From positions 1-64,000 of the forward strand of contig CP045477.1 in assembly GCA_009392915.1 (NCBI GenBank): DNA of 64,000 nt, given 5' to 3'. The notes beneath the pieces were generated by a model, which made no database searches, was not told the origin of the DNA, and saw only the letters and a list, made by a program, of their open reading frames with translations. A program made the position numbers and the translations under genes. The stretch comes from Candidatus Forterrea multitransposorum CG_2015-17_Forterrea_25_41 (GTDB lineage Archaea > Iainarchaeota > Iainarchaeia > Iainarchaeales > CSSED10-239). Shown piece after piece: positions 1-64,000 of the stretch (within the stretch, counting starts at the first letter, position 1; every line of letters starts with the position of its first letter).

Positions 1-1092
1 ATGCCAATTTCAAAAAAAAACATATTTTCAAATGTTAAAAACATAGAAGAGTCTATCTTTAAAGATGAACAAGTCTTTTATCCAGACTTTACTCCAGAAA
101 ACATTTTTTCAAGAGATTCACAAATTAAAGAACTTTCTTTTTCTTTAAAACCATTAATTTCAAATAAAAAAGCAAATAATTTTTTAATATATGGACCTCC
201 AGGAACAGGTAAAACTTTAACTTCAAGATTTGTTTTAGAAGAACTTATAAATTATTCTTTAAAAGTTAAATATCTATATGTTAATTGTATACAAGATAAT
301 ACAAGATTTTCTGTATTTTCAAGAATAGTTTCTTTCTTTGGAGGAATAATGCCAAGAAGAGGTCTTGCAGTTGATGAAATTTGGCAAAGAATTAAAGAAC
401 TTTTTTCAAAATCTTCTTTTTCACCAGTAATTATTTTAGATGAAATTGATAAACTTAAAAAAGAAGATCTTTCTGTACTTTTATATGATCTTTCAAGATT
501 TTCTTCAAATAATAAATATTTTACATTAATCTTAATTACAAACAATAAATCTTTTATTTTAGACTTAGATTCAAGAACCCAAAGCTCTTTATTTTTAAAA
601 GATTTAGAATTTAAAAAATATTCTTCTCAAGACCTAAAACTAATCTTAAAAGAAAGAGTTAATTATGGGCTTATTGAGAATGCAATTTCAGAAGATTTAA
701 TAGGGTATATTGCAGGATATGCAGCAATAAGAGATGGAGATGCAAGAATTGCTATTGATCTACTATATAAAGCTGCAAAGCAATCTGAAAGAGAGGGTAA
801 TTTGATGATCTCTAAAGAGGTTTTATTGTCTGTTTCAAACTTAATAGATTCTATTAAACTTAATGAAAAGATAGCTTCTCTTTCAAAAGAAGAATTTATG
901 TTTTTAAAATCTCTAAAAGAAGATCAAACAACAACAGAAGCATATTCTTCTTTAAAAGAAATTGCTCAAAGAACAAAAAGTAGATATCTTTTAAAATTTG
1001 AAAAATTAGGTTTTATTTCTTTTTCTCCAGTAAAAGAAGGAAAAGGTAATGTTAGAATAATATCTTTAAATTTTAATAAAGAATTATTATAA
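1..1092 (+). CDS. cdc6: Orc1/Cdc6 replication initiator AAA+ ATPase. The window starts exactly at its ATG, so it may be 5'-truncated.
   Basis: Walker A GPPGTGKT, Walker B ILDEID, and a C-terminal winged-helix region. Length and motif order are typical of archaeal Orc1/Cdc6. Confidence 0.8.
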   Translation: MPISKKNIFSNVKNIEESIFKDEQVFYPDFTPENIFSRDSQIKELSFSLKPLISNKKANNFLIYGPPGTGKTLTSRFVLEELINYSLKVKYLYVNCIQDNTRFSVFSRIVSFFGGIMPRRGLAVDEIWQRIKELFSKSSFSPVIILDEIDKLKKEDLSVLLYDLSRFSSNNKYFTLILITNNKSFILDLDSRTQSSLFLKDLEFKKYSSQDLKLILKERVNYGLIENAISEDLIGYIAGYAAIRDGDARIAIDLLYKAAKQSEREGNLMISKEVLLSVSNLIDSIKLNEKIASLSKEEFMFLKSLKEDQTTTEAYSSLKEIAQRTKSRYLLKFEKLGFISFSPVKEGKGNVRIISLNFNKELL

Positions 1093-1111
1093 AAAAACAG
1101 GTGATTAAATC

Positions 1112-1366
1112 ATGGGCTTTTTAAAAACTGATAAAAAAAAAGTAGAAGTTAAAGATGGAGATAAAGTAATTAAAGCTGCAGAAAAATTAGGTGTGCCTTT
1201 TAGTTGTAGAGAAGGTATTTGTGGTACTTGTAAAGTAAAGGTTGTAGATGGTTATGATAATTTAGCTGAAAAAACAAGTAATGAAGAATTTATGGATTTA
1301 AAAAAAAATGAAAGATTAATGTGTCAATGTAAACTTAAGTCAGGAGAAGTAAAAATTAAATTTTAA
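1112..1366 (+). CDS. Small 2Fe-2S ferredoxin-like protein
   Basis: CxxGxCGxC...C cysteine pattern (CREGICGTCKV ... MCQC) in an 84-aa protein. It sits next to the oxidoreductase operon. Confidence 0.55.
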   Translation: MGFLKTDKKKVEVKDGDKVIKAAEKLGVPFSCREGICGTCKVKVVDGYDNLAEKTSNEEFMDLKKNERLMCQCKLKSGEVKIKF

Positions 1367-2207
1367 TTATTTTTTTTAGTTTCTCTAAATTTCTTTTTCT
1401 TTTAAAAAGAGGATTTTTATTTTTTTGATAAACATTTTGCATTTCTTCAAAGGTTTTTTTCTTTTTAGAAATATAAATTATTCCTAAAGGCATTTTTTCA
1501 GTTTCTAAAGCTTTTAAAATTGCATTTTCTTTATTTTCTGGATTATAATCTTTTTCTAAATAATATGTGTTTTCTTTAAACCATTCAAAAGTATTTATTT
1601 TATTAAAAGTTACACATGGTTGAAGAATATCTACAATTGATAAGCCTTTATGATAAATTGCTTTTTGTAAGATTTCTTTTGTTTCTTTCAAGTCCCCTAT
1701 GTTTGCTCTAGCAACAAAAGATGCATCTAAAGAAATAGCTAGAGAAATTGGGTTTAAGGGCTCTAAAATAACCCCTGTTGTCTGAACTATAGTTTTCATT
1801 CCTTTTTTACTTGTAGGAGATGCTTGTCCTTTTGTTAAACCATAAATCATATTGTTGTGCACAATTATTGTAATATCTGGATTTCTTCTAATAGCATGTA
1901 AAAAATGATTTCCACCTTCTCCATACATATCTCCATCTCCACTTGTAACAATTACTTTTAAATCAGGATTAACAGCTTTAATAGCGGTTGCAGGAGGAAG
2001 TGATCTTCCGTGAAGTCCATTAAAAAAATTTGTATTAATATATTGTGGTGTTTTTGCCGCTTGTCCTATTCCTGAAACTAAAACTATATTTTCTGGTTTT
2101 AGTTTGGTTTCTTCTAGTACTTTTTTTAAAACTAAGTGTATTCCAAAATTTCCACATCCAGGGCACCATGCAATTTCTGTTTGGTTTGAAAAATCTATTT
2201 TGTTCAT
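1356..2207 (-). CDS. porB: 2-oxoacid(pyruvate):ferredoxin oxidoreductase beta subunit (TPP-binding)
   Basis: N-terminal CPGCGNFGI motif and a GDG TPP-binding region. It lies immediately downstream of the alpha-type gene on the same strand. Confidence 0.8.
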   Translation of the reverse strand: MNKIDFSNQTEIAWCPGCGNFGIHLVLKKVLEETKLKPENIVLVSGIGQAAKTPQYINTNFFNGLHGRSLPPATAIKAVNPDLKVIVTSGDGDMYGEGGNHFLHAIRRNPDITIIVHNNMIYGLTKGQASPTSKKGMKTIVQTTGVILEPLNPISLAISLDASFVARANIGDLKETKEILQKAIYHKGLSIVDILQPCVTFNKINTFEWFKENTYYLEKDYNPENKENAILKALETEKMPLGIIYISKKKKTFEEMQNVYQKNKNPLFKRKRNLEKLKKIIKI

Positions 2208-2210
2208 ATT

Positions 2211-5093
2211 TTAATCTAACCTCTCTGTTATTTCTTGCATGACCTCTTCTACAAAGAATTGCAATCCATTATATTTTAATATTTTAATAACTTCTTTATT
2301 TGTTTCTTTTTTAATAAGTTCTGCAAATTGCCCTGTTGCATTTCCTTCAATAACTATTATTTTTTTTGCAGATTTAAGTAAGTCTTTTGTTCCAGGATAA
2401 ATTGGATATAATTGTTCATAATGAAGATATTTTATTTTTTTATTATCTATTTTTTCAACAGCTTCTTTAATTGTTTCAAAAGTACTTCCCCATCCAATAA
2501 TAATTATTTCATTACCTTTTCCAATAATTGTTGGCTTTAAACTTTCAAAAGTTATATCTTCTATTCTTTTTAATCTTTTTTTAACCATTTTAATTCTTAA
2601 AGAAAAATCTTCTGTAATATGTCCTGTTTGGTCATGTTCGTCACTATCCACACAAACTAAACCTTTTCCAAAGCCAGGGATTGCTCTAGGGGAAATTCCA
2701 CTTTCTGTAAAAGCATATCTTTGATAATCTTTTTTACTTTCTATAATATATTTTTCTTTATCTTCTTTTATTTCTATTTTTTCAAAAGGATAAAGATTTT
2801 CCATAAAATATTGATCTGTTAATATAAAAACAGGAATTTGGTATTTTTGAGAATCAATAAAAGCTTTGTTTGTAATCTCTACAGCACTTTTTAAATTTTT
2901 AGGAGCATATACAATTCTTGCAAATTCTCCATGTCCAGCGTGCATAACTAAATTTAAATCTTCTTGAGCTGTTCTTGTTGGAAGTCCAGTTGCAGGTCCT
3001 GGTCTTTGAGCTACATGTATGACTAATGGAGTTTCTATCATTCCTGCAAGGCTTACACCTTCACACATAAGTGCAAATCCTCCACCAGATGTGTTTGTAA
3101 GTGATCTTGCACCTGCAAAAGATGCTCCTAAACACATGTTTATTGCTGAAATTTCATCTTCTGCTTGTTCTACAATAATATCAAAATTTTCTCTTAATTT
3201 TGCTAGATTTTGTAAAACACCTGTTGATGGTGACATTGGGTATGCTGATATAAAATCACACCCTCCAGCAATTGCTCCGTATGCTATTGCTTGAGCACCT
3301 GTAAATAAATTATTTAATTTTATTTGTTTATTTTTTTTAATTTTTGGTAAATTTTTAACTATTTTTAAAATTTCTTTTCCTTTTAAAATACCTTTTTCTG
3401 CTGCTTGAATATTTTTTAAAACAATTTCTTTTCCTTTTTTTGAAAAACTTTCTTTTAGTTGTTTTATAAAATATTTTTTATTAATATTTAGTATTCCTAA
3501 AAGAGTTCCTGTTGCAACAGTGTTTGCAAAAACTTTATTTCCTATTTTTTCTGCAATTTCTTTAAAGGAAACATCAATTGTTTTATTTTTAAGCCCTAAT
3601 TTTCTAACTTCTTCTTTATTTCCAATAATAATTGTATTTTCATCAATTCTTTCTTTTAAATGTTCTATAGTATTTTTATCTAAAGCAAGTAAAATATCTA
3701 TTTTTTTTAAATTTCCTCTTCTTTCTTTTTCTGTAAGTCTAATAGATATGGTGTTAACTCCTCCTCTAACTCTTGACATATATTCAGAGTTTGAAGAAAA
3801 GTAAAAACCTTCTTCTTTAAGTATTTTAAGTAAAACATTTTGAACAGATACAAGACCTTGGCCTGCTTCTCCAGAAAGTACAATTGATAATTCTTTTTCA
3901 TCTATTTTTTTATTTTTAATTTCTTTTTTAAAAAGTTCTTTTGTTTTTTCAGTAATTATCTTTGAAAATTCATTTAATTTTTTAAAGTTTTCTTTTTTAG
4001 GAATTCCTGTTGAAATTTCTCCTAAAATAACTTCTGCTTCAAAATTATTTGTAATATTTTCAAATTCTTTAAAGGCTTCCCCACCCCATTCTTTAGATCC
4101 AATAAATCCAATAATTTTTGTTTTTGGTTTTAATTTATTTAAAGTACTAACTGTTGTTGAAACAATAGGGTGAAGCCCACCTAAAAAAGTAGGAGATGCT
4201 ATAATTAAAGTTGACGCATCTACCATTTCAATTGCAAGTTGTCCTATCTCTGTAGTTGTAAGATTATATTCTTTAACTTTATTGCCTTGGTTAATAAGTT
4301 TAGAAGTTAAATATTCAACCATTTTTTTTGTACTTCCGTGCATAGAAGTATACCCAATAATTATTTTTGGTTTGGTTTCTTTTTTTGACCAATTATAGTA
4401 TTTATCAATTATCCAATCAACATCTTGGTATATTTTTCCATGACTTGGAGCTATTATTTTTGGATTATATTCTTTTATTTTTTCTAAGTTTTTAAGAATA
4501 TAATTTCTAAAAGGCATCATTATTTCTGCATAATATCTTTTAGCAGGTAATTCTATTTCTTTTGTATCTTTAACAAATAATTCGCTTGTTGCAAGATGTG
4601 CTCCAAAAAAATCACAAGAAAACAAAATTTTATCTTCTTTTAAAAAAGTAGACATAGTTTCTGGCCAATGAACCCAAGGAGTATAAATAAATTTTAAGGT
4701 TTTATCTCCTAAGCTAATTTCTTCTAAGTCTTTAATAACTTGTATTCTTTTTTCCTCAATTACCATTTCATCTAAAAGTATTTTTTTACAAAGAGGATTA
4801 CAAATTAATTTTGCTTTTGGAAATTTATTTAAAATTATAGGTATTGATCCAGAGTGATCTTGTTCTGCATGATTAGATATAATATAATCTATATTTTTAA
4901 TATTTAATTTTTCTAAGTTTAAAATAAGTTCTTCTGTTTTTGTAATGTCAACAGTGTCTATTAAAGCTGTTTTTTTAGATCCAATTATTAAGTATGAATT
5001 GTAGCTAGTTCCATCTGGAAGATAGATTAGTTCATCAAAAAGCTTTCTATCCCAATCAATGGCTCCAACTGAATATATGTTTTTCTTAATCAT
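2211..5093 (-). CDS. Fusion protein: flavodiiron protein (metallo-beta-lactamase + flavodoxin) fused to 2-oxoacid:ferredoxin oxidoreductase gamma-alpha
   Basis: The N-terminal ~400 aa have the HAEQDH di-iron motif of the MBL fold and a flavodoxin segment (IIGYTSMHGSTKKM). The middle part is PorG-like (LSGEAGQG). The C-terminal ~390 aa are PorA-like (GAQAIAYGAIAGGCDFISAYPMSP). It is a single uninterrupted 960-aa ORF. Confidence 0.7.
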   Translation of the reverse strand: MIKKNIYSVGAIDWDRKLFDELIYLPDGTSYNSYLIIGSKKTALIDTVDITKTEELILNLEKLNIKNIDYIISNHAEQDHSGSIPIILNKFPKAKLICNPLCKKILLDEMVIEEKRIQVIKDLEEISLGDKTLKFIYTPWVHWPETMSTFLKEDKILFSCDFFGAHLATSELFVKDTKEIELPAKRYYAEIMMPFRNYILKNLEKIKEYNPKIIAPSHGKIYQDVDWIIDKYYNWSKKETKPKIIIGYTSMHGSTKKMVEYLTSKLINQGNKVKEYNLTTTEIGQLAIEMVDASTLIIASPTFLGGLHPIVSTTVSTLNKLKPKTKIIGFIGSKEWGGEAFKEFENITNNFEAEVILGEISTGIPKKENFKKLNEFSKIITEKTKELFKKEIKNKKIDEKELSIVLSGEAGQGLVSVQNVLLKILKEEGFYFSSNSEYMSRVRGGVNTISIRLTEKERRGNLKKIDILLALDKNTIEHLKERIDENTIIIGNKEEVRKLGLKNKTIDVSFKEIAEKIGNKVFANTVATGTLLGILNINKKYFIKQLKESFSKKGKEIVLKNIQAAEKGILKGKEILKIVKNLPKIKKNKQIKLNNLFTGAQAIAYGAIAGGCDFISAYPMSPSTGVLQNLAKLRENFDIIVEQAEDEISAINMCLGASFAGARSLTNTSGGGFALMCEGVSLAGMIETPLVIHVAQRPGPATGLPTRTAQEDLNLVMHAGHGEFARIVYAPKNLKSAVEITNKAFIDSQKYQIPVFILTDQYFMENLYPFEKIEIKEDKEKYIIESKKDYQRYAFTESGISPRAIPGFGKGLVCVDSDEHDQTGHITEDFSLRIKMVKKRLKRIEDITFESLKPTIIGKGNEIIIIGWGSTFETIKEAVEKIDNKKIKYLHYEQLYPIYPGTKDLLKSAKKIIVIEGNATGQFAELIKKETNKEVIKILKYNGLQFFVEEVMQEITERLD

Positions 5094-5159
5094 TCTAGAG
5101 TCTATATATAAAACACCTCATAATAAAAAAAAGAAAAATAGTTTTTTTAAAATAAAAAA

Positions 5160-5912
5160 CTATTCTTGGTCAACTCTTGGTGCTAAGAAATATCTAATAG
5201 CAGAAGAGCCGATTGTGTAATTAATTTCAAGTGGCATATCGTCTTTAAGTTTTAAAGTGATTATGCTTTTTGCATTCTTAATCATATTTTGTAAATAGTC
5301 TAAAGTATACATTGCTTTTGCTTTGCTTCCTGAAATTAAAAGATTATTATCATTTGCTTCAATCTCTTGTTTGAATTTCCCTTTACTACTTTGTGTTTCT
5401 AAATAAAATTTATTATTTTCAACTTTTAAAGTGATATGGGAGCTAAAAAGACTTGCATCTTTTAAACCTGCAAGTAATTGATCAGAAGAGATTTGAACTG
5501 TTACATCAAATTGTATTTTAGGAAGAGGTTGTTCTTGTTCTGATACATCTATTAAAGGGATATGGAAGCTTCTTTTTGATTTTCCAATAAGTTCTATTAA
5601 GATAAATGATTTATCATCTTTAATTTCTAAACTTAATTTATCGTCACTTGATGAGTGGTTTAAGATTTGTAAGAAATTATTTATATTTATTCCAAAAGCA
5701 ATATTTTTTTCATCATCTTTAATATCTACTAAAAATTCTTCAAATGAATCTTTTGGCATTACAAAATCAACTAAACTTATTTGTCCAGGATCTGTTGCTC
5801 TTAAAAACATTTTTTCACTATCGATTGTAAATAAACCTTCGTTTATTAATACTCCAATAGCATCCATACTTTTTTGGAATTCTTTTACATCTTTTATTAT
5901 TAATTTAATCAT
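5160..5912 (-). CDS. pcn: DNA polymerase sliding clamp PCNA
   Basis: 250 aa, with a PCNA-like N-terminus (MIKLIIKDVKEFQKSMDAIGVLINEG...) and two-domain organisation. Confidence 0.75.
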   Translation of the reverse strand: MIKLIIKDVKEFQKSMDAIGVLINEGLFTIDSEKMFLRATDPGQISLVDFVMPKDSFEEFLVDIKDDEKNIAFGININNFLQILNHSSSDDKLSLEIKDDKSFILIELIGKSKRSFHIPLIDVSEQEQPLPKIQFDVTVQISSDQLLAGLKDASLFSSHITLKVENNKFYLETQSSKGKFKQEIEANDNNLLISGSKAKAMYTLDYLQNMIKNAKSIITLKLKDDMPLEINYTIGSSAIRYFLAPRVDQE

Positions 5913-5976
5913 CTTTAAATCTCCCCCTTAGCTAATATATTATATAAGCGATAATATTAAAATACTAATCATTTGT

Positions 5977-6495
5977 TTATAAAACTAATAATACATAAAC
6001 CCAACCTAATATTAAAACTACTCTTATTAAAAAAGATTGATCTAATACTTTAAATAACCAAGAAAGTATTAAAATTAGAATAGTTAAAGGAAGTAGTAAT
6101 ATCTTATAAAACCACTTAAACAAAGATTGTTTCAATCTGTAGCTTTTTTTTACAGAATCAAAAATGTTATTTGCATCTTGTCTTGAAGGTATTGAAAAGA
6201 AAAGCGCTGATATTGAAACCCATATAATTAATAATTTATAAATTAAAATCATTTCTTTTTTTAAAAGCAAAATTCCTATTATGGCTATTGCAATATTAAA
6301 AAAGAACGGAAATATAGAAATTATTATATTTTTATAAGATCTAGATTCATCATGAACTACATAACCATCTGAAAAACTAAATAATTTAATTTTTCTAATC
6401 CTTACTCCTAAAATAATACATGCAAATGCATGTGCAAGTTCATGGATAGTAATTCCAATAAATAATATTTTGGAAATAAAAACATTAAGGTTCAT
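5977..6495 (-). CDS. Small polytopic membrane protein with an HExxH motif, a putative membrane metalloprotease-like protein
   Basis: HELAH motif within a transmembrane helix and several hydrophobic segments. Confidence 0.35.
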   Translation of the reverse strand: MNLNVFISKILFIGITIHELAHAFACIILGVRIRKIKLFSFSDGYVVHDESRSYKNIIISIFPFFFNIAIAIIGILLLKKEMILIYKLLIIWVSISALFFSIPSRQDANNIFDSVKKSYRLKQSLFKWFYKILLLPLTILILILSWLFKVLDQSFLIRVVLILGWVYVLLVL

Positions 6496-6497
6496 AA

Positions 6498-6887
6498 TTA
6501 TTTTTTCTCAATATATATTTTTTTATTTTCTTTTCTAAAGAGGATTGTTTCTTTTTTAATTTCTCTAAAATCTACTTTAATTTCAATATTACTTTCTAAA
6601 AAATATTCTTTTTCTTCATTTGATATTTTATATTTTGAATCTATTTTTTCAATAGTCCATGTCTTTTTAGGTAATGCTTGAATCTCTTCAGAATAATTTT
6701 CTAATATTTCAGAAATATCTATATTTCCTTGTAATTTTTCAGAAAAACTTTTAATCTCTCTATTATCTATTATTTGCATATTTTTAGAATAAAGAGAGGT
6801 TGCTTGAATAATAATTAAGGAAAGCACAACTACAATAGAAAGCGATATTAAGATATACTCTAAACTAACTTGTGCTTTTTCATTCAC
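6498..6887 (-). CDS. Type IV pilin-like protein with a class III signal peptide
   Basis: The N-terminus MNEKAQVSLEYILISLSIVVVL is typical of archaeal prepilin/archaellin-like class III signal sequences. Confidence 0.45.
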   Translation of the reverse strand: MNEKAQVSLEYILISLSIVVVLSLIIIQATSLYSKNMQIIDNREIKSFSEKLQGNIDISEILENYSEEIQALPKKTWTIEKIDSKYKISNEEKEYFLESNIEIKVDFREIKKETILFRKENKKIYIEKK

Positions 6888-6901
6888 AGTTAATTTTTCC
6901 T

Positions 6902-7093
6902 TTAGTCTATTTTTTCTATTTGTTTAAACACATCATCTGCTTTGTCATCAACAGTTTTATTTGCTTTAGTTGTTGTTTTTTGTAACTGTGTTACAACTAC
7001 TAAAACTATAGCGATTATTGCAGCTATTAAAATTATCATTTCAGCAGAAATTTGTGCTTTTTGATCTTTAAATAAATATTTTAATTTATTCAT
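6902..7093 (-). CDS. Small type IV pilin-like protein with a class III signal peptide
   Basis: The N-terminus KAQISAEMIILIAAIIAIVLVVV is pilin-like, in a 63-aa protein. Confidence 0.45.
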   Translation of the reverse strand: MNKLKYLFKDQKAQISAEMIILIAAIIAIVLVVVTQLQKTTTKANKTVDDKADDVFKQIEKID

Positions 7094-7169
7094 AATTCTT
7101 CAAATAATTTATTGGTTATAAGATTATTTAAACCTTTTGTTCTTTATTTTTATTAAATATAATTAATAA

Positions 7170-7919
7170 ATGATTATCATGCAAAGATTAATAATTGTAA
7201 CTGGTGCAACTGGTGATTTAGGTAAAGAATATGTGAAAGTTTATTCCAAATTATCAGAAAATAAAGTTTATGCTATTTCAAGGCGAAAAGAAGACTTTCC
7301 AATAGAAGGTGTAATTTATCTTAATTGTGATTTAGAAAATAAAGATATAACTTTAAATGAAATTAATAAAATTTCTTTAGAGCACACCACTGAAATAGTA
7401 TTTATTCATCCTGTTGGAAAATTTAAGTTTGAAGAAAATGGAGACTTAATAAATAGTATTGATCAAGAAATATTTAAATCTAATTTAGATAGTTTTCATA
7501 ATGTTTTAAACCCTTTATTATTATTAAGAAAAGATAAAAATATTTTAATTAAATTAATTGCTTTTGGATCTTTAAGTGATTCTTTTAATGTACCTTGGTG
7601 GATTTCTTATAGTAAATCAAAACTTGCACTGAGAGCTGATATGAAGTCAATTTCTTTTTCTAAAAAAAATATTTGTTCTCTTTTTTTAAATTTAAGTAGT
7701 GTGAAAACTTTTAATGAACATAAAACAAGACCTTTTGCAGAAACTTCTTTTTGGCTTTCAGTTGATGAAATTGTAAAGAGATCTTTATCTATAATTGATT
7801 CTTTAAAAGAAAAATATACTGAAATTAATTTATATAATAATTCTCCTGAATATTATGAAGGTTATTACAAAGATTTTAATTTTTTAAAAGAAAAATGGTT
7901 AAAAGAAATGAAGGGCTAG
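7170..7919 (+). CDS. Rossmann-fold short-chain dehydrogenase/reductase-like protein
   Basis: N-terminal VTGATGDLGKEY dinucleotide-binding motif. Confidence 0.4.
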   Translation: MIIMQRLIIVTGATGDLGKEYVKVYSKLSENKVYAISRRKEDFPIEGVIYLNCDLENKDITLNEINKISLEHTTEIVFIHPVGKFKFEENGDLINSIDQEIFKSNLDSFHNVLNPLLLLRKDKNILIKLIAFGSLSDSFNVPWWISYSKSKLALRADMKSISFSKKNICSLFLNLSSVKTFNEHKTRPFAETSFWLSVDEIVKRSLSIIDSLKEKYTEINLYNNSPEYYEGYYKDFNFLKEKWLKEMKG

Positions 7920-7934
7920 AAGTCTTCTTTTTAT

Positions 7935-10253
7935 TTGTTTTTATCTATAATATATATATTTATGATTAAATCAATATATCTTGAAAATTGGAAAACCCAC
8001 CTTGATTCTAAGCTTTCCTTTCAAAAAGGAACAAACATACTCTTAGGTGTAATTGGTTCTGGAAAATCAAGTGTTGTTGATGCTATTTGTTATGCTTTAT
8101 ATGGTACATTTCCAACACTTTCAAACAGGAAAATAACTTTAGATGAAACTATAATGTTTAAACCTGTACAAAAAGAAAGTTTTAAGGTTATTTTAGAGCT
8201 TGTTCAAGAAAATAAATTATATTTAATAGAAAGAGAAGTATTTTCTGGAAATAAATCAAACTCTGCAAAAGTATATCTTGAAGGAAAGTTATTGGCTGGT
8301 CCTAAAAAAAGTGATGTTGATGAATTTATTTCAAAACTTTTAGGTATTGATTATAATCTTTTTATAAAAGTTGTATATTCTCAACAAAATGAAATTGATT
8401 ATTTTTTAAAAATAGCTCCTTCTAAAAGAAAAGAACAGTTTGATGATCTTTTTGGTATATCTCATTTTGAAAATATTAAAGTTTCAACAAGAGAAATTGA
8501 TAGACTTTTAAATCATGAAATTGATAAAAATGAACTTTTATTAAAACAAATAACTACTCAAATTTCAAATTATAATATAGAAGAACTTTTAGAAAAAGAA
8601 AAAGAAATAGCTGAAAAAATAACTTCTCTTGAAAAAGAAATTTTAGAAAAAGAAGTAAAAACTTTTTCTTTAAGTAAAGTAATTTCTGAAAAGAAGCTAG
8701 TTAAAGAAAAGCATGAATCCTTAACTTCTCAAATATCTTTATTTTCGTCCAGGCTTGAAGACTTTAATAAAGAATATACCTCTCTTTTAGAAAAAACTAA
8801 TCTTTCTTCTAAAGAAGAACTTGATCTCTTTGAAAAAGAGGTTTTTAAGAAAGAAAAATTCTTTAAAGAAAAACAAAATAAAAACAAAGAAACTGAGATT
8901 TTAAAAAAATCTTTAGATAACAAAATTTCTTTTTATGAAAATAATATTTTTCAAAACCAAGAAAGGATAAAAGAGCTTCTTTTAAAAATAGAAAAAGAAG
9001 AATTAACTATTCCTTTAATAGAGGAAAAGAAAAAATATCTTTTAGAAGAAATTGATTCTCTTAATATTTTAAAAATATCTTTACTTTCAAAACAAAAAGA
9101 TTTAGAAAAATCTTTTTATGAAATTTCTAAAGGCTTTTCAAACTGTCCTGTCTGTCAAACCCCTTTTACTGCAGATAAATTAACTGAAACTAAAGAGCAT
9201 ATAGATAAAGAGCTTTCAAGTCTATCTTTAAACCTAAAGGATTATTTAGAAAAAATAAAAGAAAAAGAAGATTTATTAAATCTGTTAAAAATAAAAGAAA
9301 AAACTTTAGAAAGAAATTTCTTAATTGAAAAACAAATTGAACAATTAAACAAAATAATTCTAGAAAATACTTATTTAAAAGAAAATGCCTTAACTGAAAT
9401 TAATTCTTTAGAAAAAATAGATGACTTGTCTGCTTTAGAAAAAGAAATTTTAAAAATAAAAGAGAGTCTTTCTCTTAAAAAAGAACTTTTAAAAATATCT
9501 GAAAAAATAAAAGAATACACCGAAAAAACAAAATTACAAAAAGAAGAGCTTTCAAAAATAAATTTTTCTCAAGAAGAATATCTAAATCTTTTAACAGATT
9601 ATAAAGGCTTAGAAAATAATTTCCTGCAAATAAAAGAATCCTTAACAAACTATAAATCCTTAAAAGAAAATTTAAAAAAACAATTAGAAAACCTAACCTC
9701 TCTTTCAAAACAAAAAGAAGAAGTAAGCCTTTCTTTTACAAAAATAAATAATAAAAAACAAGATCTTTCTTATTTTTTAAAAGCAATTGATAATAGCCAA
9801 CTACAGTTAAGAAAAGTTTTAATAGATAACATAAATCAAGCTCTTTCAATCATCTGGCCAAAAGTATATCCTTACAAAGATTATTTATCAGCAAGATTAA
9901 ATGCAGATAATGATTATATCTTAGAGGTCTTAACTTTAAAAAATAACTGGATAAGGGTTGAAGGTTTATTAAGTGGAGGAGAGAGGGCTTGTGCTTCACT
10001 TTCCATAAGGATTGCAATTTCTTTGATTCTTACAAAGAAATTAGGCCTTTTAATTCTTGATGAACCAACACATAATTTAGATGAAAAATCAATAGAGGCT
10101 TTATCAAATGTCTTAGAGGAAGAGCTTCCTGATCTTGTTGAGCAAATATTTATTGTGACTCATGATAATAAGCTTCTTGAAACAGTAAATGCAACTAAGT
10201 TTATAATAGAGAGAGATAAAGAAAACGATTCTGCTTCAAGAGTTAATTTTTAA
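7935..10253 (+). CDS. rad50: DNA double-strand break repair ATPase Rad50 (SMC-like)
   Basis: N-terminal Walker A (GVIGSGKSS), long coiled-coils, a central zinc hook CPVCQ, a C-terminal signature LSGGER, and Walker B LLILDEPT with D-loop. Confidence 0.85.
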   Translation: MFLSIIYIFMIKSIYLENWKTHLDSKLSFQKGTNILLGVIGSGKSSVVDAICYALYGTFPTLSNRKITLDETIMFKPVQKESFKVILELVQENKLYLIEREVFSGNKSNSAKVYLEGKLLAGPKKSDVDEFISKLLGIDYNLFIKVVYSQQNEIDYFLKIAPSKRKEQFDDLFGISHFENIKVSTREIDRLLNHEIDKNELLLKQITTQISNYNIEELLEKEKEIAEKITSLEKEILEKEVKTFSLSKVISEKKLVKEKHESLTSQISLFSSRLEDFNKEYTSLLEKTNLSSKEELDLFEKEVFKKEKFFKEKQNKNKETEILKKSLDNKISFYENNIFQNQERIKELLLKIEKEELTIPLIEEKKKYLLEEIDSLNILKISLLSKQKDLEKSFYEISKGFSNCPVCQTPFTADKLTETKEHIDKELSSLSLNLKDYLEKIKEKEDLLNLLKIKEKTLERNFLIEKQIEQLNKIILENTYLKENALTEINSLEKIDDLSALEKEILKIKESLSLKKELLKISEKIKEYTEKTKLQKEELSKINFSQEEYLNLLTDYKGLENNFLQIKESLTNYKSLKENLKKQLENLTSLSKQKEEVSLSFTKINNKKQDLSYFLKAIDNSQLQLRKVLIDNINQALSIIWPKVYPYKDYLSARLNADNDYILEVLTLKNNWIRVEGLLSGGERACASLSIRIAISLILTKKLGLLILDEPTHNLDEKSIEALSNVLEEELPDLVEQIFIVTHDNKLLETVNATKFIIERDKENDSASRVNF

Positions 10254-10273
10254 ACTTTTTATTAAAAATAACC

Positions 10274-11557
10274 TTGTTTTTAAACATTTTTATCTATATA
10301 TTATTTATGTCTTATATCCCTGATTTTCATAAGATTAAATACTTTACAGAAAAGTTTAAAGAATACTATCAAAATAATTATATCTCTTGTATATTGGATG
10401 TTTCAAAAAGAGAGTTTGGAATTGGTACTATACAATCTAAAATAAGTCAAAGACATTTATCTTTTGTATCTTTAGAAGATTTTAATAATTATTTAAGAAT
10501 TACTCCTCCTTTTTATGTTTCTTATTCAACAAGTTATTTTAAATATCCAGATAGAAGACCAATGGATAATAAAATATGGGAAGGTTCAGACATTGTTTAT
10601 GAGTTTGATTCAGATGATTATGATCTACCATGCCATGATAGACATAATACTTGGCAATGTACAAGTGAAGAATGTAATGAATGGGGTTATGGAAATTTAA
10701 CAGAATGCCCTAAATGTTTTTCAAAAACAAAGATTACAGAATGGACTTGTGATGAATGTTTAGGAAAAGCAAAAGAAGATACCTTAAGATTAGTTGATTT
10801 TTTAGAAAAAGAATTTAAATTAAATCCAGCAAGCTTTATTATTAGTTTTTCAGGTGCTAAAGGGTATCATGTAAGAATAACTGATAGAACAATAATTTCT
10901 TTATCTAAACCTGCAAGACTACAGATGATGAACTATATTTTAGCAAATGATTTAGAGCTTGAAAAATTAGGTTTTATAAAACAGAAAAAACTTTGGAAAA
11001 TACCACCTATAAAAGAAGCAGCTGGATGGTCTAAAAAGATTTTACATGGAATAATTGATATTTTTTCTTATGATGAAAAAAAGCTTATTAATTTATTTGG
11101 ACTTTCTCCAAAAAAAGCAAAACTTTTAAAGGATACAAAAGAAGATATTTTAAATAAGATGTATCATAATAATATATTAGTTGCTGATTTTTCTTCAAGT
11201 GATAAATTCTTTGAAGATGTTATAAATCATGTAATAAACAAGACTAGACTTAAAATAGACCCTCAATCATCTTCAGATATTTTTAAGATAATGAGGGTTC
11301 CAGATACTATTCATGGTGGTACTGGTTTTTTATCAACATATATTAAGACAAAAGAAGATTTAATTAATTTTGATCCTTTCAAAGATCCTGTTGTTTTAGG
11401 TACTATGGATCTAAAAAAAATAAAATTATTAAAACCAACACCTAAATTTAGAATAATTGACCAATATTATGGTCCTTATAATAAAGATGAGGTTTTAAAA
11501 CTTCCAGAAAAAGTATCAATGTTTTTAGTTCTTAAAGGGGTGGCAAATTTTGAGTGA
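10274..11557 (+). CDS. priS: DNA primase small (catalytic) subunit PriS
   Basis: PriS blocks: RHLSF, PPFYVSYS, MDNKIWEGSDIVYEFDSDD (catalytic acidic motif), FSGAKGYHVRI, plus a Cys-rich Zn-knuckle insertion. Confidence 0.7.
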   Translation: MFLNIFIYILFMSYIPDFHKIKYFTEKFKEYYQNNYISCILDVSKREFGIGTIQSKISQRHLSFVSLEDFNNYLRITPPFYVSYSTSYFKYPDRRPMDNKIWEGSDIVYEFDSDDYDLPCHDRHNTWQCTSEECNEWGYGNLTECPKCFSKTKITEWTCDECLGKAKEDTLRLVDFLEKEFKLNPASFIISFSGAKGYHVRITDRTIISLSKPARLQMMNYILANDLELEKLGFIKQKKLWKIPPIKEAAGWSKKILHGIIDIFSYDEKKLINLFGLSPKKAKLLKDTKEDILNKMYHNNILVADFSSSDKFFEDVINHVINKTRLKIDPQSSSDIFKIMRVPDTIHGGTGFLSTYIKTKEDLINFDPFKDPVVLGTMDLKKIKLLKPTPKFRIIDQYYGPYNKDEVLKLPEKVSMFLVLKGVANFE

Positions 11558-12116
11558 AGATTATAGTTTAGATTACGATGAATTAAGAAAAATTTATAGA
11601 CTTGAAACAAAGTCTCCCAAACTTACAAAATTAAATACTGATTTTTATAAGGAACTTAAAAAATTTCTTTCAGATGAAAGAAAAAAATATACTTCAGAGA
11701 TTGAAGAGTCTTTTTCTCATGCCACTATAAAAAAGTTTGAAACTTTAAAAAAAATGGTTGAAAAAATAAGAGAAATAAGAATGAAAAAATGTCTTAACCT
11801 TTGTTTAATGTATAGTAGAACAAATGATTTTGAAGAAGAAGGTTTAATTGATTTTGAAATTGATTTTGCAAAAGGTGTGATTAAATTAATTGATAAACAA
11901 ACAGAATTTTCACAAAATGTTTTTGGACTTTCTAAAAAAGCTAAAAAAATTGAAAATCAAAATCTTTGTAAAGTAAAATTTTTAGAGGAAGTTCCAACAT
12001 TTATTGGTGCTGATTTAAAGGAGTATGGTCCTTTTGAAAAAGAACAGGTTTGTGAGATTCCTGAAGATATGATTAAAATATTAGAATCAAAAAATCTTAT
12101 TAAAAAAATAGATTAA
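11550..12116 (+). CDS. GINS subunit-like protein (Gins15/Gins51 type), putative
   Basis: 188 aa, alpha-helical N-terminus typical of GINS. It sits immediately downstream of, and overlaps, priS; archaeal gins15 is classically co-operonic with priS. Confidence 0.4.
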   Translation: MSEDYSLDYDELRKIYRLETKSPKLTKLNTDFYKELKKFLSDERKKYTSEIEESFSHATIKKFETLKKMVEKIREIRMKKCLNLCLMYSRTNDFEEEGLIDFEIDFAKGVIKLIDKQTEFSQNVFGLSKKAKKIENQNLCKVKFLEEVPTFIGADLKEYGPFEKEQVCEIPEDMIKILESKNLIKKID

Positions 12117-12132
12117 AAAGAGTTGATAATTA

Positions 12133-12897
12133 ATGGTTGATTTTCCAAATATAAACGATGTGGTAATTTGTAAAGTTACAAAAATAGCTGATTTTGGTGT
12201 TTTTGCAGAGCTTTTAGAGTATGATAATATGGAAGGGTTTGTGCATATTTCACAAATATCTTCTACATGGATAAAAAATATTCATAACCATGTAAAACAA
12301 AATCAAATAAGAGCTGCAAAAGTTTTAAAAGTTGATGAAGAAAAAAAACATATTGATATTTCTTTTAGTAGGATCACAGCTGCAGATGAAAAAAGAAAAA
12401 TTTCTGAATATAGATTATTTTTAAGATCTCAAAGTCTTTTGGGTGTAATTGCTCAAGAAATTGGTGAGTCTCAAGAAAAAATTTGGGAAGAAGTTGCAGA
12501 TCCAATTATTGAAGAAGAAAATTCTCTTTATAAAGGATTTTTAAATATCTTAAAACATGGTGGAGATTATTATTCTCAAATTGATCCTAAATATCATAAA
12601 GTTTTATTTGAAATTTTAGATAAAAATATTACTTTGAAAGATAAAGATATTTTAGGAATTATGACAATTACTTCAAGTAATTCAAATGGTTTTGAAAATA
12701 TTAAAAAAGTACTTTCTGAAGTTACTGAAAAATATCCTGACTGTAGAATAATTTATTTAGGTCCTGGAAAATATGAACTTAAAGTAACTTCTAAAGAATT
12801 TAAAACTTCTGCAAAAAAATTTGATTTAATTGTAGATGAAATTTCTAAAGGATTAAAGAAACATGCTTCTTTTGAAGTTGTTAAAAAAGATTCTTAA
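12133..12897 (+). CDS. eif2a: Translation initiation factor 2 alpha subunit (aIF2-alpha)
   Basis: N-terminal S1 domain (VICKVTKIADFGVFAEL...GFVHISQISS), helical and C-terminal alpha/beta domains, ~254 aa. Confidence 0.75.
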   Translation: MVDFPNINDVVICKVTKIADFGVFAELLEYDNMEGFVHISQISSTWIKNIHNHVKQNQIRAAKVLKVDEEKKHIDISFSRITAADEKRKISEYRLFLRSQSLLGVIAQEIGESQEKIWEEVADPIIEEENSLYKGFLNILKHGGDYYSQIDPKYHKVLFEILDKNITLKDKDILGIMTITSSNSNGFENIKKVLSEVTEKYPDCRIIYLGPGKYELKVTSKEFKTSAKKFDLIVDEISKGLKKHASFEVVKKDS

Positions 12898-12911
12898 ATA
12901 TTTATATAAAG

Positions 12912-13730
12912 GTGAGTTGTAATATGGTTACAGAAATAAAATTAATTAAAAACATAAAAACTTTAAAAAACCCAGTTCTTTTTGTAGGACTTCCTGGAAT
13001 TGGTTTAGTTGGAAAAATATCTGTTGATTATTTAATTAAAGAATTATCTCCAAAACCAACATTGATTGGAAAAATATTTTCTGATTCATTTCCTCCTGCA
13101 GTTCACGAAAAGAATTCTGTTTTAGAGCTTATTTATGATGAAATTTATTTATATAAAACAAAAACAAAAGATTTTTTATTTATAGCAGGCCCTGTACAAC
13201 CTCCTTTAACAAACACAATTAATAGTGATCAACATTATGAATTTTCAGAAAAAATTGCTTTATTTGCAAAAAAACATAAAATTAAGGAAATATATACTTT
13301 TGCAGGTCTTAATATAGGTGATAAAAGAATAACTTCTAAACCAAAAGTAATTTGTGTTTCTACAGACTTAAAAACTAAAGAAAATATTTTAAAAAAGAAA
13401 ATATCAAATCTTCATTTTCAAGATAAAGGACAAGATGCTTTAATCTCTGGAGTTGCAGGTTTACTTTTAGGTATTTCTTTTGAATCTTATAAAATCCCAG
13501 GTGCTTGTTTAATGGGTGAGACAAATAGTAAATTAACTTATGGAGATCCTTCTTCTGCAAAACAACTTTTAGAAGTAGTTGATTCTTTATTTAAATTAAA
13601 AATTAATTTGAAAAAAATAGATGAGAGTGCAAAAAAGATTGAAAAATCATTTAGTGAAATTTCAAAAAATTTAGAACAAATTTCTCAAAAACAAGAAGGT
13701 CCTTCAACTCAATCTAATTATATAAGATAA
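12912..13730 (+). CDS. PAC2-family proteasome assembly chaperone (PbaA/PbaB-like)
   Basis: N-terminal VLFVGLPGIGLVGKIS motif characteristic of the PAC2/DUF75 family. Confidence 0.6.
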   Translation: MSCNMVTEIKLIKNIKTLKNPVLFVGLPGIGLVGKISVDYLIKELSPKPTLIGKIFSDSFPPAVHEKNSVLELIYDEIYLYKTKTKDFLFIAGPVQPPLTNTINSDQHYEFSEKIALFAKKHKIKEIYTFAGLNIGDKRITSKPKVICVSTDLKTKENILKKKISNLHFQDKGQDALISGVAGLLLGISFESYKIPGACLMGETNSKLTYGDPSSAKQLLEVVDSLFKLKINLKKIDESAKKIEKSFSEISKNLEQISQKQEGPSTQSNYIR

Positions 13731-13751
13731 TTTTTTTGGTGAAAAATAAAT

Positions 13752-15299
13752 ATGGTCTTTAAAGAAAATGAACTTGGAATTGTTGTTTCAACAATGGATT
13801 CACCTTCAACTTCAAAGATCACTTTTGTTTGTACCAAAAAAGTTTATAAAGGACAGTATGTTCAAATAGAATACTCTCAAGGTAGTTTAATTGGGCTTGT
13901 AACAGATGTATCTTCTCAGAATAGATATTTTGAAAATAATGAATCTGTAAAAGAATTTGAAAGTTCTGATTATAATATCAATGATCAATTTCCAACTAGT
14001 GATTGGGAATTTTTAATTGCAAATATAAAGCCTTTAGGGGTTCTTTCAAAAGAAAATTTTTTTGTAAGATCTACTCTTCCAGTATCTCCTGGTTCAAAAG
14101 TTTTAATTTGTGAAAAAGAAGTTTTATTTAAATTTCTTCATTTAAAAAAGAATGGACTTAATCTTGGACAAATTGAATTTCCTACTCTTCCTGTTACTTT
14201 TTGTATGGATAGACTTTTACAAAAACATTTAGCAATTTTAGCACAGTCTGGGGCAGGAAAAAGTTATTTAACCTCTGTTGTTTTAGAAGAACTTTTAGAC
14301 AGAACTAAAGAAGAAGGGCAAGTTGCAATTTTATTATTTGATGTTCATGGAGAGTATTCTCATTTTTCACACCCTATAAAAGATTCTTCTCAACATAAAG
14401 ATTATTCTTCAAAGACAATAAAGATTAATTCTTTTGAAATAAAGATTGGAGTTTCTACTCTTTCTTTAAATTTCTTTTCATCTCTTTTACCTTCTTTAAG
14501 TTCTGCACAAAAACGTGAACTTGGAAGTGTTTTAAAAAAATTAAATGAAGATAAAAAAAATGGTTTAGGTCCTTTTGATCTAAAAGACATTATTAAAGAA
14601 ATTGAAAGACAAGAAGTTAAAGAAAATGTTTCAAAACCTTTAATTAATGCTTTAGGTGAACTTTTAGATTATCATCTTTTTGCAAAAATAGATTCACCTT
14701 CAATTTTTGATATTGTAAAACCTGGAAAATTAACCATTATTGATTTATCTAGAGAGATAAATCTTAAAAAGAAACAATTAATACTTTATTATTTTGCACA
14801 TAAACTTTTTTACTCAAGAACAAATCCTTCTTTAAATGTACCTCCATTCCTTTTAGTTGTTGAAGAAGCCCATCAATTTGCTCCAGAAAGTGCAAGTAAA
14901 GATAGAGCTATGGCAAAATCAATTTTAGAAACTATTGCAAGAGAAGGTAGAAAGTTTGGATCTTGTCTTTGTTTAATTTCTCAAAGACCTGTAAAATTAT
15001 CTACCACTGTGCTTTCACAGGCAAACACACATATAATTTTAAGAATAACTAATCCTTATGACTTAAAACATATAGGAGAATCATCTGAAGGACTTGATTC
15101 TAAATCAGTAGAAATGATAACTTCTTTAAGAGTTGGAGAGGCTTTAGTTGTTGGTGAAGCTTCATCTTATCCTGTGTTTTTTAAAGTTAGAAAAAAATAT
15201 TCTCAAGATTCTCATTTAGATGTTTCTCTTTCAGGGCTTGCTAAAAATTATTTAAAAAATACTTCTAATCAAGAGAAAGATATTGAAGGCTTTTTATAG
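13752..15299 (+). CDS. herA: HerA-type DNA helicase/translocase ATPase
   Basis: HAS-barrel N-terminus, Walker A AQSGAGKSY, Walker B LLVVEEAHQF, and LISQRPVKLSTTVLSQANT of the HerA/FtsK superfamily. Confidence 0.75.
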   Translation: MVFKENELGIVVSTMDSPSTSKITFVCTKKVYKGQYVQIEYSQGSLIGLVTDVSSQNRYFENNESVKEFESSDYNINDQFPTSDWEFLIANIKPLGVLSKENFFVRSTLPVSPGSKVLICEKEVLFKFLHLKKNGLNLGQIEFPTLPVTFCMDRLLQKHLAILAQSGAGKSYLTSVVLEELLDRTKEEGQVAILLFDVHGEYSHFSHPIKDSSQHKDYSSKTIKINSFEIKIGVSTLSLNFFSSLLPSLSSAQKRELGSVLKKLNEDKKNGLGPFDLKDIIKEIERQEVKENVSKPLINALGELLDYHLFAKIDSPSIFDIVKPGKLTIIDLSREINLKKKQLILYYFAHKLFYSRTNPSLNVPPFLLVVEEAHQFAPESASKDRAMAKSILETIAREGRKFGSCLCLISQRPVKLSTTVLSQANTHIILRITNPYDLKHIGESSEGLDSKSVEMITSLRVGEALVVGEASSYPVFFKVRKKYSQDSHLDVSLSGLAKNYLKNTSNQEKDIEGFL

Positions 15300-15341
15300 C
15301 AAAGATGTTTTTATATATCTTATGATATAATATTATATAGT

Positions 15342-15809
15342 ATGTACAAAGTATCGTGGACAGAGTTTGAAAGTCTAGCAATTGATCTTACTAAAAAGAT
15401 TAAATCTTCAAATAAAAACTTTTCATTTATAGTTGGGGTTAGTAGAGGTGGTCTTTTACTTTCAAGATTATTATCTTCAACTTTAGATTTACCTATGGGT
15501 GTAATTGCAGCAAAACATGTAGATGGAATTTATCATGTTGATAATTATATATCAACAATATATGATGTTGAAGGGGATATTCTTTTAGTTGATGATGTTA
15601 TGGATCAAGCTTCTGTTAATGTAATTTCAAAAATAAATAAAAATTATAAAAATATAAATTCTATAACTTCAGCATGTGTTTTTTATAAAGGTACAGAAAA
15701 AAGTTTTAAACCTGATTTTTATACAAGTAAAGTTGATGATTTTATAACCATTGTTTTTCCTTATCAAGAAAAATCAATTTTGAAAAATTTAGAAAACTGT
15801 GAGGATTAA
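15342..15809 (+). CDS. Type I phosphoribosyltransferase (purine PRTase-like)
   Basis: PRPP-binding motif ILLVDDVMDQAS and VGVSRGG loop. Confidence 0.55.
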   Translation: MYKVSWTEFESLAIDLTKKIKSSNKNFSFIVGVSRGGLLLSRLLSSTLDLPMGVIAAKHVDGIYHVDNYISTIYDVEGDILLVDDVMDQASVNVISKINKNYKNINSITSACVFYKGTEKSFKPDFYTSKVDDFITIVFPYQEKSILKNLENCED

Positions 15810-15817
15810 GATTAATT

Positions 15818-16279
15818 ATGAAAAAAAAAATGTCTAATAAACAAAATTTAATAATAGCTTTATTAATTATTTTAATAATTTTAGTAATATTTTTTATTGT
15901 TATATTTTCTGCAAATATTTTATATAGTAATATAAAAGAAAATAATTTAGATAATATAGATTATAATTTAACAATTTCAAAAGTAGATTTTAATTCTGAT
16001 AGGTTAGTAAATGTAGAAAATGATGTGAATTTGTCAGAATTAAATGAATTTACTTTACCAGAAAGTAAGCTTATTAATGAATATTTAATCACAAGTATAA
16101 ATATTTCTGATTTAAGAAATAAATATTCTTTTTTATTTGATGAAGCCTTAGTTTCTTCTTATGGTTATCTTCAAACAGAAAAAGGAGATTATATTTTAGA
16201 ATATAAAGATTATATTTTAGTTTTTAATAAAGATGAAAATCAAACAAAAAGTATCTGGATGATTGAATATTTAGAATAA
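15818..16279 (+). CDS. Hypothetical membrane-anchored protein
   Basis: N-terminal transmembrane helix; no recognisable domain. Confidence 0.3.
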   Translation: MKKKMSNKQNLIIALLIILIILVIFFIVIFSANILYSNIKENNLDNIDYNLTISKVDFNSDRLVNVENDVNLSELNEFTLPESKLINEYLITSINISDLRNKYSFLFDEALVSSYGYLQTEKGDYILEYKDYILVFNKDENQTKSIWMIEYLE

Positions 16280-16297
16280 TTTTAAATTTTAAAAAAT

Positions 16298-18844
16298 GTG
16301 TTTTTTATGGATGATGCAAATTTAATGCTTTTAAAAAAGAAAGTAAAAGCTATAAAACAATATAAAGGCCAAGGTACTCAACTTATAAGTCTTTATCTTC
16401 CACCTGATGCAGATAGAAGTTCTGCAACAAAACAATTAACTGATGAAATGAGTCAATCTTCAAATATTAAGAGTGCTCAGACTAGAAAAAATGTACAAGC
16501 AGCTTTAAAAAGAATTATTAATTATTTAAAACAAATTGATTTTAAACTTCCTGAAACAGGTTTAGTTTTATTTTCTGGAGATGTTTCAACTAATCCTTCT
16601 AAATCAGATGTAATTTTACTTGCAATTGCACCTCCTGTAAGACTTACAACTAAGCTTTATTGGTGTGATTCAACATTTCACATAGCTCCTTTAGAAGATA
16701 TGGCACAAACAGATGATGTTTATGGTTTAGTTGTTCTTGACAAACGAGAAGCAACAGTTGCTATTTTAAGAGGAAAATCTAAAGAAATTCTTTTTTCAGA
16801 AACCTCAAATGTTCCTGGTAAAACAAAAGCCGGGGGGCAATGTTTAAAAGATGCTTTTGTATCTTTATCTGATGGGAATTTAATAGATGTTAGTGAAATT
16901 TCTAAAAAGGATATTCTTTCTTCTATGAATTTTAAACAAAATAAATTAATTAATTCTAAGGTTTTAGATAATTGGTCAGTTTCTAAAAATAAAACATATA
17001 TTATTAAAACAAAAGCTCCTGGTACAGAAATAAAAGCTAGTGAAGATCATATATTTTTTGTTTTAACTCCAGATGGTGTTGTTGAAAAAGCTTCAAAAGA
17101 TTTAACTTTAAATGATTATTTGTTATTTCCAGAAAAATTATCTTATAAAAATAAAATTTGGTCTTTTGATACTAAAAAATATATTTCTAAATTAAATAAA
17201 CCTTCTATAAAGATACCTATAAAACTTAATAATGTATTTGCTAAATTTTTAGGTTATTTATTAGGTGATGGTTCTATTGAAACTGATAGATTAACTTTTT
17301 ATGAATCTAGAAAAGATGTTATTTTAGAATATAAAAAGTTATTTGATAAATATTTTAATGTAAATTCTTCTTTAACTTTTAGAGATTCTAAAAATTATTA
17401 TCAATTAAGAGTTAATTCAACTGCTCTTGTAAGATTAATTAAAGAAGAATTTAAGGAAATTAAAAAAGCAAGAGATTCTTTAATACCTTCTAAAATATTA
17501 ACTTCTTCTAATAAAATATTAGCTAATTTTTTAAAAGGATTTTATGATGCTGAAGGTTATATTAATACTTCTAGAAAATCAATAGATATTGGAATAAATA
17601 ATAAAAAAATTGCACAACAACTTCAATTATCATTATTAAGATTTTCAATTATTGGATCTTTACAAGAATATGATAATAAACAAAATCCTTATACAAATAA
17701 CCATAGGTTTGTGATTTCAATTTCTGATAAAGAGTCAATAGATTCTTTTGAAAAAAATATTAATTTTACTTCTTTTGAAAAGCAAAAAAAAATAAAAAAA
17801 ATTCAAAAATTAAAAACAAACATGAGTTTCTCAAGAACACTTCCTGTATATGGTAGTCAGGTTAGATCTGTTGTTACAAAACATGGTTATAATTTAGAAC
17901 TTTTCCCAAAAGTGAGTAGTTTTTTCAATAATAATAGAATGCTTAGTAAATGCTTTTTTAAAAGTTCTGTTTTAGATTATGTTAAAGATAAATCTCTTTT
18001 AAAAGATTTAATTAAATTTTATAATATGCCATTTTTTGCTGCAAAGATAAATTCTATATTTATTGAAAAAAAGAAAACAATTATGACAGACATTTCTGTT
18101 GCTAATAAATCTTTTATTGCAAATGGATTAATTGTTCATAATTCAGCACATAGATTCGAAAGACTAAGAGATAAATATGAAGAAGAGTTTTATAAGAGAG
18201 TAGGTTCTAAAGTAAATACTGCTTTTGTAGATCTTGATAATTTTAAAGGAATGATTGTTGGTGGTCCTGGACTTACTAAAAATGAATTTTTAGAAATTGG
18301 TGATTTAGACCACAGAATAAAAGATAAAGTTTTAGGAACTGTAGATACTTCTTATACAGATGAGTCAGGTATAAAAGAAGTTTTAGATAAATCTGAAGAT
18401 ATTTTAAAAGAAACTGGTTTAGTTCATGAAAGAAAATTAATTAATAAGTTTTTTGAAGACTTAGCAAAAACAGGCCTTGCAAATTATGGTTTTCAAGATG
18501 TAATTGATGCCTTAAATATTGGTAAAGCTTCAACTGTTTTAGTGTCTGAAGGTTTAGAATGGACTGTTTTAATTTTTAAATGTTTATCAGACAAATCTAG
18601 ATTTATAAAAATTGTTAAAGATAAACATGAAGTTTCTGATACTATCTCAAAATTTGAAAATTCTCCAACAGATTGTCCAGAAGGTAAAGCAGAACTTGTT
18701 GAAGAAGTTGATATATATGATTATTTTATAGATATTTCTAAAAATACAAGTGCAAAAGTTGAACTTATTTCTATTGAAACTTTAGAAGGTAAACAATTTT
18801 TTGAAACTTTTGGAGGGCTTGCAGCTTTCTTAAGATATAGGTAA
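16298..18844 (+). CDS. prf1: Peptide chain release factor aRF1 interrupted by an in-frame intein
   Basis: The exteins (181 + 233 aa) have the aRF1 architecture, including the catalytic GGQ followed by SAHRFERLR. A 434-aa insertion begins with Cys and ends with His-Asn, followed by Ser. Confidence 0.8.
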   Translation: MFFMDDANLMLLKKKVKAIKQYKGQGTQLISLYLPPDADRSSATKQLTDEMSQSSNIKSAQTRKNVQAALKRIINYLKQIDFKLPETGLVLFSGDVSTNPSKSDVILLAIAPPVRLTTKLYWCDSTFHIAPLEDMAQTDDVYGLVVLDKREATVAILRGKSKEILFSETSNVPGKTKAGGQCLKDAFVSLSDGNLIDVSEISKKDILSSMNFKQNKLINSKVLDNWSVSKNKTYIIKTKAPGTEIKASEDHIFFVLTPDGVVEKASKDLTLNDYLLFPEKLSYKNKIWSFDTKKYISKLNKPSIKIPIKLNNVFAKFLGYLLGDGSIETDRLTFYESRKDVILEYKKLFDKYFNVNSSLTFRDSKNYYQLRVNSTALVRLIKEEFKEIKKARDSLIPSKILTSSNKILANFLKGFYDAEGYINTSRKSIDIGINNKKIAQQLQLSLLRFSIIGSLQEYDNKQNPYTNNHRFVISISDKESIDSFEKNINFTSFEKQKKIKKIQKLKTNMSFSRTLPVYGSQVRSVVTKHGYNLELFPKVSSFFNNNRMLSKCFFKSSVLDYVKDKSLLKDLIKFYNMPFFAAKINSIFIEKKKTIMTDISVANKSFIANGLIVHNSAHRFERLRDKYEEEFYKRVGSKVNTAFVDLDNFKGMIVGGPGLTKNEFLEIGDLDHRIKDKVLGTVDTSYTDESGIKEVLDKSEDILKETGLVHERKLINKFFEDLAKTGLANYGFQDVIDALNIGKASTVLVSEGLEWTVLIFKCLSDKSRFIKIVKDKHEVSDTISKFENSPTDCPEGKAELVEEVDIYDYFIDISKNTSAKVELISIETLEGKQFFETFGGLAAFLRYR
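16841..18142 (+). mobile_element. Intein with a LAGLIDADG homing-endonuclease domain inserted in aRF1 between Gln181 (of GGQ) and Ser
   Basis: N-terminal Cys, C-terminal VHN with a +1 Ser, and two LAGLIDADG-type blocks (FLGYLLGDGS and LKGFYDAEGYI). Confidence 0.75.
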
Positions 18845-18856
18845 GGTGTTATTTTT

Positions 18857-19363
18857 TTGATAAAGACATTTAAAGCAAGAAAGATTACAAAAACTAATAT
18901 TGGTTCTAAATGTGGAATCGTAGATATTCGTAAAAGAATTCTAGAAAATAAAACTTATTCTATTTCCTATACTATAAAAGGTAAGTCTTTAGAACTTAAT
19001 TTTTTAAAACGATATCGAAAATCTAATCTTAGTGATTTTAAAAATATTTATTCTGATCTTTTAAATATTGCAAAAGAAAAAAAAGTTAAAAAAATATATA
19101 CTAGTTCTTGGGTATTTTCAGAAACTAAAGGTTTATCTGAAAGATTAGGTTTTAAACTTGTTAAGGGTACTGATAAAAAATTAAATCTAATTAAAGAAAA
19201 ATATCCTGATTATAAAATTATAGGTATTGAACAAAGATTTTCTACAGATTCAATAAATTATGGTGTAATTCCTTGTTTAGTTTTAGAAAATAAATCTTTA
19301 AAAAAAGAAGTTATAATAAATATGGATAAAAATATGCTCCCAATATATGTAAAGGAACTTTAA
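18857..19363 (+). CDS. Hypothetical protein
   Basis: 168-aa ORF with no recognisable motif. Confidence 0.25.
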   Translation: MIKTFKARKITKTNIGSKCGIVDIRKRILENKTYSISYTIKGKSLELNFLKRYRKSNLSDFKNIYSDLLNIAKEKKVKKIYTSSWVFSETKGLSERLGFKLVKGTDKKLNLIKEKYPDYKIIGIEQRFSTDSINYGVIPCLVLENKSLKKEVIINMDKNMLPIYVKEL

Positions 19364-19366
19364 ATT

Positions 19367-20638
19367 ATGGATTATAGATATGTTACAGATACAAAAGGTT
19401 TAGGTGGAAGAATAAAACAACTTCCACAAGATTTCATTGTTGAGGAAATTGGTTTAGATTATGAAACTTCTGTAAAATACTTGCCTGATAAAAAAATAGA
19501 AACTATTGATTGGGAAAAAATATTTGAAAATAAAGAAGAAGGAAAAGATCATTTAATTTTAGATTTAGAAAAACATAATCTTTCTACTATGCAGGCAATT
19601 TCTCAAATGTCAAGATTTTTAAGACTTTCAAAATCAAGATTTGGTTATGCTGGATTAAAAGATAAAAGATCTATTTCTTCTCAAAAAATTTCTCTTTATA
19701 ATCCTGAATTGGAAAGACTTTCAAAATTTTATTTTAAAGACATTAAAACATATAACCCTTTTTGGTCTTCTAAAAAAATAGATATTGGTGATTTAAAAGA
19801 AAATAGATTTATTATAACTATTAGACAAATAGAAGGATTATCAAAAGAAGAAATAAAAGAAATTATTGAAACAAATTTTCTTAAAATAAATCAAAAAGGA
19901 TTAATTAATTATTTTGGTGAACAAAGGTTTGGAGGAGCAAGGGAAGTTACTGCTAAAGTTGGAAAACATTTAATATTAAAAGAATATAAAAAAGCAATTA
20001 TGCTATACTTAACCTCTCCTTCTCCTTATGAAGATCAAGATTTAAAAAATGCAAGAGAAGATATTTTAAAAACAAATGATTTTAAAAAATGGGCTTCTTC
20101 TTTTCCATCTAAATCTGGTTTTGAAGTTCCTATTTTAAATCATTTAGCAATTAATCCTGAAGATTATTTAGGAGCTTTTAAATCTCTTTCAAAATCTATG
20201 CAATATTTATTTATTCATGCTTATCAATCTTATTTGTTTAATGAAATTATTAATTATAGAATTGATAAAGGTTTATTTTTAAAACCATTAGATGCTGATA
20301 ACGTTATAAATGGTGTTTTACATTTACCTTTATTTGGTTATGATTCTAAATTTTTAGATGGTAGGGCAGGAGAAATTGAAAAAGAAATTTTTAAAAGAGA
20401 AGGAATTGATTTTAGACATTTTTTTAATAAAGATTATTCTGTTCTTTCTTGTAGAGGAGACTTAAGGCCAGTTATTACTTTTCCAAAAGAATTAAAGTTA
20501 ATTTCTATAGAGGAAGATGATTTAAATCAAGAAGAAATTCCAGGATCAAAAAAAGCAACAATTTCTTTTATTTTAGATAAAGGGCAATACGCCACTGTCT
20601 TGATTAGAGAGATTATTAAAAAAGAAAATATTGGTTAA
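19367..20638 (+). CDS. truD: tRNA pseudouridine synthase TruD/Pus7-type
   Basis: TruD family motif GLKDKRS (catalytic Asp) and typical length. Confidence 0.6.
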   Translation: MDYRYVTDTKGLGGRIKQLPQDFIVEEIGLDYETSVKYLPDKKIETIDWEKIFENKEEGKDHLILDLEKHNLSTMQAISQMSRFLRLSKSRFGYAGLKDKRSISSQKISLYNPELERLSKFYFKDIKTYNPFWSSKKIDIGDLKENRFIITIRQIEGLSKEEIKEIIETNFLKINQKGLINYFGEQRFGGAREVTAKVGKHLILKEYKKAIMLYLTSPSPYEDQDLKNAREDILKTNDFKKWASSFPSKSGFEVPILNHLAINPEDYLGAFKSLSKSMQYLFIHAYQSYLFNEIINYRIDKGLFLKPLDADNVINGVLHLPLFGYDSKFLDGRAGEIEKEIFKREGIDFRHFFNKDYSVLSCRGDLRPVITFPKELKLISIEEDDLNQEEIPGSKKATISFILDKGQYATVLIREIIKKENIG

Positions 20639-20803
20639 AATAAATATATTTGTTTTTTAGTGGAAAAATAATTTATGGTCCAAAAGGAATTCAGTGGATT
20701 TATAAACCTCCATTATATCTAAAGGACATAAAAAAAAGTACTTTGGAGATTTAACTTAAAATCTAAATAATATAATAAATTGAATTGATATAAATAAAAA
20801 GGA

Positions 20804-21088
20804 GTGATGAAAAATATGAAAAAAGAAGTTTTAGAAAAACTAAATATATTATTAACTAGTGCTTTTGGTTTAGTTGCTGCTCTTGCATGGAATGATGCTA
20901 TTAAAGCTTTGTTCGTTGCTATTTTTGGACAAGCTGGAACAATAATTGCAATGTTTTTATATGCTATAGTGGTTACAATAATAGTTGTTTGGGTTACAAT
21001 GAGACTTTCTATTTTTTCTGAAAAAACTGGTGACTTAGCAAATAAAGTTGTAAGTACTGCTAAAAAACCTTTAAAGAAAAAGAAGTAA
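20804..21088 (+). CDS. Small membrane protein (DUF-type, two transmembrane helices)
   Basis: Two hydrophobic helices, a lysine-rich C-terminus, and a strong upstream RBS (aaaggagtga). Confidence 0.35.
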   Translation: MMKNMKKEVLEKLNILLTSAFGLVAALAWNDAIKALFVAIFGQAGTIIAMFLYAIVVTIIVVWVTMRLSIFSEKTGDLANKVVSTAKKPLKKKK

Positions 21089-21126
21089 CTTATTTTTTAA
21101 AAAAAGTGAAAAAGTAAAGAAAAATT

Positions 21127-23268
21127 TTATTCTTTCTTTATTTTTTCATTTATTGTTTTTTCTTGATATTCAATTTTTAATTCTTTTAAAGTATCAAGTC
21201 CAAATTTTCCAACTAAATTAATAAATTTGTCAGTATTATTTTTAATATCGTTAGCGCTCTTTATACCATTATTAAAAAGTCTTCTAGCTCTTACTCTTCC
21301 AATATTTCTAAGTTCAACTAATGGAACAAGTTCTTGTTTAATACCATACTTAATCCTAGAAAGAAGATTTGAATATTCTTTTATAGTTATAATACTTGAT
21401 TTAGTGTGTTTTAAAAGTTCAATTGTAGAGTGACAGATCCATTCTGCTCTTGATATTAAATCTCTTATTTGTCCTGGTGTGGTATTATACTCATCAATAA
21501 TGTAGTTTTCTTCTTTTTCTTCAATCCAGTCAGCTATAAGTTTTGTTAAATATATTTTTTGTAAAAGATAAATATCTTCATAATCAAAGAAAATATTAGG
21601 TCTAATTTCTTCAAAGATTGTAAATATATTATTTTCTTTTTCTTGTTTATATTTTAAATATGGATACATTTCAGATGTGTTTGAAATAGTAAATATTTTT
21701 TCCATAATTTTAGTATCTTTATTTTTTTTAATCTCAAGATCTTTTAAAATATTATTTGCAGATAATGGATCAATGTATAAATAACATACTTTTTTACCAA
21801 GAGAAGTTATTAAAAAATCATTTTCATTTTTCTCTAAAAAACCATATTCATAGAATTCATAGACAATATCTTGTATATTTTTTCTAATTTCATGATTATC
21901 TCCATATGTGAAATAGTAAAATGTTTTTGATAAATAATTAATAAGTTCTTCTATACTTTTTAGTTCATTAACTAAAATCATAGAAAGCAAATGTCCTCTA
22001 AGAATATTTATTTTAGAAAGTTGAGAATCTATATTGGAAGGACCAGAAATAATATATGTGTTGTATATCTTTGGAATATCACTTTCTTTATTTACAACAC
22101 AAATAGCTTCTCCTTTTTTATCATATTTAGGTCTTCCTGCTCTTCCTGCCATTTGTTGAAATTCATTAACCGGTATTGGAACCATTGATCCTTCTGAAAA
22201 TCTAAACACACTATTAATAACAACTCTATATGCAGGTAAATTAATTCCTGCTGCAAGAGTTGGTGTTGCAAAAATTGCTTTAATATTTCCTTTTTTAAAA
22301 TTATTTTCAACAATTTCTCTTTGTTTATAAACAAGTCCTGCATGATGGAAAGCAGACCCCATTAAAAGAGAAAGAGAAAGTTCTTCACATTGTTTTGTAG
22401 GATTTTCTAAGGCTTCAAGAGCTTCTTTTGAAATTTGTCTTAGTTTTTTATATTCTTCTGGATTTATATGGGTTGATATTATTTTTCCATATTTTTTAGC
22501 AAACGACATTGCATTTTTTCTAGATGCACAAAAAACAATAATTTGTTTTTCTTTTTTTAAAGTGTCTCTAATGATTGATCCTAAATTAATGTTTTTAACT
22601 GCAAGAGAAGTTAAATCTTCTTTTCTATCTTCAAAATAAATAGAGTCGTTATAAAAAACCCCAGTCTCTAAAGGAACTGGCCTATAATTACTTAAAACTA
22701 GTTTTGCAGAAAGCCAATCAGATATTTCTTTTGAATTTTTAATAGTTGCAGATAAACCTAAAAGAGTAATTTCCTTGTAGTTATGTTTTAGTTGTGTTAT
22801 TATTACTTCTAAGGTAGATCCTCTGTTTGATCCAAGTTCATGTATCTCATCAATGGTTAAAAGTCCAACTTGTTTAAGCCAGGATGGCTCATGTCTTATG
22901 ATTGAATCAAATTTTTCGTATGTTAAAAATAAAACATCATAACTTTCAAGATATTTATTACTTGAATCAAGATCTCCTGTTGAGAGTGCTATTTTTACAT
23001 CAAGTTCTTTTGCAAACTTTCTTTTAGTTTCAAGATAATGTTCTGTAGTTAATGCTTTTAAAGGAGATATATATATTACTTTTTTTTTCTTATTTAAAAG
23101 ACAATCAAGCATATACATTTCAAAGACTGTTGTTTTACCTGAAGCAGTAGGTGTTGTTATGAGTGTATTTTCTCCTATGTTTTCTTTTGCTAAGATTTGC
23201 ATAGGGTTAAGTTTATCATAACCGTTAATCTTTAAGATTTTTTGAATAATTTCTTCTTTTGAATGCAT
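21127..23268 (-). CDS. Ski2/Hel308-like superfamily 2 DNA/RNA helicase
   Basis: Motif I TPTASGKT, DEIH Walker B (LLTIDEIHEL), SAT motif, QMAGRAGR motif VI, and a winged-helix/ratchet C-terminal region. 713 aa. Confidence 0.75.
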   Translation of the reverse strand: MHSKEEIIQKILKINGYDKLNPMQILAKENIGENTLITTPTASGKTTVFEMYMLDCLLNKKKKVIYISPLKALTTEHYLETKRKFAKELDVKIALSTGDLDSSNKYLESYDVLFLTYEKFDSIIRHEPSWLKQVGLLTIDEIHELGSNRGSTLEVIITQLKHNYKEITLLGLSATIKNSKEISDWLSAKLVLSNYRPVPLETGVFYNDSIYFEDRKEDLTSLAVKNINLGSIIRDTLKKEKQIIVFCASRKNAMSFAKKYGKIISTHINPEEYKKLRQISKEALEALENPTKQCEELSLSLLMGSAFHHAGLVYKQREIVENNFKKGNIKAIFATPTLAAGINLPAYRVVINSVFRFSEGSMVPIPVNEFQQMAGRAGRPKYDKKGEAICVVNKESDIPKIYNTYIISGPSNIDSQLSKINILRGHLLSMILVNELKSIEELINYLSKTFYYFTYGDNHEIRKNIQDIVYEFYEYGFLEKNENDFLITSLGKKVCYLYIDPLSANNILKDLEIKKNKDTKIMEKIFTISNTSEMYPYLKYKQEKENNIFTIFEEIRPNIFFDYEDIYLLQKIYLTKLIADWIEEKEENYIIDEYNTTPGQIRDLISRAEWICHSTIELLKHTKSSIITIKEYSNLLSRIKYGIKQELVPLVELRNIGRVRARRLFNNGIKSANDIKNNTDKFINLVGKFGLDTLKELKIEYQEKTINEKIKKE

Positions 23269-23405
23269 ATTTATTTTTTTAAAAAATTTATTTTTCTGTT
23301 TATATATTATTTTTTTCTTTCTATATATTATTATAAAGAAGATAATATAATACCTCTTTTTATTAATTAATTACTTTTAAAAAGATTATTATAAATAATA
23401 TATTT

Positions 23406-23609
23406 ATGGATATAAATAATAAATTATCTAAAAATCTAAAGTTAGCTTTTAAAGCATATGAAACAAGAAGTATTTCTTTATCAGAGGCAGCAGACATCGC
23501 TGGTATTTCATATAAGGATTTTTTAGATAAAATGGCTGTAAATAATGTTAAGTTTGATTTTTCAAGTATTGGAAAAGATGTGAACTATTTTGTTAAGAAA
23601 ACTAAGTAG
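23406..23609 (+). CDS. UPF0175-like small HTH protein (putative antitoxin)
   Basis: 67 aa with ISLSEAADIAGISYKDFLDKM, resembling UPF0175 antitoxin HTH proteins. Confidence 0.4.
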   Translation: MDINNKLSKNLKLAFKAYETRSISLSEAADIAGISYKDFLDKMAVNNVKFDFSSIGKDVNYFVKKTK

Positions 23610-23625
23610 TTTAATCTTTTTTTAT

Positions 23626-24737
23626 AATTGTGTTGCATAACTCTTTTTAAAAGTATTGTCTAACCTATTTTATTACTAGATAAAGGAGGTTAGACAATAT
23701 GAATATTAAGAACGAAAAGATTAATAAAAGGAACTGGTCAAAGATAAATTATGGAAAAACAAGACAAATCTTGTTTTTACTAGATAAAAACATTATTTTT
23801 AGTGAAAATGAAAGACTAGTTTCCCAAAATAAAAACAAACCAGGAAGACAATTTATATATAGTGATAGAATAATAGAACTATTAATTGATCTTAAAAATT
23901 ATTTTAAATTTGATTATCGTAAACTACAGGCATTCTGCCTGTTGTTTAATAATGTTATAAAAATAAAAACACCTGACTTTACAACTATTTGTAGAAGAAT
24001 GCACAAATTAGAATTATTTCTAAAAAATATAAAAACAAAAAAAGAACCAACCTTTATAGCTATAGATGGTTCTGGACTTCAAACTACTAATCGAGGAGAA
24101 TGGCTTAGATTAATACACAAAAAAGGAAAAATAAACTTAAGAAATGGATTTGTAAAATTAGTGATTGCAACAGATGTTGCATCTGGAGAAATAACTGGAG
24201 TGTATATTTCAGATGATTCTGATTTTGAAAATAAAAGCTTATCAGATTTATTATACCAAACAATAAATAATCAAAACCAAGAAGTCAAAGGACTTCTTGG
24301 AGATGGGGCATACGATTCTTATGATAACTTTGATATGCTTGATGATATGGGAATAAAACCAATTATCAAAATCAGAAAGAATGCAATTACAACAGAACCT
24401 AATGACGATTATTTAAAAAGAAGAAGAAAACTTGGAAAAAAGAAAAAAATAAAAAGAATTGAAGTTGCAAAAAAGCAACTTAAAAATGTAGATGACTGGA
24501 AACAAAAAAATGAGTATAATAAAAGGTGGGTTGTTGAATACACGTTTAGTGTATTCAAAAGACTATTCGGACATAGTGTGTACTCTAAAAGAAAGAAATA
24601 TGTCAAAAATGAAGTAATTTCTAAAGTAAATTTGTATAATAAATTATTAAATATCAATTAAGAAAAAAATAAAATGAATTAAAAAAAGAAATAAGCTAAA
24701 AATATTGTGTAAAACACAATATTTGTGCAACACAATT
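23626..24737 (+). mobile_element. IS5-family-like insertion sequence
   Basis: Perfect 12-bp terminal inverted repeats aattgtgttgca at 23626-23637 and, reverse-complemented, at 24726-24737, extendable to ~17 bp. They flank a single DDE transposase ORF. Flanking T-rich sequence is consistent with an ~8-bp target duplication (ttttttat). Confidence 0.65.
23699..24661 (+). CDS. DDE transposase (IS5/IS4 superfamily)
   Basis: Catalytic blocks IAIDGSG, LGDGAYDS and VVEYTFSVFKRLFG, the E-containing block typical of IS5-family transposases. Confidence 0.65.
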   Translation: MNIKNEKINKRNWSKINYGKTRQILFLLDKNIIFSENERLVSQNKNKPGRQFIYSDRIIELLIDLKNYFKFDYRKLQAFCLLFNNVIKIKTPDFTTICRRMHKLELFLKNIKTKKEPTFIAIDGSGLQTTNRGEWLRLIHKKGKINLRNGFVKLVIATDVASGEITGVYISDDSDFENKSLSDLLYQTINNQNQEVKGLLGDGAYDSYDNFDMLDDMGIKPIIKIRKNAITTEPNDDYLKRRRKLGKKKKIKRIEVAKKQLKNVDDWKQKNEYNKRWVVEYTFSVFKRLFGHSVYSKRKKYVKNEVISKVNLYNKLLNIN

Positions 24738-24818
24738 TTTTTTATCTTTTTTAGTTACATTTATAAATATAATCTTCTTTAATATTAGTACCTTATATAT
24801 ATTATACTCAGATCATTT

Positions 24819-26192
24819 ATGGCTATAGACAAAAGATTTTTTTTAGGGATAACTATTAGTAAAAAAAGAAAAGCAATTTCTCCTTTAATTGCCACTATTC
24901 TTTTAATAGTTGTTGCCGTTGCAATTATAGCTATTATTGTTTCCTGGGGAAAAGGATTTACCAATGATTCTTTAAGCAAAGCCTCTGGTCTTGAAATTTA
25001 CACTGAATCAGAAACTTCTTTTTACTTGCAAGTAAAAAATTCAATAAACGGAAGAACTGTTGTTCAATATAATCCTCCTTATAATTCTCCTCACACCTCT
25101 TTAACCATAACAGGTTATAGCCTACATGGTAACACGAATATTAATCCCATAGATCCACCAATTACAATAACTGCAAACCAAACTGCAGTTATTGATCATG
25201 GTATTTTATTTCCAGAATTAAATTTAGTTTTATATTTGGATAATGATCGAATGATTATTAAAACTGATCTTTTACAAACTATTAAATCTCCTCTTTCTTG
25301 TCCAGAAGGTTATGTTTCTGTTCCAGGAAACCACTTATATGGAACTATGAATGAAAGTGGGGGTTTTTGTGTTTCAAAATATGAGATGAAAATGGATAGA
25401 ACAGGAGATGGAATAGGAAATCTTGTAGCTGATTATCCTGATTGTAACACCGGTTCTTTAACATATAATACTTATAGTTATGAATTATGCCCTACACCAG
25501 GCACTTTAGTTTCTACTCCAGAAGGTTCTCCCATAGCAAGAATCACACAAACTGAAAGCATATCAGCCTGTGAAGCTATTGGTGGTCATTTAATAACAAA
25601 TAACGAATGGATGACCATTGTACGAAACATAGAACAAGTTCCATCTAATTGGTCAGGTGGAGCAGTTGGTGATGGCTACCTTCCAAGAGGGAATTCATCT
25701 TCTTCAGGAGCTATGGAAGGCTTTGATCAACTTTCAGGAACTACCAAAAGAACCTTGACCTTAACAAACGGAGAGGTAATTTGGGATTTAGCAGGAAATG
25801 TAAGACAATGGACCAGTGACACTATTCAAAGAAAGGACCAGCCTGATGGTTTTAATAATGTAGATGATAGTAATAATACTTCTGGTTTTAATTGGTTTGA
25901 TTATTTTAAGGGCGGTGGAGTAGATCAATATATTTATTCTGATAATTTAGGTAACACCACCTTAAAGTATAAAGATTTATTTTTATTAACTAGTAATACT
26001 TATAATGCAACAGATAATGGTGTTGGAAGGATTTATACTTATAGTGATTTTAGTGATACTAGTACAACTGAGTACGCGTTTTTGCGCGGTGGTCACTGGG
26101 GCAATGGCACTAATGCCGGGGTCTTGCACCTGGTCTTGAACAAGACTCCTGGGTCCCGGAGCATCCTCATCGGCCTGCGCTGTGTCAAGTAG
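24819..26192 (+). CDS. DGR target (variable) protein: pilin-like surface protein with a C-terminal FGE/C-type-lectin-fold domain
   Basis: N-terminal class III signal/archaeal pilin-like segment KKRKAISPLIATILLIVVAVAI. FGE/DUF1566-type motifs GGHLITNNEWMTIV, GNVRQWTSD, and a C-terminal FLRGGHWGNG...GLRCVK coinciding with the VR repeat. Confidence 0.8.
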   Translation: MAIDKRFFLGITISKKRKAISPLIATILLIVVAVAIIAIIVSWGKGFTNDSLSKASGLEIYTESETSFYLQVKNSINGRTVVQYNPPYNSPHTSLTITGYSLHGNTNINPIDPPITITANQTAVIDHGILFPELNLVLYLDNDRMIIKTDLLQTIKSPLSCPEGYVSVPGNHLYGTMNESGGFCVSKYEMKMDRTGDGIGNLVADYPDCNTGSLTYNTYSYELCPTPGTLVSTPEGSPIARITQTESISACEAIGGHLITNNEWMTIVRNIEQVPSNWSGGAVGDGYLPRGNSSSSGAMEGFDQLSGTTKRTLTLTNGEVIWDLAGNVRQWTSDTIQRKDQPDGFNNVDDSNNTSGFNWFDYFKGGGVDQYIYSDNLGNTTLKYKDLFLLTSNTYNATDNGVGRIYTYSDFSDTSTTEYAFLRGGHWGNGTNAGVLHLVLNKTPGSRSILIGLRCVK

Positions 26193-26195
26193 TTT
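26075..26195 (+). repeat. DGR variable repeat (VR) at the 3' end of the target gene
   Basis: The 121-bp GC-rich segment matches 27300-27420 at 108 of 121 positions. 12 of the 13 mismatches correspond to adenines in the other copy. Confidence 0.85.
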
Positions 26196-26498
26196 TTAGA
26201 AAAAATATATTTCATCCCCAAACCATGTATTTAGACGGGTGAGACGGCAAGACGGCCAGACGGAAGAAGCCATGGCAACCTAAACGTTTCAAGATTGTTT
26301 TTGCAAAAAAATGAAAAAACGTATTTGTGAAGTTTTAAAAAAAAGAAATGAGTGTGATTTTTGCAAATTTTTTTGATTTTTTTCAAAAAAATTTGCTAGC
26401 CGTTAAACCAAATGGTTTTTTAATGTAAAAATAATTTTTATAATAATTAAGTTTTAAAGAAAAAATACTTTATATCTTGGACAAACAATGTGATTTAA

Positions 26499-26885
26499 AT
26501 GAGTTTAGTTGGAAATGAAAAAGGAATTCTAAATTTTGGTGTTTACAAGGAGCTTTTCCCAATCGTTATTGAAACTTATAATTTTTTAGAAAATAATAAA
26601 TCTTTATTTAAAGTAGATTTTGTTTATACAGATACTGTTAAAAATTTAATAGATATTCTTTCTTTTCTTTCCAAAGGGTATAATAAATTTCATTCTAATG
26701 AAAAATCTTTACTTTACTCTTATTCAAGAGATTGTGTTTCTACAACCCAATCTAATCTTTTAATATTATCTGAACTTAATAAAGATCTCTCAAAAGAAAA
26801 AACCTTATATTTTTATAATCAATTTGAGGATAAAATAAAGTATTTTAATGGTTTAATAAAAAAGATTGAAGAAAATAAAAACTAG
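26499..26885 (+). CDS. Hypothetical protein located between the DGR target and avd
   Basis: 128-aa ORF of unknown function within the DGR cassette. Confidence 0.3.
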   Translation: MSLVGNEKGILNFGVYKELFPIVIETYNFLENNKSLFKVDFVYTDTVKNLIDILSFLSKGYNKFHSNEKSLLYSYSRDCVSTTQSNLLILSELNKDLSKEKTLYFYNQFEDKIKYFNGLIKKIEENKN

Positions 26886-26896
26886 GGTATATTATT

Positions 26897-27226
26897 ATGT
26901 TATTTGACTTAAAGTTATATAAAGAAACTTATAACTTTTTACTTTATATTTATCCTGAAATAAATAAATTCCCTAAATCAGATAAATATTCTTTAGGAGA
27001 GGATATTAAAAAAACAACTATTTCTTTAATGTCAAATATTGTTCTTTTTTCAAAGCATAATGAAAATACTTTAAAAGAAGCAGATAAAAACTTAGAATTA
27101 CTAAGAATATATATTAGGCTTTCTTTTGATTTAAAAATAATCTCTTTTAAAAAATATGAGGTTATTTCAAGGCAATTAAATGATATTGGTAATTTATTAG
27201 GTGGTCTTTTAAAACAAAAGATTTAA
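26897..27226 (+). CDS. avd: DGR accessory variability determinant (Avd)-like four-helix-bundle protein
   Basis: 109 aa with the pattern FPKSDKYSLGEDIKKTTISLMSNI, reminiscent of the bAvd/23S-rRNA-intervening-sequence protein family. It is positioned immediately upstream of TR. Confidence 0.6.
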   Translation: MLFDLKLYKETYNFLLYIYPEINKFPKSDKYSLGEDIKKTTISLMSNIVLFSKHNENTLKEADKNLELLRIYIRLSFDLKIISFKKYEVISRQLNDIGNLLGGLLKQKI

Positions 27227-27299
27227 ATATTTTTTCAACTAATAGTTATGTTGTTCTTTTAAATAAAAAGAATAGGGCTTTTACAGAAAAAAACAGGTG

Positions 27300-27420
27300 C
27301 GCGTTTTTGCGCGGTGGTAACTGGAACAATGGCACTAATGCCGGGGTCTTGAACCTGAACTTGAACAATACTCCTGGGAACCGGAACAACAACATCGGCC
27401 TGCGCTGTGTCAAGTAGTTT
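27300..27420 (+). repeat. DGR template repeat (TR)
   Basis: Intergenic 121-bp copy of VR, adenine-rich in AAC codons, located between avd and the RT gene. Confidence 0.85.
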
Positions 27421-27422
27421 CT

Positions 27423-27445
27423 CCTTATTATTTTTAATAATAAGG
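27423..27445 (+). other. Perfect 10-bp stem hairpin immediately downstream of TR
   Basis: ccttattatt-ttt-aataataagg. Confidence 0.4.
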
Positions 27446-27678
27446 TTTTATCAGAGTTTGTATGTTTATTTTTTTATCTAAAAAAACATATAAAGCGAAT
27501 ATTTTAAAAAACTACATCTGTAAAATGTTTCCTGATTGCACATAATGTGTGCCATAAGAACTATTTTGTTTTTATGTTAAAAAATCAAATATAAAGATAA
27601 GTTATTACATTTAGTATTTTTATAGTCTGTAAAAAGAAATCTGTAATAACTCTTAACTTTAAATAAGGCTTTTTAAAA

Positions 27679-28695
27679 ATGAAATCATACAATAACCTTT
27701 GGCAAGAATTCACTTCTTTTAAAAATATTTTTAATGCCTATAAAAAAGCAAGAAAGTCCACACCAAACAAAAAGTATATCTTGCAATTTACCACAAATTT
27801 AGAAAAGGAGTTATTCTTATTACAAGATCAATTAATTTCAGAAAATTTTCAATTTTCTCCTTACAGAAGTTTTAAAGTTTATGAACCTAAAGAAAGAACA
27901 ATAAGTGCACCTATTTTCAGGGATGTTGTTGTTCAGCATGCCATAATAAACATTATTGAACCTATTTTTGATAAAACCTTTATAGATAACTCTTTTGCTT
28001 GTAGAAAAGGAAAAGGCACACATAAAGGGCTTTTTGAAATTAAAAAAGTAATTCAAACCCCAAATCATCCAAAATACTATTTAAAACAAGATGTAAAGAA
28101 ATACTTTCCTTCAGTTCATAAACCTACCTTAAAAGAAATAATTTTTAAAAGAATTAAGGATGCAAGATTACTTTCTCTAATATATAAAATAATTGATAGT
28201 TATTCTTTTGATTTAAATCAAATTCAAAAAGGTATCCCTATAGGTAATTTAACCTCTCAGTTGTTTGCAAATATTTATTTAAACCATTTAGATCAGTATG
28301 TTAAGCATTCTTTAAAAATTAAACATTATTATAGATATGTAGATGATTTTTTAATATTTTCAAACAATAAAAGAAAATTACATGTTTTTAGAAGAAAAAT
28401 AAAATTATTTTTAAGTAAAGAACTATTATTAGATGTTCCAAAAAATAAAACTTATATAAACTTAGTAAGTAAAGGAGTTGATTTTTTAGGTTATAAGGTA
28501 TTTCCTTCAAACATAAGATTAAGAAAATCAAATCTTAAAAGATTTCTTCTAAGACAAAATAAAAATAACTTTCTTCTAAAAAAAAATCAAATTTCTAAAC
28601 TTAACTATAATTTTTCTCTTTTTTCTTTTTTAGGTTATGCAAAGCATGCAAACTCTTATAATCTCTTAAGTACTTTAAATATTAATGAGTTATAG
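27679..28695 (+). CDS. DGR reverse transcriptase
   Basis: RT motifs FRDVVVQHAI, the DGR-diagnostic motif 4 PIGNLTSQLFANIYLN (IGxxxSQ), and motif 5 YYRYVDDFLIF (YxDD). 338 aa; adjacent to TR. Confidence 0.85.
   Translation: MKSYNNLWQEFTSFKNIFNAYKKARKSTPNKKYILQFTTNLEKELFLLQDQLISENFQFSPYRSFKVYEPKERTISAPIFRDVVVQHAIINIIEPIFDKTFIDNSFACRKGKGTHKGLFEIKKVIQTPNHPKYYLKQDVKKYFPSVHKPTLKEIIFKRIKDARLLSLIYKIIDSYSFDLNQIQKGIPIGNLTSQLFANIYLNHLDQYVKHSLKIKHYYRYVDDFLIFSNNKRKLHVFRRKIKLFLSKELLLDVPKNKTYINLVSKGVDFLGYKVFPSNIRLRKSNLKRFLLRQNKNNFLLKKNQISKLNYNFSLFSFLGYAKHANSYNLLSTLNINEL
28589..28687 (+). repeat. 99-bp direct repeat, copy 1 (3' end of the RT coding sequence)
   Basis: Near-identical to 30138-30236. Confidence 0.8.
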
Positions 28696-28838
28696 TTTAT
28701 TTTTATTATGGGCACTTGAGCGTCTATTTTAAACTTAAATTATAATCTTTTACTAACGCACTATACCTTAATTATAATCTTCTATCAAAAGACTATATTT
28801 AAAAATGTTTTTATTATATATTATATTAGTGATAAAAT

Positions 28839-30104
28839 ATGGATAAAGCTTTTTTAAGAAACGTTGTTTCTGACCAGTATGAAGATTTAAAAGATGTTTC
28901 AAAAACAATACAAAGATATGATTCAAAAGAAATAGCGCGCTTTGTAAATAATCCTGCTATATCTATAATTTCAGGAGTAAGGCGTTGTGGTAAGTCCACT
29001 TTTTTAGAGCAGATAATAAATTTATATTATAAAAATAACTTTTATTATTTTGATTTTTCTGATGAAAGAATTGCAAAATTTGAAACTGCTGACTTTCAAA
29101 CATTATATGAGGTGTTTTTAGAAAAATTTGGAAAAAGACAGGCTTTTTTCTTTGATGAAATACAAGGAGTTCCAGAATGGAATAAATTTGTTAATAGAAT
29201 GAAAAAGATTGGGCATAAATGTTTTGTAACCGGTTCAAATTCAAATTTGTTAAGTCAAGAAATATCTACTTATCTAACAGGAAGACATATTGATAAAATC
29301 TTATTCCCTTTTTCCTTTAAAGAATATTTAACGTATAAAAATATTAATGTAGATTTAGATTCTACAAAATCAAGAACCTTAATTATTAAAGAGTTTAAAA
29401 ATTACTTTAAAATAGGTGGTTTTCCAGAGGTTGTTTTAACAAACGATACTTCAATTTTATTAAATATTTATTCTGACATAATTTCTAAAGATATAATTGA
29501 AAGATTTAGGATTAATGATGTTTCTTTATTTAAAGAATTTTGTAATTATGTAATTTCTTTATCTACGAATGAATTTACTTTTAAATCATTAAAAGATAAT
29601 TTTAATATTCAGAATATTACTACTGTTTCAAACTATCTTGATTATCTTAAATTAACTTACCTTGTTTATGAAGTTAAAAGATTTTCTTCTTCATTACAAA
29701 AATTAAATAAATATCCAAAAAAATATTATTGTATAGATAATGGTTTATTAAATAAAGTGGGTTTTGGATATTCAATAGAGGAAACTAGATTTTTAGAAAA
29801 TCAAGTTTTTATTGAACTTTGGAGAAATAATCCGCAATCTGAAATTTATTATTATAGAGATAAGGATAATAAAGAATGTGATTTTTTATTGTTAAATGAT
29901 AGAAAAGTAGTTAAGGCTATTCAAGTGTGTTTTGCTTTTAAAAAGATAGATACTAGAAAAAGAGAAATAGAAGGTTTACTATCTGCTTTAAAAGAGTTTA
30001 ATCTAAATTATGGCGAAATTATTACTTTTGAGCATAAAGAAAAATTAAAGATAGATGGAAAAGTAATAGAGATGATTCCTGTATATGAGTGGTTATTAAA
30101 ATAA
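28839..30104 (+). CDS. DUF4143/COG1373-family AAA ATPase
   Basis: Walker A GVRRCGKST, Walker B FFFDEIQ, and a C-terminal DUF4143-like region. 421 aa. Confidence 0.65.
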   Translation: MDKAFLRNVVSDQYEDLKDVSKTIQRYDSKEIARFVNNPAISIISGVRRCGKSTFLEQIINLYYKNNFYYFDFSDERIAKFETADFQTLYEVFLEKFGKRQAFFFDEIQGVPEWNKFVNRMKKIGHKCFVTGSNSNLLSQEISTYLTGRHIDKILFPFSFKEYLTYKNINVDLDSTKSRTLIIKEFKNYFKIGGFPEVVLTNDTSILLNIYSDIISKDIIERFRINDVSLFKEFCNYVISLSTNEFTFKSLKDNFNIQNITTVSNYLDYLKLTYLVYEVKRFSSSLQKLNKYPKKYYCIDNGLLNKVGFGYSIEETRFLENQVFIELWRNNPQSEIYYYRDKDNKECDFLLLNDRKVVKAIQVCFAFKKIDTRKREIEGLLSALKEFNLNYGEIITFEHKEKLKIDGKVIEMIPVYEWLLK

Positions 30105-30137
30105 TTTTTTTTAATTTTAAAAAAGGCTTTACCTTTA

Positions 30138-30236
30138 AAATTTCTAAACTTAACTATAATTTTTCTCTTTTTTCTTTTTTAGGTTATGCAAAGCATGCAA
30201 ACTCTTATAATCTCTTAAGTACTTTAAATATTAATG
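30138..30236 (+). repeat. 99-bp direct repeat, copy 2 (intergenic)
   Basis: Near-identical copy of the RT 3' end, downstream of the ATPase gene. Confidence 0.8.
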
Positions 30237-30336
30237 GTTTTATAGTGTAGATTCTCTTTGCATTAAAAATATTGTTTTTGAAAAAAACAAAGCTTTAAAT
30301 TTTGTTTATTTATATAATATATTAGGTGAAAGCAAT

Positions 30337-30549
30337 ATGAAATATAGAGTTTTAATAGAACAAGACGAAGATGGTATCTTTGTTGCTGAATGCCCTAGTC
30401 TTCCAGGTGCAATTTCTCAAGGAAAAACAAGAGAAGAAGCAATAATAAATATTAAAGAAGCCATAAAAGGTTATCTTGAAAGTTTAAAGATAGCTAATGA
30501 ACCAATTCCTTCTCCAATATCTGAAGAAATAATTGATATTTATGGATAA
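30337..30549 (+). CDS. hicB: HicB-like antitoxin (UPF0150)
   Basis: MKYRVLIEQDEDGIFVAECPSLPGAISQGKTREEA is typical of HicB. It overlaps the downstream hicA. Confidence 0.6.
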   Translation: MKYRVLIEQDEDGIFVAECPSLPGAISQGKTREEAIINIKEAIKGYLESLKIANEPIPSPISEEIIDIYG

Positions 30550-30766
30550 ACTGCCTATTATATCTGGTCAAGATTTAATCAAATTACTTCTAAAATTAGA
30601 TTATCAAGTTCATCATCAAACTGGATCACATATTATCTTAAGACAAAATAAAGAACCTTTTAGAAGATTAACAATTCCAAACCATAAAGAAATTTCAATA
30701 GGGACTTTAAGAGCAATTATAAGGCAAGTTGGAATAACAAGAGAAGAATTTGTTAAATTATTCTAA
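30533..30766 (+). CDS. hicA: HicA-like mRNA interferase toxin
   Basis: YcfA/HicA fold signature with conserved His (QTGSHIILRQ). 77 aa. Confidence 0.6.
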   Translation: MIFMDKLPIISGQDLIKLLLKLDYQVHHQTGSHIILRQNKEPFRRLTIPNHKEISIGTLRAIIRQVGITREEFVKLF

Positions 30767-31041
30767 ATTAAATTGTTCTTTTAATTATTATTTTTAATTT
30801 TTTTAAAGTAAAATAAATAATTTTTAACCTAATTTAAATGTTTTTAAGTAATTTATAATATTTTTTTAATTTACTACATAAAAACAAATCTTTTTAAGCA
30901 ATTCGGTCTATAATTATATTATATAAAAAATCTACTTTTATAAATATCCTATTTTTTGCGGCTGTTTTAATTATTAAAAACAGTAGTAGATAGGTTATTG
31001 ATTTTTAGTTTCTATGATTAGAAGACAAGAGGTTAATTAAC

Positions 31042-31719
31042 ATGATAAAAACAAAAGATATTATTGAAATTGATCTAATTTTAAAAGATGTAAATACTAA
31101 TGAAATTTTAGATACTACAAAAAAAGAAATTGCGAAAGAAAATAATTTAAATTTAAAAAATGAATATAAACCTTTAAATTATGTTTTTGGTACTGGAGAA
31201 CTTTTAAAAGGTATTGAAGATAATATTTCTGATTTAGAAGTTTCTAAAACAAAAACATTTGTTTTAAAAAAAGAACAAGCTTTCAAAGATAAAGACCCTA
31301 AAAAAATAGAATTAGTTTCTTTAAATGAATTTAAAAAAGAAAATGTAAGACCAGAAGTTGGTTTATTTGTAAATATTGGAAATAGATCTGGAAAAATAAT
31401 TTCTGTTTCTGGTGGAAGAGTTAAAGTTGATTTTAATCCTATTTATGCAGGAAGAGATTTAGAATATACTGTAACAATAAATAAAGTTATTTCTAAAGAT
31501 TCTGATAAACTTCCTTTACTTTTAGAAAAGGCATTTTATTTTATGCCAAAAGAACAAATTAATTTAATTTCTAAAGAAGATGAAATTGAAGTTGAAATGC
31601 CTTTAGGTGTTCCTCAAGAAATTGATTATTTTAAACAATTTTTTGCAAAACTAGTTTTTGATTCAACTAATTATGAAAATGTTAAGTTTGTTCAAAAATT
31701 AACTAAGAAAAAAGGGTGA
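31042..31719 (+). CDS. FKBP-type peptidyl-prolyl cis-trans isomerase (long archaeal type)
   Basis: FKBP core (YVFGTGELLKGIEDNI ... NPIYAGRDLEYTVTI) with an IF-domain insertion. Confidence 0.6.
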   Translation: MIKTKDIIEIDLILKDVNTNEILDTTKKEIAKENNLNLKNEYKPLNYVFGTGELLKGIEDNISDLEVSKTKTFVLKKEQAFKDKDPKKIELVSLNEFKKENVRPEVGLFVNIGNRSGKIISVSGGRVKVDFNPIYAGRDLEYTVTINKVISKDSDKLPLLLEKAFYFMPKEQINLISKEDEIEVEMPLGVPQEIDYFKQFFAKLVFDSTNYENVKFVQKLTKKKG

Positions 31720-31725
31720 ATTATT

Positions 31726-32331
31726 TTGAATGATAAAACATTAAAAACAGGTACAACAACAGTTGGAATTGTTGCAAAAGATGGTATTGTTTTAGCAGCT
31801 GATATGCAAGCTACAATGGGTAATTTAGCAGTTAATAATAATACTACTAAAATATACAAAATTAATGATTCTATTGCAATGACAATTGCAGGTTCTGTAG
31901 GGGATGCTATGGTTTTAATTAGATATCTTCAAAATCATGCAAATCTTTATGAACTTGAACATAAGAGGGCTTTAAGTACAAAATCATGTGTAACTCTTTT
32001 GTCAAATATTTTAAATTCTAGTAAAATGCTTCCGTTCTATTCTCAATTAATTCTTGCAGGAGCAGATCAAGAACTTTATTCTCTAGATATGCTTGGAGGA
32101 TTTTCAAAAGAAGATAATTTTTCATTTTCAGGTTCAGGTTCAGAACTTGCTTTAAGTGCACTTGATAAAGGTTATAAATCTAATATTTCTATTAAGGATA
32201 CTATTGAACTTGCAAAAGAAGCTATTACTTCTGCTAAGAAAAGAGATGTTTTTACTGGCGGAGATGGAATAAAAGTTGTAATTATTAAAAAAGATGGTAT
32301 TGAAGAACTACCTATTGAAAAATACAAATAG
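31726..32331 (+). CDS. psmB: Proteasome beta subunit
   Basis: The TTTVGIVAKDGIVLAAD propeptide/Thr1 region is typical of archaeal PsmB. Confidence 0.8.
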   Translation: MNDKTLKTGTTTVGIVAKDGIVLAADMQATMGNLAVNNNTTKIYKINDSIAMTIAGSVGDAMVLIRYLQNHANLYELEHKRALSTKSCVTLLSNILNSSKMLPFYSQLILAGADQELYSLDMLGGFSKEDNFSFSGSGSELALSALDKGYKSNISIKDTIELAKEAITSAKKRDVFTGGDGIKVVIIKKDGIEELPIEKYK

Positions 32332-32483
32332 TTCTTTTTTTATTTTTTTTTAAAAATTACTTTTAAATTTTTTATACTTTATAATCTTTATATTTATTTT
32401 AAATAAATTATAAAGAAAATTAATCTAAATTATACAATTAAATATATGATATTTATACTTTTTTAAAAATAATGTGAACAAAT

Positions 32484-34376
32484 ATGGACTTATTCGATAA
32501 TATTAAAAAACAAATTTCTTCTCTCTTAAATGAGAAAAAAATGTCGTTTTCAAAGATAGAACCTGAAGCTTCAGAGATTGCTATCTATACAAATGACCCT
32601 TATTCTTTTTTCAGTAATAAAACAATTGTTGGTGAAATTGCTGATAAATTTAAAAAAAGAATTAACATTAGAACTGAAAAATCATCTCTTATGGATTCAG
32701 CTGAAGCCTATAATAAAATAAAAGAAATAATTCCAGAAGATGCTGGTATTAAATCAATTGCTTTTGATGGAGTTTTTTCAGAAGTTGTAATTGAAGCAGA
32801 TAAGCCTGGTGTAGTTATTGGAAAACAAGGAGATGTTTCAAAATCAATTATAAAAGAAACAAAATGGATTCCAAAAATATTAAGAGCACCACTTGAACCT
32901 TCTGAAATAATTAAAAAAATAAGAGGGTATGCAATTAAAAATAATACTGAAAGAAGACAATTTCTAAAAGAAGTTGCAAAAAAAATATATTCTCCTCCTG
33001 TTAGTAATAAAGAATGGGTTAGAATGACAGCTCTTGGTGGTTTTAGAGAAGTTGGAAGAAGTGCTATACTTTTAGAAACTCCTGATACAAAAATACTTTT
33101 AGATTGTGGAATTAATCCTGCAGATAAAAATGAAGAAGCACCTTTCTTTGGTGTTATAAGATTTCCTTTAGATGAACTTGATGCTGTAGTAATTACACAC
33201 GCTCACATAGATCACGTAGGATTTTTACCATATCTTTTTAGAGCAGGTTATAGAGGTCCTGTATATTGTACAGAACCTACAAAAGATATTATGGCTCTTT
33301 TACTTTTAGATGCAATTTCAGTTTCTGAAAAAACAGGTAGAGAAGCTCTTTATGGAGAAGAAGATGTTAAGGAAGTTATAAAACACTGTATAACTAAAAA
33401 CTTTAGAGAAGTTACAGATATCGCTCCTGGAATAAGACTTACTTTCCATAATTCAGCACATATTTTAGGTTCTGCTTCTGCACACTTACATATAGGTGAT
33501 GGAAAACATAACTTAGTTTATTCTGCAGATATTAAATATGGTTTTACAAGATTATATAACAATATGGATGCAAATTATCCTAGAGTAGATACTTTAATTT
33601 TAGAAAGTACTTATGGTGGTAAACCATTAAATCCTTCTAGAAATAAATCAGAAGATCGTTTAATAGAAGTTTTAAATGAAACACATGATAAAGGAGGAAT
33701 TACTTTAATTCCTGTTTTTTCTGTAGGTCGTGCTCAAGAAGTTATGATTGTTTTAGAAGAATATTTTAGACGTGGAAAATTAAAAGCAGAAAATGTTTTT
33801 ATAGATGGTATGACAAGAGAAGCTTCTTTAATACATACTGTTTATCCTGAATATTTAAAAATGAATATTAAAACTAGAGTTTTACAAAATAATTCTCCAT
33901 TTTCTTCAAAACTTTTTAGATCAGTTGATTATGAAGAAAATTCTAGAGAAAATGTTTTAAATTCTCCTGGTTCAATTATTATAGCATCATCAGGTATGCT
34001 TACAGGTGGACCTTCAGTTGCATATTTTAATGAACTTGCAGATAACCCTAATAATTCTTTAGTTTTTGTTGGTTATCAAGCAAGAAATAGTTTAGGACAA
34101 AAGGTGCAAAAAGGTTTAAAATCAATGATTATTAATGATTCTAAAGGAAAAACAAAAACATTAAATGTTAATCTTAGAATTGAAACTATTGATGCCTTTT
34201 CAGGTCACGCTTATCGTCAAGAGTTACTAAATTATGTTACAAGTTTAAATCCTAAACCAAAAACAATTTTAGTAAATCACGGTGATTCTTGTCCTGAATT
34301 TGCAAGATTTGTTGCAAAGAAATTCCATATTAATACACTTTCAATTCAAAATTTAGAGAGTGTTAGATTAAGGTAA
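32484..34376 (+). CDS. aCPSF1/FttA (KH – metallo-beta-lactamase – beta-CASP ribonuclease), transcription termination factor
   Basis: N-terminal KH domains, HAHIDHVG MBL motif, and a beta-CASP region. 630 aa. Confidence 0.8.
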   Translation: MDLFDNIKKQISSLLNEKKMSFSKIEPEASEIAIYTNDPYSFFSNKTIVGEIADKFKKRINIRTEKSSLMDSAEAYNKIKEIIPEDAGIKSIAFDGVFSEVVIEADKPGVVIGKQGDVSKSIIKETKWIPKILRAPLEPSEIIKKIRGYAIKNNTERRQFLKEVAKKIYSPPVSNKEWVRMTALGGFREVGRSAILLETPDTKILLDCGINPADKNEEAPFFGVIRFPLDELDAVVITHAHIDHVGFLPYLFRAGYRGPVYCTEPTKDIMALLLLDAISVSEKTGREALYGEEDVKEVIKHCITKNFREVTDIAPGIRLTFHNSAHILGSASAHLHIGDGKHNLVYSADIKYGFTRLYNNMDANYPRVDTLILESTYGGKPLNPSRNKSEDRLIEVLNETHDKGGITLIPVFSVGRAQEVMIVLEEYFRRGKLKAENVFIDGMTREASLIHTVYPEYLKMNIKTRVLQNNSPFSSKLFRSVDYEENSRENVLNSPGSIIIASSGMLTGGPSVAYFNELADNPNNSLVFVGYQARNSLGQKVQKGLKSMIINDSKGKTKTLNVNLRIETIDAFSGHAYRQELLNYVTSLNPKPKTILVNHGDSCPEFARFVAKKFHINTLSIQNLESVRLR

Positions 34377-34382
34377 GGTATT

Positions 34383-34877
34383 ATGTATTTTGTAATAACA
34401 GGTTCTGTTGCAAGCGGTAAAACTACGCTTGCACAAGAAGTTAAAAAAAAATTTCCTTTTCAAAAGTTTTTAGTTGTTAATGATAAAGATTTTTCTAAAG
34501 AAAATAATATTGCTATCTTAAATGAAGAAACAAAAGAATATGAAATAGATACTTCACTTCTTTCAAAAAAATGTTTAGAACTTTTAAAAAAGAAAAAAAA
34601 TATTATTTTTGAAGGACATTTGTTTTGTGAAGTTTCTAAACTTTTTTTAAAAAAAATGGATTTTGTTTTTTTATTATTATCTTCTGAAAAATTATTAAGA
34701 GATAGAATGTCTGAGAGAAATTATTCTGTTTTAAAAATTGAAGAAAATATTCTTTGTCATAAGACAAGTTATTTTCAAGAAAAATTAAATTCTAAAAAAA
34801 TAGATTATATTCCTATAGAGGTTTCAAAAGACCTTAAATTAAATTTAAAAAAAATAAATAAATATTTAAAATTATAA
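34383..34877 (+). CDS. P-loop nucleotide kinase-like protein
   Basis: Walker A ITGSVASGKTT. 164 aa. Confidence 0.4.
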   Translation: MYFVITGSVASGKTTLAQEVKKKFPFQKFLVVNDKDFSKENNIAILNEETKEYEIDTSLLSKKCLELLKKKKNIIFEGHLFCEVSKLFLKKMDFVFLLLSSEKLLRDRMSERNYSVLKIEENILCHKTSYFQEKLNSKKIDYIPIEVSKDLKLNLKKINKYLKL

Positions 34878-34890
34878 AATGTGATAAAAA

Positions 34891-35724
34891 ATGGTTCAAG
34901 CATTAGTTTCTGCAAAAACACAAACTGTTAAAGAAATTAAAAAGAAATCTTCTATTAAAAGAAGAAATAAATTAATTGTTAAATTGATTTTAATAACTAT
35001 TGTTGCAATATTAATTGCATTGATATTAAGCAAAATAGTTGTTGAAACAAGAACTTCTTTTACAAATAATGATATTGACTTTAAATCAGTAAACTTTCAT
35101 ATACATGAAGGTTTTGAAATATTTGGAACTGATAAAAATTATTTATTAGTTTTTAATTACTATTACCAAGATACAAATTATTTATCTTCAGTAATTGATG
35201 GCCTTGTATTTTCTCAATCCATGCTTTCTGCTAAAAATAAAAATACAATTCTTTTAATTTCTGTAATTGATAATGAAAATAATCTTCTTTATTGTCAATC
35301 AAATAATGGAAATGTTTTAGAAAATATTGAACTTACAAGTGAAGAATGTTTATCTCTTTTAGATACTAATCATTCTGTAATTATGGTTAATTATCCTTTT
35401 GGAGATGTTGAAAAATCAGAAGTTGTTTTAAATTTAAATGAAAAATTATTATTAATTAATCCTAAATCAAAAGAATTTGTTTATGACTCTTTATATGTTT
35501 CTTTTAATCAAATGTATAAAGATGCTAAAATGATTGAAGATTCTTTAACAGATATTCAAAATAAATTAAGCACTTCTAAAGAAAAGTCTTTGGTTGATAA
35601 AAATATTATTGATGAAAATATTGTTGATGAAAACTTTTATGATCAAAATATTTTAATTGATGAAAATTTTTCTGATGATAATTCTTTAAACGATGATAAC
35701 TTTTCACAAGATATTAATAATTAA
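34891..35724 (+). CDS. Hypothetical membrane-anchored protein with a D/N-rich C-terminus
   Basis: Single N-terminal transmembrane helix and a low-complexity acidic tail. Confidence 0.3.
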   Translation: MVQALVSAKTQTVKEIKKKSSIKRRNKLIVKLILITIVAILIALILSKIVVETRTSFTNNDIDFKSVNFHIHEGFEIFGTDKNYLLVFNYYYQDTNYLSSVIDGLVFSQSMLSAKNKNTILLISVIDNENNLLYCQSNNGNVLENIELTSEECLSLLDTNHSVIMVNYPFGDVEKSEVVLNLNEKLLLINPKSKEFVYDSLYVSFNQMYKDAKMIEDSLTDIQNKLSTSKEKSLVDKNIIDENIVDENFYDQNILIDENFSDDNSLNDDNFSQDINN

Positions 35725-35786
35725 ATATTTTTTTAAAAATAACTTTATAAAACAATTTATATTGTTTATGTTCTATAATTATAATT

Positions 35787-37157
35787 ATGTCTTCAATAAA
35801 TCTTGATAAATCAAAAGTATCAATTTATAGAGATACTAGAAAGAAATTACTTTCTCAAATCAAACCTAGTACTTCTCAAAATATAAAAGAAAAAAGATTT
35901 ATTGATAATGTTATTAAAAAAATAGAAAAGATGCCAGGACCACATTTATCTGCTGTTTGTGCAGGTTCTTTTGGAAAAGGTACTAATTTAAAAGATACAA
36001 AAGATTTTGATGTTTTTGTAATTTATCCTCCTTCTCTTGAAAAAACAAAATTTATTGAAGAAGGTTTAATGTTAGGTCAAAAAGCTTTTAAAGGATATTT
36101 TTGGGAAAAAGCATATTCTCAACATCCTTATATAAGAGGTGTAATTGACGGACATAAAGTTGAAGTTGTGCCTGCATATAAAATAGAACCTAATGAACCT
36201 ATAATTTCTGCAGTTGATAGAACTGTTTTACATTTAATGTTTGTTTTAAAAAATATGTCTGAAACACAAAAAGATGAAACTAGACTTTTAAAATATTTTT
36301 TAAAACAAATAGGGTCTTATGGTGCAGATACTTCTGTATCTGGATTTTCTGGTTATTTATGTGAACTTTTAATTCTATTTTATGGAGATTTTATAACTGT
36401 TTTAGAGAATGCTTCAAATTGGCAATATCCTATAAAATTTACTTTACTTAAAGAACAACATGTTAACTTAGCAAGATTTTCTGAAAGCTTAGTTGTAATT
36501 GATCCTATTGATGATACTAGAAATGTAGCATCTGCTGTAAGTTTAAAACAATTAAGTTTATTTATAGCTTCTTCAAGAAAATTTTTAGAAAATCCTTCTA
36601 TTGATTTCTTTAATACTAAAGTTATTCCAAAAGTTACATATCATCAATTAATAGGGAAACTTGAAAATTTTTCACTAGTAATTGTAAGTTTTGAAGTAAA
36701 AGATATGTTAAAAGAAATTATTTGGTCTAAAGTTAAAAGTAATACTTCAAAGTTAATTACTCATTTAGAATTTTCTGATTTTGATATTTTAAAATATGAA
36801 GTTTATCATAAAGAAGGTCAAGATAGATGTTATCTTGTATTATTATTAAATACTTTAGAACTTCCTAAATTTAAAAAAATTAATGGACCTTTAGTTTCTG
36901 ATTTTAAAAGTTCTCAAAATTATTTAACTAATAATCGTTCTGTACTTGGTCCATATATTAAAGAAGATAGATGGTATGTTGTAAGAAAAAGAGATAAAAC
37001 TTCTGCAAAGGCAATAATTTTAGATTTCTCACAAGTCTTTAATTTAAAATCTAAGATTTATTCTGGAACAGAGATCAATGATTTATTTTTAGAAGATGAT
37101 GACTTATCTGAATATTTAACTGATTTTTTTATTACTAAAGAGAAATTTTTAATTTAA
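35787..37157 (+). CDS. cca: Archaeal class I CCA-adding enzyme (tRNA nucleotidyltransferase)
   Basis: GSFGKGTNLKDTKDFDVFV nucleotidyltransferase motif and typical ~450-aa length. Confidence 0.75.
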   Translation: MSSINLDKSKVSIYRDTRKKLLSQIKPSTSQNIKEKRFIDNVIKKIEKMPGPHLSAVCAGSFGKGTNLKDTKDFDVFVIYPPSLEKTKFIEEGLMLGQKAFKGYFWEKAYSQHPYIRGVIDGHKVEVVPAYKIEPNEPIISAVDRTVLHLMFVLKNMSETQKDETRLLKYFLKQIGSYGADTSVSGFSGYLCELLILFYGDFITVLENASNWQYPIKFTLLKEQHVNLARFSESLVVIDPIDDTRNVASAVSLKQLSLFIASSRKFLENPSIDFFNTKVIPKVTYHQLIGKLENFSLVIVSFEVKDMLKEIIWSKVKSNTSKLITHLEFSDFDILKYEVYHKEGQDRCYLVLLLNTLELPKFKKINGPLVSDFKSSQNYLTNNRSVLGPYIKEDRWYVVRKRDKTSAKAIILDFSQVFNLKSKIYSGTEINDLFLEDDDLSEYLTDFFITKEKFLI

Positions 37158-37299
37158 TTTTTTTAGTTATATATAAGTTAATTATTTAATATTAATATCT
37201 TATTTTTTCCTTTTTTATCCTAAGTAATTATAATCTGGTATGTTATTTTAGATTAAGGTGTTTTTTTTTGTACACTTATTTAGGGTTAATATATATATA

Positions 37300-37500
37300 T
37301 TACACAAATTATAGTTATATTGGATTTGAGACCTTGGAGACAAGTAGTTTCCTAAAGAATGATTTTCAGGTGAGTTTTTTCATCTAGGAGGTGGTGATAA
37401 AGTAATATGACGATAAACGACTCGAACGATAGTTAGGGAAGCAAACCCAAACCAGGTTTATATGGTAAACTGATGTGATTTGAAGGCTTCCCTATCTTTA
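37300..37500 (+). ncRNA. Candidate structured non-coding RNA (unidentified)
   Basis: A GC-enriched patch inside a 460-bp non-coding gap. It has a long-range helix (gatag..agggaagc / gcttccct..atc) enclosing a local hairpin (gttta-tatgg-taaac), and no ORF. Confidence 0.25.
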
Positions 37501-37617
37501 ACAAATATTTTTTCTATTTCTCTAATTTTATTTAAATTCTATAAGCTTTATATATCTTTTCTATATATATTATATATATAGTACCTTTTTTTTATCAAAG
37601 ACTATATGGTAAAAAAT

Positions 37618-37699
37618 GCAGAGGTGGCGGAGTGGTCAAACGCGCCAGCCTTGAGAGCTGGAGCCTTGCGCTACACGAGTTCGAATCTCGTCCTCTGCG
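37618..37699 (+). tRNA. tRNA-Ser (anticodon TGA), type II with long variable arm
   Basis: Acceptor gcagagg/cctctgc, anticodon stem ccagc/gctgg with loop cttgaga, T-loop ttcgaat. No encoded CCA. Confidence 0.8.
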
Positions 37700-37730
37700 C
37701 TTTATCTTTTAAAATATAGGAATTTTTATT

Positions 37731-38063
37731 ATGATTAAAGAAAACATTTCTTTTCAAGATTTTTTAAAACTTGATATAAGAATTGGAACAATTGTTGAGG
37801 CTGAAGCTGTTGAGGGTTCTGATAAATTAATAAAATTAATAATTGATTTTAAAGATTTTAAAAGACAGATTTTAGCTGGTATTAAAACAAAATATCAACC
37901 AACTGATTTATTAAACAAACAAATTCCTGTTATTGTAAATTTAGAACCTAGAAAAATGATGGGTTTTGAAAGTCAAGGAATGATCTTAGCTGTTGGAGAT
38001 AAAACTTTAGATGCTTTACTTTTACCATCTGAGCCTGTATCGGAAGGCTCGATTGTACACTAA
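37731..38063 (+). CDS. tRNA-binding domain protein (Trbp111/CsaA/EMAP-like)
   Basis: LDIRIGTIVEAEAVEGSDKLIKL OB-fold tRNA-binding signature. 110 aa. Confidence 0.65.
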   Translation: MIKENISFQDFLKLDIRIGTIVEAEAVEGSDKLIKLIIDFKDFKRQILAGIKTKYQPTDLLNKQIPVIVNLEPRKMMGFESQGMILAVGDKTLDALLLPSEPVSEGSIVH

Positions 38064-38084
38064 TTTTTTTTTAAAACTAAAAAT

Positions 38085-38166
38085 GCAGAGGTGGCGGAGT
38101 GGTCAAACGCGCAAGCCTGGAAAGCTTGAGCCTCGTGCTACGCGAGTTCGAATCTCGTCCTCTGCG
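38085..38166 (+). tRNA. tRNA-Ser (anticodon GGA)
   Basis: Same scaffold as the upstream tRNA-Ser; anticodon loop ctggaaa. Confidence 0.8.
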
Positions 38167-38197
38167 CTTTTTTCTTTTTTAATTTAATATTTATTTT

Positions 38198-38286
38198 GCA
38201 GAGATGGCGGAGTGGTCAAACGCACAAGTTTCGAAAACTTGATTAAGGTTTTTTCCTTTACATGAGTTCAAATCTCATTCTCTGCG
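38198..38286 (+). tRNA. tRNA-Ser (anticodon CGA)
   Basis: Acceptor gcagaga/tctctgc, anticodon loop ttcgaaa, long variable arm, T-loop ttcaaat. Confidence 0.75.
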
Positions 38287-38462
38287 TAGCTGGTTTCGGT
38301 CAGCTAGCACCCAATGATTTTGCGTTTGTTAACGCTTATTTAAACTTTCTTTTTAAAAGAAGTGATTTTCCCCCAAAACTTTTTTTCTTTAAAAATTGTG
38401 TTTTAAAAATTTTTAATCTATTTTATATCTATTTAAAATACTTTTGCCTCTCTTTAATATTT

Positions 38463-39584
38463 ATGACTGAAAAAATGATTGTAAATCCATACCAAGTAGA
38501 AGGAGAAGTTGATTACCAAAGACTTGTAAAAGAATTTGGTCTTCAAGAAATAACTCCTGAAATTTTAGAAAAAATAAAACAAATAACTAAAGGTCTTCAT
38601 CCAATGTTAAAGAGAAAAATCTTTTTTGCACATAGAGACCTTAACTGGGTGTTAGATGAATATCTAAAAGGAAATAAATTTTTTCTATATACAGGTTGTG
38701 GTCCATCAGGTCCAATCCATCTAGGGCATGCATTAGTATGGTATTTTACAAAATACTTACAAGATACTTTTGATGTTGAATTATATTTTCAGTTTACAGA
38801 TGATGAAAAATTTTTATACAAAGATAAACCTTATGAAGAAATACAAAAATGGGTCTATGAAAACATGCTTGATGTTATAGCTATAGGTTTTGACCCTAAA
38901 AAAACATTTTTCATAGTAGACACAAAGCATGCTGGTCTTCTTTACCCAGAGGCAATAAAGGTTGCAAAGAAATTAACTTTTTCAACAGTTAAATCTTCTT
39001 TTGGTTTTACAGATAGCAATAATGTTGGATCTATTTTTTATACCTCTATGCAAGCAGTTCCTTCTTTTTTGCCATCAGTTTTAAAAAAGAAAAACATTCC
39101 TTGCCTTATTCCTCATGCAATAGATCAAGATAATCATTTTAGAATAACAAGAGATATTTTACCAAAGCTTGGTTTTTATAAACCTGCAAGCATACAATGT
39201 TCTTTTCTTCCTCCATTAACAGGAGCTTTTGGAAAAATGAGTAGTACTGGAGAAGCTAAAGGAATATTCATGACAGACTCTCCAAAAGAGATTAAAGATA
39301 AAATAAATAAATATGCCTTCTCTGGAGGACAACCAACTTTAGAAGAACATAGAGAAAAAGGTGGAAACACAGAGATTGACATTCCTTTCCAATATTTAAA
39401 ATATCTTTTCGAAGAGGATGATGAAAAATTAGCAGAGATTGAAAAAGATTATTCTTCTGGAAAGATGTTAACTGGAGAGATTAAAAAATATTTAATTGAT
39501 AAAATAACTGCTTTCCTTTTAGCTCATCAAGAAAGAAGAAAAGATGCTCACAAGAAAATAGATGATTTTCTTTTAAAGGTTTAA
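38463..39584 (+). CDS. trpS: Tryptophanyl-tRNA synthetase (archaeal/eukaryotic type)
   Basis: Class I HIGH-region GPSGPIHLGH and a KMSST (KMSKS-variant) motif. The start is reassigned to the internal ATG at 38463, because the longer ORF overlaps the tRNA. Confidence 0.75.
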   Translation: MTEKMIVNPYQVEGEVDYQRLVKEFGLQEITPEILEKIKQITKGLHPMLKRKIFFAHRDLNWVLDEYLKGNKFFLYTGCGPSGPIHLGHALVWYFTKYLQDTFDVELYFQFTDDEKFLYKDKPYEEIQKWVYENMLDVIAIGFDPKKTFFIVDTKHAGLLYPEAIKVAKKLTFSTVKSSFGFTDSNNVGSIFYTSMQAVPSFLPSVLKKKNIPCLIPHAIDQDNHFRITRDILPKLGFYKPASIQCSFLPPLTGAFGKMSSTGEAKGIFMTDSPKEIKDKINKYAFSGGQPTLEEHREKGGNTEIDIPFQYLKYLFEEDDEKLAEIEKDYSSGKMLTGEIKKYLIDKITAFLLAHQERRKDAHKKIDDFLLKV

Positions 39585-39596
39585 ATTAGGTGTTTT

Positions 39597-40364
39597 ATGA
39601 ATTTATTATTTTTAGGATTAGGTAATACAGGTATTTCTATTGCCGATAGATTATCTAAAAATAATAATATATTCTATTATGATGTAGTTAAAAAAAATGT
39701 AGCTTATAAGTATTTACCTTTAACAAAGTTAAAAAAATCTAATTTTGATTATATAATAGTTACACTTTCTTCAATTTCGATATTAAACCGACTTAAATTA
39801 TGCTCTAAATATAATACTACTTATGATTTAAGAAAATATGAGTTGGTTAAAAATAAAAATAGTTTGAAAAAAATTATAAATTACCTCCCTAATTCTAAGG
39901 TAATTGTAGTTTCTAATCCTGTGGATGATATTGTTACTTTTTTATCAAAAAATACTAATTTAGATGTAATTGGTTTTGGGATTTCTTTAGATGCTTTAAG
40001 ATATTCTAATTATTTTAAACAAAAAATTAATTGTATTGGTTTACATGGTTTTTCAGTTCCTTTAAAGGTATTAAAAAGTAAAACTCATTTTTTAAAAAGT
40101 TATTCGGCGGTTGATCTAAAATTATTTAACTCTTTTAAAGTTAATGGTATTAATTATGATCTAGTATCAAAAGAATTTGAATTATTTTTTAATAAACTTA
40201 ATTCAGATAAACAAAATACATTATATTTATCTAAATATATTTCAAAAGACATTCTAGGATTAGAAAATATATCTTTATCTCTCCCTTATTTTGTAAAAAA
40301 AGGAAAAGTAGTTGGTCTTAAACAAATAAAACTAACTAGTCTTGAAAAAAATCTATTAAAATAA
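39597..40364 (+). CDS. Lactate/malate dehydrogenase-like Rossmann protein (short, possibly degenerate)
   Basis: N-terminal GLGNTG Rossmann motif and a VSNPVD motif, but only 255 aa. Confidence 0.35.
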   Translation: MNLLFLGLGNTGISIADRLSKNNNIFYYDVVKKNVAYKYLPLTKLKKSNFDYIIVTLSSISILNRLKLCSKYNTTYDLRKYELVKNKNSLKKIINYLPNSKVIVVSNPVDDIVTFLSKNTNLDVIGFGISLDALRYSNYFKQKINCIGLHGFSVPLKVLKSKTHFLKSYSAVDLKLFNSFKVNGINYDLVSKEFELFFNKLNSDKQNTLYLSKYISKDILGLENISLSLPYFVKKGKVVGLKQIKLTSLEKNLLK

Positions 40365-40366
40365 AA

Positions 40367-40879
40367 TTATTTTCCTAATTTTCCAGGTCTTTCAAAGACA
40401 ATTGATTTATGAGCAGAAAATCTAGTTAAGTTCATTATTAAATCTGCAAGAAGTTTTGCATATATAGGTGGAAAGTTTAAAAATTCAACAAAACCAATAA
40501 CCATTATAAAAATAACAATTACTGCAGAAAAGTTAATTACATAATATCTTCCAAAAGCAAAAAGGTTTTTCTTAGAAAAAGCTTTTACATCATTTTTAAA
40601 AACAAATTTTTTATGAAGATTAAAATTTGTAAATGTTTTTACAAAATCAGAAATAAATGTAACCCATAAGTAATTATAAGCAAGTATATTATGTAAACCA
40701 AAAATCATTAATATATCTATTATTGTTCCTGCAAGACCTAAGACTGCATATTTTAAAAATCTCTTCATTCTATACATTAAAGGAAAAGAAATTAACCAAT
40801 AATATATTTGATATACAAAATTACTTTTTTTAATAGTAATTAATGAATGTGTGAATTTATCATTTTTATCTAAAGCCAT
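40367..40879 (-). CDS. GtrA-like small polytopic membrane protein
   Basis: Four predicted transmembrane helices; ~170 aa. Confidence 0.35.
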   Translation of the reverse strand: MALDKNDKFTHSLITIKKSNFVYQIYYWLISFPLMYRMKRFLKYAVLGLAGTIIDILMIFGLHNILAYNYLWVTFISDFVKTFTNFNLHKKFVFKNDVKAFSKKNLFAFGRYYVINFSAVIVIFIMVIGFVEFLNFPPIYAKLLADLIMNLTRFSAHKSIVFERPGKLGK

Positions 40880-41013
40880 ATTTTAAAAACTCTAATTAAC
40901 TATATTATATATTATTTATAACCCTTAAGTTTTAAAAAGAATAACTATTTATATCTTTTACATATATAATATATTGTTATGATTTTTTAATAACTATTAA
41001 ACTTTGATAAAAT

Positions 41014-44000
41014 ATGTCCGTAGAGAAATATAAAGCAACAAATGATAAAGATTTATTTGATGAAGTAGAATCTTCTAATAGAAAGTATGTTAATGAAGAT
41101 ACTATTAAAGATATTGAAGATAAATTAAAAAAATCAAGAGAAGAACATCCTTTAGAAGATGTTGAAAATTTTTCTGAAATTGATGATTCTGAAGATGATG
41201 ATTCTGAAGATGATGATAACTTAGATGAAGTTGATTTAGAAGAAAACTCTGAAGATGAAAATTCAGAAGATAATAATTCAGAAGATAATAATTCAGAAGA
41301 TAATAATTCAGAAGATAATAATTCAGAAGATAATAATTCAGAAGATAATAATTCAGAAGATAATAATTCTGAAGATAATGATATAGATGAAGCTGATTTA
41401 GAAGAAGACTCTGAAGATAATAATTTAGAAGAAGATAATGTTGAAAAAGACCTAAATGAAATTGATTCTAAAGAATCAGATTTAAAAGAAGATTTTACTA
41501 AAAACTCAAATATATCAAAAGAGATTACTAAAGATAAAGATATACCTGCTAAAAGTTCAGAAATTATAATTAAACCAGCACTTAAATTCTTAGAAGATTT
41601 ACAAGACCCTAATGTAGTTTATTTAGGTAGAAAAAAATCTGTTTTAAAACAATATGGAAAGATAGCTACAGCATATATAGGAAAAGTTGCTGAAAATCAA
41701 CAAGAAGGCAAACAAGTTAACATAGATGGTCTAAATCCACACGTTATTTTCTTAGATGGTGCTAGAGGAACAGGTAAGAGTTATCTTTTAGGGGTAATAG
41801 CAGAAGAGCTTGCAAGAACAAACCCATATATAGGGCAAATAGTAATTGATCCTGTAGGTGTTTTCTGGTCAATGAAATTTCCAAACAGAGATTCAAAAGA
41901 ATTAAAAATTTTAGAAGAATGGGGTTTAAAGGCAGAAGGTCTTAAAAACTTAAAAGTCTTTGTTCCAGAAGGTATAGTTTCTCAAGTTTCAAAAGATACT
42001 TATGATGACACTTTTTCAATGTTTCCTTCTCTTTTAACTCCAGAAGATTGGTGTTTAACTTTTGGTATTGAAAGATTTTCTCCATCAGGCTTACTTTTAG
42101 AAAAAACTTTAGAGTCTGTAAAGAAAGGATATGTTACAGGTGGAACAAAAGATGTTCCTGATGTTAAAAAAATATCAGCAAAAGGAAATCATTTTACTTT
42201 AGAAGATATTATTAACTGTCTTCAAAACAATTCTGAATTTCAATCTTCTCAAAAAGGTTATAAACCAGATTCTATAAGAGCTTTAGTTTCAAGATTTGAA
42301 GCTGCAAGATCTTGGGGTATATTTTCAGATTCTGGAACTCCTCTTTCAAAACTTTCAAGAGAAAATCAATTAACTGTGCTTGATACTTCTTTTTTAGATG
42401 AAAATATTACTGCTTTAGTTATTGGTATTTTAGCTAGAAGAATTCTTTCTGCAAGAAAACTTCTTGCAAGACAAGAAGCTGTTAAAAAATATGGTGATTC
42501 AACACAAAAAGCAGAAGAACTTTTAGAAATTGAAATTCCTCCAACATGGATGTATATTGATGAAGCACACACTTTAATTCCTTCTGGAAATTCTCAAACA
42601 CCAGCAACTGCAGGAATTATAGAGTATGTTAAGCAAGGAAGAAGACCTGGTTGTTCTTTAGTTTTTGCAACACAACAGCCTTCTGCAATAAACACTAAAG
42701 TTTTATCACAAGTTGATATATTAATCTCAAATAAATTAGTTTTTAATGATGATATTTCTGCAATTCAAAAAAGAATGCCTGCAATAATACCAAAGCAATA
42801 TAAAGAACCAAATTTTATAAAGACTTTGCCTTTTGCAACTGCTCTTGTAGGAGATAGATCAGAAGAAACTTCTAGAGCTTTTATTTTAAGAGCAGCACCA
42901 AGAAGATCTCAACATGAAGGTCGTGATGCAGAAACAATTAGAGAGATTCCTAAAAAAAATAAATCTGAAGTTTTAGAAATTGCTTTTAAAATGGTTTATG
43001 AAAAATTAGAAAAAACAAAAGAAATTAAAGTGTCTTTTGCAAAAGATATTTTAGATGTTATTAATATTAAATATAGAGGAACTGTTGAATATGATGAACT
43101 TTTAGAAAAACTTTTAGAAAAAAATGTTTTACTTAAAGAAGATCTTCTATATCTTAATGAAAATTTTTTCAAAGAATATAATCAAGAAGAAAAATTAGTT
43201 TCTAATGATTCCGAAAATACTGATGAAATAAATTCTTTAGATGAAAATGAGCTTGAAAATATTGAAGAAAATTTAGAACATGTTAAAAGTAGTGTTTCAA
43301 AAGTAAAAGTAAGAAATACTATTGCAGAAAGAATTTCAAAAGCAAATATTGAAGAAATTGCAAATCAAAATATTAAAAAATCTTTATTATTTAAACCAAA
43401 AGAAGAAATTTTAAATATTGTTTTAAAATATAGAACAATTTATAAAATAAGTTATAATGTTTATGATTCACAAGATTCTTTTAAGACAAATACTTGTTTT
43501 GTGGATTCTGTAACTGGTGAGTTTATACATTTTTTAAATGGAGAGTTTAAGATTTCTTCTGGTTTAAATGTTTTAGATAAAATTAATGAAGATTATTTAG
43601 AGATTCTTTATCTTTTAAATAAACAACATACTTTGTTTTCTTTAAATCAAGAAACAGATATTGAAGAAAAAGATTTAATTGAAATGATTGATTCTTTTAA
43701 AGAATTAAATTTAATTACTGTTAAAAATAATTCTGGTATAGATGTTTATAAAATAGATTCAAAAGCTTTTGATATTCCTTTTAACCCGACTATTAAAGTT
43801 CTTTCATCTTTAGATGTTTTACCTTTAAAAAAACAAGATGTTGAGTTTTTAGAATCAATAAACTATTCTTTAAATGTTATTCAAGATAATTTAAAGAAAT
43901 TATGGGGTGAAATTGAATTTACTTCTCTTCAAGAAATCTATTGGCCAATTTGGCAAATTACTTATAATAATAAAGAAGGAAATAGAGTTTTAAAAGTAGA

Positions 44001-44025
44001 TGCTGTAACAGGCAAAAAAATGTGA
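41014..44025 (+). CDS. Large HerA/FtsK-superfamily ATPase with an acidic repetitive N-terminus and a long C-terminal extension
   Basis: Walker A GARGTGKSY, Walker B MYIDEAHTL, and ATQQPSAINTKVLSQVDILISN mirroring the HerA motif. The N-terminus has (SEDNN)n repeats. 1003 aa. Confidence 0.6.
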   Translation: MSVEKYKATNDKDLFDEVESSNRKYVNEDTIKDIEDKLKKSREEHPLEDVENFSEIDDSEDDDSEDDDNLDEVDLEENSEDENSEDNNSEDNNSEDNNSEDNNSEDNNSEDNNSEDNNSEDNDIDEADLEEDSEDNNLEEDNVEKDLNEIDSKESDLKEDFTKNSNISKEITKDKDIPAKSSEIIIKPALKFLEDLQDPNVVYLGRKKSVLKQYGKIATAYIGKVAENQQEGKQVNIDGLNPHVIFLDGARGTGKSYLLGVIAEELARTNPYIGQIVIDPVGVFWSMKFPNRDSKELKILEEWGLKAEGLKNLKVFVPEGIVSQVSKDTYDDTFSMFPSLLTPEDWCLTFGIERFSPSGLLLEKTLESVKKGYVTGGTKDVPDVKKISAKGNHFTLEDIINCLQNNSEFQSSQKGYKPDSIRALVSRFEAARSWGIFSDSGTPLSKLSRENQLTVLDTSFLDENITALVIGILARRILSARKLLARQEAVKKYGDSTQKAEELLEIEIPPTWMYIDEAHTLIPSGNSQTPATAGIIEYVKQGRRPGCSLVFATQQPSAINTKVLSQVDILISNKLVFNDDISAIQKRMPAIIPKQYKEPNFIKTLPFATALVGDRSEETSRAFILRAAPRRSQHEGRDAETIREIPKKNKSEVLEIAFKMVYEKLEKTKEIKVSFAKDILDVINIKYRGTVEYDELLEKLLEKNVLLKEDLLYLNENFFKEYNQEEKLVSNDSENTDEINSLDENELENIEENLEHVKSSVSKVKVRNTIAERISKANIEEIANQNIKKSLLFKPKEEILNIVLKYRTIYKISYNVYDSQDSFKTNTCFVDSVTGEFIHFLNGEFKISSGLNVLDKINEDYLEILYLLNKQHTLFSLNQETDIEEKDLIEMIDSFKELNLITVKNNSGIDVYKIDSKAFDIPFNPTIKVLSSLDVLPLKKQDVEFLESINYSLNVIQDNLKKLWGEIEFTSLQEIYWPIWQITYNNKEGNRVLKVDAVTGKKM
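41251..41372 (+). repeat. 15-bp coding tandem repeat (about 7-8 copies of gaagataataattca)
   Basis: Directly visible; encodes the SEDNN repeats in the N-terminus of the large ATPase. Confidence 0.85.
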
Positions 44026-44031
44026 TAAAGT

Positions 44032-44328
44032 ATGGTTTTAACTGAAAAAGATTTTATACAAGATACATGTAAAGCAACACCAGGATTTGAATATTATCCA
44101 AAGAAGTTCTTAGAATTAAATGTTTCAAAATTACTCCCTATATTAAAAGAAAATGATTTTTATATATCTAAAGATAATTCTCCTTTTTATCTGCATGTAA
44201 AAAAAAAAGAATTAGAAGCATCTATTTTTTCATCAGCTAAGATAATTATTAAGAATACTACTGTTGAAGAAGATGCTAGTTTATTTTTACTTGATATTTT
44301 AGTTTGTTTAAATAAAGTTATGGAATAA
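44032..44328 (+). CDS. Hypothetical small protein
   Basis: 98-aa ORF tightly following the large ATPase. Confidence 0.25.
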   Translation: MVLTEKDFIQDTCKATPGFEYYPKKFLELNVSKLLPILKENDFYISKDNSPFYLHVKKKELEASIFSSAKIIIKNTTVEEDASLFLLDILVCLNKVME

Positions 44329-45328
44329 TTTTTTTTAAAATTTTTTCCATTCTTTCAATAACTTCTCTTTTTTCTTTTTTTTCAATATATTTTTTATGTC
44401 TTTTAATTATTTCTTTTCTAGCAGCTTCTTTAATTTTCTCTTCATTTATAATTGAGCTTTTAACTGTATTTATGCCCATATCTGTAGGAGATTTATACTC
44501 GTGCATTTTATTTTTTTTTGAAATAATTTTGTTAATTATTTTTTTTAAAATTTTAAAATTTTCAATATCTCTATTATAGTTAATAGCTGTAATTCCATAT
44601 GCTTTTTTATGATAAGGGTCAATAATATTTTTATCTCCAATATCTGCTGTTGCAGCTTCATATGCAAGATTAATAGGATGATTTAAAGGAAGATTAAATA
44701 CTGGGAAAGTTTCAGATTTAAAATATCCTGAATTAATTTTATTTTTTGAATCTAAAAATATTTGTGCTAAACAAATCCCCATTTTTCCTGAATTTGCAAC
44801 TGCACCAATTACAACATTTATTTTTTTATTTGTTTGGATATATGGTTGTTCAATAAATCCTTTTTGTCCTAATATTTCATCTAAATCATTTGGATAGTCT
44901 TTAATTGTTTTTGAGAAATAAACTTTTATGTTTTTCTTTTTCATTTCTTTTTCTAAAACTTTTCCTGAATTTTCATTTTTATATCTTGTTATTACTATAT
45001 CAATTTTTTCAAATTTTTTATGCAATTTTTCAATTTCTTCTAATACTAATTTTCTAAATTCTAGATTACTATTATAATCTCTTCCATTTTCTAGATGTTT
45101 TGAATAAATACAATATATTATTCCTACATCTTTTTTTATTTTTTCAAGAATCTTTACTTTTGTATCTTTTTTATAATCTATTAATACTCTATTTGCATGA
45201 TAGTCTCTTAAAAGATGTCCTCCAAACTCAATATAGACTTTATCAAAGTTTTTAATTCTTTTTTTAATTTCATTTACTTGTAATTGAATATATTTATCTT
45301 CATCAAATGCTATTTTCTTTGTAATCAT
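44318..45328 (-). CDS. Hypothetical protein
   Basis: 336-aa ORF, lysine-rich, with no recognised motif. Confidence 0.3.
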   Translation of the reverse strand: MITKKIAFDEDKYIQLQVNEIKKRIKNFDKVYIEFGGHLLRDYHANRVLIDYKKDTKVKILEKIKKDVGIIYCIYSKHLENGRDYNSNLEFRKLVLEEIEKLHKKFEKIDIVITRYKNENSGKVLEKEMKKKNIKVYFSKTIKDYPNDLDEILGQKGFIEQPYIQTNKKINVVIGAVANSGKMGICLAQIFLDSKNKINSGYFKSETFPVFNLPLNHPINLAYEAATADIGDKNIIDPYHKKAYGITAINYNRDIENFKILKKIINKIISKKNKMHEYKSPTDMGINTVKSSIINEEKIKEAARKEIIKRHKKYIEKKEKREVIERMEKILKKIIP

Positions 45329-45398
45329 AATTATTTTTTCCTATATCTTTAATATACGATATTACTATCAAAGAGATTATAAATATTTATCTTTATAA

Positions 45399-47465
45399 AT
45401 GTTTTGGTTTTCTTTTTTATATATGTATCTTAATAAAAATGCTATTTCTCCATTAATAGCAAGCATTTTAATTATTGTTGTAGTTGTTGCAGTTATTGGT
45501 GTGATTCTATTATGGGGTAAAAACTTTACAAATGAAAGTTTAACTTCCACTTATACTTTTTCACAAGATAAAACTGTTTCTGATTTTGTTTGGCAAGATG
45601 ATATTACTGGTAAAAATCTTTTTATAAAAAACACACATATATCATTAAGTAAAACTATTATTGGTTATAAAATAAACAGTTCCTTAGATTATGCTTATCT
45701 TAATAAATATCATTATCTTGATGAATCTTTTTTATTATCTAAAAATTCCATTGCTCAATTAACTTTAGGTTGTGTTCCAGAAAAGAATTTTTCAATTGAA
45801 CTTTTAACAGACTCTAATGAATATATTTCTTTTCCTGTCACTTCTAAGTTTTTTGATCCTTCAGAATGTACTTTTTCTTTTTCAATAACTTCTCCTTTGG
45901 AAAATTCAATCAATGCTTTAAATTCTAGTATTTCATTTACTTCTGAAATTTTAAATTCTTCAGGTACTCCTTCTTGTACTTGGATTTCTTCAATTGATGG
46001 TACTTTTTCAACATCTTGTGATGCAACTTATTCTTCTTTATCTTCTGGTTCTCATGATATTAATTTAGTTGTTGAAGATTCTGGTGATATTTTAACACAA
46101 TCAACTTCAATTATTGTAAAAGATTCTTTAGAAAGTATTATTTCTACTCCTTCAAATTCATCAAATCATTTATTTAGTGATACAATTTCATTTAGTGGTA
46201 CTGCAGATAATAATTTTGGTTCTCACACTTGTTCTTGGACTTCTTCTTTAGATGGTTCTCTTTCAAGTGATTGTAGTTTTAGTTCTAGTTTATCTCCAGG
46301 CACACATACTATTACTTTACAAGTAACTGATTCTCTTGAAACAGCATCTTCAAATATTTCTATAGATGTTTATGCTTTATTAGTTGCTTCTGTTTCTCTT
46401 CCTGCTAATAATTCTACAAAATCTTTAGGAAGTCCTATCTCTTTTTCATCAAGCATTTCTGGAGGCGATGGATCTTATTCTTGTAGTTGGACAGATAATG
46501 GTTCTCCTTTAAGTTCTAGTTGTTCATTTAGTCATACTTATCCACAAGGAAGTTGGTCTGAATATCAAGATATGCCTCAAGGTAGAGATTATCATGATTG
46601 TGTAGGTGTTGGTGATAAACTATATTGTTTTGGAGGAGATGATTCTACTTATAATGTAGAAAGAACTACTCAAATTTATAATTCTACAACAAATACTTGG
46701 TCTTTAGGTGCAAATATGCCTGCAGATAGAGAGCTTCCAGCATGTAGTTATTATAATGGAATAATTTATTGTATAGGAGGATTTAATAGTTCTTGGGATT
46801 ATGTTAATTCAAATTATGCTTATAATATTTCTACAAATTCTTGGTCTAGTAAAACTTCTATGCCAACAGTAAGAGCTGAACATGATTGTACTGCCTTAGA
46901 TGGAAAAATTTATTGTTTTGGTGGAAATAAAGATGGTGGAGGTGCAAGTAATCTTCTTGAAATATATAATATTTCAACAAATTCTTGGTCAACAGGTACA
47001 AGTTCACCTTCAGGAAAAGCAAATCATAATTGTGAGGGTTTAAATAATAAGGTTTATTGTATTGGTGGTACAACTACTACTTTAATATATGATGTTTTAT
47101 CTGATTCATGGTCTACAGGTACAACTATCTCAACATCAAAATCATCTGGAGCTTCTGATTTATATGGTACTAAAATTTATTATGGAGGAGGTTCTTCTGC
47201 TGCACTTTTAGTTTACGATACTGTTTTAAATAGTTGGTCAACTCTTGCTAGTTTACCTTATTCTAACAGATCTTATATAGGTTGTGGAATTGCAGATAAT
47301 ACTTTTTATTGTGCAGGAGGAGATTCAAGTCAAGGTAGAGAAACATACATGGATAAATTACATGGATATTCTATAGGTGCTACAGGAACACATGAAATTG
47401 AATTAAATGTAAGTGATGGTTATGGTCAAACTGCTTCTAATACAATAAATATTAATGTTCAATAG
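45399..47465 (+). CDS. Secreted pilin-like surface protein with Cys-containing repeats and a C-terminal Kelch-repeat beta-propeller
   Basis: N-terminal class III signal/pilin-like segment NKNAISPLIASILIIVVVVAVIGVILLWG, which shares the AISPLIA...IVV segment with the DGR target. Repeated SC(S/T)WTSS.DGS blocks, and about 6 Kelch-like repeats (YCFGG / YCIGG). Confidence 0.55.
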   Translation: MFWFSFLYMYLNKNAISPLIASILIIVVVVAVIGVILLWGKNFTNESLTSTYTFSQDKTVSDFVWQDDITGKNLFIKNTHISLSKTIIGYKINSSLDYAYLNKYHYLDESFLLSKNSIAQLTLGCVPEKNFSIELLTDSNEYISFPVTSKFFDPSECTFSFSITSPLENSINALNSSISFTSEILNSSGTPSCTWISSIDGTFSTSCDATYSSLSSGSHDINLVVEDSGDILTQSTSIIVKDSLESIISTPSNSSNHLFSDTISFSGTADNNFGSHTCSWTSSLDGSLSSDCSFSSSLSPGTHTITLQVTDSLETASSNISIDVYALLVASVSLPANNSTKSLGSPISFSSSISGGDGSYSCSWTDNGSPLSSSCSFSHTYPQGSWSEYQDMPQGRDYHDCVGVGDKLYCFGGDDSTYNVERTTQIYNSTTNTWSLGANMPADRELPACSYYNGIIYCIGGFNSSWDYVNSNYAYNISTNSWSSKTSMPTVRAEHDCTALDGKIYCFGGNKDGGGASNLLEIYNISTNSWSTGTSSPSGKANHNCEGLNNKVYCIGGTTTTLIYDVLSDSWSTGTTISTSKSSGASDLYGTKIYYGGGSSAALLVYDTVLNSWSTLASLPYSNRSYIGCGIADNTFYCAGGDSSQGRETYMDKLHGYSIGATGTHEIELNVSDGYGQTASNTININVQ

Positions 47466-47517
47466 ACTTTATATAAAATAAATATGTTTTTAAACATTAA
47501 CTCTATATAATTATATA

Positions 47518-48375
47518 ATGAACTATAAAATTATATTTTTATTTTTAACATTAATTATATTAACTCCAGGGATTTTTTCTCATGTTAATTTATCAGTAGA
47601 TCCTTCTGTTTCAAATAATACTGTTTATTTATCAAAAAATATTTCAAAAGATGTTTTATTTAATTATACTTCAAATTATTCTTCAACAATTAATAATACT
47701 TATAGAGCTGAATATGATTTAAAAATATATTCTCAAGAACTAAAAGAAATAGATTTATCTTTATCAAAAACAGAAGAATATTTTGTTTCAGATGTCTTTT
47801 CATCTTTTGCTTTAAATATAAGAAGTTTAAATTATATTGATCAAACAATTAATTTAAGAATAAAAGTTTCAGTCTATGATTCTTTAAATAATTTGGTTGA
47901 TAGTGATTATTTATTTTTAAAAATAATTTCAAATAATTCTGAATATGAATTTTCAGAGTCTCCAATAAATAAAGTTCCAGAATATAAAGGTTATTCTTTA
48001 TCTAGAGATAAGATGATACTTTTAAATTATTTAGATAAAGATAAGATTTCAATTAAAAATCATGTAGATTATTCTTTTGTATATGATGTTAATTGTACTT
48101 CAAATAGTAAAGATCTTTCTTTAGATTTAAGATATGATGGAGATAATAAACATATTTTAGAAGTTTCAATAGCTAATAATTCTGTTCAAGAAGATTTATT
48201 TTATATATCTTGTTATGCTTTTAATAAAGATGATATTAAAGACATTAGAACAATTACTGTTAATTATTTAAATCAAGATATTAATGTTAGTGATGAAACT
48301 ATTATTGAAGAAGAAGTTATAGAAGATAACAAAATTAAAACTTTTTTTAAAAATATTTTTGAAAAATTAAAATAA
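47518..48375 (+). CDS. Secreted hypothetical protein
   Basis: N-terminal signal peptide/transmembrane helix; S/N-rich. Confidence 0.3.
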   Translation: MNYKIIFLFLTLIILTPGIFSHVNLSVDPSVSNNTVYLSKNISKDVLFNYTSNYSSTINNTYRAEYDLKIYSQELKEIDLSLSKTEEYFVSDVFSSFALNIRSLNYIDQTINLRIKVSVYDSLNNLVDSDYLFLKIISNNSEYEFSESPINKVPEYKGYSLSRDKMILLNYLDKDKISIKNHVDYSFVYDVNCTSNSKDLSLDLRYDGDNKHILEVSIANNSVQEDLFYISCYAFNKDDIKDIRTITVNYLNQDINVSDETIIEEEVIEDNKIKTFFKNIFEKLK

Positions 48376-48383
48376 GTTTATTT

Positions 48384-48812
48384 CTAAAAACTATCTGCAA
48401 GTAAGTGTACTACAACTCCTAAAAAACCTGCAAAGAAATAAACTGGATCTAAAAAAAGTAAAGGACTTGCTGTTAATATTCCAAAAGTAAAAGAATGAAG
48501 TGGCCCTCTATGTTTAATGACAGTTAAAATAATTTCTAATAATAAAAGTATCCCTGCAATAATTAAAGCTGTTTGATCATTATTAATAATACTTATTCCT
48601 GTAAAAAATATTAATAAAAGAATAATTATTTTATCTAATTGTTTTCTTATCCATGAATTATTTTTATCAATATCTGGAAGAAGTGTGTATACTATGAATA
48701 TAAAGTATGCAATTAATATTTTTTCAATCTCAAGTTCCATTAAGTTTGAGATTACAACATATACAAAAGTAAATATAAATGTTGCAAATAGAACATGCCC
48801 TAATTTATTCAT
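48384..48812 (-). CDS. Hypothetical polytopic membrane protein
   Basis: Four hydrophobic helices. Confidence 0.3.
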   Translation of the reverse strand: MNKLGHVLFATFIFTFVYVVISNLMELEIEKILIAYFIFIVYTLLPDIDKNNSWIRKQLDKIIILLLIFFTGISIINNDQTALIIAGILLLLEIILTVIKHRGPLHSFTFGILTASPLLFLDPVYFFAGFLGVVVHLLADSF

Positions 48813-48915
48813 TTCTAAAAAATCCTTTTTTTCTTATAATATATATACTATAGATTTATTTATAAATTCTTATCTTCTTTAATATATATTAAATATATTT
48901 TAAAATAGACTAAAA

Positions 48916-49746
48916 ATGAATGAAATAATAAGTTATATAATAATTGGTATTTTACAAGGGGTAGTTGAATGGCTTCCTATAAGTTCTCAAGGAAACTTAA
49001 TGGTTTATTTATCAAATGTTTTAAATTTATCTTCTCAATTAAGTTTAAATTATTCTATTCTTTTACACATAGGTACTCTTTTAGCAGCTATTGTTTATTT
49101 TTATAAAGAAATTAAATCTCTTTTAACTGTTAAAAATATTTCTTTACTTTTTAAATATAATTTTAAATTATTAAAAATTAAAGAAAGTAATTTAGATAAA
49201 GATTTTTCTTACTTAAGATTTATTTTTATAACAGTTATTGTAACTCTTTTAATTTCAGGTCCAATTTATTTTTTAATAAGTGATGGAATAAATAATTTCA
49301 ATATACTTTTAATAAATTTAATTATTGGTCTATTATTATTTATTACTGGTTTTTTAATATTCTTTTCAAGAAAAATATTTTCAAAAAAACCTGTTCTTTC
49401 AATAAAAAATTCTTTTCTTTTAGGTTTATTTCAAGGTTTTTCAATACTTCCAGGGTTAAGTAGAAGTGGGCTTACAACTTCTTTACTTCTTTTTAGAGGT
49501 TTTAGTCCAGAGAAAGCTTTCAGAATTAGTTTTTTAGTTTCAATTCCAACTATTTTTATTGGAGAAATAGCACTTTTAGTTTTTAATGGTTTATTTTTCT
49601 CTCCATATATTTTAATTTCAATAGTTGTTTCTTTTATTGTTGGTTATTTTACAATTGATCTTTTGATTAAATTTGCAAAGAAAATTAATTTTTCATATTT
49701 TTGTTTTATTTTAGGATTTATATATATTCTAACTTATTTTATTTAA
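48916..49746 (+). CDS. uppP: Undecaprenyl-diphosphatase (UppP/BacA family)
   Basis: Conserved LSRSGLT motif, an N-terminal region with Glu and Ser (VVEWLPISSQG), and multiple transmembrane helices. Confidence 0.65.
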   Translation: MNEIISYIIIGILQGVVEWLPISSQGNLMVYLSNVLNLSSQLSLNYSILLHIGTLLAAIVYFYKEIKSLLTVKNISLLFKYNFKLLKIKESNLDKDFSYLRFIFITVIVTLLISGPIYFLISDGINNFNILLINLIIGLLLFITGFLIFFSRKIFSKKPVLSIKNSFLLGLFQGFSILPGLSRSGLTTSLLLFRGFSPEKAFRISFLVSIPTIFIGEIALLVFNGLFFSPYILISIVVSFIVGYFTIDLLIKFAKKINFSYFCFILGFIYILTYFI

Positions 49747-50320
49747 ATTCTAATAATATTCCTTTAATTCTTTCATATGTGATTTTAGGATCATTCAATC
49801 TTATTAGTAATTCATTTATGTGATTTTTATTATTTTTTAATTTTTTAATCAAAACATTTGTTATATTTTCTTTTTTAATTTTAGGTATTTTTTTTAAGAA
49901 TTTCGCAAAATTAATTATTATTTCTCTTGCTTCTTTTGAATTATAATTAAGAGAAACTAATGATATTATTTCTTTTGCTTTCTTAGAAGAAACTTCTTTA
50001 TTGATTAAAAACTTTAAATATATTTTTTTTTGTGCTGTAGTTAGTTTCTCTTCTTCGACAACTTTTCTTTTACTAACTTTTTTTAAGATTTCTTCTTCTT
50101 TTTTTAAACTGTTAAAAAACTGTTTTACACTAAACTTATTTTCTTCAATAGATTTTTTTATTCTTTCATAAATAATAGGATCTTTTTTAATGGTTTTTGT
50201 TAAAAGATTAATTTCGTTTATAGTTAAGTCTAGCCTATAAAGTTCAGGATATTTTTTATCCATTTTAACTAAAACTTCTTTTGTTCTTTTTAATGCTCTA
50301 TTATTTATATTTCTTGGCAT
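49739..50320 (-). CDS. Hypothetical protein
   Basis: 193-aa lysine-rich helical ORF. Confidence 0.25.
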   Translation of the reverse strand: MPRNINNRALKRTKEVLVKMDKKYPELYRLDLTINEINLLTKTIKKDPIIYERIKKSIEENKFSVKQFFNSLKKEEEILKKVSKRKVVEEEKLTTAQKKIYLKFLINKEVSSKKAKEIISLVSLNYNSKEAREIIINFAKFLKKIPKIKKENITNVLIKKLKNNKNHINELLIRLNDPKITYERIKGILLEFK

Positions 50321-50425
50321 GTTTAATCTTTCTTTTATTTATATTTATTTAGAAGATGTATATTCTTTTAAATGTATTCTATAATATATATATTATATAA
50401 AAATATTTCAAGGAGTGAATTAAAT

Positions 50426-50743
50426 ATGTCAGAAAATGTAACTGAATTAAATGATACTAATTTTAAAGAAACAATTACTGGAAAAGAAATTGTAGTTGTT
50501 GATTTTTGGGCTGCATGGTGTGGACCTTGTCAGATGTTTGCTTCAATTTTTGAAAATTTTGCAAAAGAAAATACTAATGTTTTTTGTGTAAAAGTTAATG
50601 TTGATGATTCTCCAAATATTTCTAAAGAATATCAAGTAATGTCAATTCCTACAATACTTTTTATAAAAAATGGAGAAGTTGTTAAAAAACAAGTAGGTGT
50701 ACTTTCTAAAGAAATTATTAAGCAAATTGTTAATGAATTATAA
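50426..50743 (+). CDS. trx: Thioredoxin
   Basis: WAAWCGPC active site. The start is placed at the internal ATG preceded by the RBS aaggagtga. Confidence 0.75.
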   Translation: MSENVTELNDTNFKETITGKEIVVVDFWAAWCGPCQMFASIFENFAKENTNVFCVKVNVDDSPNISKEYQVMSIPTILFIKNGEVVKKQVGVLSKEIIKQIVNEL

Positions 50744-50782
50744 AATTATTTTTTTTAAAAATTTAAAAGGAGTTTATCAAAA

Positions 50783-52288
50783 ATGAAACTAGAATTAAAA
50801 ATAAAAATATTAGATATTTATGCAAATTATCCAATAGTTATTATGCATCCAAGATCATCATTAAGTTTAGGTGCACAAAATTTAGATAGATTAGAAGTTA
50901 AAAATGAAAAAATTGATACAGCTTTTGTTTTAGACACTTCAAATTCTTATGTTACAGAAAATGAATTAGGTATTTTTAAAGATACAGCAAAAGATCTAAG
51001 TTTAAACAACGGAGATAAAGTAGTTGTAAAATTACAAACACCTCCTCTTGCAACTAAATATATAATGGATAAAATAAAAAATAAAACTTTAGAAAAAGAA
51101 GAAATTGATGAAATTGTAAAATCTATAGAAAACAATTCTTTATCAGAAGTTGAATTATCTGCTTTTGTAACTGGAGTTTTCATAAATGGTCTTAATTTAG
51201 AAGAAACTAAATTTTTATGTAATTCTTTAGTTGATATTGGAGATAGAATTGATTTTGGAGAAAACATTATTTTAGATAAACATTCTATTGGTGGAATTAA
51301 TGGTAGAGTTTCAATGATATTAACTCCAATTATTGCATCTTTAGGTTATAAAATTCCAAAAACAGCGTCTAGATCAATAACTTCTGCAGCAGGTACTGCT
51401 GATGCCATGGAAGTTTTAGCTCCTGTAAGCTTTGATGTTGAAGAAATTAAAGAAATTATAAATAAAGCAGGTGGAGTTGTTGCATGGGAAGGTAAATTTG
51501 ATCTTTGTCCTGTAGATAATAAATTAATTGATATTGAACATGCTTTAGGAATTAATCCAGAAGGAATAATGATTGCATCTATTCTTTCAAAGAAAAAAAG
51601 TATAGGTTCAACTCATCTTGTAATTGATATTCCTGTTGGAAGAGATGTTAAAGTTAAAAATAAAGAAGATGGAGAACGTCTTGCAAAGAAATTTATAACT
51701 ATTAGTGAATCTTTAGGTATTAAATCTAAGGTTGTTTTAACTGATGGTGATAAACCTTGTGGGGATTTCTTTGGTCCAGCTCTTGAAGCTAAAAATGTTT
51801 TAGAACTTTTAGAAGGTAAATATCAAGACTCTGTTTTAGAGAAAGCATGTCTTCTTGCAGGTGAACTTTTAGAGCTTGTTGGAAAATCAAAAAATGGAGA
51901 AGGTTATCTTCTTGCAAAAGAAATTGTAACTTCTGGAAAAGCTTTAGATAAATTTATTGAAATTATTAAAATTCAAGGTGGAAGTATTTTAAGATCAGAA
52001 GATGTTCCAAAAGCTAAGTTTATACAAAAGATTTATTCTTCACAAGCAGGGGATGTAAATAATTTTGATGTTTCAAAAATAACTCATTTAGCAAAACTTT
52101 TAGGTGCTCCAAAAGATATTGAAGCAGGTGTTGTTTTATTCTGTCAAGTAGGAGATTCTGTACAAGTAAATGATGCTATATTAGAGTTCCATGCAAATAC
52201 AGAAGAAAAAATATCAAGAGCTATTGAGTATTTAAAAGATAATAATCCTGTTATCTTTGATAAAATGGTTTTAGAAGAGTTTGAATAA
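50783..52288 (+). CDS. AMP phosphorylase (thymidine phosphorylase family, archaeal DeoA-like)
   Basis: 501 aa with an N-terminal extension and the pyrimidine-nucleoside phosphorylase core (SIGGINGRVSMILTPIIAS, TSAAGTADAMEVLA). Confidence 0.65.
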   Translation: MKLELKIKILDIYANYPIVIMHPRSSLSLGAQNLDRLEVKNEKIDTAFVLDTSNSYVTENELGIFKDTAKDLSLNNGDKVVVKLQTPPLATKYIMDKIKNKTLEKEEIDEIVKSIENNSLSEVELSAFVTGVFINGLNLEETKFLCNSLVDIGDRIDFGENIILDKHSIGGINGRVSMILTPIIASLGYKIPKTASRSITSAAGTADAMEVLAPVSFDVEEIKEIINKAGGVVAWEGKFDLCPVDNKLIDIEHALGINPEGIMIASILSKKKSIGSTHLVIDIPVGRDVKVKNKEDGERLAKKFITISESLGIKSKVVLTDGDKPCGDFFGPALEAKNVLELLEGKYQDSVLEKACLLAGELLELVGKSKNGEGYLLAKEIVTSGKALDKFIEIIKIQGGSILRSEDVPKAKFIQKIYSSQAGDVNNFDVSKITHLAKLLGAPKDIEAGVVLFCQVGDSVQVNDAILEFHANTEEKISRAIEYLKDNNPVIFDKMVLEEFE

Positions 52289-52304
52289 AACTCTTTTTCT
52301 TTTT

Positions 52305-53102
52305 TTATTTTTTAATTAAATTATATATTTTTTCAAATTCCTTTACAGATATTTGTTTTACTTTTTTAGTCTGTAATTTTTCTGGAATAAGTTTTATTTT
52401 ATCTAAAGAAATTATTTCTTTATTTTCAGAATTAGAATGTTTAAAGCTATTAACTATATCTTTATTTGGATATCTAAAAATATTTTTAATAAACTGATTA
52501 TAATTATCATCTACTTTTGTGTTCTTTTTTGGAATTATTGAAACTATTGAAGAATCAACTTTTGGTTTTGGAAAAAAAGATGCTTTTCTAATGTTTCTAA
52601 TATTTTTTATATCACTATGTGATTGTAAAAGTACACTGATTGAAACATAATTTGCAAAACCTTCATATGCAACTAATTTTTCTGCAAATTCTTTTTGTAC
52701 AACTAGACATGCTGGTTTAGTTGCTATTATCTTATCAATTATTTTTAAAGATATTGAATAAGGAATAAATCCAACAATTTTATCAAATTTAAGTTTAGAT
52801 AGATCTACTTCTAAAAAATCAGAATGGATTATTTCTAGATTTTTATCTGGATATTCTTTTTTTAAGATTTCAACCATTATTGGATCTTTTTCAATAGCAA
52901 TTACTTTTTTAAAAACTTTTAAAAGTTCTTTTGTTACAAATCCAAGTCCAGGCCCAATTTCTAGAACTGTTTCTTCTTTATTAGGTTTAATTGTTTCAAT
53001 TACTTTAGAAATAGAGTTTTTATCTATTATAAAATTTTGATCTAATTTATGGTTAGGTTTAAATCCATGAATAAGCATTAATCTATATATTTCTTTTTGC
53101 AT
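52305..53102 (-). CDS. ksgA: 16S rRNA dimethyladenosine transferase KsgA/Dim1
   Basis: LDQNFIIDKN and the SAM motif VLEIGPGLGFVT. Confidence 0.75.
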   Translation of the reverse strand: MQKEIYRLMLIHGFKPNHKLDQNFIIDKNSISKVIETIKPNKEETVLEIGPGLGFVTKELLKVFKKVIAIEKDPIMVEILKKEYPDKNLEIIHSDFLEVDLSKLKFDKIVGFIPYSISLKIIDKIIATKPACLVVQKEFAEKLVAYEGFANYVSISVLLQSHSDIKNIRNIRKASFFPKPKVDSSIVSIIPKKNTKVDDNYNQFIKNIFRYPNKDIVNSFKHSNSENKEIISLDKIKLIPEKLQTKKVKQISVKEFEKIYNLIKK

Positions 53103-53116
53103 AATAATTAATTTTT

Positions 53117-53638
53117 TTATTTTTTAATAAGATATGGCATTGTAAATAAATTATATTTAATTTCTTCGCCACCGATGATTTCATCAATAACCCTATTTAC
53201 AACAACCTTTACAGGATCTGGCATCATTTCTATTTCTCTAATGTCATCAAAAGAAGTGAATTTACCTTTTTTCTTAATATGTTCAATGATTGCCATTCTA
53301 TGTTTTACACCTATCATTGGTAAAAGATCAAGTTGATGTCTTCTAAGACCAATTGGTTTTGCATTATTGAAAAAATTTACAAATTTATCTGAGTGTTCAG
53401 TTACAATTGTTTCAATTGCTTTGTCAAGTTCTTTTTTTCCAACATTTGATAATCTATTATAATTTATTCTTCTTACAATTAAATTTTCTGTGGAAATTTT
53501 TTCTTGAATCTTATGATTTTCTGAAGTAACAATTTCAAGTAAAGAAAAGTTAGAGCTACCAATACAGTGAATAACATCTGTTTGTTTAAATTTAATATCT
53601 TTCTTTAGTCTATCTAAAACTATTGCTTCTTTCATCAT
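53117..53638 (-). CDS. DUF655-family putative RNA-binding protein
   Basis: Its position in the conserved archaeal L21e–RpoF–DUF655–KsgA cluster, and its size. Confidence 0.5.
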   Translation of the reverse strand: MMKEAIVLDRLKKDIKFKQTDVIHCIGSSNFSLLEIVTSENHKIQEKISTENLIVRRINYNRLSNVGKKELDKAIETIVTEHSDKFVNFFNNAKPIGLRRHQLDLLPMIGVKHRMAIIEHIKKKGKFTSFDDIREIEMMPDPVKVVVNRVIDEIIGGEEIKYNLFTMPYLIKK

Positions 53639-53647
53639 AAAATTTAA

Positions 53648-53971
53648 TCACTCTTTTTTGTATTTCTTTAAAATTTCTATGATTTTTTCTTTTTTATCAT
53701 CATCAATATCTTTTTCTTTTTCTAATATTAAGTTTAATTCTGTAACATTAGGCAAGATATCAGTTATTTTTGTTGCAAGTTCATCAGATAATTCTATTTC
53801 AATTAAAGCTGATTTTAACTTTTCTGCTGTTGCAGGAGTTAAACTTGCAAATAACTTTGCATGCTCGTGTGCATGTTTTTGTTCGAAATTTAATTCTTTT
53901 TCTTTTGCTTTTTCAGTTAATACTTTCTTAACTTCATTTAATGTTACGTCTTCAACATATTTATAATTCAT
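53648..53971 (-). CDS. rpoF: RNA polymerase subunit F (Rpo4/Rpb4-like)
   Basis: 107-aa helical protein between L21e and DUF655, matching the conserved cluster. Confidence 0.5.
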   Translation of the reverse strand: MNYKYVEDVTLNEVKKVLTEKAKEKELNFEQKHAHEHAKLFASLTPATAEKLKSALIEIELSDELATKITDILPNVTELNLILEKEKDIDDDKKEKIIEILKKYKKE

Positions 53972-54288
53972 TTTTTCACCTTTTTAACTTTAGGTATTTG
54001 TTTTATAGGTTTTAAATGAACTCTTTCAGTTATAACTTTCTTTTTTAAATTTCCATCATAAATTTCCATAACTGGGGCTTTTCCTTGGAAAGAAACTAAT
54101 TTACCTGTTTTTCCTTGCATTCTTTTATGAGGAAGTCCTTGATGTTTAGAACTGTTAATGTTTATTTGGTATGTTCCACCAATTTCAACTGGTTTTAGTA
54201 CTTCATTAACTGTTGTTTTTGCTCTAACATTTCTTTTCATTAAACTTCTTGTTTTTGCTCTTTTTCCGTGTGCTTTTTTTCCTGACAT
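53968..54288 (-). CDS. rpl21e: Ribosomal protein L21e
   Basis: MSGKKAHGKRAKTRSLMKR ... HQGLPHKRMQGKTGK, the L21e signature. Confidence 0.8.
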   Translation of the reverse strand: MSGKKAHGKRAKTRSLMKRNVRAKTTVNEVLKPVEIGGTYQININSSKHQGLPHKRMQGKTGKLVSFQGKAPVMEIYDGNLKKKVITERVHLKPIKQIPKVKKVKK

Positions 54289-54527
54289 ATTTAATTACCT
54301 TTTTTTATATTTTTTAAGACTTTGAAAAATTAAGTCACTAGACTAATAAATATCAAAATCTATTAATTATTCAATATATATTAATAGAATAGATATGTTT
54401 TAAAAGAGATTCTTAGGGGAAGAGGGTTTTGAAAATTCATTTTATTTATATTCCTTTAAATACCCCTTTATAAATATTTTGCTTTATAATATATCTAAAG
54501 TGCATATATAAAAATAGGTGATTTCTT

Positions 54528-55136
54528 ATGTCTTATAAAATACAAAATTTAGTTGCATCTTCTAATCTTGAAACTACATTAGATCTTTATAATCTTGCAG
54601 CTGCAATACCTGATGTTGAATACGAACCAGAACAATTTCCAGGAGCTATATTTAAACTTAAAGAACCAAAAGTAACTTTACTTTTATTTAAGAATGGAAA
54701 ATTAATAATCTCTGGAGCTTCAAATGAAGATGATATTGTTGCAGGAATTAAAAAAGCAACAAAGTTAATTAATGAAATTCAAAAAGAAGTTAAAATTAAA
54801 AAATCAGTAAATTATACCATTGTTAATTTAGTTGCAACTTCAAATCTTAATAAACCAGTTGATTTATTCCAAGCTGCAGTAACTTTAGATGATATTGAAT
54901 ATGAACCAGAACAATTTCCTGGTGCAATAATTAGAATTCATAATCCAAAAATTACAATTCTTTTATTTAAGAATGGTAAAATGATTTGTGCTGGTGCAAA
55001 ATCAGAAGCAGATATTAAGAAAAGTATTACTGTTGTAAAGAAATTATTAAAAGACAACAATTCTGAAGGTGAAGAAAAGTTATCTTTTAAACCAGAAAAG
55101 AAAGCAATTGCAAAGAAATCAGTTAAAAAGAAATGA
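54528..55136 (+). CDS. tbp: TATA-box binding protein
   Basis: Two direct TBP repeats (NLVASSNLETTLDLYNLAAAIPDVEYEPEQFPGAIFK and NLVATSNLNKPVDLFQAAVTLDDIEYEPEQFPGAIIR). Confidence 0.85.
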   Translation: MSYKIQNLVASSNLETTLDLYNLAAAIPDVEYEPEQFPGAIFKLKEPKVTLLLFKNGKLIISGASNEDDIVAGIKKATKLINEIQKEVKIKKSVNYTIVNLVATSNLNKPVDLFQAAVTLDDIEYEPEQFPGAIIRIHNPKITILLFKNGKMICAGAKSEADIKKSITVVKKLLKDNNSEGEEKLSFKPEKKAIAKKSVKKK

Positions 55137-55211
55137 TTTCTTTTTTTCTTATTTTTTAATAAAATATTTAAAAAGAATCTATTTATAAACTTTGTGGTTC
55201 TTATTATTTAT

Positions 55212-55328
55212 GTTAGCGGCCATAGGGATGGAGAAACACCTGGACCCTTTCCGAACCCAGAAGTTAAGTCTATTGCCGTTTTAGTTCGCTGTTAGTTCAT
55301 GCTAGTAGCGTCTTTAAAGCTGCTAACA
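55212..55328 (+). rRNA. 5S rRNA (divergent, unlinked to 16S/23S)
   Basis: 5' gcggccatag...ccgaacccagaagttaag conserved 5S blocks. Terminal helix ttagcggc/gctgctaa with one G·U pair. The middle/3' part is AT-rich and atypical. Confidence 0.55.
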
Positions 55329-55537
55329 TTTAATATTTTCTATTTTATAAAAAAGAATTATTAAAAGCTATTTTTTTTAAAAATAATTTTTCTACAAGCA
55401 AAACTTATTTTTTTATAAATAATTTAGTTCTTGTTTAGATAAACTTAAATTAAATCTATTTTTTAAAATTAAATATCTTTTAATATATTTCCCTACACAT
55501 TTATTTATTATAATTATTTATTTAAGGGGAAAAATAT

Positions 55538-57490
55538 ATGATAGATACAAAAACAGAATCAAATGCATTTAATACTTTTTTTACAAAACATAAAAAAATT
55601 ATATTTATATTACTTATTTTTTTAATGGCTTTTGCTGTTAGGGGACATCTTTTAAAATATGACAATATGTTTGAATTTGATACATATTGGCACTTAAGAA
55701 TGACAGGTTATGTTCTTCAAGGAGATTTACCTGATTATGATCCATTAGGTTTCTATGCAGAAGGAGGAACTCCACTTTCAGATAGACCCTCTTTTGTATG
55801 GTATTTAACTTCATTTTTATATATTTTATTTACTCTCGGAGCTCCCTACAATAAAGCTTTACTTATGGAGTTTGCAAGGTTTTTGCCAGCAATCTTTGGT
55901 GCTTTAATCTCAGTTGCAATGTATTTTTTAGGTAAAGAAATTTATAATCGTAAAGCTGGATTTATAATGGCAATAGTTACAGCTACAATTCCTGCATTTG
56001 TTTATAGAACCATGGCTGGTTTTTATGAAGAAGATGCTTTAGGATTTTTATGGATGATTTTAGGTTTTATTTTCCTTGTTAAAGCAATAAAAAATATGCA
56101 TTCAAGAAAACAAAATATAAGATACTCTTTATTATCTGGTTTGTTTTTTGGACTTATGGCTTTTACTTGGTCTGCATTTATTTTGATACCTTTAATTATA
56201 GTTTCATTTTTAATTGCAAATTTAATATACATGGCTTATAAGAATTATTCAAATAAAGATATTGCTTTATTTTTAAAAACCATTGTAATTTCTTTTGTAA
56301 TTTTTGCAGCTTTAGCTTCAATTGCTCAACCTGGTTGGGTAAAGACTACAGGTAATTATGTAATTGATAATATACCTTTAAATAAAGAAAACATAGATAA
56401 ACTTTCAAATAATGTAACTTCAGAAACTGATGTTGTAAAAGCATCTGTTGGTGAGGAAAATACAGGAAAGCAATTTTTCTTATATAAGTATAGTTTCCTT
56501 TTATGGATTCCGTTTGTTGTACTTTTAATAATGCCACTTAATTTATTATTTTCAAAAAAGAAAGATAATTTAACTTTATTACTTTTCTTTTGGATTTTAA
56601 TAACTTTATTGATGGCTTGGTCAAAATTAAAGTTTACATTTTATTTTGGAATACCGATAGCTGTATCTGCTGGATTTTTAATTTATTTTATAAATGAATG
56701 GATTAATAAAAATTCTACAGTTTTAAGAAAAAGAGTGTTTGCAATATTTATTGGTTTAATATTATTAACATCTATTGCTGCAGGTACACATGAAGTTTAT
56801 TCTAAAGTTCCACATATTGTTGAAAAAACAGATTGGAGGGAATCAATCTTTTGGATTGCAGAAAATACGTCTCCTGATGCAAAAATATTTAACTGGTGGG
56901 ATTATGGTCACTGGATAACTTATTTTTCAGAAAGAAAGGCCAGTACTGATAATACTAATTCCAATATATCAGGTACTAGTGACTTTGGATTATTTATTTT
57001 AAGTCAAGATTTAAATTATACAGCAAATCTTATGAAAAAATATGATGCTGATTATTTTATAGCAGATAATGGTTATTTTAATAGATATGCTTCATTTGGA
57101 TCTTACGGTTTTATTACTACAAATTATCAAGACCCAAGAATTAAAAGTTATGTTTCATTTTCTTTAGATTGTTATCCTGGCTCTGTAGGTGATGGTAAAC
57201 TTGCATACAAATGTGGAGAAAATATATTTACAGAAGAAGAATTTAATTCATTTCCAACAGTCTGGAATGATAAACCAAAAGATGTAATGAATGGAGTTCC
57301 AATCTTTATGTATCGTTTAGAAGATAACTCTAAATTATTTATTTTAAATACATCTTCAAATAATTCTACATTTGCAAAAATATGGTTTAATGAAAATATT
57401 CATTCTCAATTATTTTCTTTAGCTTATGAAAATGGGGCTGTAAGAATCTATGAAGTTAATAAAGAAAAAGTGAACGAGTATGCAGAATAG
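55538..57490 (+). CDS. aglB: Oligosaccharyltransferase AglB (STT3 homologue)
   Basis: WWDYGHWI motif (NWWDYGHWITYF), a multi-spanning N-terminus, and a C-terminal periplasmic domain. 650 aa. Confidence 0.8.
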   Translation: MIDTKTESNAFNTFFTKHKKIIFILLIFLMAFAVRGHLLKYDNMFEFDTYWHLRMTGYVLQGDLPDYDPLGFYAEGGTPLSDRPSFVWYLTSFLYILFTLGAPYNKALLMEFARFLPAIFGALISVAMYFLGKEIYNRKAGFIMAIVTATIPAFVYRTMAGFYEEDALGFLWMILGFIFLVKAIKNMHSRKQNIRYSLLSGLFFGLMAFTWSAFILIPLIIVSFLIANLIYMAYKNYSNKDIALFLKTIVISFVIFAALASIAQPGWVKTTGNYVIDNIPLNKENIDKLSNNVTSETDVVKASVGEENTGKQFFLYKYSFLLWIPFVVLLIMPLNLLFSKKKDNLTLLLFFWILITLLMAWSKLKFTFYFGIPIAVSAGFLIYFINEWINKNSTVLRKRVFAIFIGLILLTSIAAGTHEVYSKVPHIVEKTDWRESIFWIAENTSPDAKIFNWWDYGHWITYFSERKASTDNTNSNISGTSDFGLFILSQDLNYTANLMKKYDADYFIADNGYFNRYASFGSYGFITTNYQDPRIKSYVSFSLDCYPGSVGDGKLAYKCGENIFTEEEFNSFPTVWNDKPKDVMNGVPIFMYRLEDNSKLFILNTSSNNSTFAKIWFNENIHSQLFSLAYENGAVRIYEVNKEKVNEYAE

Positions 57491-58508
57491 TGTTTTATTC
57501 TTTATATTTTTAGGTTTTTCTTTTTTCTTTTCTTTATTTTTATCTTTATTTTTAGTTCCAATGTTTATTAAAATTATTTCTAAGACTTCATATTTAGGAA
57601 AAGATATGAATAAATACAATAAAAATTTAGTTTGTGAACTTGGAGGAGTTCCAGTTTTTTTAAGTTTTATTTTTTCAATTTTTTTAATAATGTTATTAAA
57701 TTTTGTTTTAATTTCAATTTTTAGTTTTAATTTTTCAGTAATTGATTTCATTCAGTTTAGTTTAATTATTATTGCTTTATTTTCAATCTTTTTTGTAGGA
57801 TTTATTGATGATATTTTAGGTTGGAAAAAAGGAATTAGTCAAATTCAACATTTTATATATCCTTTAGTATTTTCAATTCCTTTAATCATATATGCTTTAA
57901 TTTATGAAATTACAACTCTTTATGTTCCTTTACTAGGTGTTTTTAATGTTGGCTTACTTTATGCATTTATTCTAGTTCCAATTGCATTTACTGCAACTAC
58001 AAATCTTTTAAATTTACTTGCTGGATTTAATGGTCTTGAAGCTGGTATGGGAATTATAGTTTTTTTAACAATTTCAATTTTTTCTATTTTTCAAGGAAAC
58101 ATTACTCTTGTAATTATTTTATTTGCATGGATTGGTGCACTTTTAGGTTTTTTAAAATTTAATAAATTTCCATCTAAAATGTTTCCAGGAGATATTATTA
58201 CTTTAATTAATGGATCTTTAGTTGGAATTTCTGCAATTGTTTTAGGTTTAGAATTATTAATTGCTTTTTTAATTGTTCTTTTTATAATTGAATTTATAAT
58301 TAAAGCAAAACACAAGTTTAAAACAGAATGTTTTGGATTAATTTCAAAATCTGGAATTATAAAACCAAATCCTAAGGGTGGTTCTTTAACTCATGTAGTT
58401 TTAAGCAAAGGAAGGTTTACTGAAAAGAAATTAGTTAATGTTTTTTATATTTTACAAGGAGTAATTTCTGCAATTTCATTAATTCTTTTCTTTATTGTGT
58501 ATATTTGA
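57480..58508 (+). CDS. Glycosyltransferase family 4 polyprenyl-phosphate sugar-1-phosphate transferase (MraY/WecA/AglH-like)
   Basis: Polytopic membrane protein with a FIDDILG (DDxxD-type) motif. Immediately downstream of aglB. Confidence 0.5.
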   Translation: MQNSVLFFIFLGFSFFFSLFLSLFLVPMFIKIISKTSYLGKDMNKYNKNLVCELGGVPVFLSFIFSIFLIMLLNFVLISIFSFNFSVIDFIQFSLIIIALFSIFFVGFIDDILGWKKGISQIQHFIYPLVFSIPLIIYALIYEITTLYVPLLGVFNVGLLYAFILVPIAFTATTNLLNLLAGFNGLEAGMGIIVFLTISIFSIFQGNITLVIILFAWIGALLGFLKFNKFPSKMFPGDIITLINGSLVGISAIVLGLELLIAFLIVLFIIEFIIKAKHKFKTECFGLISKSGIIKPNPKGGSLTHVVLSKGRFTEKKLVNVFYILQGVISAISLILFFIVYI

Positions 58509-58514
58509 TGTATT

Positions 58515-59348
58515 ATGAGGTTAATTTCTTTTAATAAATTTTTAATAATTTCAAGGCCTATTCTTTTCCCACTTATTTTTATTTGTTTATTGGTTGCTTT
58601 TTTTTATACTTTTAAATCTTTTAAATTTTTAAATTTAATTGATTTAATATTTATTTTATTATTAACTTTTTTAGTTCCTTTTTTTACATTTTCAATAAAT
58701 GACCTTGGAGATTATTATTCTGATAAAAAAAATGTTAGGAAAAAAAATATTCTTTTTGGTAAATTTCAAAAAGATTTATTATTTTTTAAAGATTCAATTT
58801 ATTTATACAATTTTTTAATATTTTTAATTTTATTTATTTATTCTTTAATATTTTATAATTTAGAAACAGTAATTATTTTGTTATTACTTTTATTTTTTAT
58901 TTATTTTTATTCTGCAAAACCAATTAGATTTAAAGAAATTTTTATTTTAGATTTTTTATCAAACGGAATAATTACATTGCTTTGTTTTGCTTTAATTTAT
59001 TCTTTTAAATATTCTTTTTTTGATTTACCATTAGGAATTTATTTAATTTCTTTGGCAATTTCTTCCTATCATTTAATTGCTGCTCAATTAGATTATTCTC
59101 CAGATAAACTTGCAAATCAAAAGACAACTATAATATTAATAAATAATAGACATATAATTTATTCATTAACTTTATTACTAAATGTACCTTTATTTTTAAT
59201 TTCTTTTAATTCTATTTTTAGATATTTAGTTTATTTAAATATAATAATAATCTTAACTTTATGGTTTTTTCCAAAGATAAATAAAAAAATAGTTTTTTGT
59301 GTATTTATTATTTTTTGGACTTTTATTTGTATTTTTTATTTTATTTAA
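58515..59348 (+). CDS. UbiA-family membrane prenyltransferase-like protein
   Basis: NDLGDYYSD (NDxxDxxxD) motif in a polytopic membrane protein. Confidence 0.4.
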   Translation: MRLISFNKFLIISRPILFPLIFICLLVAFFYTFKSFKFLNLIDLIFILLLTFLVPFFTFSINDLGDYYSDKKNVRKKNILFGKFQKDLLFFKDSIYLYNFLIFLILFIYSLIFYNLETVIILLLLLFFIYFYSAKPIRFKEIFILDFLSNGIITLLCFALIYSFKYSFFDLPLGIYLISLAISSYHLIAAQLDYSPDKLANQKTTIILINNRHIIYSLTLLLNVPLFLISFNSIFRYLVYLNIIIILTLWFFPKINKKIVFCVFIIFWTFICIFYFI

Positions 59349-60412
59349 AAATCAAATATTCTTTTTTGAAATTTCAATCCTTTTAAAATTTCTGATTTTT
59401 GCAAAATCCATTTAAGATTTAAATTTTCTTTAATATATTCAATTACTTGATTTAAATCTTCAAAAACAATTTCTTCTTTTTCTAAAGATTCTTTTATTGC
59501 TTCTCTTATAACCCAAACTCCTTTAGAATTATATTTTTCATCAATATCTCTAAGGACAATAACGCTTGCTTTTTTATTTATTTTTTTTAAATATTCTAAA
59601 ACAACTTCTCTTGCTGCATAGTATGCACCAGTTATTTGATTTGCATATTCTTTTTTAGGTGAATTTATTTCATAGTCCTGAGCAATTAAATTTCCATTAA
59701 CATACTCAAACATTTCAAAACTCCAAGAATACGGCATAAATATAACATAAAATGTGTTGTTATAAAAACTATATTTATGCATCTTAAATCTATCAATTGT
59801 TTGATTGTTTTCAACATCTTTAAAAAATTCTTTTCCTAAAATATCATCAATTGATGTTATTGACCATCTAGTAGGTACAAAAATCCTATTTTTTTTAAGA
59901 CCTAAAAGACCAATAGATAATAGTTGTTCAATCTTATATACATCATTTGTTTTATTATAATATTCAACAATTGCATCTTTTGCTTTTATTTGAGTATCTC
60001 CTGTAATTTTATCTACAGTTCTTGAAACTTTAATATTGTCTACTATTTTTATTTTTTCAAGTTCTAAAGCTTTATTATTTATTCCTGTTATTTTTTCATT
60101 AATGTTTATTTTTTTAATATTGTAATTAATTTCAACTTCAGTTTCTTTATCTGATTTTATTAAATTTTGAATTTCAATAATTTCATTTTTATTTTTAACA
60201 GCATCTATTTTAGAATAATTTTTAACTGCAAAAACTTGTTTTTGTCTATTTTTTTCAACTTCAGATATTTCACTTTTGATCCATTTTTCAGGAGTATTTG
60301 AAAAAGCTTCTTTTTTATCATTAAATATTCCTGGACCTATCATTAAGTTAGGATAATTGTTTTCATAAACTATGTTATATGGCTTTGAATAGGCTTGTTT
60401 TTTAATACTCAT
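59345..60412 (-). CDS. Hypothetical protein
   Basis: 355-aa ORF with no confident motif. Confidence 0.25.
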   Translation of the reverse strand: MSIKKQAYSKPYNIVYENNYPNLMIGPGIFNDKKEAFSNTPEKWIKSEISEVEKNRQKQVFAVKNYSKIDAVKNKNEIIEIQNLIKSDKETEVEINYNIKKININEKITGINNKALELEKIKIVDNIKVSRTVDKITGDTQIKAKDAIVEYYNKTNDVYKIEQLLSIGLLGLKKNRIFVPTRWSITSIDDILGKEFFKDVENNQTIDRFKMHKYSFYNNTFYVIFMPYSWSFEMFEYVNGNLIAQDYEINSPKKEYANQITGAYYAAREVVLEYLKKINKKASVIVLRDIDEKYNSKGVWVIREAIKESLEKEEIVFEDLNQVIEYIKENLNLKWILQKSEILKGLKFQKRIFDF

Positions 60413-60573
60413 ACTATTTTTCTATTTTCTCTTCTTTTAACTATATATTATTTTAAGATAGGTTTATAAATTATTTTATAGATAATTAATATATTATATT
60501 TATCGTTTCGCCATAGAAACAAAATTATAAAGGATTTTATAAGACCTTTAAAAAAAAGGATAGTGATTAGTGT

Positions 60574-61053
60574 ATGTTTAAATTTTTAAGTTTATTTATT
60601 GATAAAAGCAAATCTCCTAAAATGTCAAGGAGAAATAATATTGCAATTTTTGTAGATGGTCCTAATATTTTAAGAAAAGAATTTAATGTTGATTTATCAA
60701 AAATAAGAAGATATTTACAAAAAGAAGGTGTTTTAAAAGTTGCAAGAGTATATCTTAATCAATATGCAACTGATAAGCTTATGGAAGCAGTTGTTAATTT
60801 AGGTTTTGAAACAATAATTACAGTTGGAGATGTTGATGTTGCAATGGCAGTTGATGCAACAGATATTGTTCACAATAAAGAAATAGATACTATTGTTTTT
60901 GTAACTAGAGATTCAGATTATCTTCCTGCAATTTTAAAAGCTAAAAAGCATGGAAAGAATACAATGGTTTTCTTAGTTGAAGAAGGTTCTGCAACAGCTC
61001 TTAAAAACACAGTTGATAAAGTTGTTTTCATGGACAAATTAAAATATGAATAG
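60574..61053 (+). CDS. NYN/LabA-like (PIN-related) domain protein
   Basis: IAIFVDGPNI ... VTRDSDYLPAI LabA/NYN signature. Confidence 0.55.
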   Translation: MFKFLSLFIDKSKSPKMSRRNNIAIFVDGPNILRKEFNVDLSKIRRYLQKEGVLKVARVYLNQYATDKLMEAVVNLGFETIITVGDVDVAMAVDATDIVHNKEIDTIVFVTRDSDYLPAILKAKKHGKNTMVFLVEEGSATALKNTVDKVVFMDKLKYE

Positions 61054-61056
61054 ATT

Positions 61057-61551
61057 ATGAATTTACCAATATCAAAACCAATAGTTGAAAATGTTTTCTT
61101 AGATGTAATAGATCCAGTTAAATTGTTATCTGATCTTAATCAAAAGCAATTTACTGGCTTTATTTATCTTACTATTCATTCTTTGAATAATTTTGAAGAA
61201 AATATTTTATTGTTTTTAAAAGGTAATATTTCTGGTTCTATTTATTTAAATAATACTTATAATGTTGAAATTTTTGGAAAAGAAGCATTTGATTTTTCAA
61301 TTAATAATTTAGGTTATAATGATGGGACAATAAATATTTATGAATTGTCTGCAGAACAATTAAAATTAATATTAATTTTTAATGATAAAATAAAATATGA
61401 AACAAAAATTGATGAAAAATCACTCTCTAAATTAAGTTTTAAATACAATGAAGATTTATTTAGAGAAAGATTGAAAAATAAGATTTTAAATGTTAAATTA
61501 AGAGAAGAATTATTTGACAAATTTAAAATTAATGAGTTATTAAGGTTATAA
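61057..61551 (+). CDS. Hypothetical protein
   Basis: 164-aa ORF. Confidence 0.25.
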   Translation: MNLPISKPIVENVFLDVIDPVKLLSDLNQKQFTGFIYLTIHSLNNFEENILLFLKGNISGSIYLNNTYNVEIFGKEAFDFSINNLGYNDGTINIYELSAEQLKLILIFNDKIKYETKIDEKSLSKLSFKYNEDLFRERLKNKILNVKLREELFDKFKINELLRL

Positions 61552-61554
61552 TTT

Positions 61555-61995
61555 ATGAAAAAAATATTATCTAGATTTCTAACAAGATTATCTACAAAAA
61601 TGTTAAATATTGATGATTTAAAAACTCCTAAAGAGTTAGAACCATTATTAGAGTATAGGCCAGTTAATTTATGTTCAAAAAACTTAGATGATTTTTTATT
61701 AAAATTAAGACATAAACATCTTGTAAATCATATAATTGTAACTGATCTTGAAGGAATAGTAATTGGTAGTACAGAAAAAGACTTAAGAGAGGGTTTTAAA
61801 AGTGCTGCAATGTATAATTATATTAATACAGAAATTAAAGAATTATCAATCATCTTAATTGAATCAAAAGGATGGAACATAATATTTAAATATAGTGACA
61901 ATGTATATTTTATTAAAGCAAATGATAGTCTTAGTAGAATAGAAGTAATGGCTATTGTAAATGATTTAGAAAATTATTTAAAAGTTATAAAGTGA
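61555..61995 (+). CDS. Roadblock/LC7 (MglB-like) domain protein
   Basis: HIIVTDLEGIVIGS core; ~146 aa; adjacent to a MinD/ParA-type ATPase. Confidence 0.45.
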   Translation: MKKILSRFLTRLSTKMLNIDDLKTPKELEPLLEYRPVNLCSKNLDDFLLKLRHKHLVNHIIVTDLEGIVIGSTEKDLREGFKSAAMYNYINTEIKELSIILIESKGWNIIFKYSDNVYFIKANDSLSRIEVMAIVNDLENYLKVIK

Positions 61996-62002
61996 AATTT
62001 AT

Positions 62003-62791
62003 ATGGGTGAAATATTAACAATTGCATCAGGAAAAGGCGGTGTTGGAAAAACAACACTAACAGCTAATTTAGGGATTGCTTTAAGTGATTTAGGTTTTAA
62101 AGTATTATTGATAGATGCAGATATTGCAATGTCAAATCTTAGTCTATTAATTGGTCTTGAAAATCCACCAATTACTTTACATGATATTTTATTAGGTTCT
62201 TCTTCAGCTCAAGATGCAGTTTATGATGGACCTAATGGAATTAAGATTATCCCTTCTGGACTTTCAATTTCTAATTATCAAAGAGTAGATGCTGAAAGAT
62301 TAATTTCTGTTGCAAAAAGTTTAATTTCAGATTTTGATTATATTTTAATTGATGCTCCTGCTGGTATTGATAAAAATGTTTTATCAGCAATTTCAGCTTC
62401 AACACAAGTTTTATTAATAACTGAACCAACATCTCCTTCTGTAGCAGATGTTTTTAAAGTTAAAATTGTTTGTGAAAGATTAAATCAAAAAGTTTTAGGA
62501 ATTGTTGTAAATAAAGTAAGTAGTACTAAGGGTGAAATTTCTGAAAAAGAAATTATGAAAATGCTTGAACTTCCAAGTTATGGAACTATACCTTACAGTG
62601 CAGACATTAGAGAGTCTTTCTTACTTAAAAAAATAAAACCTATCTTAATACATAATCCTAATAGTCCTTCTGCAAATTCTTTTAGATATATTGCAATAAG
62701 ATTATCAGGAAGAGAAGTTAAAGTTAAAGACGAAAAAAAGAAAAGTGGCTTTTTTAGTTTTTTAAAAAGATTATTTTCAAAAAAAAAATAA
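62003..62791 (+). CDS. minD: MinD/ParA-family P-loop ATPase
   Basis: Deviant Walker A SGKGGVGKTT and Walker B ILIDAPAG. Confidence 0.75.
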   Translation: MGEILTIASGKGGVGKTTLTANLGIALSDLGFKVLLIDADIAMSNLSLLIGLENPPITLHDILLGSSSAQDAVYDGPNGIKIIPSGLSISNYQRVDAERLISVAKSLISDFDYILIDAPAGIDKNVLSAISASTQVLLITEPTSPSVADVFKVKIVCERLNQKVLGIVVNKVSSTKGEISEKEIMKMLELPSYGTIPYSADIRESFLLKKIKPILIHNPNSPSANSFRYIAIRLSGREVKVKDEKKKSGFFSFLKRLFSKKK

Positions 62792-62802
62792 GGTGATTTA
62801 AA

Positions 62803-63033
62803 ATGAGTGATTCAAAAATAACAAGACCATTTGACATGTTAAATAATGCAATAAATAAGCAAGTTTTAATACAGTTAAAAGAAAATGTTCAAGTTAGAGG
62901 TAAATTAAAAGCATTTGATGTACATATGAATATAGTTATTGAAGATGCTGAAGAAATAATTGATGGAAAGATGAAAACTAAATATGTTGAAACTTTAGTT
63001 AGAGGAGATAATATAGTTTGGATAACTGTTTAA
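62803..63033 (+). CDS. Sm-like (LSm) archaeal protein
   Basis: 76 aa, with Sm1/Sm2 motifs (VLIQLKENVQVRGKLKAFDVHMNIVIEDAEE ... RGDNIVWI). Confidence 0.7.
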   Translation: MSDSKITRPFDMLNNAINKQVLIQLKENVQVRGKLKAFDVHMNIVIEDAEEIIDGKMKTKYVETLVRGDNIVWITV

Positions 63034-63054
63034 AATTTAATTTTAAAATAAGAT

Positions 63055-63999
63055 GTGTGTTATATGATATTGGCTATATTTACTAAATTTATTGAAAATT
63101 TTAATAATAATGTTAAAGATAGCCTTTATGATATAATTCCTCTTAACTATATTTTTATTTTTGTAATTATAATATTTGTTTTAGTTGCAATTTTAGTTTT
63201 CTCAACACTAATTTTACCGTTATTTAAAAAGTCTTCAAAAAGACTTTATAAAAGATATCTTTTTTTAAGAGATGAAATGAAAAGAGTAGATACTCTTTAT
63301 TCTCAAAAAAAAATTATATTTGATGAATATGTATCTTTACAGTTTCAGAATGCACAAGAATATTATCAAATTGTAAAAATATTATCTTCAGATCCAAAAT
63401 TTAAATCTAAACTTCAAAGTTACACTCTTCAGGATAATTTATCAAACCCAAAACCTCCTTCAAGAAAACCTTTAACAAAAGAAGAAAAAGATTTACAACA
63501 AATTGAAAAATTAACTTCTGTTTTAAAACCAAGAGCTAGTGATTTTACAAAAGAAGATATATATAGTGTTTTGCTTTATGAAGGTTTTGAAGAAAATATT
63601 ATTCAAAGTGTATTAAAAGCTTTAGTCTCTCAGAATGTGACCTTTTCAAAAATATCTTCTACTGAAAATAAAAAAGATTTATCTTCTTTCTTAGATAATT
63701 TAATTAAAGGAAAAGAATCTGATCTTAAAAATCAAGGTGAAACTTCTCAATCAATTTCATTTGATAAAAATAAAGAGAATGATTTCTTTAAAGAAGATTT
63801 TAAAAGAAAAGAACTTAATTTTGATAATATTAAAGATGTTGATTATACTTTTAAGGTTGAACCTGAAAAGAAAGAAAAAGTTGGTTTCTTTAAAAGACTA
63901 TTTGGAAAAAAGAAAAAACCACCTGTTAAAGCATCTATAACAGAAGTTGACAGTATCTTAAAGAATATTGAAAATGAATTAAAGACTAAAGAAATTTAA
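63055..63999 (+). CDS. Hypothetical membrane-anchored protein
   Basis: N-terminal transmembrane helix, a K/E-rich tail, and a stop at 63997-63999. Confidence 0.3.
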   Translation: MCYMILAIFTKFIENFNNNVKDSLYDIIPLNYIFIFVIIIFVLVAILVFSTLILPLFKKSSKRLYKRYLFLRDEMKRVDTLYSQKKIIFDEYVSLQFQNAQEYYQIVKILSSDPKFKSKLQSYTLQDNLSNPKPPSRKPLTKEEKDLQQIEKLTSVLKPRASDFTKEDIYSVLLYEGFEENIIQSVLKALVSQNVTFSKISSTENKKDLSSFLDNLIKGKESDLKNQGETSQSISFDKNKENDFFKEDFKRKELNFDNIKDVDYTFKVEPEKKEKVGFFKRLFGKKKKPPVKASITEVDSILKNIENELKTKEI

Positions 64000-64000
64000 T

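Follow-up and report, generated by a model that had tools for sequence, protein, structure and literature searches.

We identified in a tiny-genome DPANN-type archaeon a single unbroken ORF of 960 aa (positions 2211–5093, minus strand), in which a complete flavodiiron protein (FDP) core (residues 2–389) is joined in frame to a complete alpha subunit (residues 401–960) of the two-subunit kind of 2-oxoacid:ferredoxin oxidoreductase (OFOR). Positions are those of the window, i.e., the whole stretch of 64,000 nucleotides analysed. To judge by sequence comparison, it is reasonably likely that the FDP–OFOR alpha fusion, the OFOR beta subunit and a plant-type [2Fe-2S] ferredoxin (Fer2) make up a soluble, self-contained 2-oxoacid:O2 (possibly NO) oxidoreductase, which would serve as an electron sink and as local protection against O2. 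The sequence-only reading of this DNA had described one 960-aa ORF with a complete FDP (HxExDH plus flavodoxin) in frame with PorG/PorA-like regions, and our domain annotation agrees. It had also called the architecture, including a “gamma-alpha” part, unusual: the FDP–alpha junction is indeed unusual, but the gamma-alpha part is the normal alpha subunit of a two-subunit OFOR (TIGR03710).

The fusion gene, delimited by its ORF and by Pfam and NCBIfam matches, runs throughout on the minus strand. It begins with the metallo-beta-lactamase-like diiron domain of the FDP (approximately residues 1–240; 4374–5093; PF19583/PF00753), followed by the flavodoxin-like FMN domain (approximately residues 241–389; 3927–4373), which was placed by Pfam/NCBIfam, alignment and model. 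A polar/charged linker (approximately residues 390–400; 3894–3926), predicted from its pLDDT to be disordered, leads to the gamma-like domain III of OFOR alpha (approximately residues 401–590; 3324–3893; PF01558) and to its domains I and II (approximately residues 591–960; 2214–3323; PF01855, PF17147). The individual Pfam matches are ODP/metallo-beta-lactamase at residues 29–219 (2.7e-27), flavodoxin at 245–322, POR (gamma or domain III) at 410–569 (2e-30), POR_N (domain I) at 606–838 (2.4e-56) and PFOR_II at 862–942. In NCBIfam, residues 2–384 resemble a flavorubredoxin-type FDP (2e-69), and residues 402–955 correspond to TIGR03710 with 613 bits (cutoff 482.75). The identical protein occurs in the public collection (P0001), along with variants at 98% (P0002) and 94% (P0003). 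Upstream of the fusion gene lies an AT-rich spacer of 66 nt with several TATA-like runs, none of which could be assigned confidently as a promoter.

Both halves of the fusion look catalytically competent, since the catalytic residues are invariant among 20 fusion proteins, diverged down to 48% identity, and the modelled folds match those of solved FDPs and of the alpha subunit of a 2-oxoglutarate-type enzyme of this family (OGOR). Membership of the first half in the FDP family is evident from PF19583 (96 bits; cutoff 27) and from the ligand set H-x-E-x-D-H...H...D...H; all seven diiron ligands (H75, E77, D79, H80, H142, D161 and H218) are invariant. The FMN loop Y248-T-S250-M-H252-G253-S-T255, as well as W336-G337, aligns with solved FDPs. 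The AlphaFold2 (AF2) model of this half has a pLDDT above 90 and superimposes on Moorella FprA and Desulfovibrio gigas ROO (1YCF and 1E5D; TM 0.90, rmsd 2.0–2.1 Å). The positions associated with O2/NO selectivity (D52/S262 in the E. coli enzyme) point both ways: D49 corresponds to D52 of the NO-reducing E. coli flavorubredoxin, an acidic residue being the majority in that column, while the invariant H252 of the SMHGST loop is as in the O2-reducing FprA/F420H2 oxidases of methanogens.

In the alpha half, G408, A410, G411, Q412 and G413 of the GEAGQG motif (408–413) are invariant, as is YPMSPST (618–624), a YPITP-type motif aligning with YPITP of the Sulfolobus tokodaii OFORs (StOFOR). The likewise invariant R697 aligns with R344 of StOFOR (5b48_A), the Arg that binds the substrate carboxylate. 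The closest solved structures are StOFOR and the OGOR of Magnetococcus marinus (MmOGOR), with TM 0.82 to OGOR alpha. The pyruvate-specific model PorA_Arch gave 64 bits only (cutoff 550), and the Oxoac_fdxalpha_Archa and KorA-type equivalogs also scored far below their cutoffs. In two other proteins, P0152 and P0161, a cytochrome b5 module is tethered to the same alpha N-terminus.

The gene for the beta subunit (283 aa; 1356–2207, minus strand; ORF, Pfam and NCBIfam), with its TPP-binding domain, begins 3 nt after the stop codon of the fusion gene. It corresponds to PRK11869 (462 bits; cutoff 438) and to PF02775 and PF12367, and it carries the TPP motif GDGD...NN. It contains only three cysteines (15, 18 and 198) in place of the four-Cys [4Fe-4S] pattern CxxC...GIGC...C, with SGIGQ where StOFOR and MmOGOR have SGIGC, i.e., Gln for the third cluster ligand. 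The lack of one canonical Cys ligand, which bears on the nature and the potential of the cluster, counts against the electron path proposed below. The idea that the missing Cys is an adaptation of the fusion was rejected, for it is common to unfused homologues in Firmicutes and Petrocella; judged from the alignments, the three-Cys beta is a trait of the whole OFOR subfamily, its unfused bacterial members included. Beta in the window also lacks the FNR extension seen in relatives.

The fusion is genuine. The same in-frame fusion, for which the sequence-only reading had suggested a search of related genomes, is present in about 22 independent protein clusters (clustered at 90% identity; 45–100% identical), which come from assemblies labelled Woesearchaeota/Nanoarchaeota in four data sources (NCBI, JGI, ENA and Logan). 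Fusion-bearing contigs include some of 0.33–1.29 Mb, and a single protein was found on up to 10 contigs. Linker lengths differ by up to 223 residues between clusters, yet the frame is always kept; the FDP–alpha spacer measures 72–295 residues across homologues. The linker in the window is the shortest of the clade, with some 10 disordered residues against up to about 230 in relatives. In neighbour-joining trees (computed without support values), the alpha halves of the fusions constitute one clade, and the FDP and alpha trees give the same subclades. The number of clusters, the variable linkers always in frame and the single clade of alpha halves argue that the fusion is kept by selection.

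A frameshift or chimera falsely joining two genes has in its favour only one apparently split relative, P0013 (87% identical). This protein reads through the junction in frame, its sole stop falling 7–9 nt from the contig end, and we rejected it as a split-gene relative, the split having arisen in gene calling at the edge of the contig. The relatives were searched for a stop codon at the junction, which the sequence-only reading had named as decisive against the fusion, and none was found. GC content is even across the FDP/alpha junction (approximately 22–32%), and this uniform composition, together with the clusters from four sources and the agreement of the two trees, refutes a sequencing or assembly artefact with near certainty. 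Another candidate for a full-length fusion match, locus L064, was discarded: its FDP is a gene of its own, lying 459 nt upstream of an alpha–beta pair that is not fused.

The third gene (84 aa; 1112–1366, plus strand; PF00111) encodes Fer2 and is convergent with the beta gene, overlapping its 3′ end by 11 nt. The sequence-only reading had noted both neighbours of the fusion gene, beta and a small 2Fe-2S ferredoxin-like gene, and their ORFs and families are confirmed. Fer2 scores 56 bits against PF00111 (cutoff 21), and its ligands (C32-x4-C37-x2-C40...C71) are conserved in seven orthologues that are 48–61% identical. It is adjacent or fused in 7 out of 7 fusion loci examined (the window, L091, L002, L088, L089, L003 and L004) and occurs in none of 78 unfused OFOR loci. 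Because its gene is on the other strand and directly follows orc1/cdc6, its co-transcription with the operon is not demonstrable, and this speaks against the proposed system.

One set of modules was found in four arrangements: Fer2 with FDP-FNR; FDP-alpha with beta-FNR and Fer2; FDP-alpha with beta-FNR-Fer2; and, in the window, FDP-alpha with beta and Fer2. The beta-FNR(-Fer2) chains occur in L002–L004, L088 and L089. L090 carries a single-chain FDP-FNR with Fer2 and has no OFOR; its FDP half shares 56% identity with that of the window, and its FNR module 52% with the FNR fused to beta in L088 (E = 9e-104). The presence of Fer2 beside an OFOR-less FDP-FNR indicates Fer2 as the FDP donor in this lineage. 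No FNR module was found at the loci of the window and of its 74%-identical syntenic relative, nor elsewhere in the 64-kb window (tblastn, best E ~1), so that OFOR is the sole reductant source encoded with Fer2 and FDP there; no other reductant-generating enzyme occurs near the window locus. In the FNR-bearing relatives, which are the majority, electrons could run between NAD(P)H and Fer2 instead, a point against our reading.

The mechanism we propose, in which the direction and route of the electrons, the substrate, the acceptor and the quaternary structure are as we infer them, would run as follows. The TPP site between alpha and beta would oxidise a 2-oxoacid with CoA, and the one Fe-S cluster of beta would receive the electrons; Fer2, as a mobile one-electron carrier, would take them from there to the FMN in the flavodoxin-like domain of the tethered FDP. 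It is an FDP hallmark that the molecule is a head-to-tail homodimer with the FMN of one monomer beside the diiron site of the other; the FMN would thus deliver to the diiron site of the partner monomer, where O2 would be reduced to water (or NO to N2O). The flexible linker would secure a 1:1 stoichiometry and keep an O2 scavenger beside an O2-sensitive enzyme. Such a system would have two purposes, a redox vent for a fermentative archaeon lacking a respiratory chain and the local protection of OFOR. As FDPs and OFORs are both two-fold symmetric dimers, we assume a (FDP-alpha/beta)2 dimer. The single-chain AF2 model of the whole fusion (pTM 0.56) gives the halves no defined mutual orientation, the part of domain I that contacts beta is poorly modelled, and linker residues 390–398 have a pLDDT below 50; hence, no FMN-to-cluster distance can be derived from it. 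The sequence-only reading had the fusion couple pyruvate oxidation directly to O2 or NO detoxification and perhaps protect the enzyme. The word “direct” should probably be dropped, the electrons passing via Fer2, the one partner in every version of the system, and the sequence by itself singles out neither pyruvate as the substrate nor O2 over NO as the acceptor. Comparative genomics argues for the proposed coupling of oxoacid oxidation to O2/NO reduction and for the protection.

An unlikely variant is that the flavodoxin-like domain docks on beta and draws its electrons directly from the Fe-S cluster there, with Fer2 serving some other purpose. Flavodoxin is an established acceptor of OFOR/PFOR enzymes, free flavodoxin serving pyruvate:flavodoxin oxidoreductases, and the linker in the window is short; the cytochrome b5 module on the alpha N-terminus of P0152 and P0161 also fits such wiring. 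However, the disordered linker reaches about 230 residues in relatives, which speaks against docking in a fixed geometry, and the AF2 model offered no inter-domain geometry in its support. Fer2 is, moreover, kept at every fusion locus examined, as well as in the FDP-FNR version, whose single chain already contains donor and acceptor. It is likewise improbable that the physiological acceptor is NO, not O2, the system being an oxoacid-driven NO reductase for nitrosative stress. The residue D49, equivalent to D52 of the NO-selective E. coli flavorubredoxin in a mostly acidic column, agrees with this, and the top NCBIfam match of the FDP is “anaerobic nitric oxide reductase flavorubredoxin”, albeit far under its cutoff. 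Against it stand the invariant H252, as in O2-reducing F420H2 oxidases, the nearest structures by sequence or fold (Moorella FprA, ROO, FprA) and the neighbours of unfused OFORs, which are superoxide reductase (SOR), rubrerythrin, peroxiredoxin and SOD, with no NO-related genes among them. Several FDPs reduce both O2 and NO, so that NO reduction is compatible with the oxidoreductase we propose.

Quite improbable, finally, is mere co-localisation, by which the FDP would be a bodyguard of the O2-labile OFOR and receive its electrons from elsewhere, e.g., from NAD(P)H via FNR and Fer2. In most relatives, beta does carry an FNR-like module for NAD(P)H, and FDP-FNR with Fer2 exists without OFOR, a chain from NAD(P)H via Fer2 to FDP being sufficient on its own. 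That module is absent, however, from the loci of the window and its syntenic relative and from the rest of the 64 kb, with no other reductant-generating enzyme encoded nearby, and Fer2 reduced by OFOR would be thermodynamically able to reduce FMN, to go by general potentials.

The unfused members of this OFOR subfamily are often embedded in oxidative-stress gene islands: O2/ROS-defence genes occur at 26 of 80 such loci (raw count), namely rubrerythrin at 18, frequently as the gene just upstream of alpha, and FDP, SOR, Prx and FlvR-Rd at 9 each (raw counts). Within the window, no further O2/ROS genes were found. The link between three-Cys-beta OFORs and these islands suggests a general, overlooked role of an OFOR isoenzyme as the source of reductant for O2/ROS defence in anaerobes. 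A wider proposal, which we advance tentatively and regard as somewhat doubtful, is that a soluble supercomplex of (FDP-alpha/beta)2 and a 2Fe-2S shuttle, hitherto unrecognised, acts as a “2-oxoacid oxidase” in Woesearchaeota-like DPANN archaea, for which O2 would be a non-energy-conserving sink allowing more acetyl-CoA and hence substrate-level ATP; more broadly, three-Cys-beta OFORs would be a dedicated, O2-tolerant, low-potential electron source by which many anaerobic bacteria and archaea detoxify O2/ROS (FDP, SOR, rubrerythrin).

The physiological donors of many FDPs are unidentified, and for one lineage the fusion points to a donor chain of OFOR and a 2Fe-2S ferredoxin. Should the proposed path be true, this would be the first FDP covalently tied to a primary catabolic enzyme, and not to an NAD(P)H/rubredoxin module, and a new architecture for both the FDP classification and the OFOR superfamily. 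DPANN archaea have a minimal metabolism and lack a respiratory chain; a vent from oxoacid to O2 would account for their redox balance and for their tolerance of microoxic habitats. A compact, oxoacid-driven, water-forming oxidase would also be of interest to enzyme engineers.

In the literature searched, we found no description of an FDP–OFOR alpha architecture, but its parts have known counterparts. With StOFOR1/2 (5B46–5B48) and MmOGOR (6N2N), the locus shares the alpha domain order III-I-II, a beta with TPP and a single Fe-S cluster, the absence of a delta subunit or ferredoxin domain, and the conserved YPITP-type motif and substrate Arg. It differs from them in the 400-aa N-terminal FDP on alpha, in the Gln at the third cluster Cys of beta and in its plant-type 2Fe-2S partner ferredoxin. 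The partner of the Sulfolobus OFOR is a dicluster-type ferredoxin. The pyruvate:NADP+ oxidoreductase (PNO) of Euglena and Cryptosporidium joins a PFOR to a module resembling NADPH-cytochrome P450 reductase; its single chain has 2x[4Fe-4S] domains, ends in a diflavin reductase and contains no FDP. It resembles the window fusion in that an oxoacid oxidoreductase is covalently joined to an electron-accepting flavoprotein, and the beta-FNR(-Fer2) chains of relatives are analogous to it, whereas the window's own beta has no FNR module.

Multidomain FDPs are self-sufficient water-forming oxidases, such as class F (FDP-Rd-NROR) in Trichomonas vaginalis, Clostridioides difficile and Histomonas (PMC9364112, PMC6033852, PMC12528894). 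The class descriptions name rubredoxin, short rubredoxin, NROR, flavin reductase and Fer4_19 as extra domains (PMC6033852; bioRxiv 10.1101/2024.04.03.587993). For class E (FDP-Fer4_19), no electron donor could be found (bioRxiv 10.1101/2024.04.03.587993). The window protein, with PF01558, PF01855 and PF17147 of OFOR alpha as its extra domains, matches none of the published classes B–H, of which the latest count gives nine. It resembles these proteins in having an N-terminal core with donor-chain modules after the flavodoxin domain in the same polypeptide, but its added part, of 560 aa, is a subunit of a TPP enzyme, a catabolic 2-oxoacid oxidoreductase; an oxoacid would replace NAD(P)H as the reductant, and the carrier is a separate 2Fe-2S ferredoxin in place of rubredoxin.

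For the carrier, there is a parallel in cyanobacterial Flv1/Flv3, which reduce O2 to water as a safety valve and for which the plant-type [2Fe-2S] ferredoxin-1 is proposed as the direct donor (bioRxiv 10.1101/2023.05.19.541409). These proteins differ from the window fusion in that their ferredoxin is reduced by photosystem I, that they are of class C, with a flavin-reductase domain, and that they are not fused to a ferredoxin-reducing enzyme. In another system, a class A FDP in complex with a Bcd-EtfA-Rd fusion reduces O2 with electrons from butyryl-CoA, as outlined in PMC12528894. According to that outline, the complex is bacterial and non-covalent, with a rubredoxin-like carrier and acyl-CoA dehydrogenase/Etf where the window has a TPP/Fe-S OFOR. 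As proposed for the window, it binds a primary catabolic dehydrogenase physically to an FDP, so that the oxidation of the substrate is vented to O2 in a soluble complex.

The unbroken ORF of 960 amino acids at 2211-5093 (minus strand) encodes a flavodiiron protein (FDP) and the alpha subunit of a 2-oxoacid:ferredoxin oxidoreductase (OFOR) in one chain. Pfam and NCBIfam place an ODP/metallo-beta-lactamase domain at residues 29-219 and a flavodoxin domain at about 244-378, residues 2-384 matching flavorubredoxin-type FDPs (NCBIfam, 2e-69); Pfam finds POR (gamma or domain III) at 410-569, POR_N (domain I) at 606-838 and PFOR_II at 862-942. Residues 402-955 correspond to the alpha subunit of two-subunit 2-oxoacid:acceptor oxidoreductases (TIGR03710, 613 bits; cutoff, 482.75), and only this generic subfamily model is passed, the PorA, KorA and archaeal equivalog models all scoring below cutoff for alpha. 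The "gamma-alpha" part is an ordinary alpha subunit of two-subunit OFORs, so that only the FDP-alpha junction is unusual. The OFOR beta ORF (283 aa; 1356-2207, minus strand; PRK11869, 462 bits against a cutoff of 438) starts 3 nt downstream of the fusion ORF. A plant-type 2Fe-2S ferredoxin ORF, Fer2 (84 aa; 1112-1366, plus strand; PF00111, 56 bits against a cutoff of 21), is convergent with beta, overlapping its end by 11 nt; it lies on the strand opposite to the fusion/beta operon, with orc1/cdc6 directly upstream. The sequence-only reading had described a 960-aa ORF with FDP, flavodoxin and OFOR gamma/alpha regions, adjoined by a beta gene and a small 2Fe-2S ferredoxin-like gene; the annotation of all three ORFs bears out every one of these statements.

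That reading had also considered a sequencing or assembly artefact, in which case a stop codon would be expected at the junction in relatives, and had proposed a search for the same fusion in related genomes. A search of 5.8 billion proteins recovered it, yielding, with the identical protein, about 22 clusters (at 90% identity) of the same four-domain architecture. Identities range from 45 to 100%, and the source assemblies are those of NCBI, JGI, ENA and Logan; several of the proteins are on long contigs (0.33, 0.41 and 1.29 Mb), with up to 10 contigs per protein, and the named carriers are labelled Candidatus Woesearchaeota or Nanoarchaeota. The sole close relative that appears unfused, P0013 (87% identity, alpha only), is on a contig of 2.2 kb where the C-terminus of an FDP runs in frame across the junction into alpha, the only stop being 7-9 nt from the contig end. 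GC content is about 22-32% throughout the uniformly AT-rich region, without a break in composition at the junction. The in-frame clusters, the read-through in P0013 and the even composition rule out an artefact.

Among 1.84 billion representatives at 50% identity, an exhaustive HMMER search found the fusion in just two (P0014 and P0020), all other strong matches being alpha-only or FDP-only, and one Woesearchaeota MAG is the only carrier among the best 80 matches from 185,579 species-representative genomes. The architecture, real as it is, is therefore limited to a narrow clade. A locus from an uncultured bacterium (L064, 687-4923) was rejected as a second fusion genome: its FDP is encoded by a separate gene, 459 nt ahead of an unfused OFOR alpha-beta pair, a possible unfused counterpart. 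One 98%-identical variant (P0002) lacks 18 residues of OFOR domain III; the gap falls between two KGKEI repeats, as would fit slippage at short direct repeats or recombination between them.

Both the FDP half and the OFOR alpha half look functional, judging from conserved residues and a structural model. Across 20 aligned fusion proteins, whose columns average 54% identity, every one of the seven canonical diiron ligands (H75, E77, D79, H80, H142, D161 and H218) is invariant, as are Y248 and H252 of the FMN loop (S250, G253 and T255 being at least 90% conserved), W336-G337, the domain III motif G408-x-A-G-Q-G413, the YPITP-type motif Y618-P-M-S-P-S-T624 and R697, aligned with the substrate-binding Arg344 of Sulfolobus tokodaii OFOR (StOFOR). 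By sequence, the nearest solved FDPs are Moorella FprA (1.6e-64), D. gigas ROO and methanogen F420H2 oxidases, and the nearest solved alphas are StOFOR (2.2e-73) and Magnetococcus marinus OGOR (MmOGOR; 4.7e-67). Single-chain AlphaFold2 modelling on the 20-sequence alignment gave a mean pLDDT of 81.7, with the FDP core above 90; the junction (residues 390-398) is disordered, and domain I residues 644-709, a segment that touches beta and TPP in real OFORs, are poorly modelled. With a pTM of 0.56, the model does not define the orientation of the two halves. In Foldseek, the FDP half superimposes on 1YCF and 1E5D (TM 0.90) and the alpha half on 6N2N_A (TM 0.82); no solved chain in this search covers both. 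The FDP-alpha spacer is shortest in the window and up to 223 residues longer in relatives, where it is always polar, charged and of low complexity; its behaviour is that of a flexible tether rather than a rigid interface. As to the FDP's acceptor, D49 aligns with D52 of E. coli flavorubredoxin, whereas H252, which is invariant, matches the TMHGST loop found in F420H2 oxidases that reduce O2; PDB entries for D52K and S262Y mutants confirm D52 and S262 as studied selectivity positions. The sequence signal for O2 versus NO is mixed.

The beta subunit contains just three cysteines: Gln (SGIGQAAK) stands where StOFOR and MmOGOR have the third canonical [4Fe-4S] ligand (SGIGC). Three-Cys betas occur in the window (1356-2207, minus strand) and at the homologous loci L002-L007; since these include unfused bacterial homologues, the substitution is a trait of the whole OFOR subfamily, which may carry an atypical cluster, three-Cys-ligated or [3Fe-4S].

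Gene neighbourhoods and local alignments of relatives show one set of modules in four arrangements. At L090, a free Fer2 accompanies a single-chain fusion of FDP with an FAD/NAD(P)-binding reductase-like (FNR) module (P0044, 658 aa), without OFOR. At L002, L088 and L089, FDP-alpha is followed by beta with an FNR-like extension (513-546 aa) and a free Fer2; at L003 and L004, by a single beta-FNR-Fer2 chain (631-680 aa). The window and L091, a syntenic locus of a 74% relative, have FDP-alpha, plain beta and a free convergent Fer2, with no FNR-like module anywhere in the 64 kb. Judged by sequence, the Fer2 and FNR modules are orthologous between arrangements: relatives' Fer2 are 48-61% identical to that of the window in all arrangements and keep the four cluster cysteines, and the FNR part of P0044 and the one fused to beta at L088 share 52% identity (E = 9e-104). 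L088 also has the upstream neighbours Fer2 and RNase_T in common with L090. The FNR module carries GGTGITPF and CGPPxM motifs. Fer2 is present at all seven fusion loci examined and at none of 78 unfused OFOR loci, the unfused bacterial loci L005-L007 likewise lacking it. In rough neighbour-joining trees without support values, all fused alphas form one clade of two subclades, and the FDP-FNR proteins P0044 and P0048 nest beside the P0014-P0016 fusions in the FDP tree; either an alpha/beta cassette was inserted between FDP and FNR, or it was deleted to yield FDP-FNR.

Further architectures were encountered. Single-chain proteins of FDP with FAD_binding_6/NAD_binding_1 (623-658 aa) are P0044 (L090, 3052-5399), P0048 and P0201, with an adjacent 2Fe-2S ferredoxin. 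Two alphas of the same OFOR subfamily, P0152 (857 aa) and P0161 (830 aa), bear an N-terminal cytochrome b5 and a DUF2231 membrane domain, which suggests that electron-acceptor modules are repeatedly attached at the alpha N-terminus. Another alpha, P0233, is extended N-terminally by about 300 aa in which Pfam finds no match. Other unusual FDP fusions, with FDP parts 39-50% identical to that of the window, are P0052 (FDP, ScdA_N and hemerythrin), P0056 (FDP and EamA transporter) and P0063 (PALP and FDP).

Unfused alphas of the subfamily (45-52% identical) occur in Planctomycetota, Atribacterota, Bacillota, Endomicrobia, Methanobacterium, Thermoplasmatota, Asgard archaea and CPR bacteria, and the alpha-beta pair is often at the end of O2/ROS-defence islands. 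In a Sedimentisphaerales locus (L046, 1-8600), peroxiredoxin, FDP, desulfoferrodoxin, rubrerythrin, flavin-reductase-rubredoxin, G6PD, rubrerythrin and Ni-SOD precede alpha and beta; in Endomicrobium (L078, 2800-8533), FDP, DUF4019, SOR and rubrerythrin do. Islands were also seen at L029, L083, L074, L059, L076 and other loci. At least one O2/ROS-defence gene flanks 26 of the 80 loci, an association that looks far above chance, judging from general gene frequencies. Rubrerythrin occurs in 18 of the 80, often directly upstream of alpha, and FDP, SOR, Prx and FlvR/Rd in nine each. The FDPs of three planctomycete loci are 51-52% identical to the window FDP half.

We infer, as the most likely mechanism and a plausible one, that oxoacid and CoA would be oxidised at TPP (alpha/beta), electrons passing to the beta Fe-S cluster, then via Fer2 as shuttle to the FMN of the FDP and its diiron site, where O2, possibly also NO, would be reduced, O2 to water. 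The role of Fer2 is suggested by its presence at every fusion locus examined and in the FDP-FNR system, as the necessary link from FNR to FDP, and by the chains at L003 and L004, in which a lengthy low-complexity linker ties it to beta-FNR in the manner of a swinging carrier domain. Oxoacid couples lie near -500 mV and 2Fe-2S ferredoxins near -300 to -420 mV, with FDP FMN and diiron centres at much higher potential, so the proposed flow would be strongly downhill. For the window lineage, no reductant source other than OFOR is encoded with Fer2 and FDP. In FNR-bearing relatives, electron exchange between Fer2 and NAD(P)(H) could occur as well, which would give an oxoacid:NAD(P)+ route, analogous to pyruvate:NADP+ oxidoreductase, and an NAD(P)H:O2 route. 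The FDP-alpha tether would fix stoichiometry and set the O2 scavenger next to the O2-sensitive OFOR. The 64-kb window holds almost only informational genes and no other O2/ROS gene, and the OFOR-FDP cluster may be both redox vent and main O2 defence of this archaeon.

Elsewhere in the window, an archaeal release factor aRF1 gene (16298-18844, plus strand) is broken by an intein with a LAGLIDADG homing endonuclease domain. A plus-strand stretch at 23699-28695 encodes, in this order, a DDE transposase (23699-24661), a protein with the FGE-sulfatase fold (24819-26192) and an RVT_1 reverse transcriptase (27679-28695); taken together, the latter two resemble a diversity-generating retroelement. The last of three tRNA genes at 37618-38286 overlaps the called start (38262) of a Trp/Tyr-tRNA synthetase-like ORF, and a 5S rRNA gene stands alone at 55212-55328, with no 16S or 23S nearby. 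An AMP phosphorylase-like gene (Glycos_transf_3/PYNP_C; 50783-52288, plus strand) is among the very few metabolic genes besides OFOR-FDP.

No description of an FDP-OFOR fusion turned up in full-text literature searches, and public databases label these proteins only "2-oxoacid:acceptor oxidoreductase subunit alpha" or "hypothetical protein". FDP-OFOR alpha is a new architecture for both FDPs and OFORs. The published FDP classes, in the class descriptions available from two sources, append rubredoxin, short rubredoxin, NROR, flavin reductase or Fer4_19 (PMC6033852; bioRxiv 10.1101/2024.04.03.587993), but none of those described there appends an OFOR subunit or an FNR-like module; the FDP-FNR architecture is also missing from the published class lists. 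The closest precedents in function are class F oxidases, which are self-sufficient (PMC9364112, PMC12528894), cyanobacterial FDPs powered by ferredoxin-1 (bioRxiv 10.1101/2023.05.19.541409) and, as summarised in PMC12528894, the Bcd-EtfA-Rd/FDP complex, which vents butyryl-CoA oxidation to O2.

Follow-up and report, generated by a model that had tools for sequence, protein, structure and literature searches.

The locus studied here raises the question why the gene of the release factor aRF1 is interrupted in its catalytic GGQ loop by a long in-frame segment, and whether this segment is a splicing and mobile element or a disruption of the gene. We analyzed the gene within a window of 64,000 nt, which is the whole stretch of Candidatus Forterrea multitransposorum DNA considered here (contig CP045477.1). 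All features described below are located on its + strand, and all sequences compared were derived from metagenome assemblies. With a probability of about 0.85 we consider that the segment between Gln178 and the following Ser in this aRF1 of a member of the Iainarchaeota (DPANN) is a genuine class-1 intein that is competent for splicing and bears a LAGLIDADG homing endonuclease.

The ORF spans from 16298 to 18844 without an internal stop. The original prediction of 848 aa holds if the protein is counted from the in-frame GTG at 16298. However, database homologues are 845 aa in size and start at the ATG at 16307, so that a length of 845 aa plus stop (16307..18844) is likelier. One near-identical database homologue differed in a single residue of the intein. 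The N-extein (16307..16840, aa 1-178) covers the N domain of aRF1, extends into the beginning of the M domain and carries the motifs NIKS (16463-16474, aa 53), YWCDSTF (16658-16678, aa 118) and GGQ (16832-16840, aa 176-178). The C-extein (18143..18841, aa 613-845) begins with the Ser+1 nucleophile (SAHRFERLR) and contains the remaining M domain and the C domain.

The NCBIfam aRF1 equivalog model TIGR03676 matched the precursor with 416 bits and the spliced product with 444 bits (cutoff 234.7). Additionally, the Pfam domains eRF1_1, eRF1_2 and eRF1_3 were all present in the spliced product. Excision of the intein resulted in an aRF1 of 411 aa, which aligned without gaps to the solved aRF1 4af1 (E=5e-80). 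The TIGR03676 match and the gapless alignment of the exteins bear out the proposal that the host is an aRF1 with a restored GGQ-SAHRFERLR loop. When the extein and intein sequences were searched with phmmer against the 172 ORFs of the window, only the gene itself was found and neither a second aRF1 nor a second intein. Likewise, no Pelota that could complement the interrupted aRF1 was found among these ORFs (phmmer), and Pfam scans of the large ORFs of the window yielded no other inteins.

The insertion is located at 16841..18142 between Gln178 and Ser, with the junctions KTKAGGQ/CLKDAF on the N-side and GLIVHN/SAHRFERLR on the C-side. Since Cys1 is encoded by TGT at 16841-16843 and the terminal Asn by AAT at 18140-18142, the inserted segment has a length of 1302 nt, corresponding to 434 aa, and remains in frame. 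Its placement directly after GGQ, its length and both junctions had been predicted and were confirmed to the base. The GC content of the intein was 21.0%, compared with 30.9% and 27.5% for the exteins.

The N-terminal part of the Hint domain (16841..17170) was delimited by column counts, translation and beta-strand structure. It contains block A, CLKDAFVSLSDG (16841-16876), and block B, EIKASEDHIFF (17027-17059), in which the TxxH motif reads S67-E-D-H70 with Ser replacing Thr; both Ser67 and His70 were found in 90 of 90 relatives. Blocks F and G, TIMTDISVANKSFIANGLIVHN, form the C-terminal part of the Hint domain (18077..18142) with the invariant residues D417, F425, H433 and N434. Cys1, the terminal Asn and the junction residues named in the original prediction were all in place, and C1, S67, H70, D417, H433, N434 and S+1 were invariant throughout the 90 aligned relatives. 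The insertion alone matched Pfam Intein_splicing with E=7e-18 (65 bits, cutoff 35.8), so that the pattern did not arise by chance. Judged by its splicing residues, all of which are intact, the element should be splicing-competent.

The LAGLIDADG homing-endonuclease domain with its C-terminal helical region was assigned to 17171..18025 by Pfam, the structure model, conservation and dN/dS. Two LAGLIDADG blocks had been claimed, and both were located with their catalytic residues intact. Motif 1, FAKFLGYLLGDGS (17237-17275), contains LGYLLGD143G with the catalytic D143, which was found in 87 of 90 relatives. Motif 2, FLKGFYDAEGY (17528-17560), contains the catalytic E238; here, 80 of 90 relatives carried Glu and six more carried Asp (acidic in 86 of 90). 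Overall, the LAGLIDADG acidic residues were kept in approximately 96% of the aligned relatives. On the insertion alone, Pfam LAGLIDADG_3 was matched in two stretches (E=2e-18). By its sequence the insertion is a canonical class-1 intein with a two-motif LAGLIDADG homing endonuclease.

The AlphaFold (AF2) model reached a mean pLDDT of 87, and for the greater part of the intein the values exceeded 90. Compared with the PDB by Foldseek, it matched the aRF1 4af1, the TliVMA intein 7qss, PI-PfuI (1dq3), 2cw7 and PI-SceI, with E=1e-24 for the solved inteins and a target-normalised TM-score of 0.77 for 7qss. The model predicts a Hint fold in the insertion. It also predicts two alpha-beta-beta-alpha-beta-beta-alpha LAGLIDADG half-domains (DSSP: H309-321/E/E/H336-350/E/E/H372-381 and H402-416/E/E/H433-446/E/E/H475-484, respectively), a fold likewise resembling 7qss and 1dq3.

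A sequence search of the PDB revealed no close solved or named relative but only the distant VMA and PI-PfuI inteins. The best solved relatives were the Thermococcales VMA inteins TliVMA and PhoVMA (7qss, 7qsu, 7qst; sequence E=4e-11). They share the Hint and double-LAGLIDADG architecture with the aRF1 intein (target-normalised TM-score 0.73-0.77) but differ in their host, the V-ATPase A subunit, in having only ~15% identity and in their unrelated exteins and insertion site. PI-PfuI (1dq3), PI-TkoII (2cw7) and PI-SceI (1vde, 1lws) are class-1 inteins with LAGLIDADG endonucleases of the same fold as well, with Cys or Ser at position 1, the block B His, the terminal His-Asn and the +1 nucleophile in common. 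They reside, however, in ribonucleotide reductase, DNA polymerase and VMA1 and not in aRF1. Accessory DNA-binding modules occur in such inteins, namely the stirrup domain in PI-PfuI and the DNA-recognition region in PI-SceI. In most aRF1 inteins, Hint-N is instead followed by an XRE-type HTH that precedes the endonuclease, whereas the window copy is without HTH.

Following standard intein chemistry, translation would yield the 845-aa precursor, in which Cys1 would form a thioester at the Gln-Cys bond. The Ser+1 hydroxyl would then receive the N-extein, cyclisation of Asn434 would release the intein, and an O-to-N shift would leave a 411-aa aRF1 whose GGQS loop is intact. Once freed, the 50-kDa intein should cleave aRF1 alleles lacking an intein where the DNA encodes GGQ/S, whereupon the intein would be copied into the cut allele by double-strand-break repair. 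Because the element directly follows the catalytic Gln, splicing should be obligatory for maturation of the release factor. From ribosome-bound eRF1 structures it is reasonable to expect that the precursor, as long as it is unspliced, would not be active in termination.

The intein of the window is not a one-off but a member of a large DPANN-wide family at the same aRF1 site. At least 160 aRF1 proteins with an intein at this position were found, and at least 167 matches in GTDB species genomes, labelled Iainarchaeota, Woese-, Pace-, Nano-, Aenigmat- and Micrarchaeota and Nanohaloarchaea. Full-size inteins measured ~505 aa with the HTH module and ~431-434 aa without it. Degenerate forms ranged from 271 to 275 aa and mini-inteins from 130 to 141 aa. 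Together with the empty sites described below, all stages of the homing cycle (full-size, degenerate endonuclease, mini-intein and empty site) are represented in the family. The nearest inteins outside aRF1 in a library of 1.8 billion proteins (P0288, P0298, P0296, P0294 and P0291) shared 28-30% identity. These are metagenomic archaeal inteins of MCM, RadA, GlmS and the terminase large subunit with different insertion sites. The MCM proteins P0288 and P0298 also had an HTH_3 match, but it followed the best LAGLIDADG_3 match, unlike in the aRF1 inteins, where the HTH precedes the endonuclease.

An intein-free syntenic ortholog, L001, was available for direct comparison. Its gene order is the same as in the window (HerA, PRTase, an unannotated ORF, aRF1, an unannotated ORF, TruD), and the locus differs by the missing 1302 bp alone. 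The empty site reads ...AAAGCTGGTGGTCAA/TCAGCACATCGTTTTGAAAGA.... Since the spliced gene aligned to L001 without a gap (86.6% nt identity) and with identical junction amino acids, the element is a precise 1302-bp insertion. In an extein tree, intein-bearing and intein-free alleles were interleaved, among the latter alleles with 92% and 87% identity to the window allele. Intein-free alleles were also nested within the clade of the 434-aa inteins.

The near-identical strain L004 carries a different intein allele, swapped precisely at the intein borders. Compared with the window, its exteins were 95.5% identical at the nucleotide level and its intein only 82%; L004 and L007, in turn, shared 83% in the exteins and 95% in the inteins. 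Between 16855 and 16861 the informative sites of L004 turned from the window type to the L007 type, and between 18121 and 18152 they returned to the window type, so that both switch points lie no more than 20 nt from the intein borders 16841 and 18142. Both intein alleles were independently assembled from other samples (L005, L090), the window allele with 2 mismatches in 3470 nt. Independent of the host gene, the intein cassette has thus been exchanged between lineages. Taken together with the full range of homing-cycle stages, the border-exact swap indicates that the element is mobile, or was so in the recent past. The exchange could also have proceeded by ordinary homologous recombination at the conserved flanks and not by endonuclease-driven homing. 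Furthermore, the identity between the window and L004 drops from 100% to 95% at 16381. This step may mark a larger strain-level recombination block rather than a homing co-conversion tract, since the two sequences remain divergent up to where L004 ends.

These data also bear on what else the insertion might be. A non-splicing disruption, i.e. a pseudogene, or an assembly artefact or chimera was given practically no weight, with nothing but the metagenomic origin of the data in its favour. The frame is open over 2.5 kb, the exteins are under strong purifying selection (dN/dS 0.03-0.14), the splicing residues do not vary in the 90 relatives, more than 160 homologous cases stem from separate assemblies, and no second aRF1 is found in the window. 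The open frame, the selection on the exteins and the independent assembly of both alleles led us to reject it. It is unlikely, though conceivable, that the intein splices while the endonuclease of the window copy is inactive, the element being a vertically inherited passenger on its way to a mini-intein. The 72-aa XRE-type HTH module, a DNA-binding module present in most family members, is cleanly absent from the window intein and its closest relatives, and its loss could weaken DNA recognition. All nine of the nine closest intein-bearing relatives share the 434-aa form, and clearly dead endonucleases occur in the family, either by D-to-V and E-to-K changes (P0011, P0018 and P0019) or by large deletions (P0023 and L076). 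Against this passive decay speak, however, the intact D143 and E238, the exchange of 434-aa cassettes between lineages and the intein-free alleles inside the 434-aa clade. Moreover, with dN/dS values of 0.08-0.22 among the 434-aa inteins, the endonuclease part is under purifying selection; the value for the intein was ~0.2, compared with 0.03-0.14 for the exteins.

The intein could instead have been co-opted as a regulator, with conditional splicing (e.g. by redox or temperature) tuning the amount of active aRF1, termination and ribosome recycling. In this position behind the Gln the precursor should miss the peptidyl-transferase centre, as judged from the eRF1-ribosome structures 5lzu and 3jag, many DPANN lineages have retained the element, and endonuclease-free mini-inteins are kept at the aRF1 site. 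We nevertheless regard such co-option as very improbable. No sensor is indicated by the sequence, the presence or absence of the intein varies among very close relatives, so that the host does well without it, and a selfish homing cycle fits the pattern completely. That DPANN archaea in general use conditional aRF1 splicing to throttle termination and ribosome recycling post-translationally is likewise improbable. A splicing intein with a homing endonuclease remains our preferred reading of the aRF1 insertion.

The inteins known so far cluster in proteins of replication and repair and in ATPase proteins. Few inteins were found in components of the transcription and translation core in a large survey (Novikova et al., PMC4760082). 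Full-text literature searches, with InBase itself outside their scope, revealed no description of an aRF1 or eRF1 intein at the GGQ site, and text searches of Novikova 2015, an Anaeramoeba intein paper and a Bodo saltans virus paper gave no relevant aRF1-intein precedent. The aRF1 GGQ-site intein has thus apparently not been described in any paper; as an insertion allele it is new, but elements of its kind are well known. Within NCBIfam, the insertion matched best the model of the IF-2/aIF5B intein (PRK14845, 60 bits), which also resides in an essential translation protein. There, however, the host is an initiation GTPase, whereas here it is a class-I release factor.

With an intein in the catalytic loop of a class-I release factor, the known range of inteins now includes the termination step. 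The element occurs throughout most DPANN lineages, and strains are apparently exchanging it. Its natural series at one site, from full-size and HTH-bearing to degenerate forms and those of ~130 aa, should be useful for studying the homing cycle, and it makes new small inteins available for protein engineering. Many intein-split aRF1 genes were annotated as 'LAGLIDADG family homing endonuclease' or 'helix-turn-helix domain-containing protein', and not as aRF1, which calls for caution in annotation pipelines. A JGI automated annotation as 'peptide subunit release factor 1 (eRF1)/intein/homing endonuclease' does exist.

Many DPANN aRF1 proteins carried GGW, GGM or GGF in place of GGQ; examples are encoded on the 1.1-Mb contig of P0429 and in GCA_038998295.1. 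The intein was rejected as the cause, since among the 120 closest proteins without an intein, 117 showed the same change. Membership of these proteins in the aVLRF-1 family (GGxSQ motif), which lacks a Pelota-type C domain (PMC6514570), was rejected as well, since the eRF1_3 C-terminal domain was kept. NIKS was also kept in 12 of the 17 intein-bearing variants, which counts against an aVLRF-1 identity too.

The aRF1 precursor gene of the window lies in a frame without internal stops at 16298..18844 on the forward strand. This frame accounts for the 848 aa of the original prediction, but database homologues, one of them nearly identical with a single different intein residue, start at the ATG at 16307. 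A precursor of 845 aa is therefore more likely, judged from these sequences. The insertion of 1302 nt (434 aa) extends exactly as predicted, from the Cys codon after GGQ at 16841 to the Asn codon before SAHRFERLR ending at 18142. Its GC content was 21.0%, compared to 30.9% and 27.5% in the two extein parts. When spliced conceptually, the protein contained the eRF1 domains 1, 2 and 3 end to end (Pfam) and scored 444 bits with the NCBIfam aRF1 equivalog model (cutoff 235). The stop-codon recognition motifs NIKS and YxCxxxF were both found. Alignment of the exteins to aRF1 had been proposed as a check, and residues 12-413 of the spliced product aligned to the Halobacterium aRF1 structure 4af1 without a gap at the junction (GKTKAGGQSAHRFERLR against GKQRKGGQSAQRFARLR).

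Searches with the spliced extein retrieved intein-free aRF1 proteins of 92, 87, 80, 79, 77 and 74% identity. The closest one is encoded on contig L001, where the gene order matches that of the window (HerA-like ATPase, phosphoribosyltransferase, small ORF, aRF1, 168-aa ORF, TruD). Since the window gene without 16841-18142 aligned gap-free to this ortholog (86.6% nucleotide identity), the element is a precise insertion in an otherwise ordinary orthologous gene. All 15 amino acids on either side of the junction were identical. The 168-aa ORF (18857-19363, forward strand) has no Pfam match and was found in the closest relatives (L001, L004, L006); it is missing in L002/L003 and L086, where TruD directly follows aRF1.

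The insertion alone matched Pfam Intein_splicing (E=7e-18) and, in two stretches, LAGLIDADG_3 (E=2e-18), which bears out the predicted full-size intein with two LAGLIDADG blocks. The whole precursor was modelled with AlphaFold2 from an alignment of 90 sequences; the mean pLDDT was 87, with most of the intein above 90. Two endonuclease halves of alpha-beta-beta-alpha-beta-beta-alpha topology were placed between beta-rich Hint segments. With this model Foldseek matched aRF1/eRF1 structures as well as endonuclease-bearing inteins, namely TliVMA (7qss, target-normalised TM-score 0.77), PI-PfuI (1dq3), PI-TkoII (2cw7) and PI-SceI. Cys1 and the terminal Asn434 withstood careful alignment, both being invariant in the 90 sequences together with Gly12, Ser67 and His70 of block B, Asp417 of block F, His433 and Ser+1 (the first C-extein residue). 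The LAGLIDADG catalytic positions Asp143 and Glu238 were kept in 87/90 and 86/90 sequences, respectively, and both acidic residues are intact in the window copy. Thus, all defining features of a class-1 intein with a LAGLIDADG homing endonuclease that can be tested in silico are present, and the element is assigned to this type.

Because the element is built like a standard class-1 intein, the standard four-step pathway is the best-supported mechanism based on sequence, structure prediction and comparison. An N-S acyl shift at Gln178-Cys1 would be followed by transesterification onto Ser+1, cyclisation of Asn434 and an O-N shift. On the same basis, spread is best explained by standard homing, in which the empty site would be cut and the intein then copied in via repair. 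The unspliced precursor is probably inactive, because the GGQ loop has to enter the peptidyl-transferase centre according to eRF1-ribosome structures; a 50-kDa domain at the tip of the loop would stop this entry. In eukaryotes and archaea, Mtq2-Trm112 methylates the glutamine of GGQ at N5. Since this glutamine directly precedes the intein here (position -1), methylation would presumably take place after splicing.

The site is widely occupied. At least 120 aRF1 proteins were retrieved with the precursor, all with the N-terminal junction GGQ|C, and the C-terminal junction was HN|S in 118/118 proteins where it could be parsed. When only the intein was searched exhaustively with HMMER, 2432 matches at E<=1e-3 were obtained; 63 aRF1-borne relatives were among the best 150 cluster representatives, and the remoter matches were MCM, RadA, GlmS and terminase inteins. 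In the GTDB species genomes at least 167 matching stretches were confirmed, labelled as Iainarchaeum, Diapherotrites, Woese-, Pace-, Nano-, Aenigmat- and Micrarchaeota and Nanohaloarchaea. The best among the GTDB matches listed was an Iainarchaeum MAG with 82% identity, which assigns the window to Iainarchaeota. A few matching bins were labelled Methanosarcinales; the sole one checked (L043) had the junctions and intein length of protein P0060, whose extein groups with Woesearchaeota-type aRF1s. Many of the aRF1 genes with an intein from NCBI MAGs had no other name than 'LAGLIDADG family homing endonuclease', 'helix-turn-helix domain-containing protein' or 'hypothetical protein', and the essential release factor therefore seems to be absent from these annotations.

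Class-1 inteins and LAGLIDADG homing endonucleases are both very well known, and the element conforms completely to the selfish-intein model. What appears to be new is the host, aRF1, together with the insertion site. An intein in aRF1 or eRF1 was not mentioned in the literature searched, and to our knowledge the site is absent from the classical InBase alleles; the intein occurs in many public MAGs and is recognised in part by automated annotation. Of interest are the insertion site, the breadth within DPANN and a cleanly documented cassette swap.

This swap, which speaks directly for mobility of the intein, was found in L004 (JGI metagenome 3300025126, contig Ga0210025_1000144), a near-identical strain compared over 10307-21800. 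It did not differ from the window at 10307-16380; the identical stretch before the gene spans at least 6 kb. Nucleotide identity was 95.5% in the exteins versus 82% in the intein. Compared to L007, an Iainarchaeum MAG, the L004 intein was 95% identical (dS 0.19) and the exteins only 83% (dS 0.77). Site by site, L004 was window-like up to 16855, L007-like at 16861-18121 and window-like again from 18152, placing both switch points at most 20 nt from the intein borders 16841 and 18142. Such a mosaic could also stem from assembly chimerism. This is unlikely, because the L004 allele recurred in a second sample (L005) with a difference of 1 nt, and that of the window in a third (L090) with 2 differences in 3470 nt. 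Woesearchaeota-type proteins shared 47-53% identity with the window in the intein versus 40-42% in the host; across phyla the intein is sometimes better conserved than its host. Estimates of dN/dS were about 0.2 (intein) and 0.08-0.22 (endonuclease part), in keeping with a working enzyme. Divergence between the window and L004 starts at 16381 inside the N-extein and from there amounts to 3-20% up to where L004 ends, including a highly divergent stretch with indels at about 20500-20800. The two long JGI contigs with this gene (L004, L005) both stop shortly downstream, and the locus resembles a boundary of recombination or variability at strain level.

The aRF1 inteins fall into size classes, read as stages of the homing cycle. 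The majority comprises about 500-511 aa, and a second class of about 425-439 aa includes the window's 434 aa. The 72-aa difference between them is an XRE-type helix-turn-helix (HTH; PF01381, PF12844, PF13560), located after the N-terminal Hint part and before the first LAGLIDADG helix and presumably an additional DNA-recognition module. Most aRF1 inteins have it, and it also matched (HTH_3) in two intein-bearing MCM proteins. Compared to related inteins such as P0010, P0011, P0017, P0058 and P0026, the window intein cleanly lacks the HTH between the codons for ...KKYIS and KLNKPS (about 17185). Other HTH-less aRF1 inteins differ in their deletion borders, and the HTH was therefore lost repeatedly. 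Half of the endonuclease is lost in inteins of 271-275 aa (L076, P0023). Pure Hint mini-inteins of 130-141 aa at GGQ|S were found in the GTDB loci L074, L079, L081, L082, L083 and L085; these could serve as compact splicing domains. An over-long intein of 572 aa was present in the GTDB locus L075, and some full-size inteins had dead active sites (D-to-V, E-to-K). In a neighbour-joining extein tree, occupied and empty alleles were thoroughly interleaved, also within the window's own clade.

Outside the window, many DPANN aRF1 proteins deviate from the universally conserved GGQ. Before Cys1 it was replaced by GGW, GGM, GGF or, once, GGS in 17 intein-bearing homologues, mostly with Ser-Gln after the intein. 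The variant set comprises the proteins P0386-P0505, P0190, P0212 and P0226 and the loci L031, L034, L056, L086 (6001-7251) and L088 (6001-7212). The intein as cause of the GGQ loss is ruled out, since among the 120 intein-free aRF1-like proteins closest to the spliced variant exteins 117 lack the Gln as well; many of these were labelled Aenigmatarchaeota aRF-1. The variant proteins retained YxCxxxF and the full set of three eRF1 domains, and NIKS was preserved in most of them. One GGF gene lies directly upstream of TruD, as does aRF1 in L002, while one small ORF intervenes in the window. The change occurred in several separate places of the extein tree, and the variant codons TGG, ATG and TTC cannot be reached in a single step from CAA or CAG. 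Vms1-like release factors have a GGxSQ motif resembling the usual GGx plus Ser-Gln of the variants. Possibly, the Gln was relocated by two positions; about 20% of the variants have Gln at neither position.

Elsewhere in the window, a 959-aa ORF (2211-5093, reverse strand) showed an unusual fusion, in which an N-terminal ODP/metallo-beta-lactamase domain is joined to the gamma-type (POR) and alpha-type (POR_N) domains of pyruvate:ferredoxin oxidoreductase. Three tRNA-Ser genes (anticodons TGA, GGA, CGA) are located within 670 bp at 37618-38287 (forward strand), the third of which (91 nt, ARAGORN) overlaps the start of ORF 38262-39584. A 5S rRNA gene stands alone at 55212-55328 (forward strand), with neither 16S nor 23S found in the 64 kb. 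The window has a 515-aa HerA-like gene at 13752-15299 and, at 41014-44025, an additional gene for a 1003-aa protein whose ATPase core is of the HerA/DUF87 type; a 688-aa Kelch-repeat/PKD protein is encoded at 45399-47465, and the latter two genes lie on the forward strand.

Follow-up and report, generated by a model that had tools for sequence, protein, structure and literature searches.

The window, that is, the whole 64,000-nt stretch of DNA that was analysed, comes from a member of the Iainarchaeota (Diapherotrites, DPANN). Between a Hel308-like helicase gene and a cluster of FKBP, proteasome and CPSF genes, it contains nine ORFs that a sequence-only reading had described as an island of mobile, defence or variation functions set among housekeeping genes. 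All nine were found at the coordinates given there, and the gene calls hold: a UPF0175 protein, an IS5-family insertion sequence (IS), a complete DGR, an AAA_14/DUF4143 ATPase and a HicB/HicA pair (Table 1). Family matches were judged against curated cut-offs (Pfam, NCBIfam), which all the listed matches exceed. The rest of the window is indeed of the housekeeping kind, with POR, PCNA, Rad50, primase, GINS, eIF2-alpha, eRF1, TruD, proteasome, CPSF, CCA enzyme, aaRS, TBP and STT3. Aligned to the relative L039, where it corresponds to about 12 nt, the inserted block extends from about 23386 to 30874 (about 7.4 to 7.5 kb), in agreement with the gene-based limits of 23406 to 30766. The border on the helicase side had been placed at the 3' end of the helicase gene (21127), but it is the 5' end, or promoter side (23268), that the island adjoins.

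Table 1. Features of the island between the Hel308 and FKBP genes (window coordinates)
Feature	Position	Strand	Basis
UPF0175-family small protein (antitoxin-like/HTH), orphan	23406..23609	+	PF03683, 32.7 bits (cut-off 27.9)
IS5-family IS, 1,112 bp	23626..24737	+	NCBIfam transpos_IS5_2
DGR target (variable) protein, 457 aa	24819..26192	+	PF03781 FGE-sulfatase, 29.5 bits (cut-off 23.3)
Variable repeat (VR), with IMH-like 3' segment identical to TR	26072..26195	+	Repeat comparison
(AGACGGnn)x4 element, GACGGGTGAGACGGCAAGACGGCCAGACGG	26234..26263	+	Conserved in related target loci
orf128, predicted Avd / 23S-rRNA-IVS-like four-helix bundle, 128 aa	26499..26885	+	AF2 model, fold and profile matches
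Avd (accessory variability determinant)	26897..27226	+	PF22296 bAvd, 76.8 bits; NF033474
Template repeat (TR), 30 adenines, 12 AAY codons	27297..27420	+	Repeat comparison
TR-RT spacer, highly conserved, predicted helices	27421..27678	+	Alignment of five cassettes
DGR reverse transcriptase (RT), 338 aa	27679..28695	+	RVT_1, 77.5 bits
99-nt direct repeat, copy 1, 3' end of RT gene	28589..28687	+	Repeat comparison
AAA_14 + DUF4143 ATPase (COG1373)	28839..30104	+	AAA_14, 118.7 bits; DUF4143, 81.7 bits
99-nt direct repeat, copy 2	30138..30236	+	Repeat comparison
HicB-like antitoxin, 70 aa, N-terminal HicB fold only	30337..30549	+	PF15919 HicB_lk_antitox, 41.5 bits
HicA toxin, overlaps hicB	30542..30766	+	PF07927 HicA_toxin, 63.6 bits

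No toxin-like ORF adjoins the UPF0175 gene in the window or in the close relatives L053, L037 and L040, and the product was therefore filed only as an orphan UPF0175 protein, not as an antitoxin with a PIN-domain toxin. The copies in L037 and L040 are 84 to 87% identical to it at the amino acid level; the gene is absent from empty sites and from the locus of a second, paralogous DGR (DGR2) elsewhere in the same genome. The IS that follows has a single DDE transposase gene (23699 to 24661, 320 aa), which scores 195.3 bits against NF033579 transpos_IS5_2 (cut-off 140) and matches PF01609 (DDE_Tnp_1, 79.5 bits) and PF13737. Its ends, set by a comparison of copies from four distinct contexts, are perfect 12-bp terminal inverted repeats (TIRs, AATTGTGTTGCA), and a perfect 8-bp target duplication, TTTTTTAT, flanks it on both sides. 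Other copies sit where the window has an empty site, and they show separate 8-bp duplications (TAAAATAT, GAAAACAA). The element is multicopy and polymorphic in the population: duplications of 8 bp are found at three independent sites, and both occupied and empty alleles exist. One DDE transposase, a length of about 1.1 kb, short perfect TIRs, an 8-bp duplication and several polymorphic copies are traits of the IS5 family, to which the element was assigned by the NCBIfam model only; it differs from known members in its host, a DPANN archaeon. The ISH1 group of this family also makes 8-bp duplications.

Assembly across a multicopy IS could have created the adjacency of the helicase and UPF0175 genes to the DGR as an artefact. 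Public assemblies of the same population do join the IS to differing flanks (a 160-aa gene-IS-DGR order in L001, L017 and L025, UPF0175-IS-MJ0043_C in L034), and many contigs break inside it. We consider this explanation scarcely credible, however, since the copy in the window has the same perfect duplication on both sides, whereas the hybrid joins have non-matching ones. In addition, two JGI assemblies (L024, L026) have the same join, and the UPF0175 gene directly adjoins the DGR target gene in L053, L037 and L040, from which the IS is absent. The hybrid joins are either assembler chimeras or real IS-mediated inversions in other strains.

The N-terminus of the DGR target protein matches TIGR02537 arch_flag_Nterm (24.1 bits, cut-off 20) and is an archaeal class III signal, of the type IV pilin-like kind. 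The PF03781 match spans residues 234 to 366, and the VR-bearing C-terminus is predicted to form an FGE-sulfatase/C-type-lectin-like domain. VR covers the last 40 of the 457 codons. Together, VR and TR form a 124-nt repeat with 14 mismatches, 12 of which fall on TR adenines (30 A among 124 nt; hypergeometric p = 3.6e-7). TR was identical in all 14 assemblies checked, and three VR alleles were found among assemblies of one population. Mismatches of these alleles lie at TR adenines in 12/14, 13/15 and 16/20 cases (p = 4e-7 to 8e-9), with two to four differences per allele at non-adenine positions. The three full-length target alleles differ only in VR; the surrounding 15 kb is at least 99.8% identical among assemblies with differing VRs, and contigs L006 and L014 begin at or just before VR. 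Judged from these consensus metagenome assemblies, the DGR seems to be active, or to have been so recently.

Downstream of the target gene, the order target-orf128-Avd is kept in DGR2, L053 and L054. Avd also scores 92.4 bits against NF033474 DivGenRetAVD (cut-off 80). For orf128 itself no Pfam match was obtained; its AF2 model has four helices (pLDDT 84) and is best matched in the PDB by the folds of 2RLD, 2GSC and Avd (4DWL/8UB7), and the profile match to 2GSC has E = 4.9e-5. PF05635 is matched by 24 of the 40 aligned sequences (orf128 and 39 relatives from the profile search). The model and the profiles point to a second, divergent Avd-like protein, previously unannotated. In the TR-RT spacer, aligned over five cassettes, 78 pairs are predicted, five of them with compensatory changes, and the spacer may be a part of the DGR RNA that is structured. 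RT carries the motifs IGNLTSQ (residue 188) and YVDD (residue 220) and scores 167 bits against the generic RT model of PADLOC; the ATPase insertion borders on the last codons of its gene.

The DGR shares with known DPANN/CPR elements the [ILV]GxxxSQ and YxDD motifs of RT, an Avd and adenine-specific TR/VR differences. As in known DGRs, VR lies at the 3' end of a C-type-lectin/FGE-like gene and the order is target-avd-TR-RT; as in known DPANN cases, the location is chromosomal, in an archaeon with a small genome. The 'architecture B' cassettes of Wu et al. 2018 (PMC5758913) have this same order, and the prototype DGR, that of Bordetella phage BPP-1, is mtd-avd-TR-brt. A wealth of diverse DGRs has been reported before from the group studied here (DGRs of DPANN archaea and CPR bacteria: Paul et al. 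2015, 2017, as cited in PMC5758913). Among the differences of the present element from known DGRs are two tandem Avd-superfamily genes (orf128 and Avd) instead of one, an archaeal pilin-type class III signal at the N-terminus of the target, and an RT gene whose 3' end was struck by an insertion. Relative to BPP-1, VR and TR end in the same 28 nt, with no IMH/IMH* difference, and a conserved (AGACGGnn)x4 array is present but no conserved GC hairpin. A hairpin or cruciform was sought downstream of VR, and positions 26196 to 26300 fold no better than shuffled sequences (z = +1.18). Neither the IMH/IMH* difference nor the downstream hairpin is universal among DGRs.

The ATPase matches PADLOC PDC-S01 over its full length (residues 22 to 421, E = 1.5e-102), which makes it a defence candidate; for this gene, the 'defence' label of the sequence-only reading is retained as a candidacy only. 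The PD-(D/E)XK superfamily includes DUF4143 as a domain of unknown function (PMC3424549), and the ATPase is a predicted PD-(D/E)XK protein. Our literature search found no functional paper on the AAA_14-DUF4143/PDC-S01 family. Unlike what was found described for such ATPases, the gene is bracketed by an insertion-target duplication, two perfect copies of 99 nt. Copy 2 and the CATTAAAAATATTGTT downstream of it preserve the surroundings that the RT 3' end had ancestrally, and the reading ...LNINGFIV* there resembles the end of RT2, ...EINGFDRIF*. The repeat was reproduced by k = 141 assemblers (MEGAHIT k141) and is present in all 24 contigs read. Further downstream, the match of HicB to PF15919 covers profile positions 1 to 59 of 123, so that this short protein is without the usual C-terminal DNA-binding domain. 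HicA may start at the ATG at 30542 (74 aa) or at a TTG at 30533 (77 aa); the ATG, called in public assemblies, is more likely, and gives an overlap of 8 nt with hicB. Adjacent, overlapping genes with HicA_toxin and HicB-like domains are as in HicAB type II toxin-antitoxin (TA) modules, from which the pair differs in that the antitoxin gene comes first and HicB is short. The pair may have an addiction or defence role, and the ATPase a role in defence.

Distant relatives were searched for conserved synteny of the whole block, which would speak against an island. The opposite was found: Hel308 and FKBP are adjacent, and the nine genes are absent. In L039 (76 to 80% amino acid identity to the window) and in L041, L042, L044 and L046 (52 to 61%), the two genes are 195 to 815 bp apart with none of the nine island genes between them; the gap in L041 holds one unrelated 176-aa orphan ORF. 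Since Hel308 lies next to the FKBP-proteasome genes in these five relatives, the whole block can be placed at a single point in an intergenic region that is conserved apart from it. Other relatives have different contents at the same spot, namely a different DGR in L038 (RT 38% identical) and a Bro-N gene in L043, and comparison of these genomes suggests that the spot is an insertion hotspot.

UPF0175 and a DGR occupy the site in L053, L037 and L040. The order in L053 is Hel308-UPF0175-target-orf128-Avd-RT-FKBP, with nothing else; segments 23624 to 24741 and 28706 to 30873 of the window are missing there. The flanks of L053 are 86 to 95% identical to the window (nt), the DGR 77%, and the L053 DGR is closer to DGR2 (82%); by these identities, the cassette and its flanks evolve apart. 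L037 and L040 are without orf128, Avd and a separate TR, which could result from real VR/TR recombination or from assembly collapse. In L040, RT is fragmented and is followed by a DUF4143 remnant, so that the association with the ATPase may predate the stage called 'lineage-specific' below.

The direction of change, gain here versus loss elsewhere, was assigned by parsimony over 11 relatives. With a probability of about 0.85, we read the block as a composite accessory island, built up by one insertion after another at a single variable intergenic spot, between Hel308 (divergent) and the FKBP-proteasome-CPSF cluster. The gene identities, the empty site and the stepwise content in relatives are direct observations. 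The first layer, common to the close relatives, would be the orphan UPF0175 gene and a complete DGR with the order target with VR, (AGACGGnn)x4, Avd-like orf128, Avd, TR, structured spacer, RT. In this lineage, an active IS5-family IS would have entered between UPF0175 and the target gene, with its 8-bp duplication, and a 2.17-kb segment with the DUF4143 ATPase gene and the HicB-HicA pair would have been added downstream of the RT gene. We infer that the ATPase gene entered the RT gene at its extreme 3' end, of which 99 nt were duplicated.

The description as an island of mobile, defence or variation genes thus stands, with the qualification that the block was not acquired in one event: a UPF0175-DGR core received at least two later nested insertions. 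A single integrative element, with the 7.4-kb block arriving in one horizontal transfer, would fit nine contiguous genes that are all of accessory type and the raised GC3 of these genes (median 0.132, compared to 0.094 for 54 background genes; Mann-Whitney p = 7e-4). It is nevertheless highly improbable: L053, with just UPF0175 and the DGR at the site, already contradicts it, the IS (with TIRs and a target duplication) and the ATPase (with the 99-nt flanking repeat) are each bounded separately inside the block, and neither an integrase, att-like border repeats nor a tRNA gene supports it. A Pfam profile search found no integrase domain in the island, the longest direct repeat shared by the outer borders is an 11-nt A/T run, and no tRNA gene lies nearer than 37618. 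The category of classical integrative genomic island, with integrase, att-type flanking repeats and insertion in a tRNA gene, was rejected. GC and k-mer composition, the check that had been suggested, gave weaker support. The DGR target gene is the only island gene that stands out (GC 0.355, tetranucleotide z = 3.1); in bulk GC and tetranucleotide composition, most of the island is indistinguishable from the genome, so that composition alone would not identify it.

A third alternative is a DGR block ancestral to the whole group and repeatedly lost, which would make the spot a decaying locus rather than an insertion hotspot. The different DGR upstream of FKBP in L038 and the decay in L037 and L040 (VR/TR collapse, and the fragmented RT of L040) are in line with it, and the DGR lineage is old in the clade, given that target homologues with the same downstream element exist in L041, L058 and L059. 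We find it unlikely all the same, because five lineages (52 to 80% identity) have a clean short spacer with no remnants, the low identity of the L038 RT suggests independent acquisition, and it is clear that the IS, the ATPase duplication and HicBA were added.

DPANN archaea, with their very small genomes, are believed to spend their lives attached to other cells; genes kept in their few variable regions show where quick adaptation is needed. Within a composite island, the DGR would work by analogy with BPP-1: RT, with Avd, would reverse-transcribe the TR-spacer RNA with misincorporation opposite adenines, and the cDNA would then replace VR (retrohoming). Up to 12 Asn (AAY) codons and a few other A-containing codons would be recoded. 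The residues concerned would form the C-terminal lectin-like face of a pilin-like protein displayed at the surface, which probably serves in attachment, to a host cell for instance. The adenine bias and the VR variation in the population are observed, as are the IS ends with their target duplication. The locus is a cleanly resolved natural example, for which the empty site, intermediate states and population alleles are all available, of a DGR that appears to diversify a pilin-like surface protein and around which an IS, a TA pair and a defence-candidate ATPase accumulate. It is a well-documented case of known kinds of element, and does not overturn current understanding. Three testable points follow from it: a candidate cis signal for VR recognition, a second Avd-like protein, and an unexplained insertion with a 99-nt duplication.

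Two further proposals, a new target-recognition signal of DGRs and, separately, a self-mobile DUF4143 ATPase, are tentative, and we consider them rather unlikely. The ATPase might move through its PD-(D/E)XK domain. The (AGACGGnn)x4 element, a candidate VR-marking cis element, may single out target genes, both local and remote, for cDNA homing and may replace the IMH/IMH* asymmetry and GC hairpin of the Bordetella paradigm, possibly acting through the lineage-specific orf128 or through a two-tetrad G-quadruplex. It is absent beside TR, and a folding test indicated that it is not a hairpin. The element starts 42 nt after the target stop codon and is unique in the window (0 matches expected), and exactly one copy is found 37 to 90 nt downstream of VR in seven distinct target loci.

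Nine plus-strand ORFs lie between the Hel308-type helicase gene and the FKBP26-like gene (table below), in a window of about 24.6% GC. The family names proposed for them in the sequence-only reading were borne out by matches above curated thresholds, orf128 being unannotated and having no Pfam match of its own. The other window genes that were checked are housekeeping genes, and an Rfam scan of the window returned tRNAs and 5S rRNA only, with no further known RNA family. By its Pfam labels, the eRF1 gene contains an intein with a LAGLIDADG homing-endonuclease domain, another mobile element within an otherwise housekeeping stretch. Three tRNA-Ser genes (UGA, GGA and CGA anticodons) are packed within 670 bp, the third overlapping the longest ORF of the next aaRS gene.

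Coordinates of the features discussed (window positions unless a locus is named)
Feature	Position	Strand	Remark
eRF1 gene	16298-18844		contains intein
Hel308-type helicase gene	21127-23268	minus	upstream neighbour of the island
UPF0175 gene		plus	island ORF 1
IS	23626-24737
IS5-family DDE transposase gene		plus	island ORF 2
457-aa protein with FGE-sulfatase/C-type-lectin-like domain		plus	island ORF 3
VR	26072-26195
(AGACGGnn)x4 array	26234-26263
orf128 (128 aa)	26499-26885	plus	island ORF 4
Avd gene		plus	island ORF 5
TR	27297-27420
Reverse transcriptase (RT) gene		plus	island ORF 6
99-nt repeat, copy 1	28589-28687		RT gene 3' end
AAA_14/DUF4143 ATPase gene		plus	island ORF 7
99-nt repeat, copy 2	30138-30236
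HicB gene		plus	island ORF 8
HicA gene		plus	island ORF 9
FKBP26-like gene	from 31042		downstream neighbour of the island
Three tRNA-Ser genes	37618-38287
Array in L051	7773-7802
Array in L053	7754-7783
Array in L054	5740-5769
Array in L041	639-668
Array in L058	555-584	minus
Array in L059	1066-1095	minus

An alignment of FKBP homologues yielded 11 loci from species-representative genomes, which were annotated by tblastn with the window proteins. In L039 (76 to 80% amino acid identity), the helicase gene directly adjoins FKBP-PsmB-CPSF, and it does so likewise in L041, L042, L044 and L046 (52 to 61% identity); in these five relatives the flanking gene order is kept and the helicase-to-FKBP spacing is 195 to 815 bp. 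At the DNA level, window 23200-23385 aligns with L039 9277-9450, and window 30875-31100 with L039 9463-9673, so that a block of about 7.5 kb equals about 12 nt of L039 spacer. The cargo found at the same spot differs between lineages: a different DGR in L038 (an Avd-like gene and a 505-aa RT, 38% identical), a Bro-N gene in L043, and an orphan ORF of 176 aa in L041. Given these empty sites and differing cargo, the site is variable and the block accessory. The proposal that it forms a compact accessory island was therefore sound both as observation and as interpretation, as the empty-site relatives and the family matches attest. Composition followed the island only in part: the window's most extreme outlier in tetranucleotides and GC is the target gene (GC 0.355, z = 3.1), and the median GC3 of island genes is 0.132, compared to 0.094 in the 54 other genes (p = 7e-4), whereas the RT-ATPase-HicBA part is of ordinary composition.

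IS5 elements, HicAB modules and COG1373 ATPases all belong to the common accessory repertoire, and in the NCBI annotation of this genome Avd and RT were already named. DPANN archaea, among them Diapherotrites, have been reported to carry many and varied DGRs, most often with the architecture target-avd-TR-RT (PMC5758913). The components of the island belong to kinds already known; the value of the locus lies in the completeness with which its history can be reconstructed, and it offers testable side observations in the (AGACGGnn)x4 array, a second Avd-like gene and a 99-nt duplication.

The island is layered and is not a single unit. A closer relative, L053 (GCA_015657875.1), has the order Hel308-UPF0175-target-orf128-Avd-RT-FKBP, without the IS, the ATPase or HicBA, and compared to it the window carries two extra segments, 23624-24741 and 28706-30873. 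UPF0175, target and RT are also present at this site in L037 and L040. An integrase, a tRNA gene and a border repeat were looked for at the island, and none was found. The UPF0175 gene was considered as a DGR accessory gene; this was ruled out by its absence from DGR2, the paralogous DGR of the same genome. L040, a 671-kb MAG contig, contains a tandem duplication (4134-16954, period 6,351 bp) spanning Hel308 (partial), UPF0175, target, RT and FKBP (partial), which may be real or may be a misassembly. In L053, a 94-aa protein paired with a ParE-like toxin, not found in the window, lies between TruD and DUF5654 (2758-3386), adding one more small TA insertion to this neighbourhood.

The ends of the IS were set by comparing copies in four genomic contexts (the window, L019, L020 and L018), and consist of perfectly matching 12-bp inverted repeats, AATTGTGTTGCA. 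In the window, the IS has TTTTTTAT on either side; the other copies have 8-bp duplications of their own, and the window has no insertion at their sites. In L019 and L022, for example, the same IS occupies the interval from TBP to 5S rRNA, a short way upstream of where the 5S rRNA begins, with the 8-bp duplication TAAAATAT; the corresponding window site (55137-55537) is empty. Many assemblies end within the IS, and some link it to other flanks, namely a 160-aa gene, MJ0043_C and the CCA enzyme (L001/L017/L025, L034, L018, L020-L023). Target duplications do not match at the hybrid joins, which fit either assembler chimeras or real IS-mediated inversions or deletions in some strains. The join present in the window is genuine, as indicated by its matching duplication and by the IS-free adjacency of UPF0175 and target in L053, L037 and L040. 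The sequences of L007 and the window part at 35730, a short distance upstream of the CCA-enzyme gene, at the place of an IS copy in L018.

The ATPase gene is bracketed by a perfect 99-nt direct repeat. Copy 2, together with a CATTAAAAATATTGTT motif about 25 nt later, aligns with the region downstream of RT in L037, L040 and L053, and thus retains the ancestral context. The 1.45-kb ATPase segment would then have been inserted along with the 99-nt duplication, swapping out only the last few RT codons. A repeat of this kind might be an artefact of assembly at k = 100; this was ruled out, since it is gap-free in MEGAHIT k141 and JGI contigs. All 24 HicB-carrying contigs have the ATPase upstream, which, with the k = 141 assemblies, indicates a genuine structure that has become fixed in this population. 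Neither an ATPase-less variant nor a circular or tandem form was seen in these 24 contigs, and the RT protein cluster contains no 340-aa RT variant. Two contigs from different assemblers (L015 and L016) begin exactly at 28592. In L040, the C-terminal remnant of another DUF4143 gene is found downstream of RT. The ATPase matches the PADLOC candidate PDC-S01, and DUF4143 has been classed, as a domain of unknown function, among the PD-(D/E)XK nucleases (PMC3424549).

Within the DGR, VR and TR differ at 14 positions, 12 of which are TR adenines; the TR encodes 12 AAY codons within the final 40 codons of the target. The motifs IGNLTSQ and YVDD are present in the RT. No further VR-like target of the TR was found within the window. 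Independent assemblies of the same population exist from more than 60 sample blocks, and 14 such contigs were compared. The TR is invariant among them and the surrounding 15 kb are at least 99.8% identical, while the VR exists as three alleles, one of which has 18 differences from that of the window, all within 26094-26169. These alleles are mirrored by three different full-length proteins in the protein cluster, and in each the differences from TR cluster at adenines (p as low as 8e-9). Variable VRs facing an invariant TR provide good indirect evidence for mutagenic retrohoming that is ongoing or took place recently. Conservation is higher in the TR-RT spacer than in the coding parts, and the helices predicted for the spacer show a few compensatory changes.

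In sample ERZ27293361 (L049), five SNPs lie close together where the RT gene begins (window 27682-27714). One of them turns codon 2 from AAA into TAA, so that an ORF of 304 aa is left; this is possibly an RT-null variant within the population. In L037 (5575-5695) and L040 (7944-8064), the TR-downstream spacer and the RT gene come immediately after a single VR-like repeat, and orf128 and Avd are absent; VR x TR recombination would be expected to give such a structure, as would an assembly collapse. In L040 the RT is broken into fragments of 71 and 142 aa.

The target N-terminus (KRKAISPLIATILLIVVAVAII...) exceeds the cut-off of the archaellin/type IV pilin class III signal model, which suggests that the variable protein is probably processed, surface-exposed and pilin-like. 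The target cluster (P0063) includes a 328-aa partial copy, on a 1,149-bp contig, labelled 'Candidatus Wolfebacteria bacterium' at NCBI; this is probably a mis-binned fragment of the present archaeon.

Several lines of evidence assign orf128 to the Avd family. AlphaFold models it with confidence as a four-helix bundle (pLDDT 84), with 23S-rRNA-IVS-family proteins and Avd itself as best PDB matches; a novel fold is thereby ruled out. A profile search retrieved only 51 cluster representatives among 1.84 billion proteins, PF05635 was matched in 24 of 40 aligned sequences (orf128 and 39 relatives from that search), and the profile matched 2GSC with E = 4.9e-5. The target-orf128-Avd order recurs in DGR2 (77 to 81% amino acid identity), L053 and L054-L056, indicating a DGR lineage with two Avd-superfamily genes. 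DGR2 itself (target-orf131-Avd-TR-RT, L051/L052 6375-10222) lies between metallo-beta-lactamase-fold genes and PheRS. The DGR that L053 carries at the Hel308/FKBP site is 82% identical in nucleotides to DGR2, compared to 77% to the window DGR, although its flanks are 86 to 95% identical to the window, which hints at a cassette exchange.

Four AGACGGnn units, GACGGGTGAGACGGCAAGACGGCCAGACGG, lie 42 nt past the target stop codon, a single occurrence in the window where none is expected by chance. A hairpin downstream of VR was unsupported, and the array forms none. The array is essentially invariant, 37 to 90 nt 3' of VR, in seven distinct target loci (DGR1, which is the window DGR, DGR2, L053, L054, L041, L058 and L059) whose target proteins are only 50 to 81% identical. 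It also occurs with targets that lack avd genes downstream (L041, L058), and it is missing beside the TR. Since VR and TR share identical 3' ends in the window DGR, we infer that the array may help to mark the VR, telling it apart as the recipient. In L058, a very close relative, a DGR-target homologue with the array (505-1978) lies between TrpRS/TyrRS (98.7% identical) and GtrA (96%), where the window has an unrelated 255-aa ORF (39597-40364). This spot is a second variable site, and the homologue is a probable remote DGR target.
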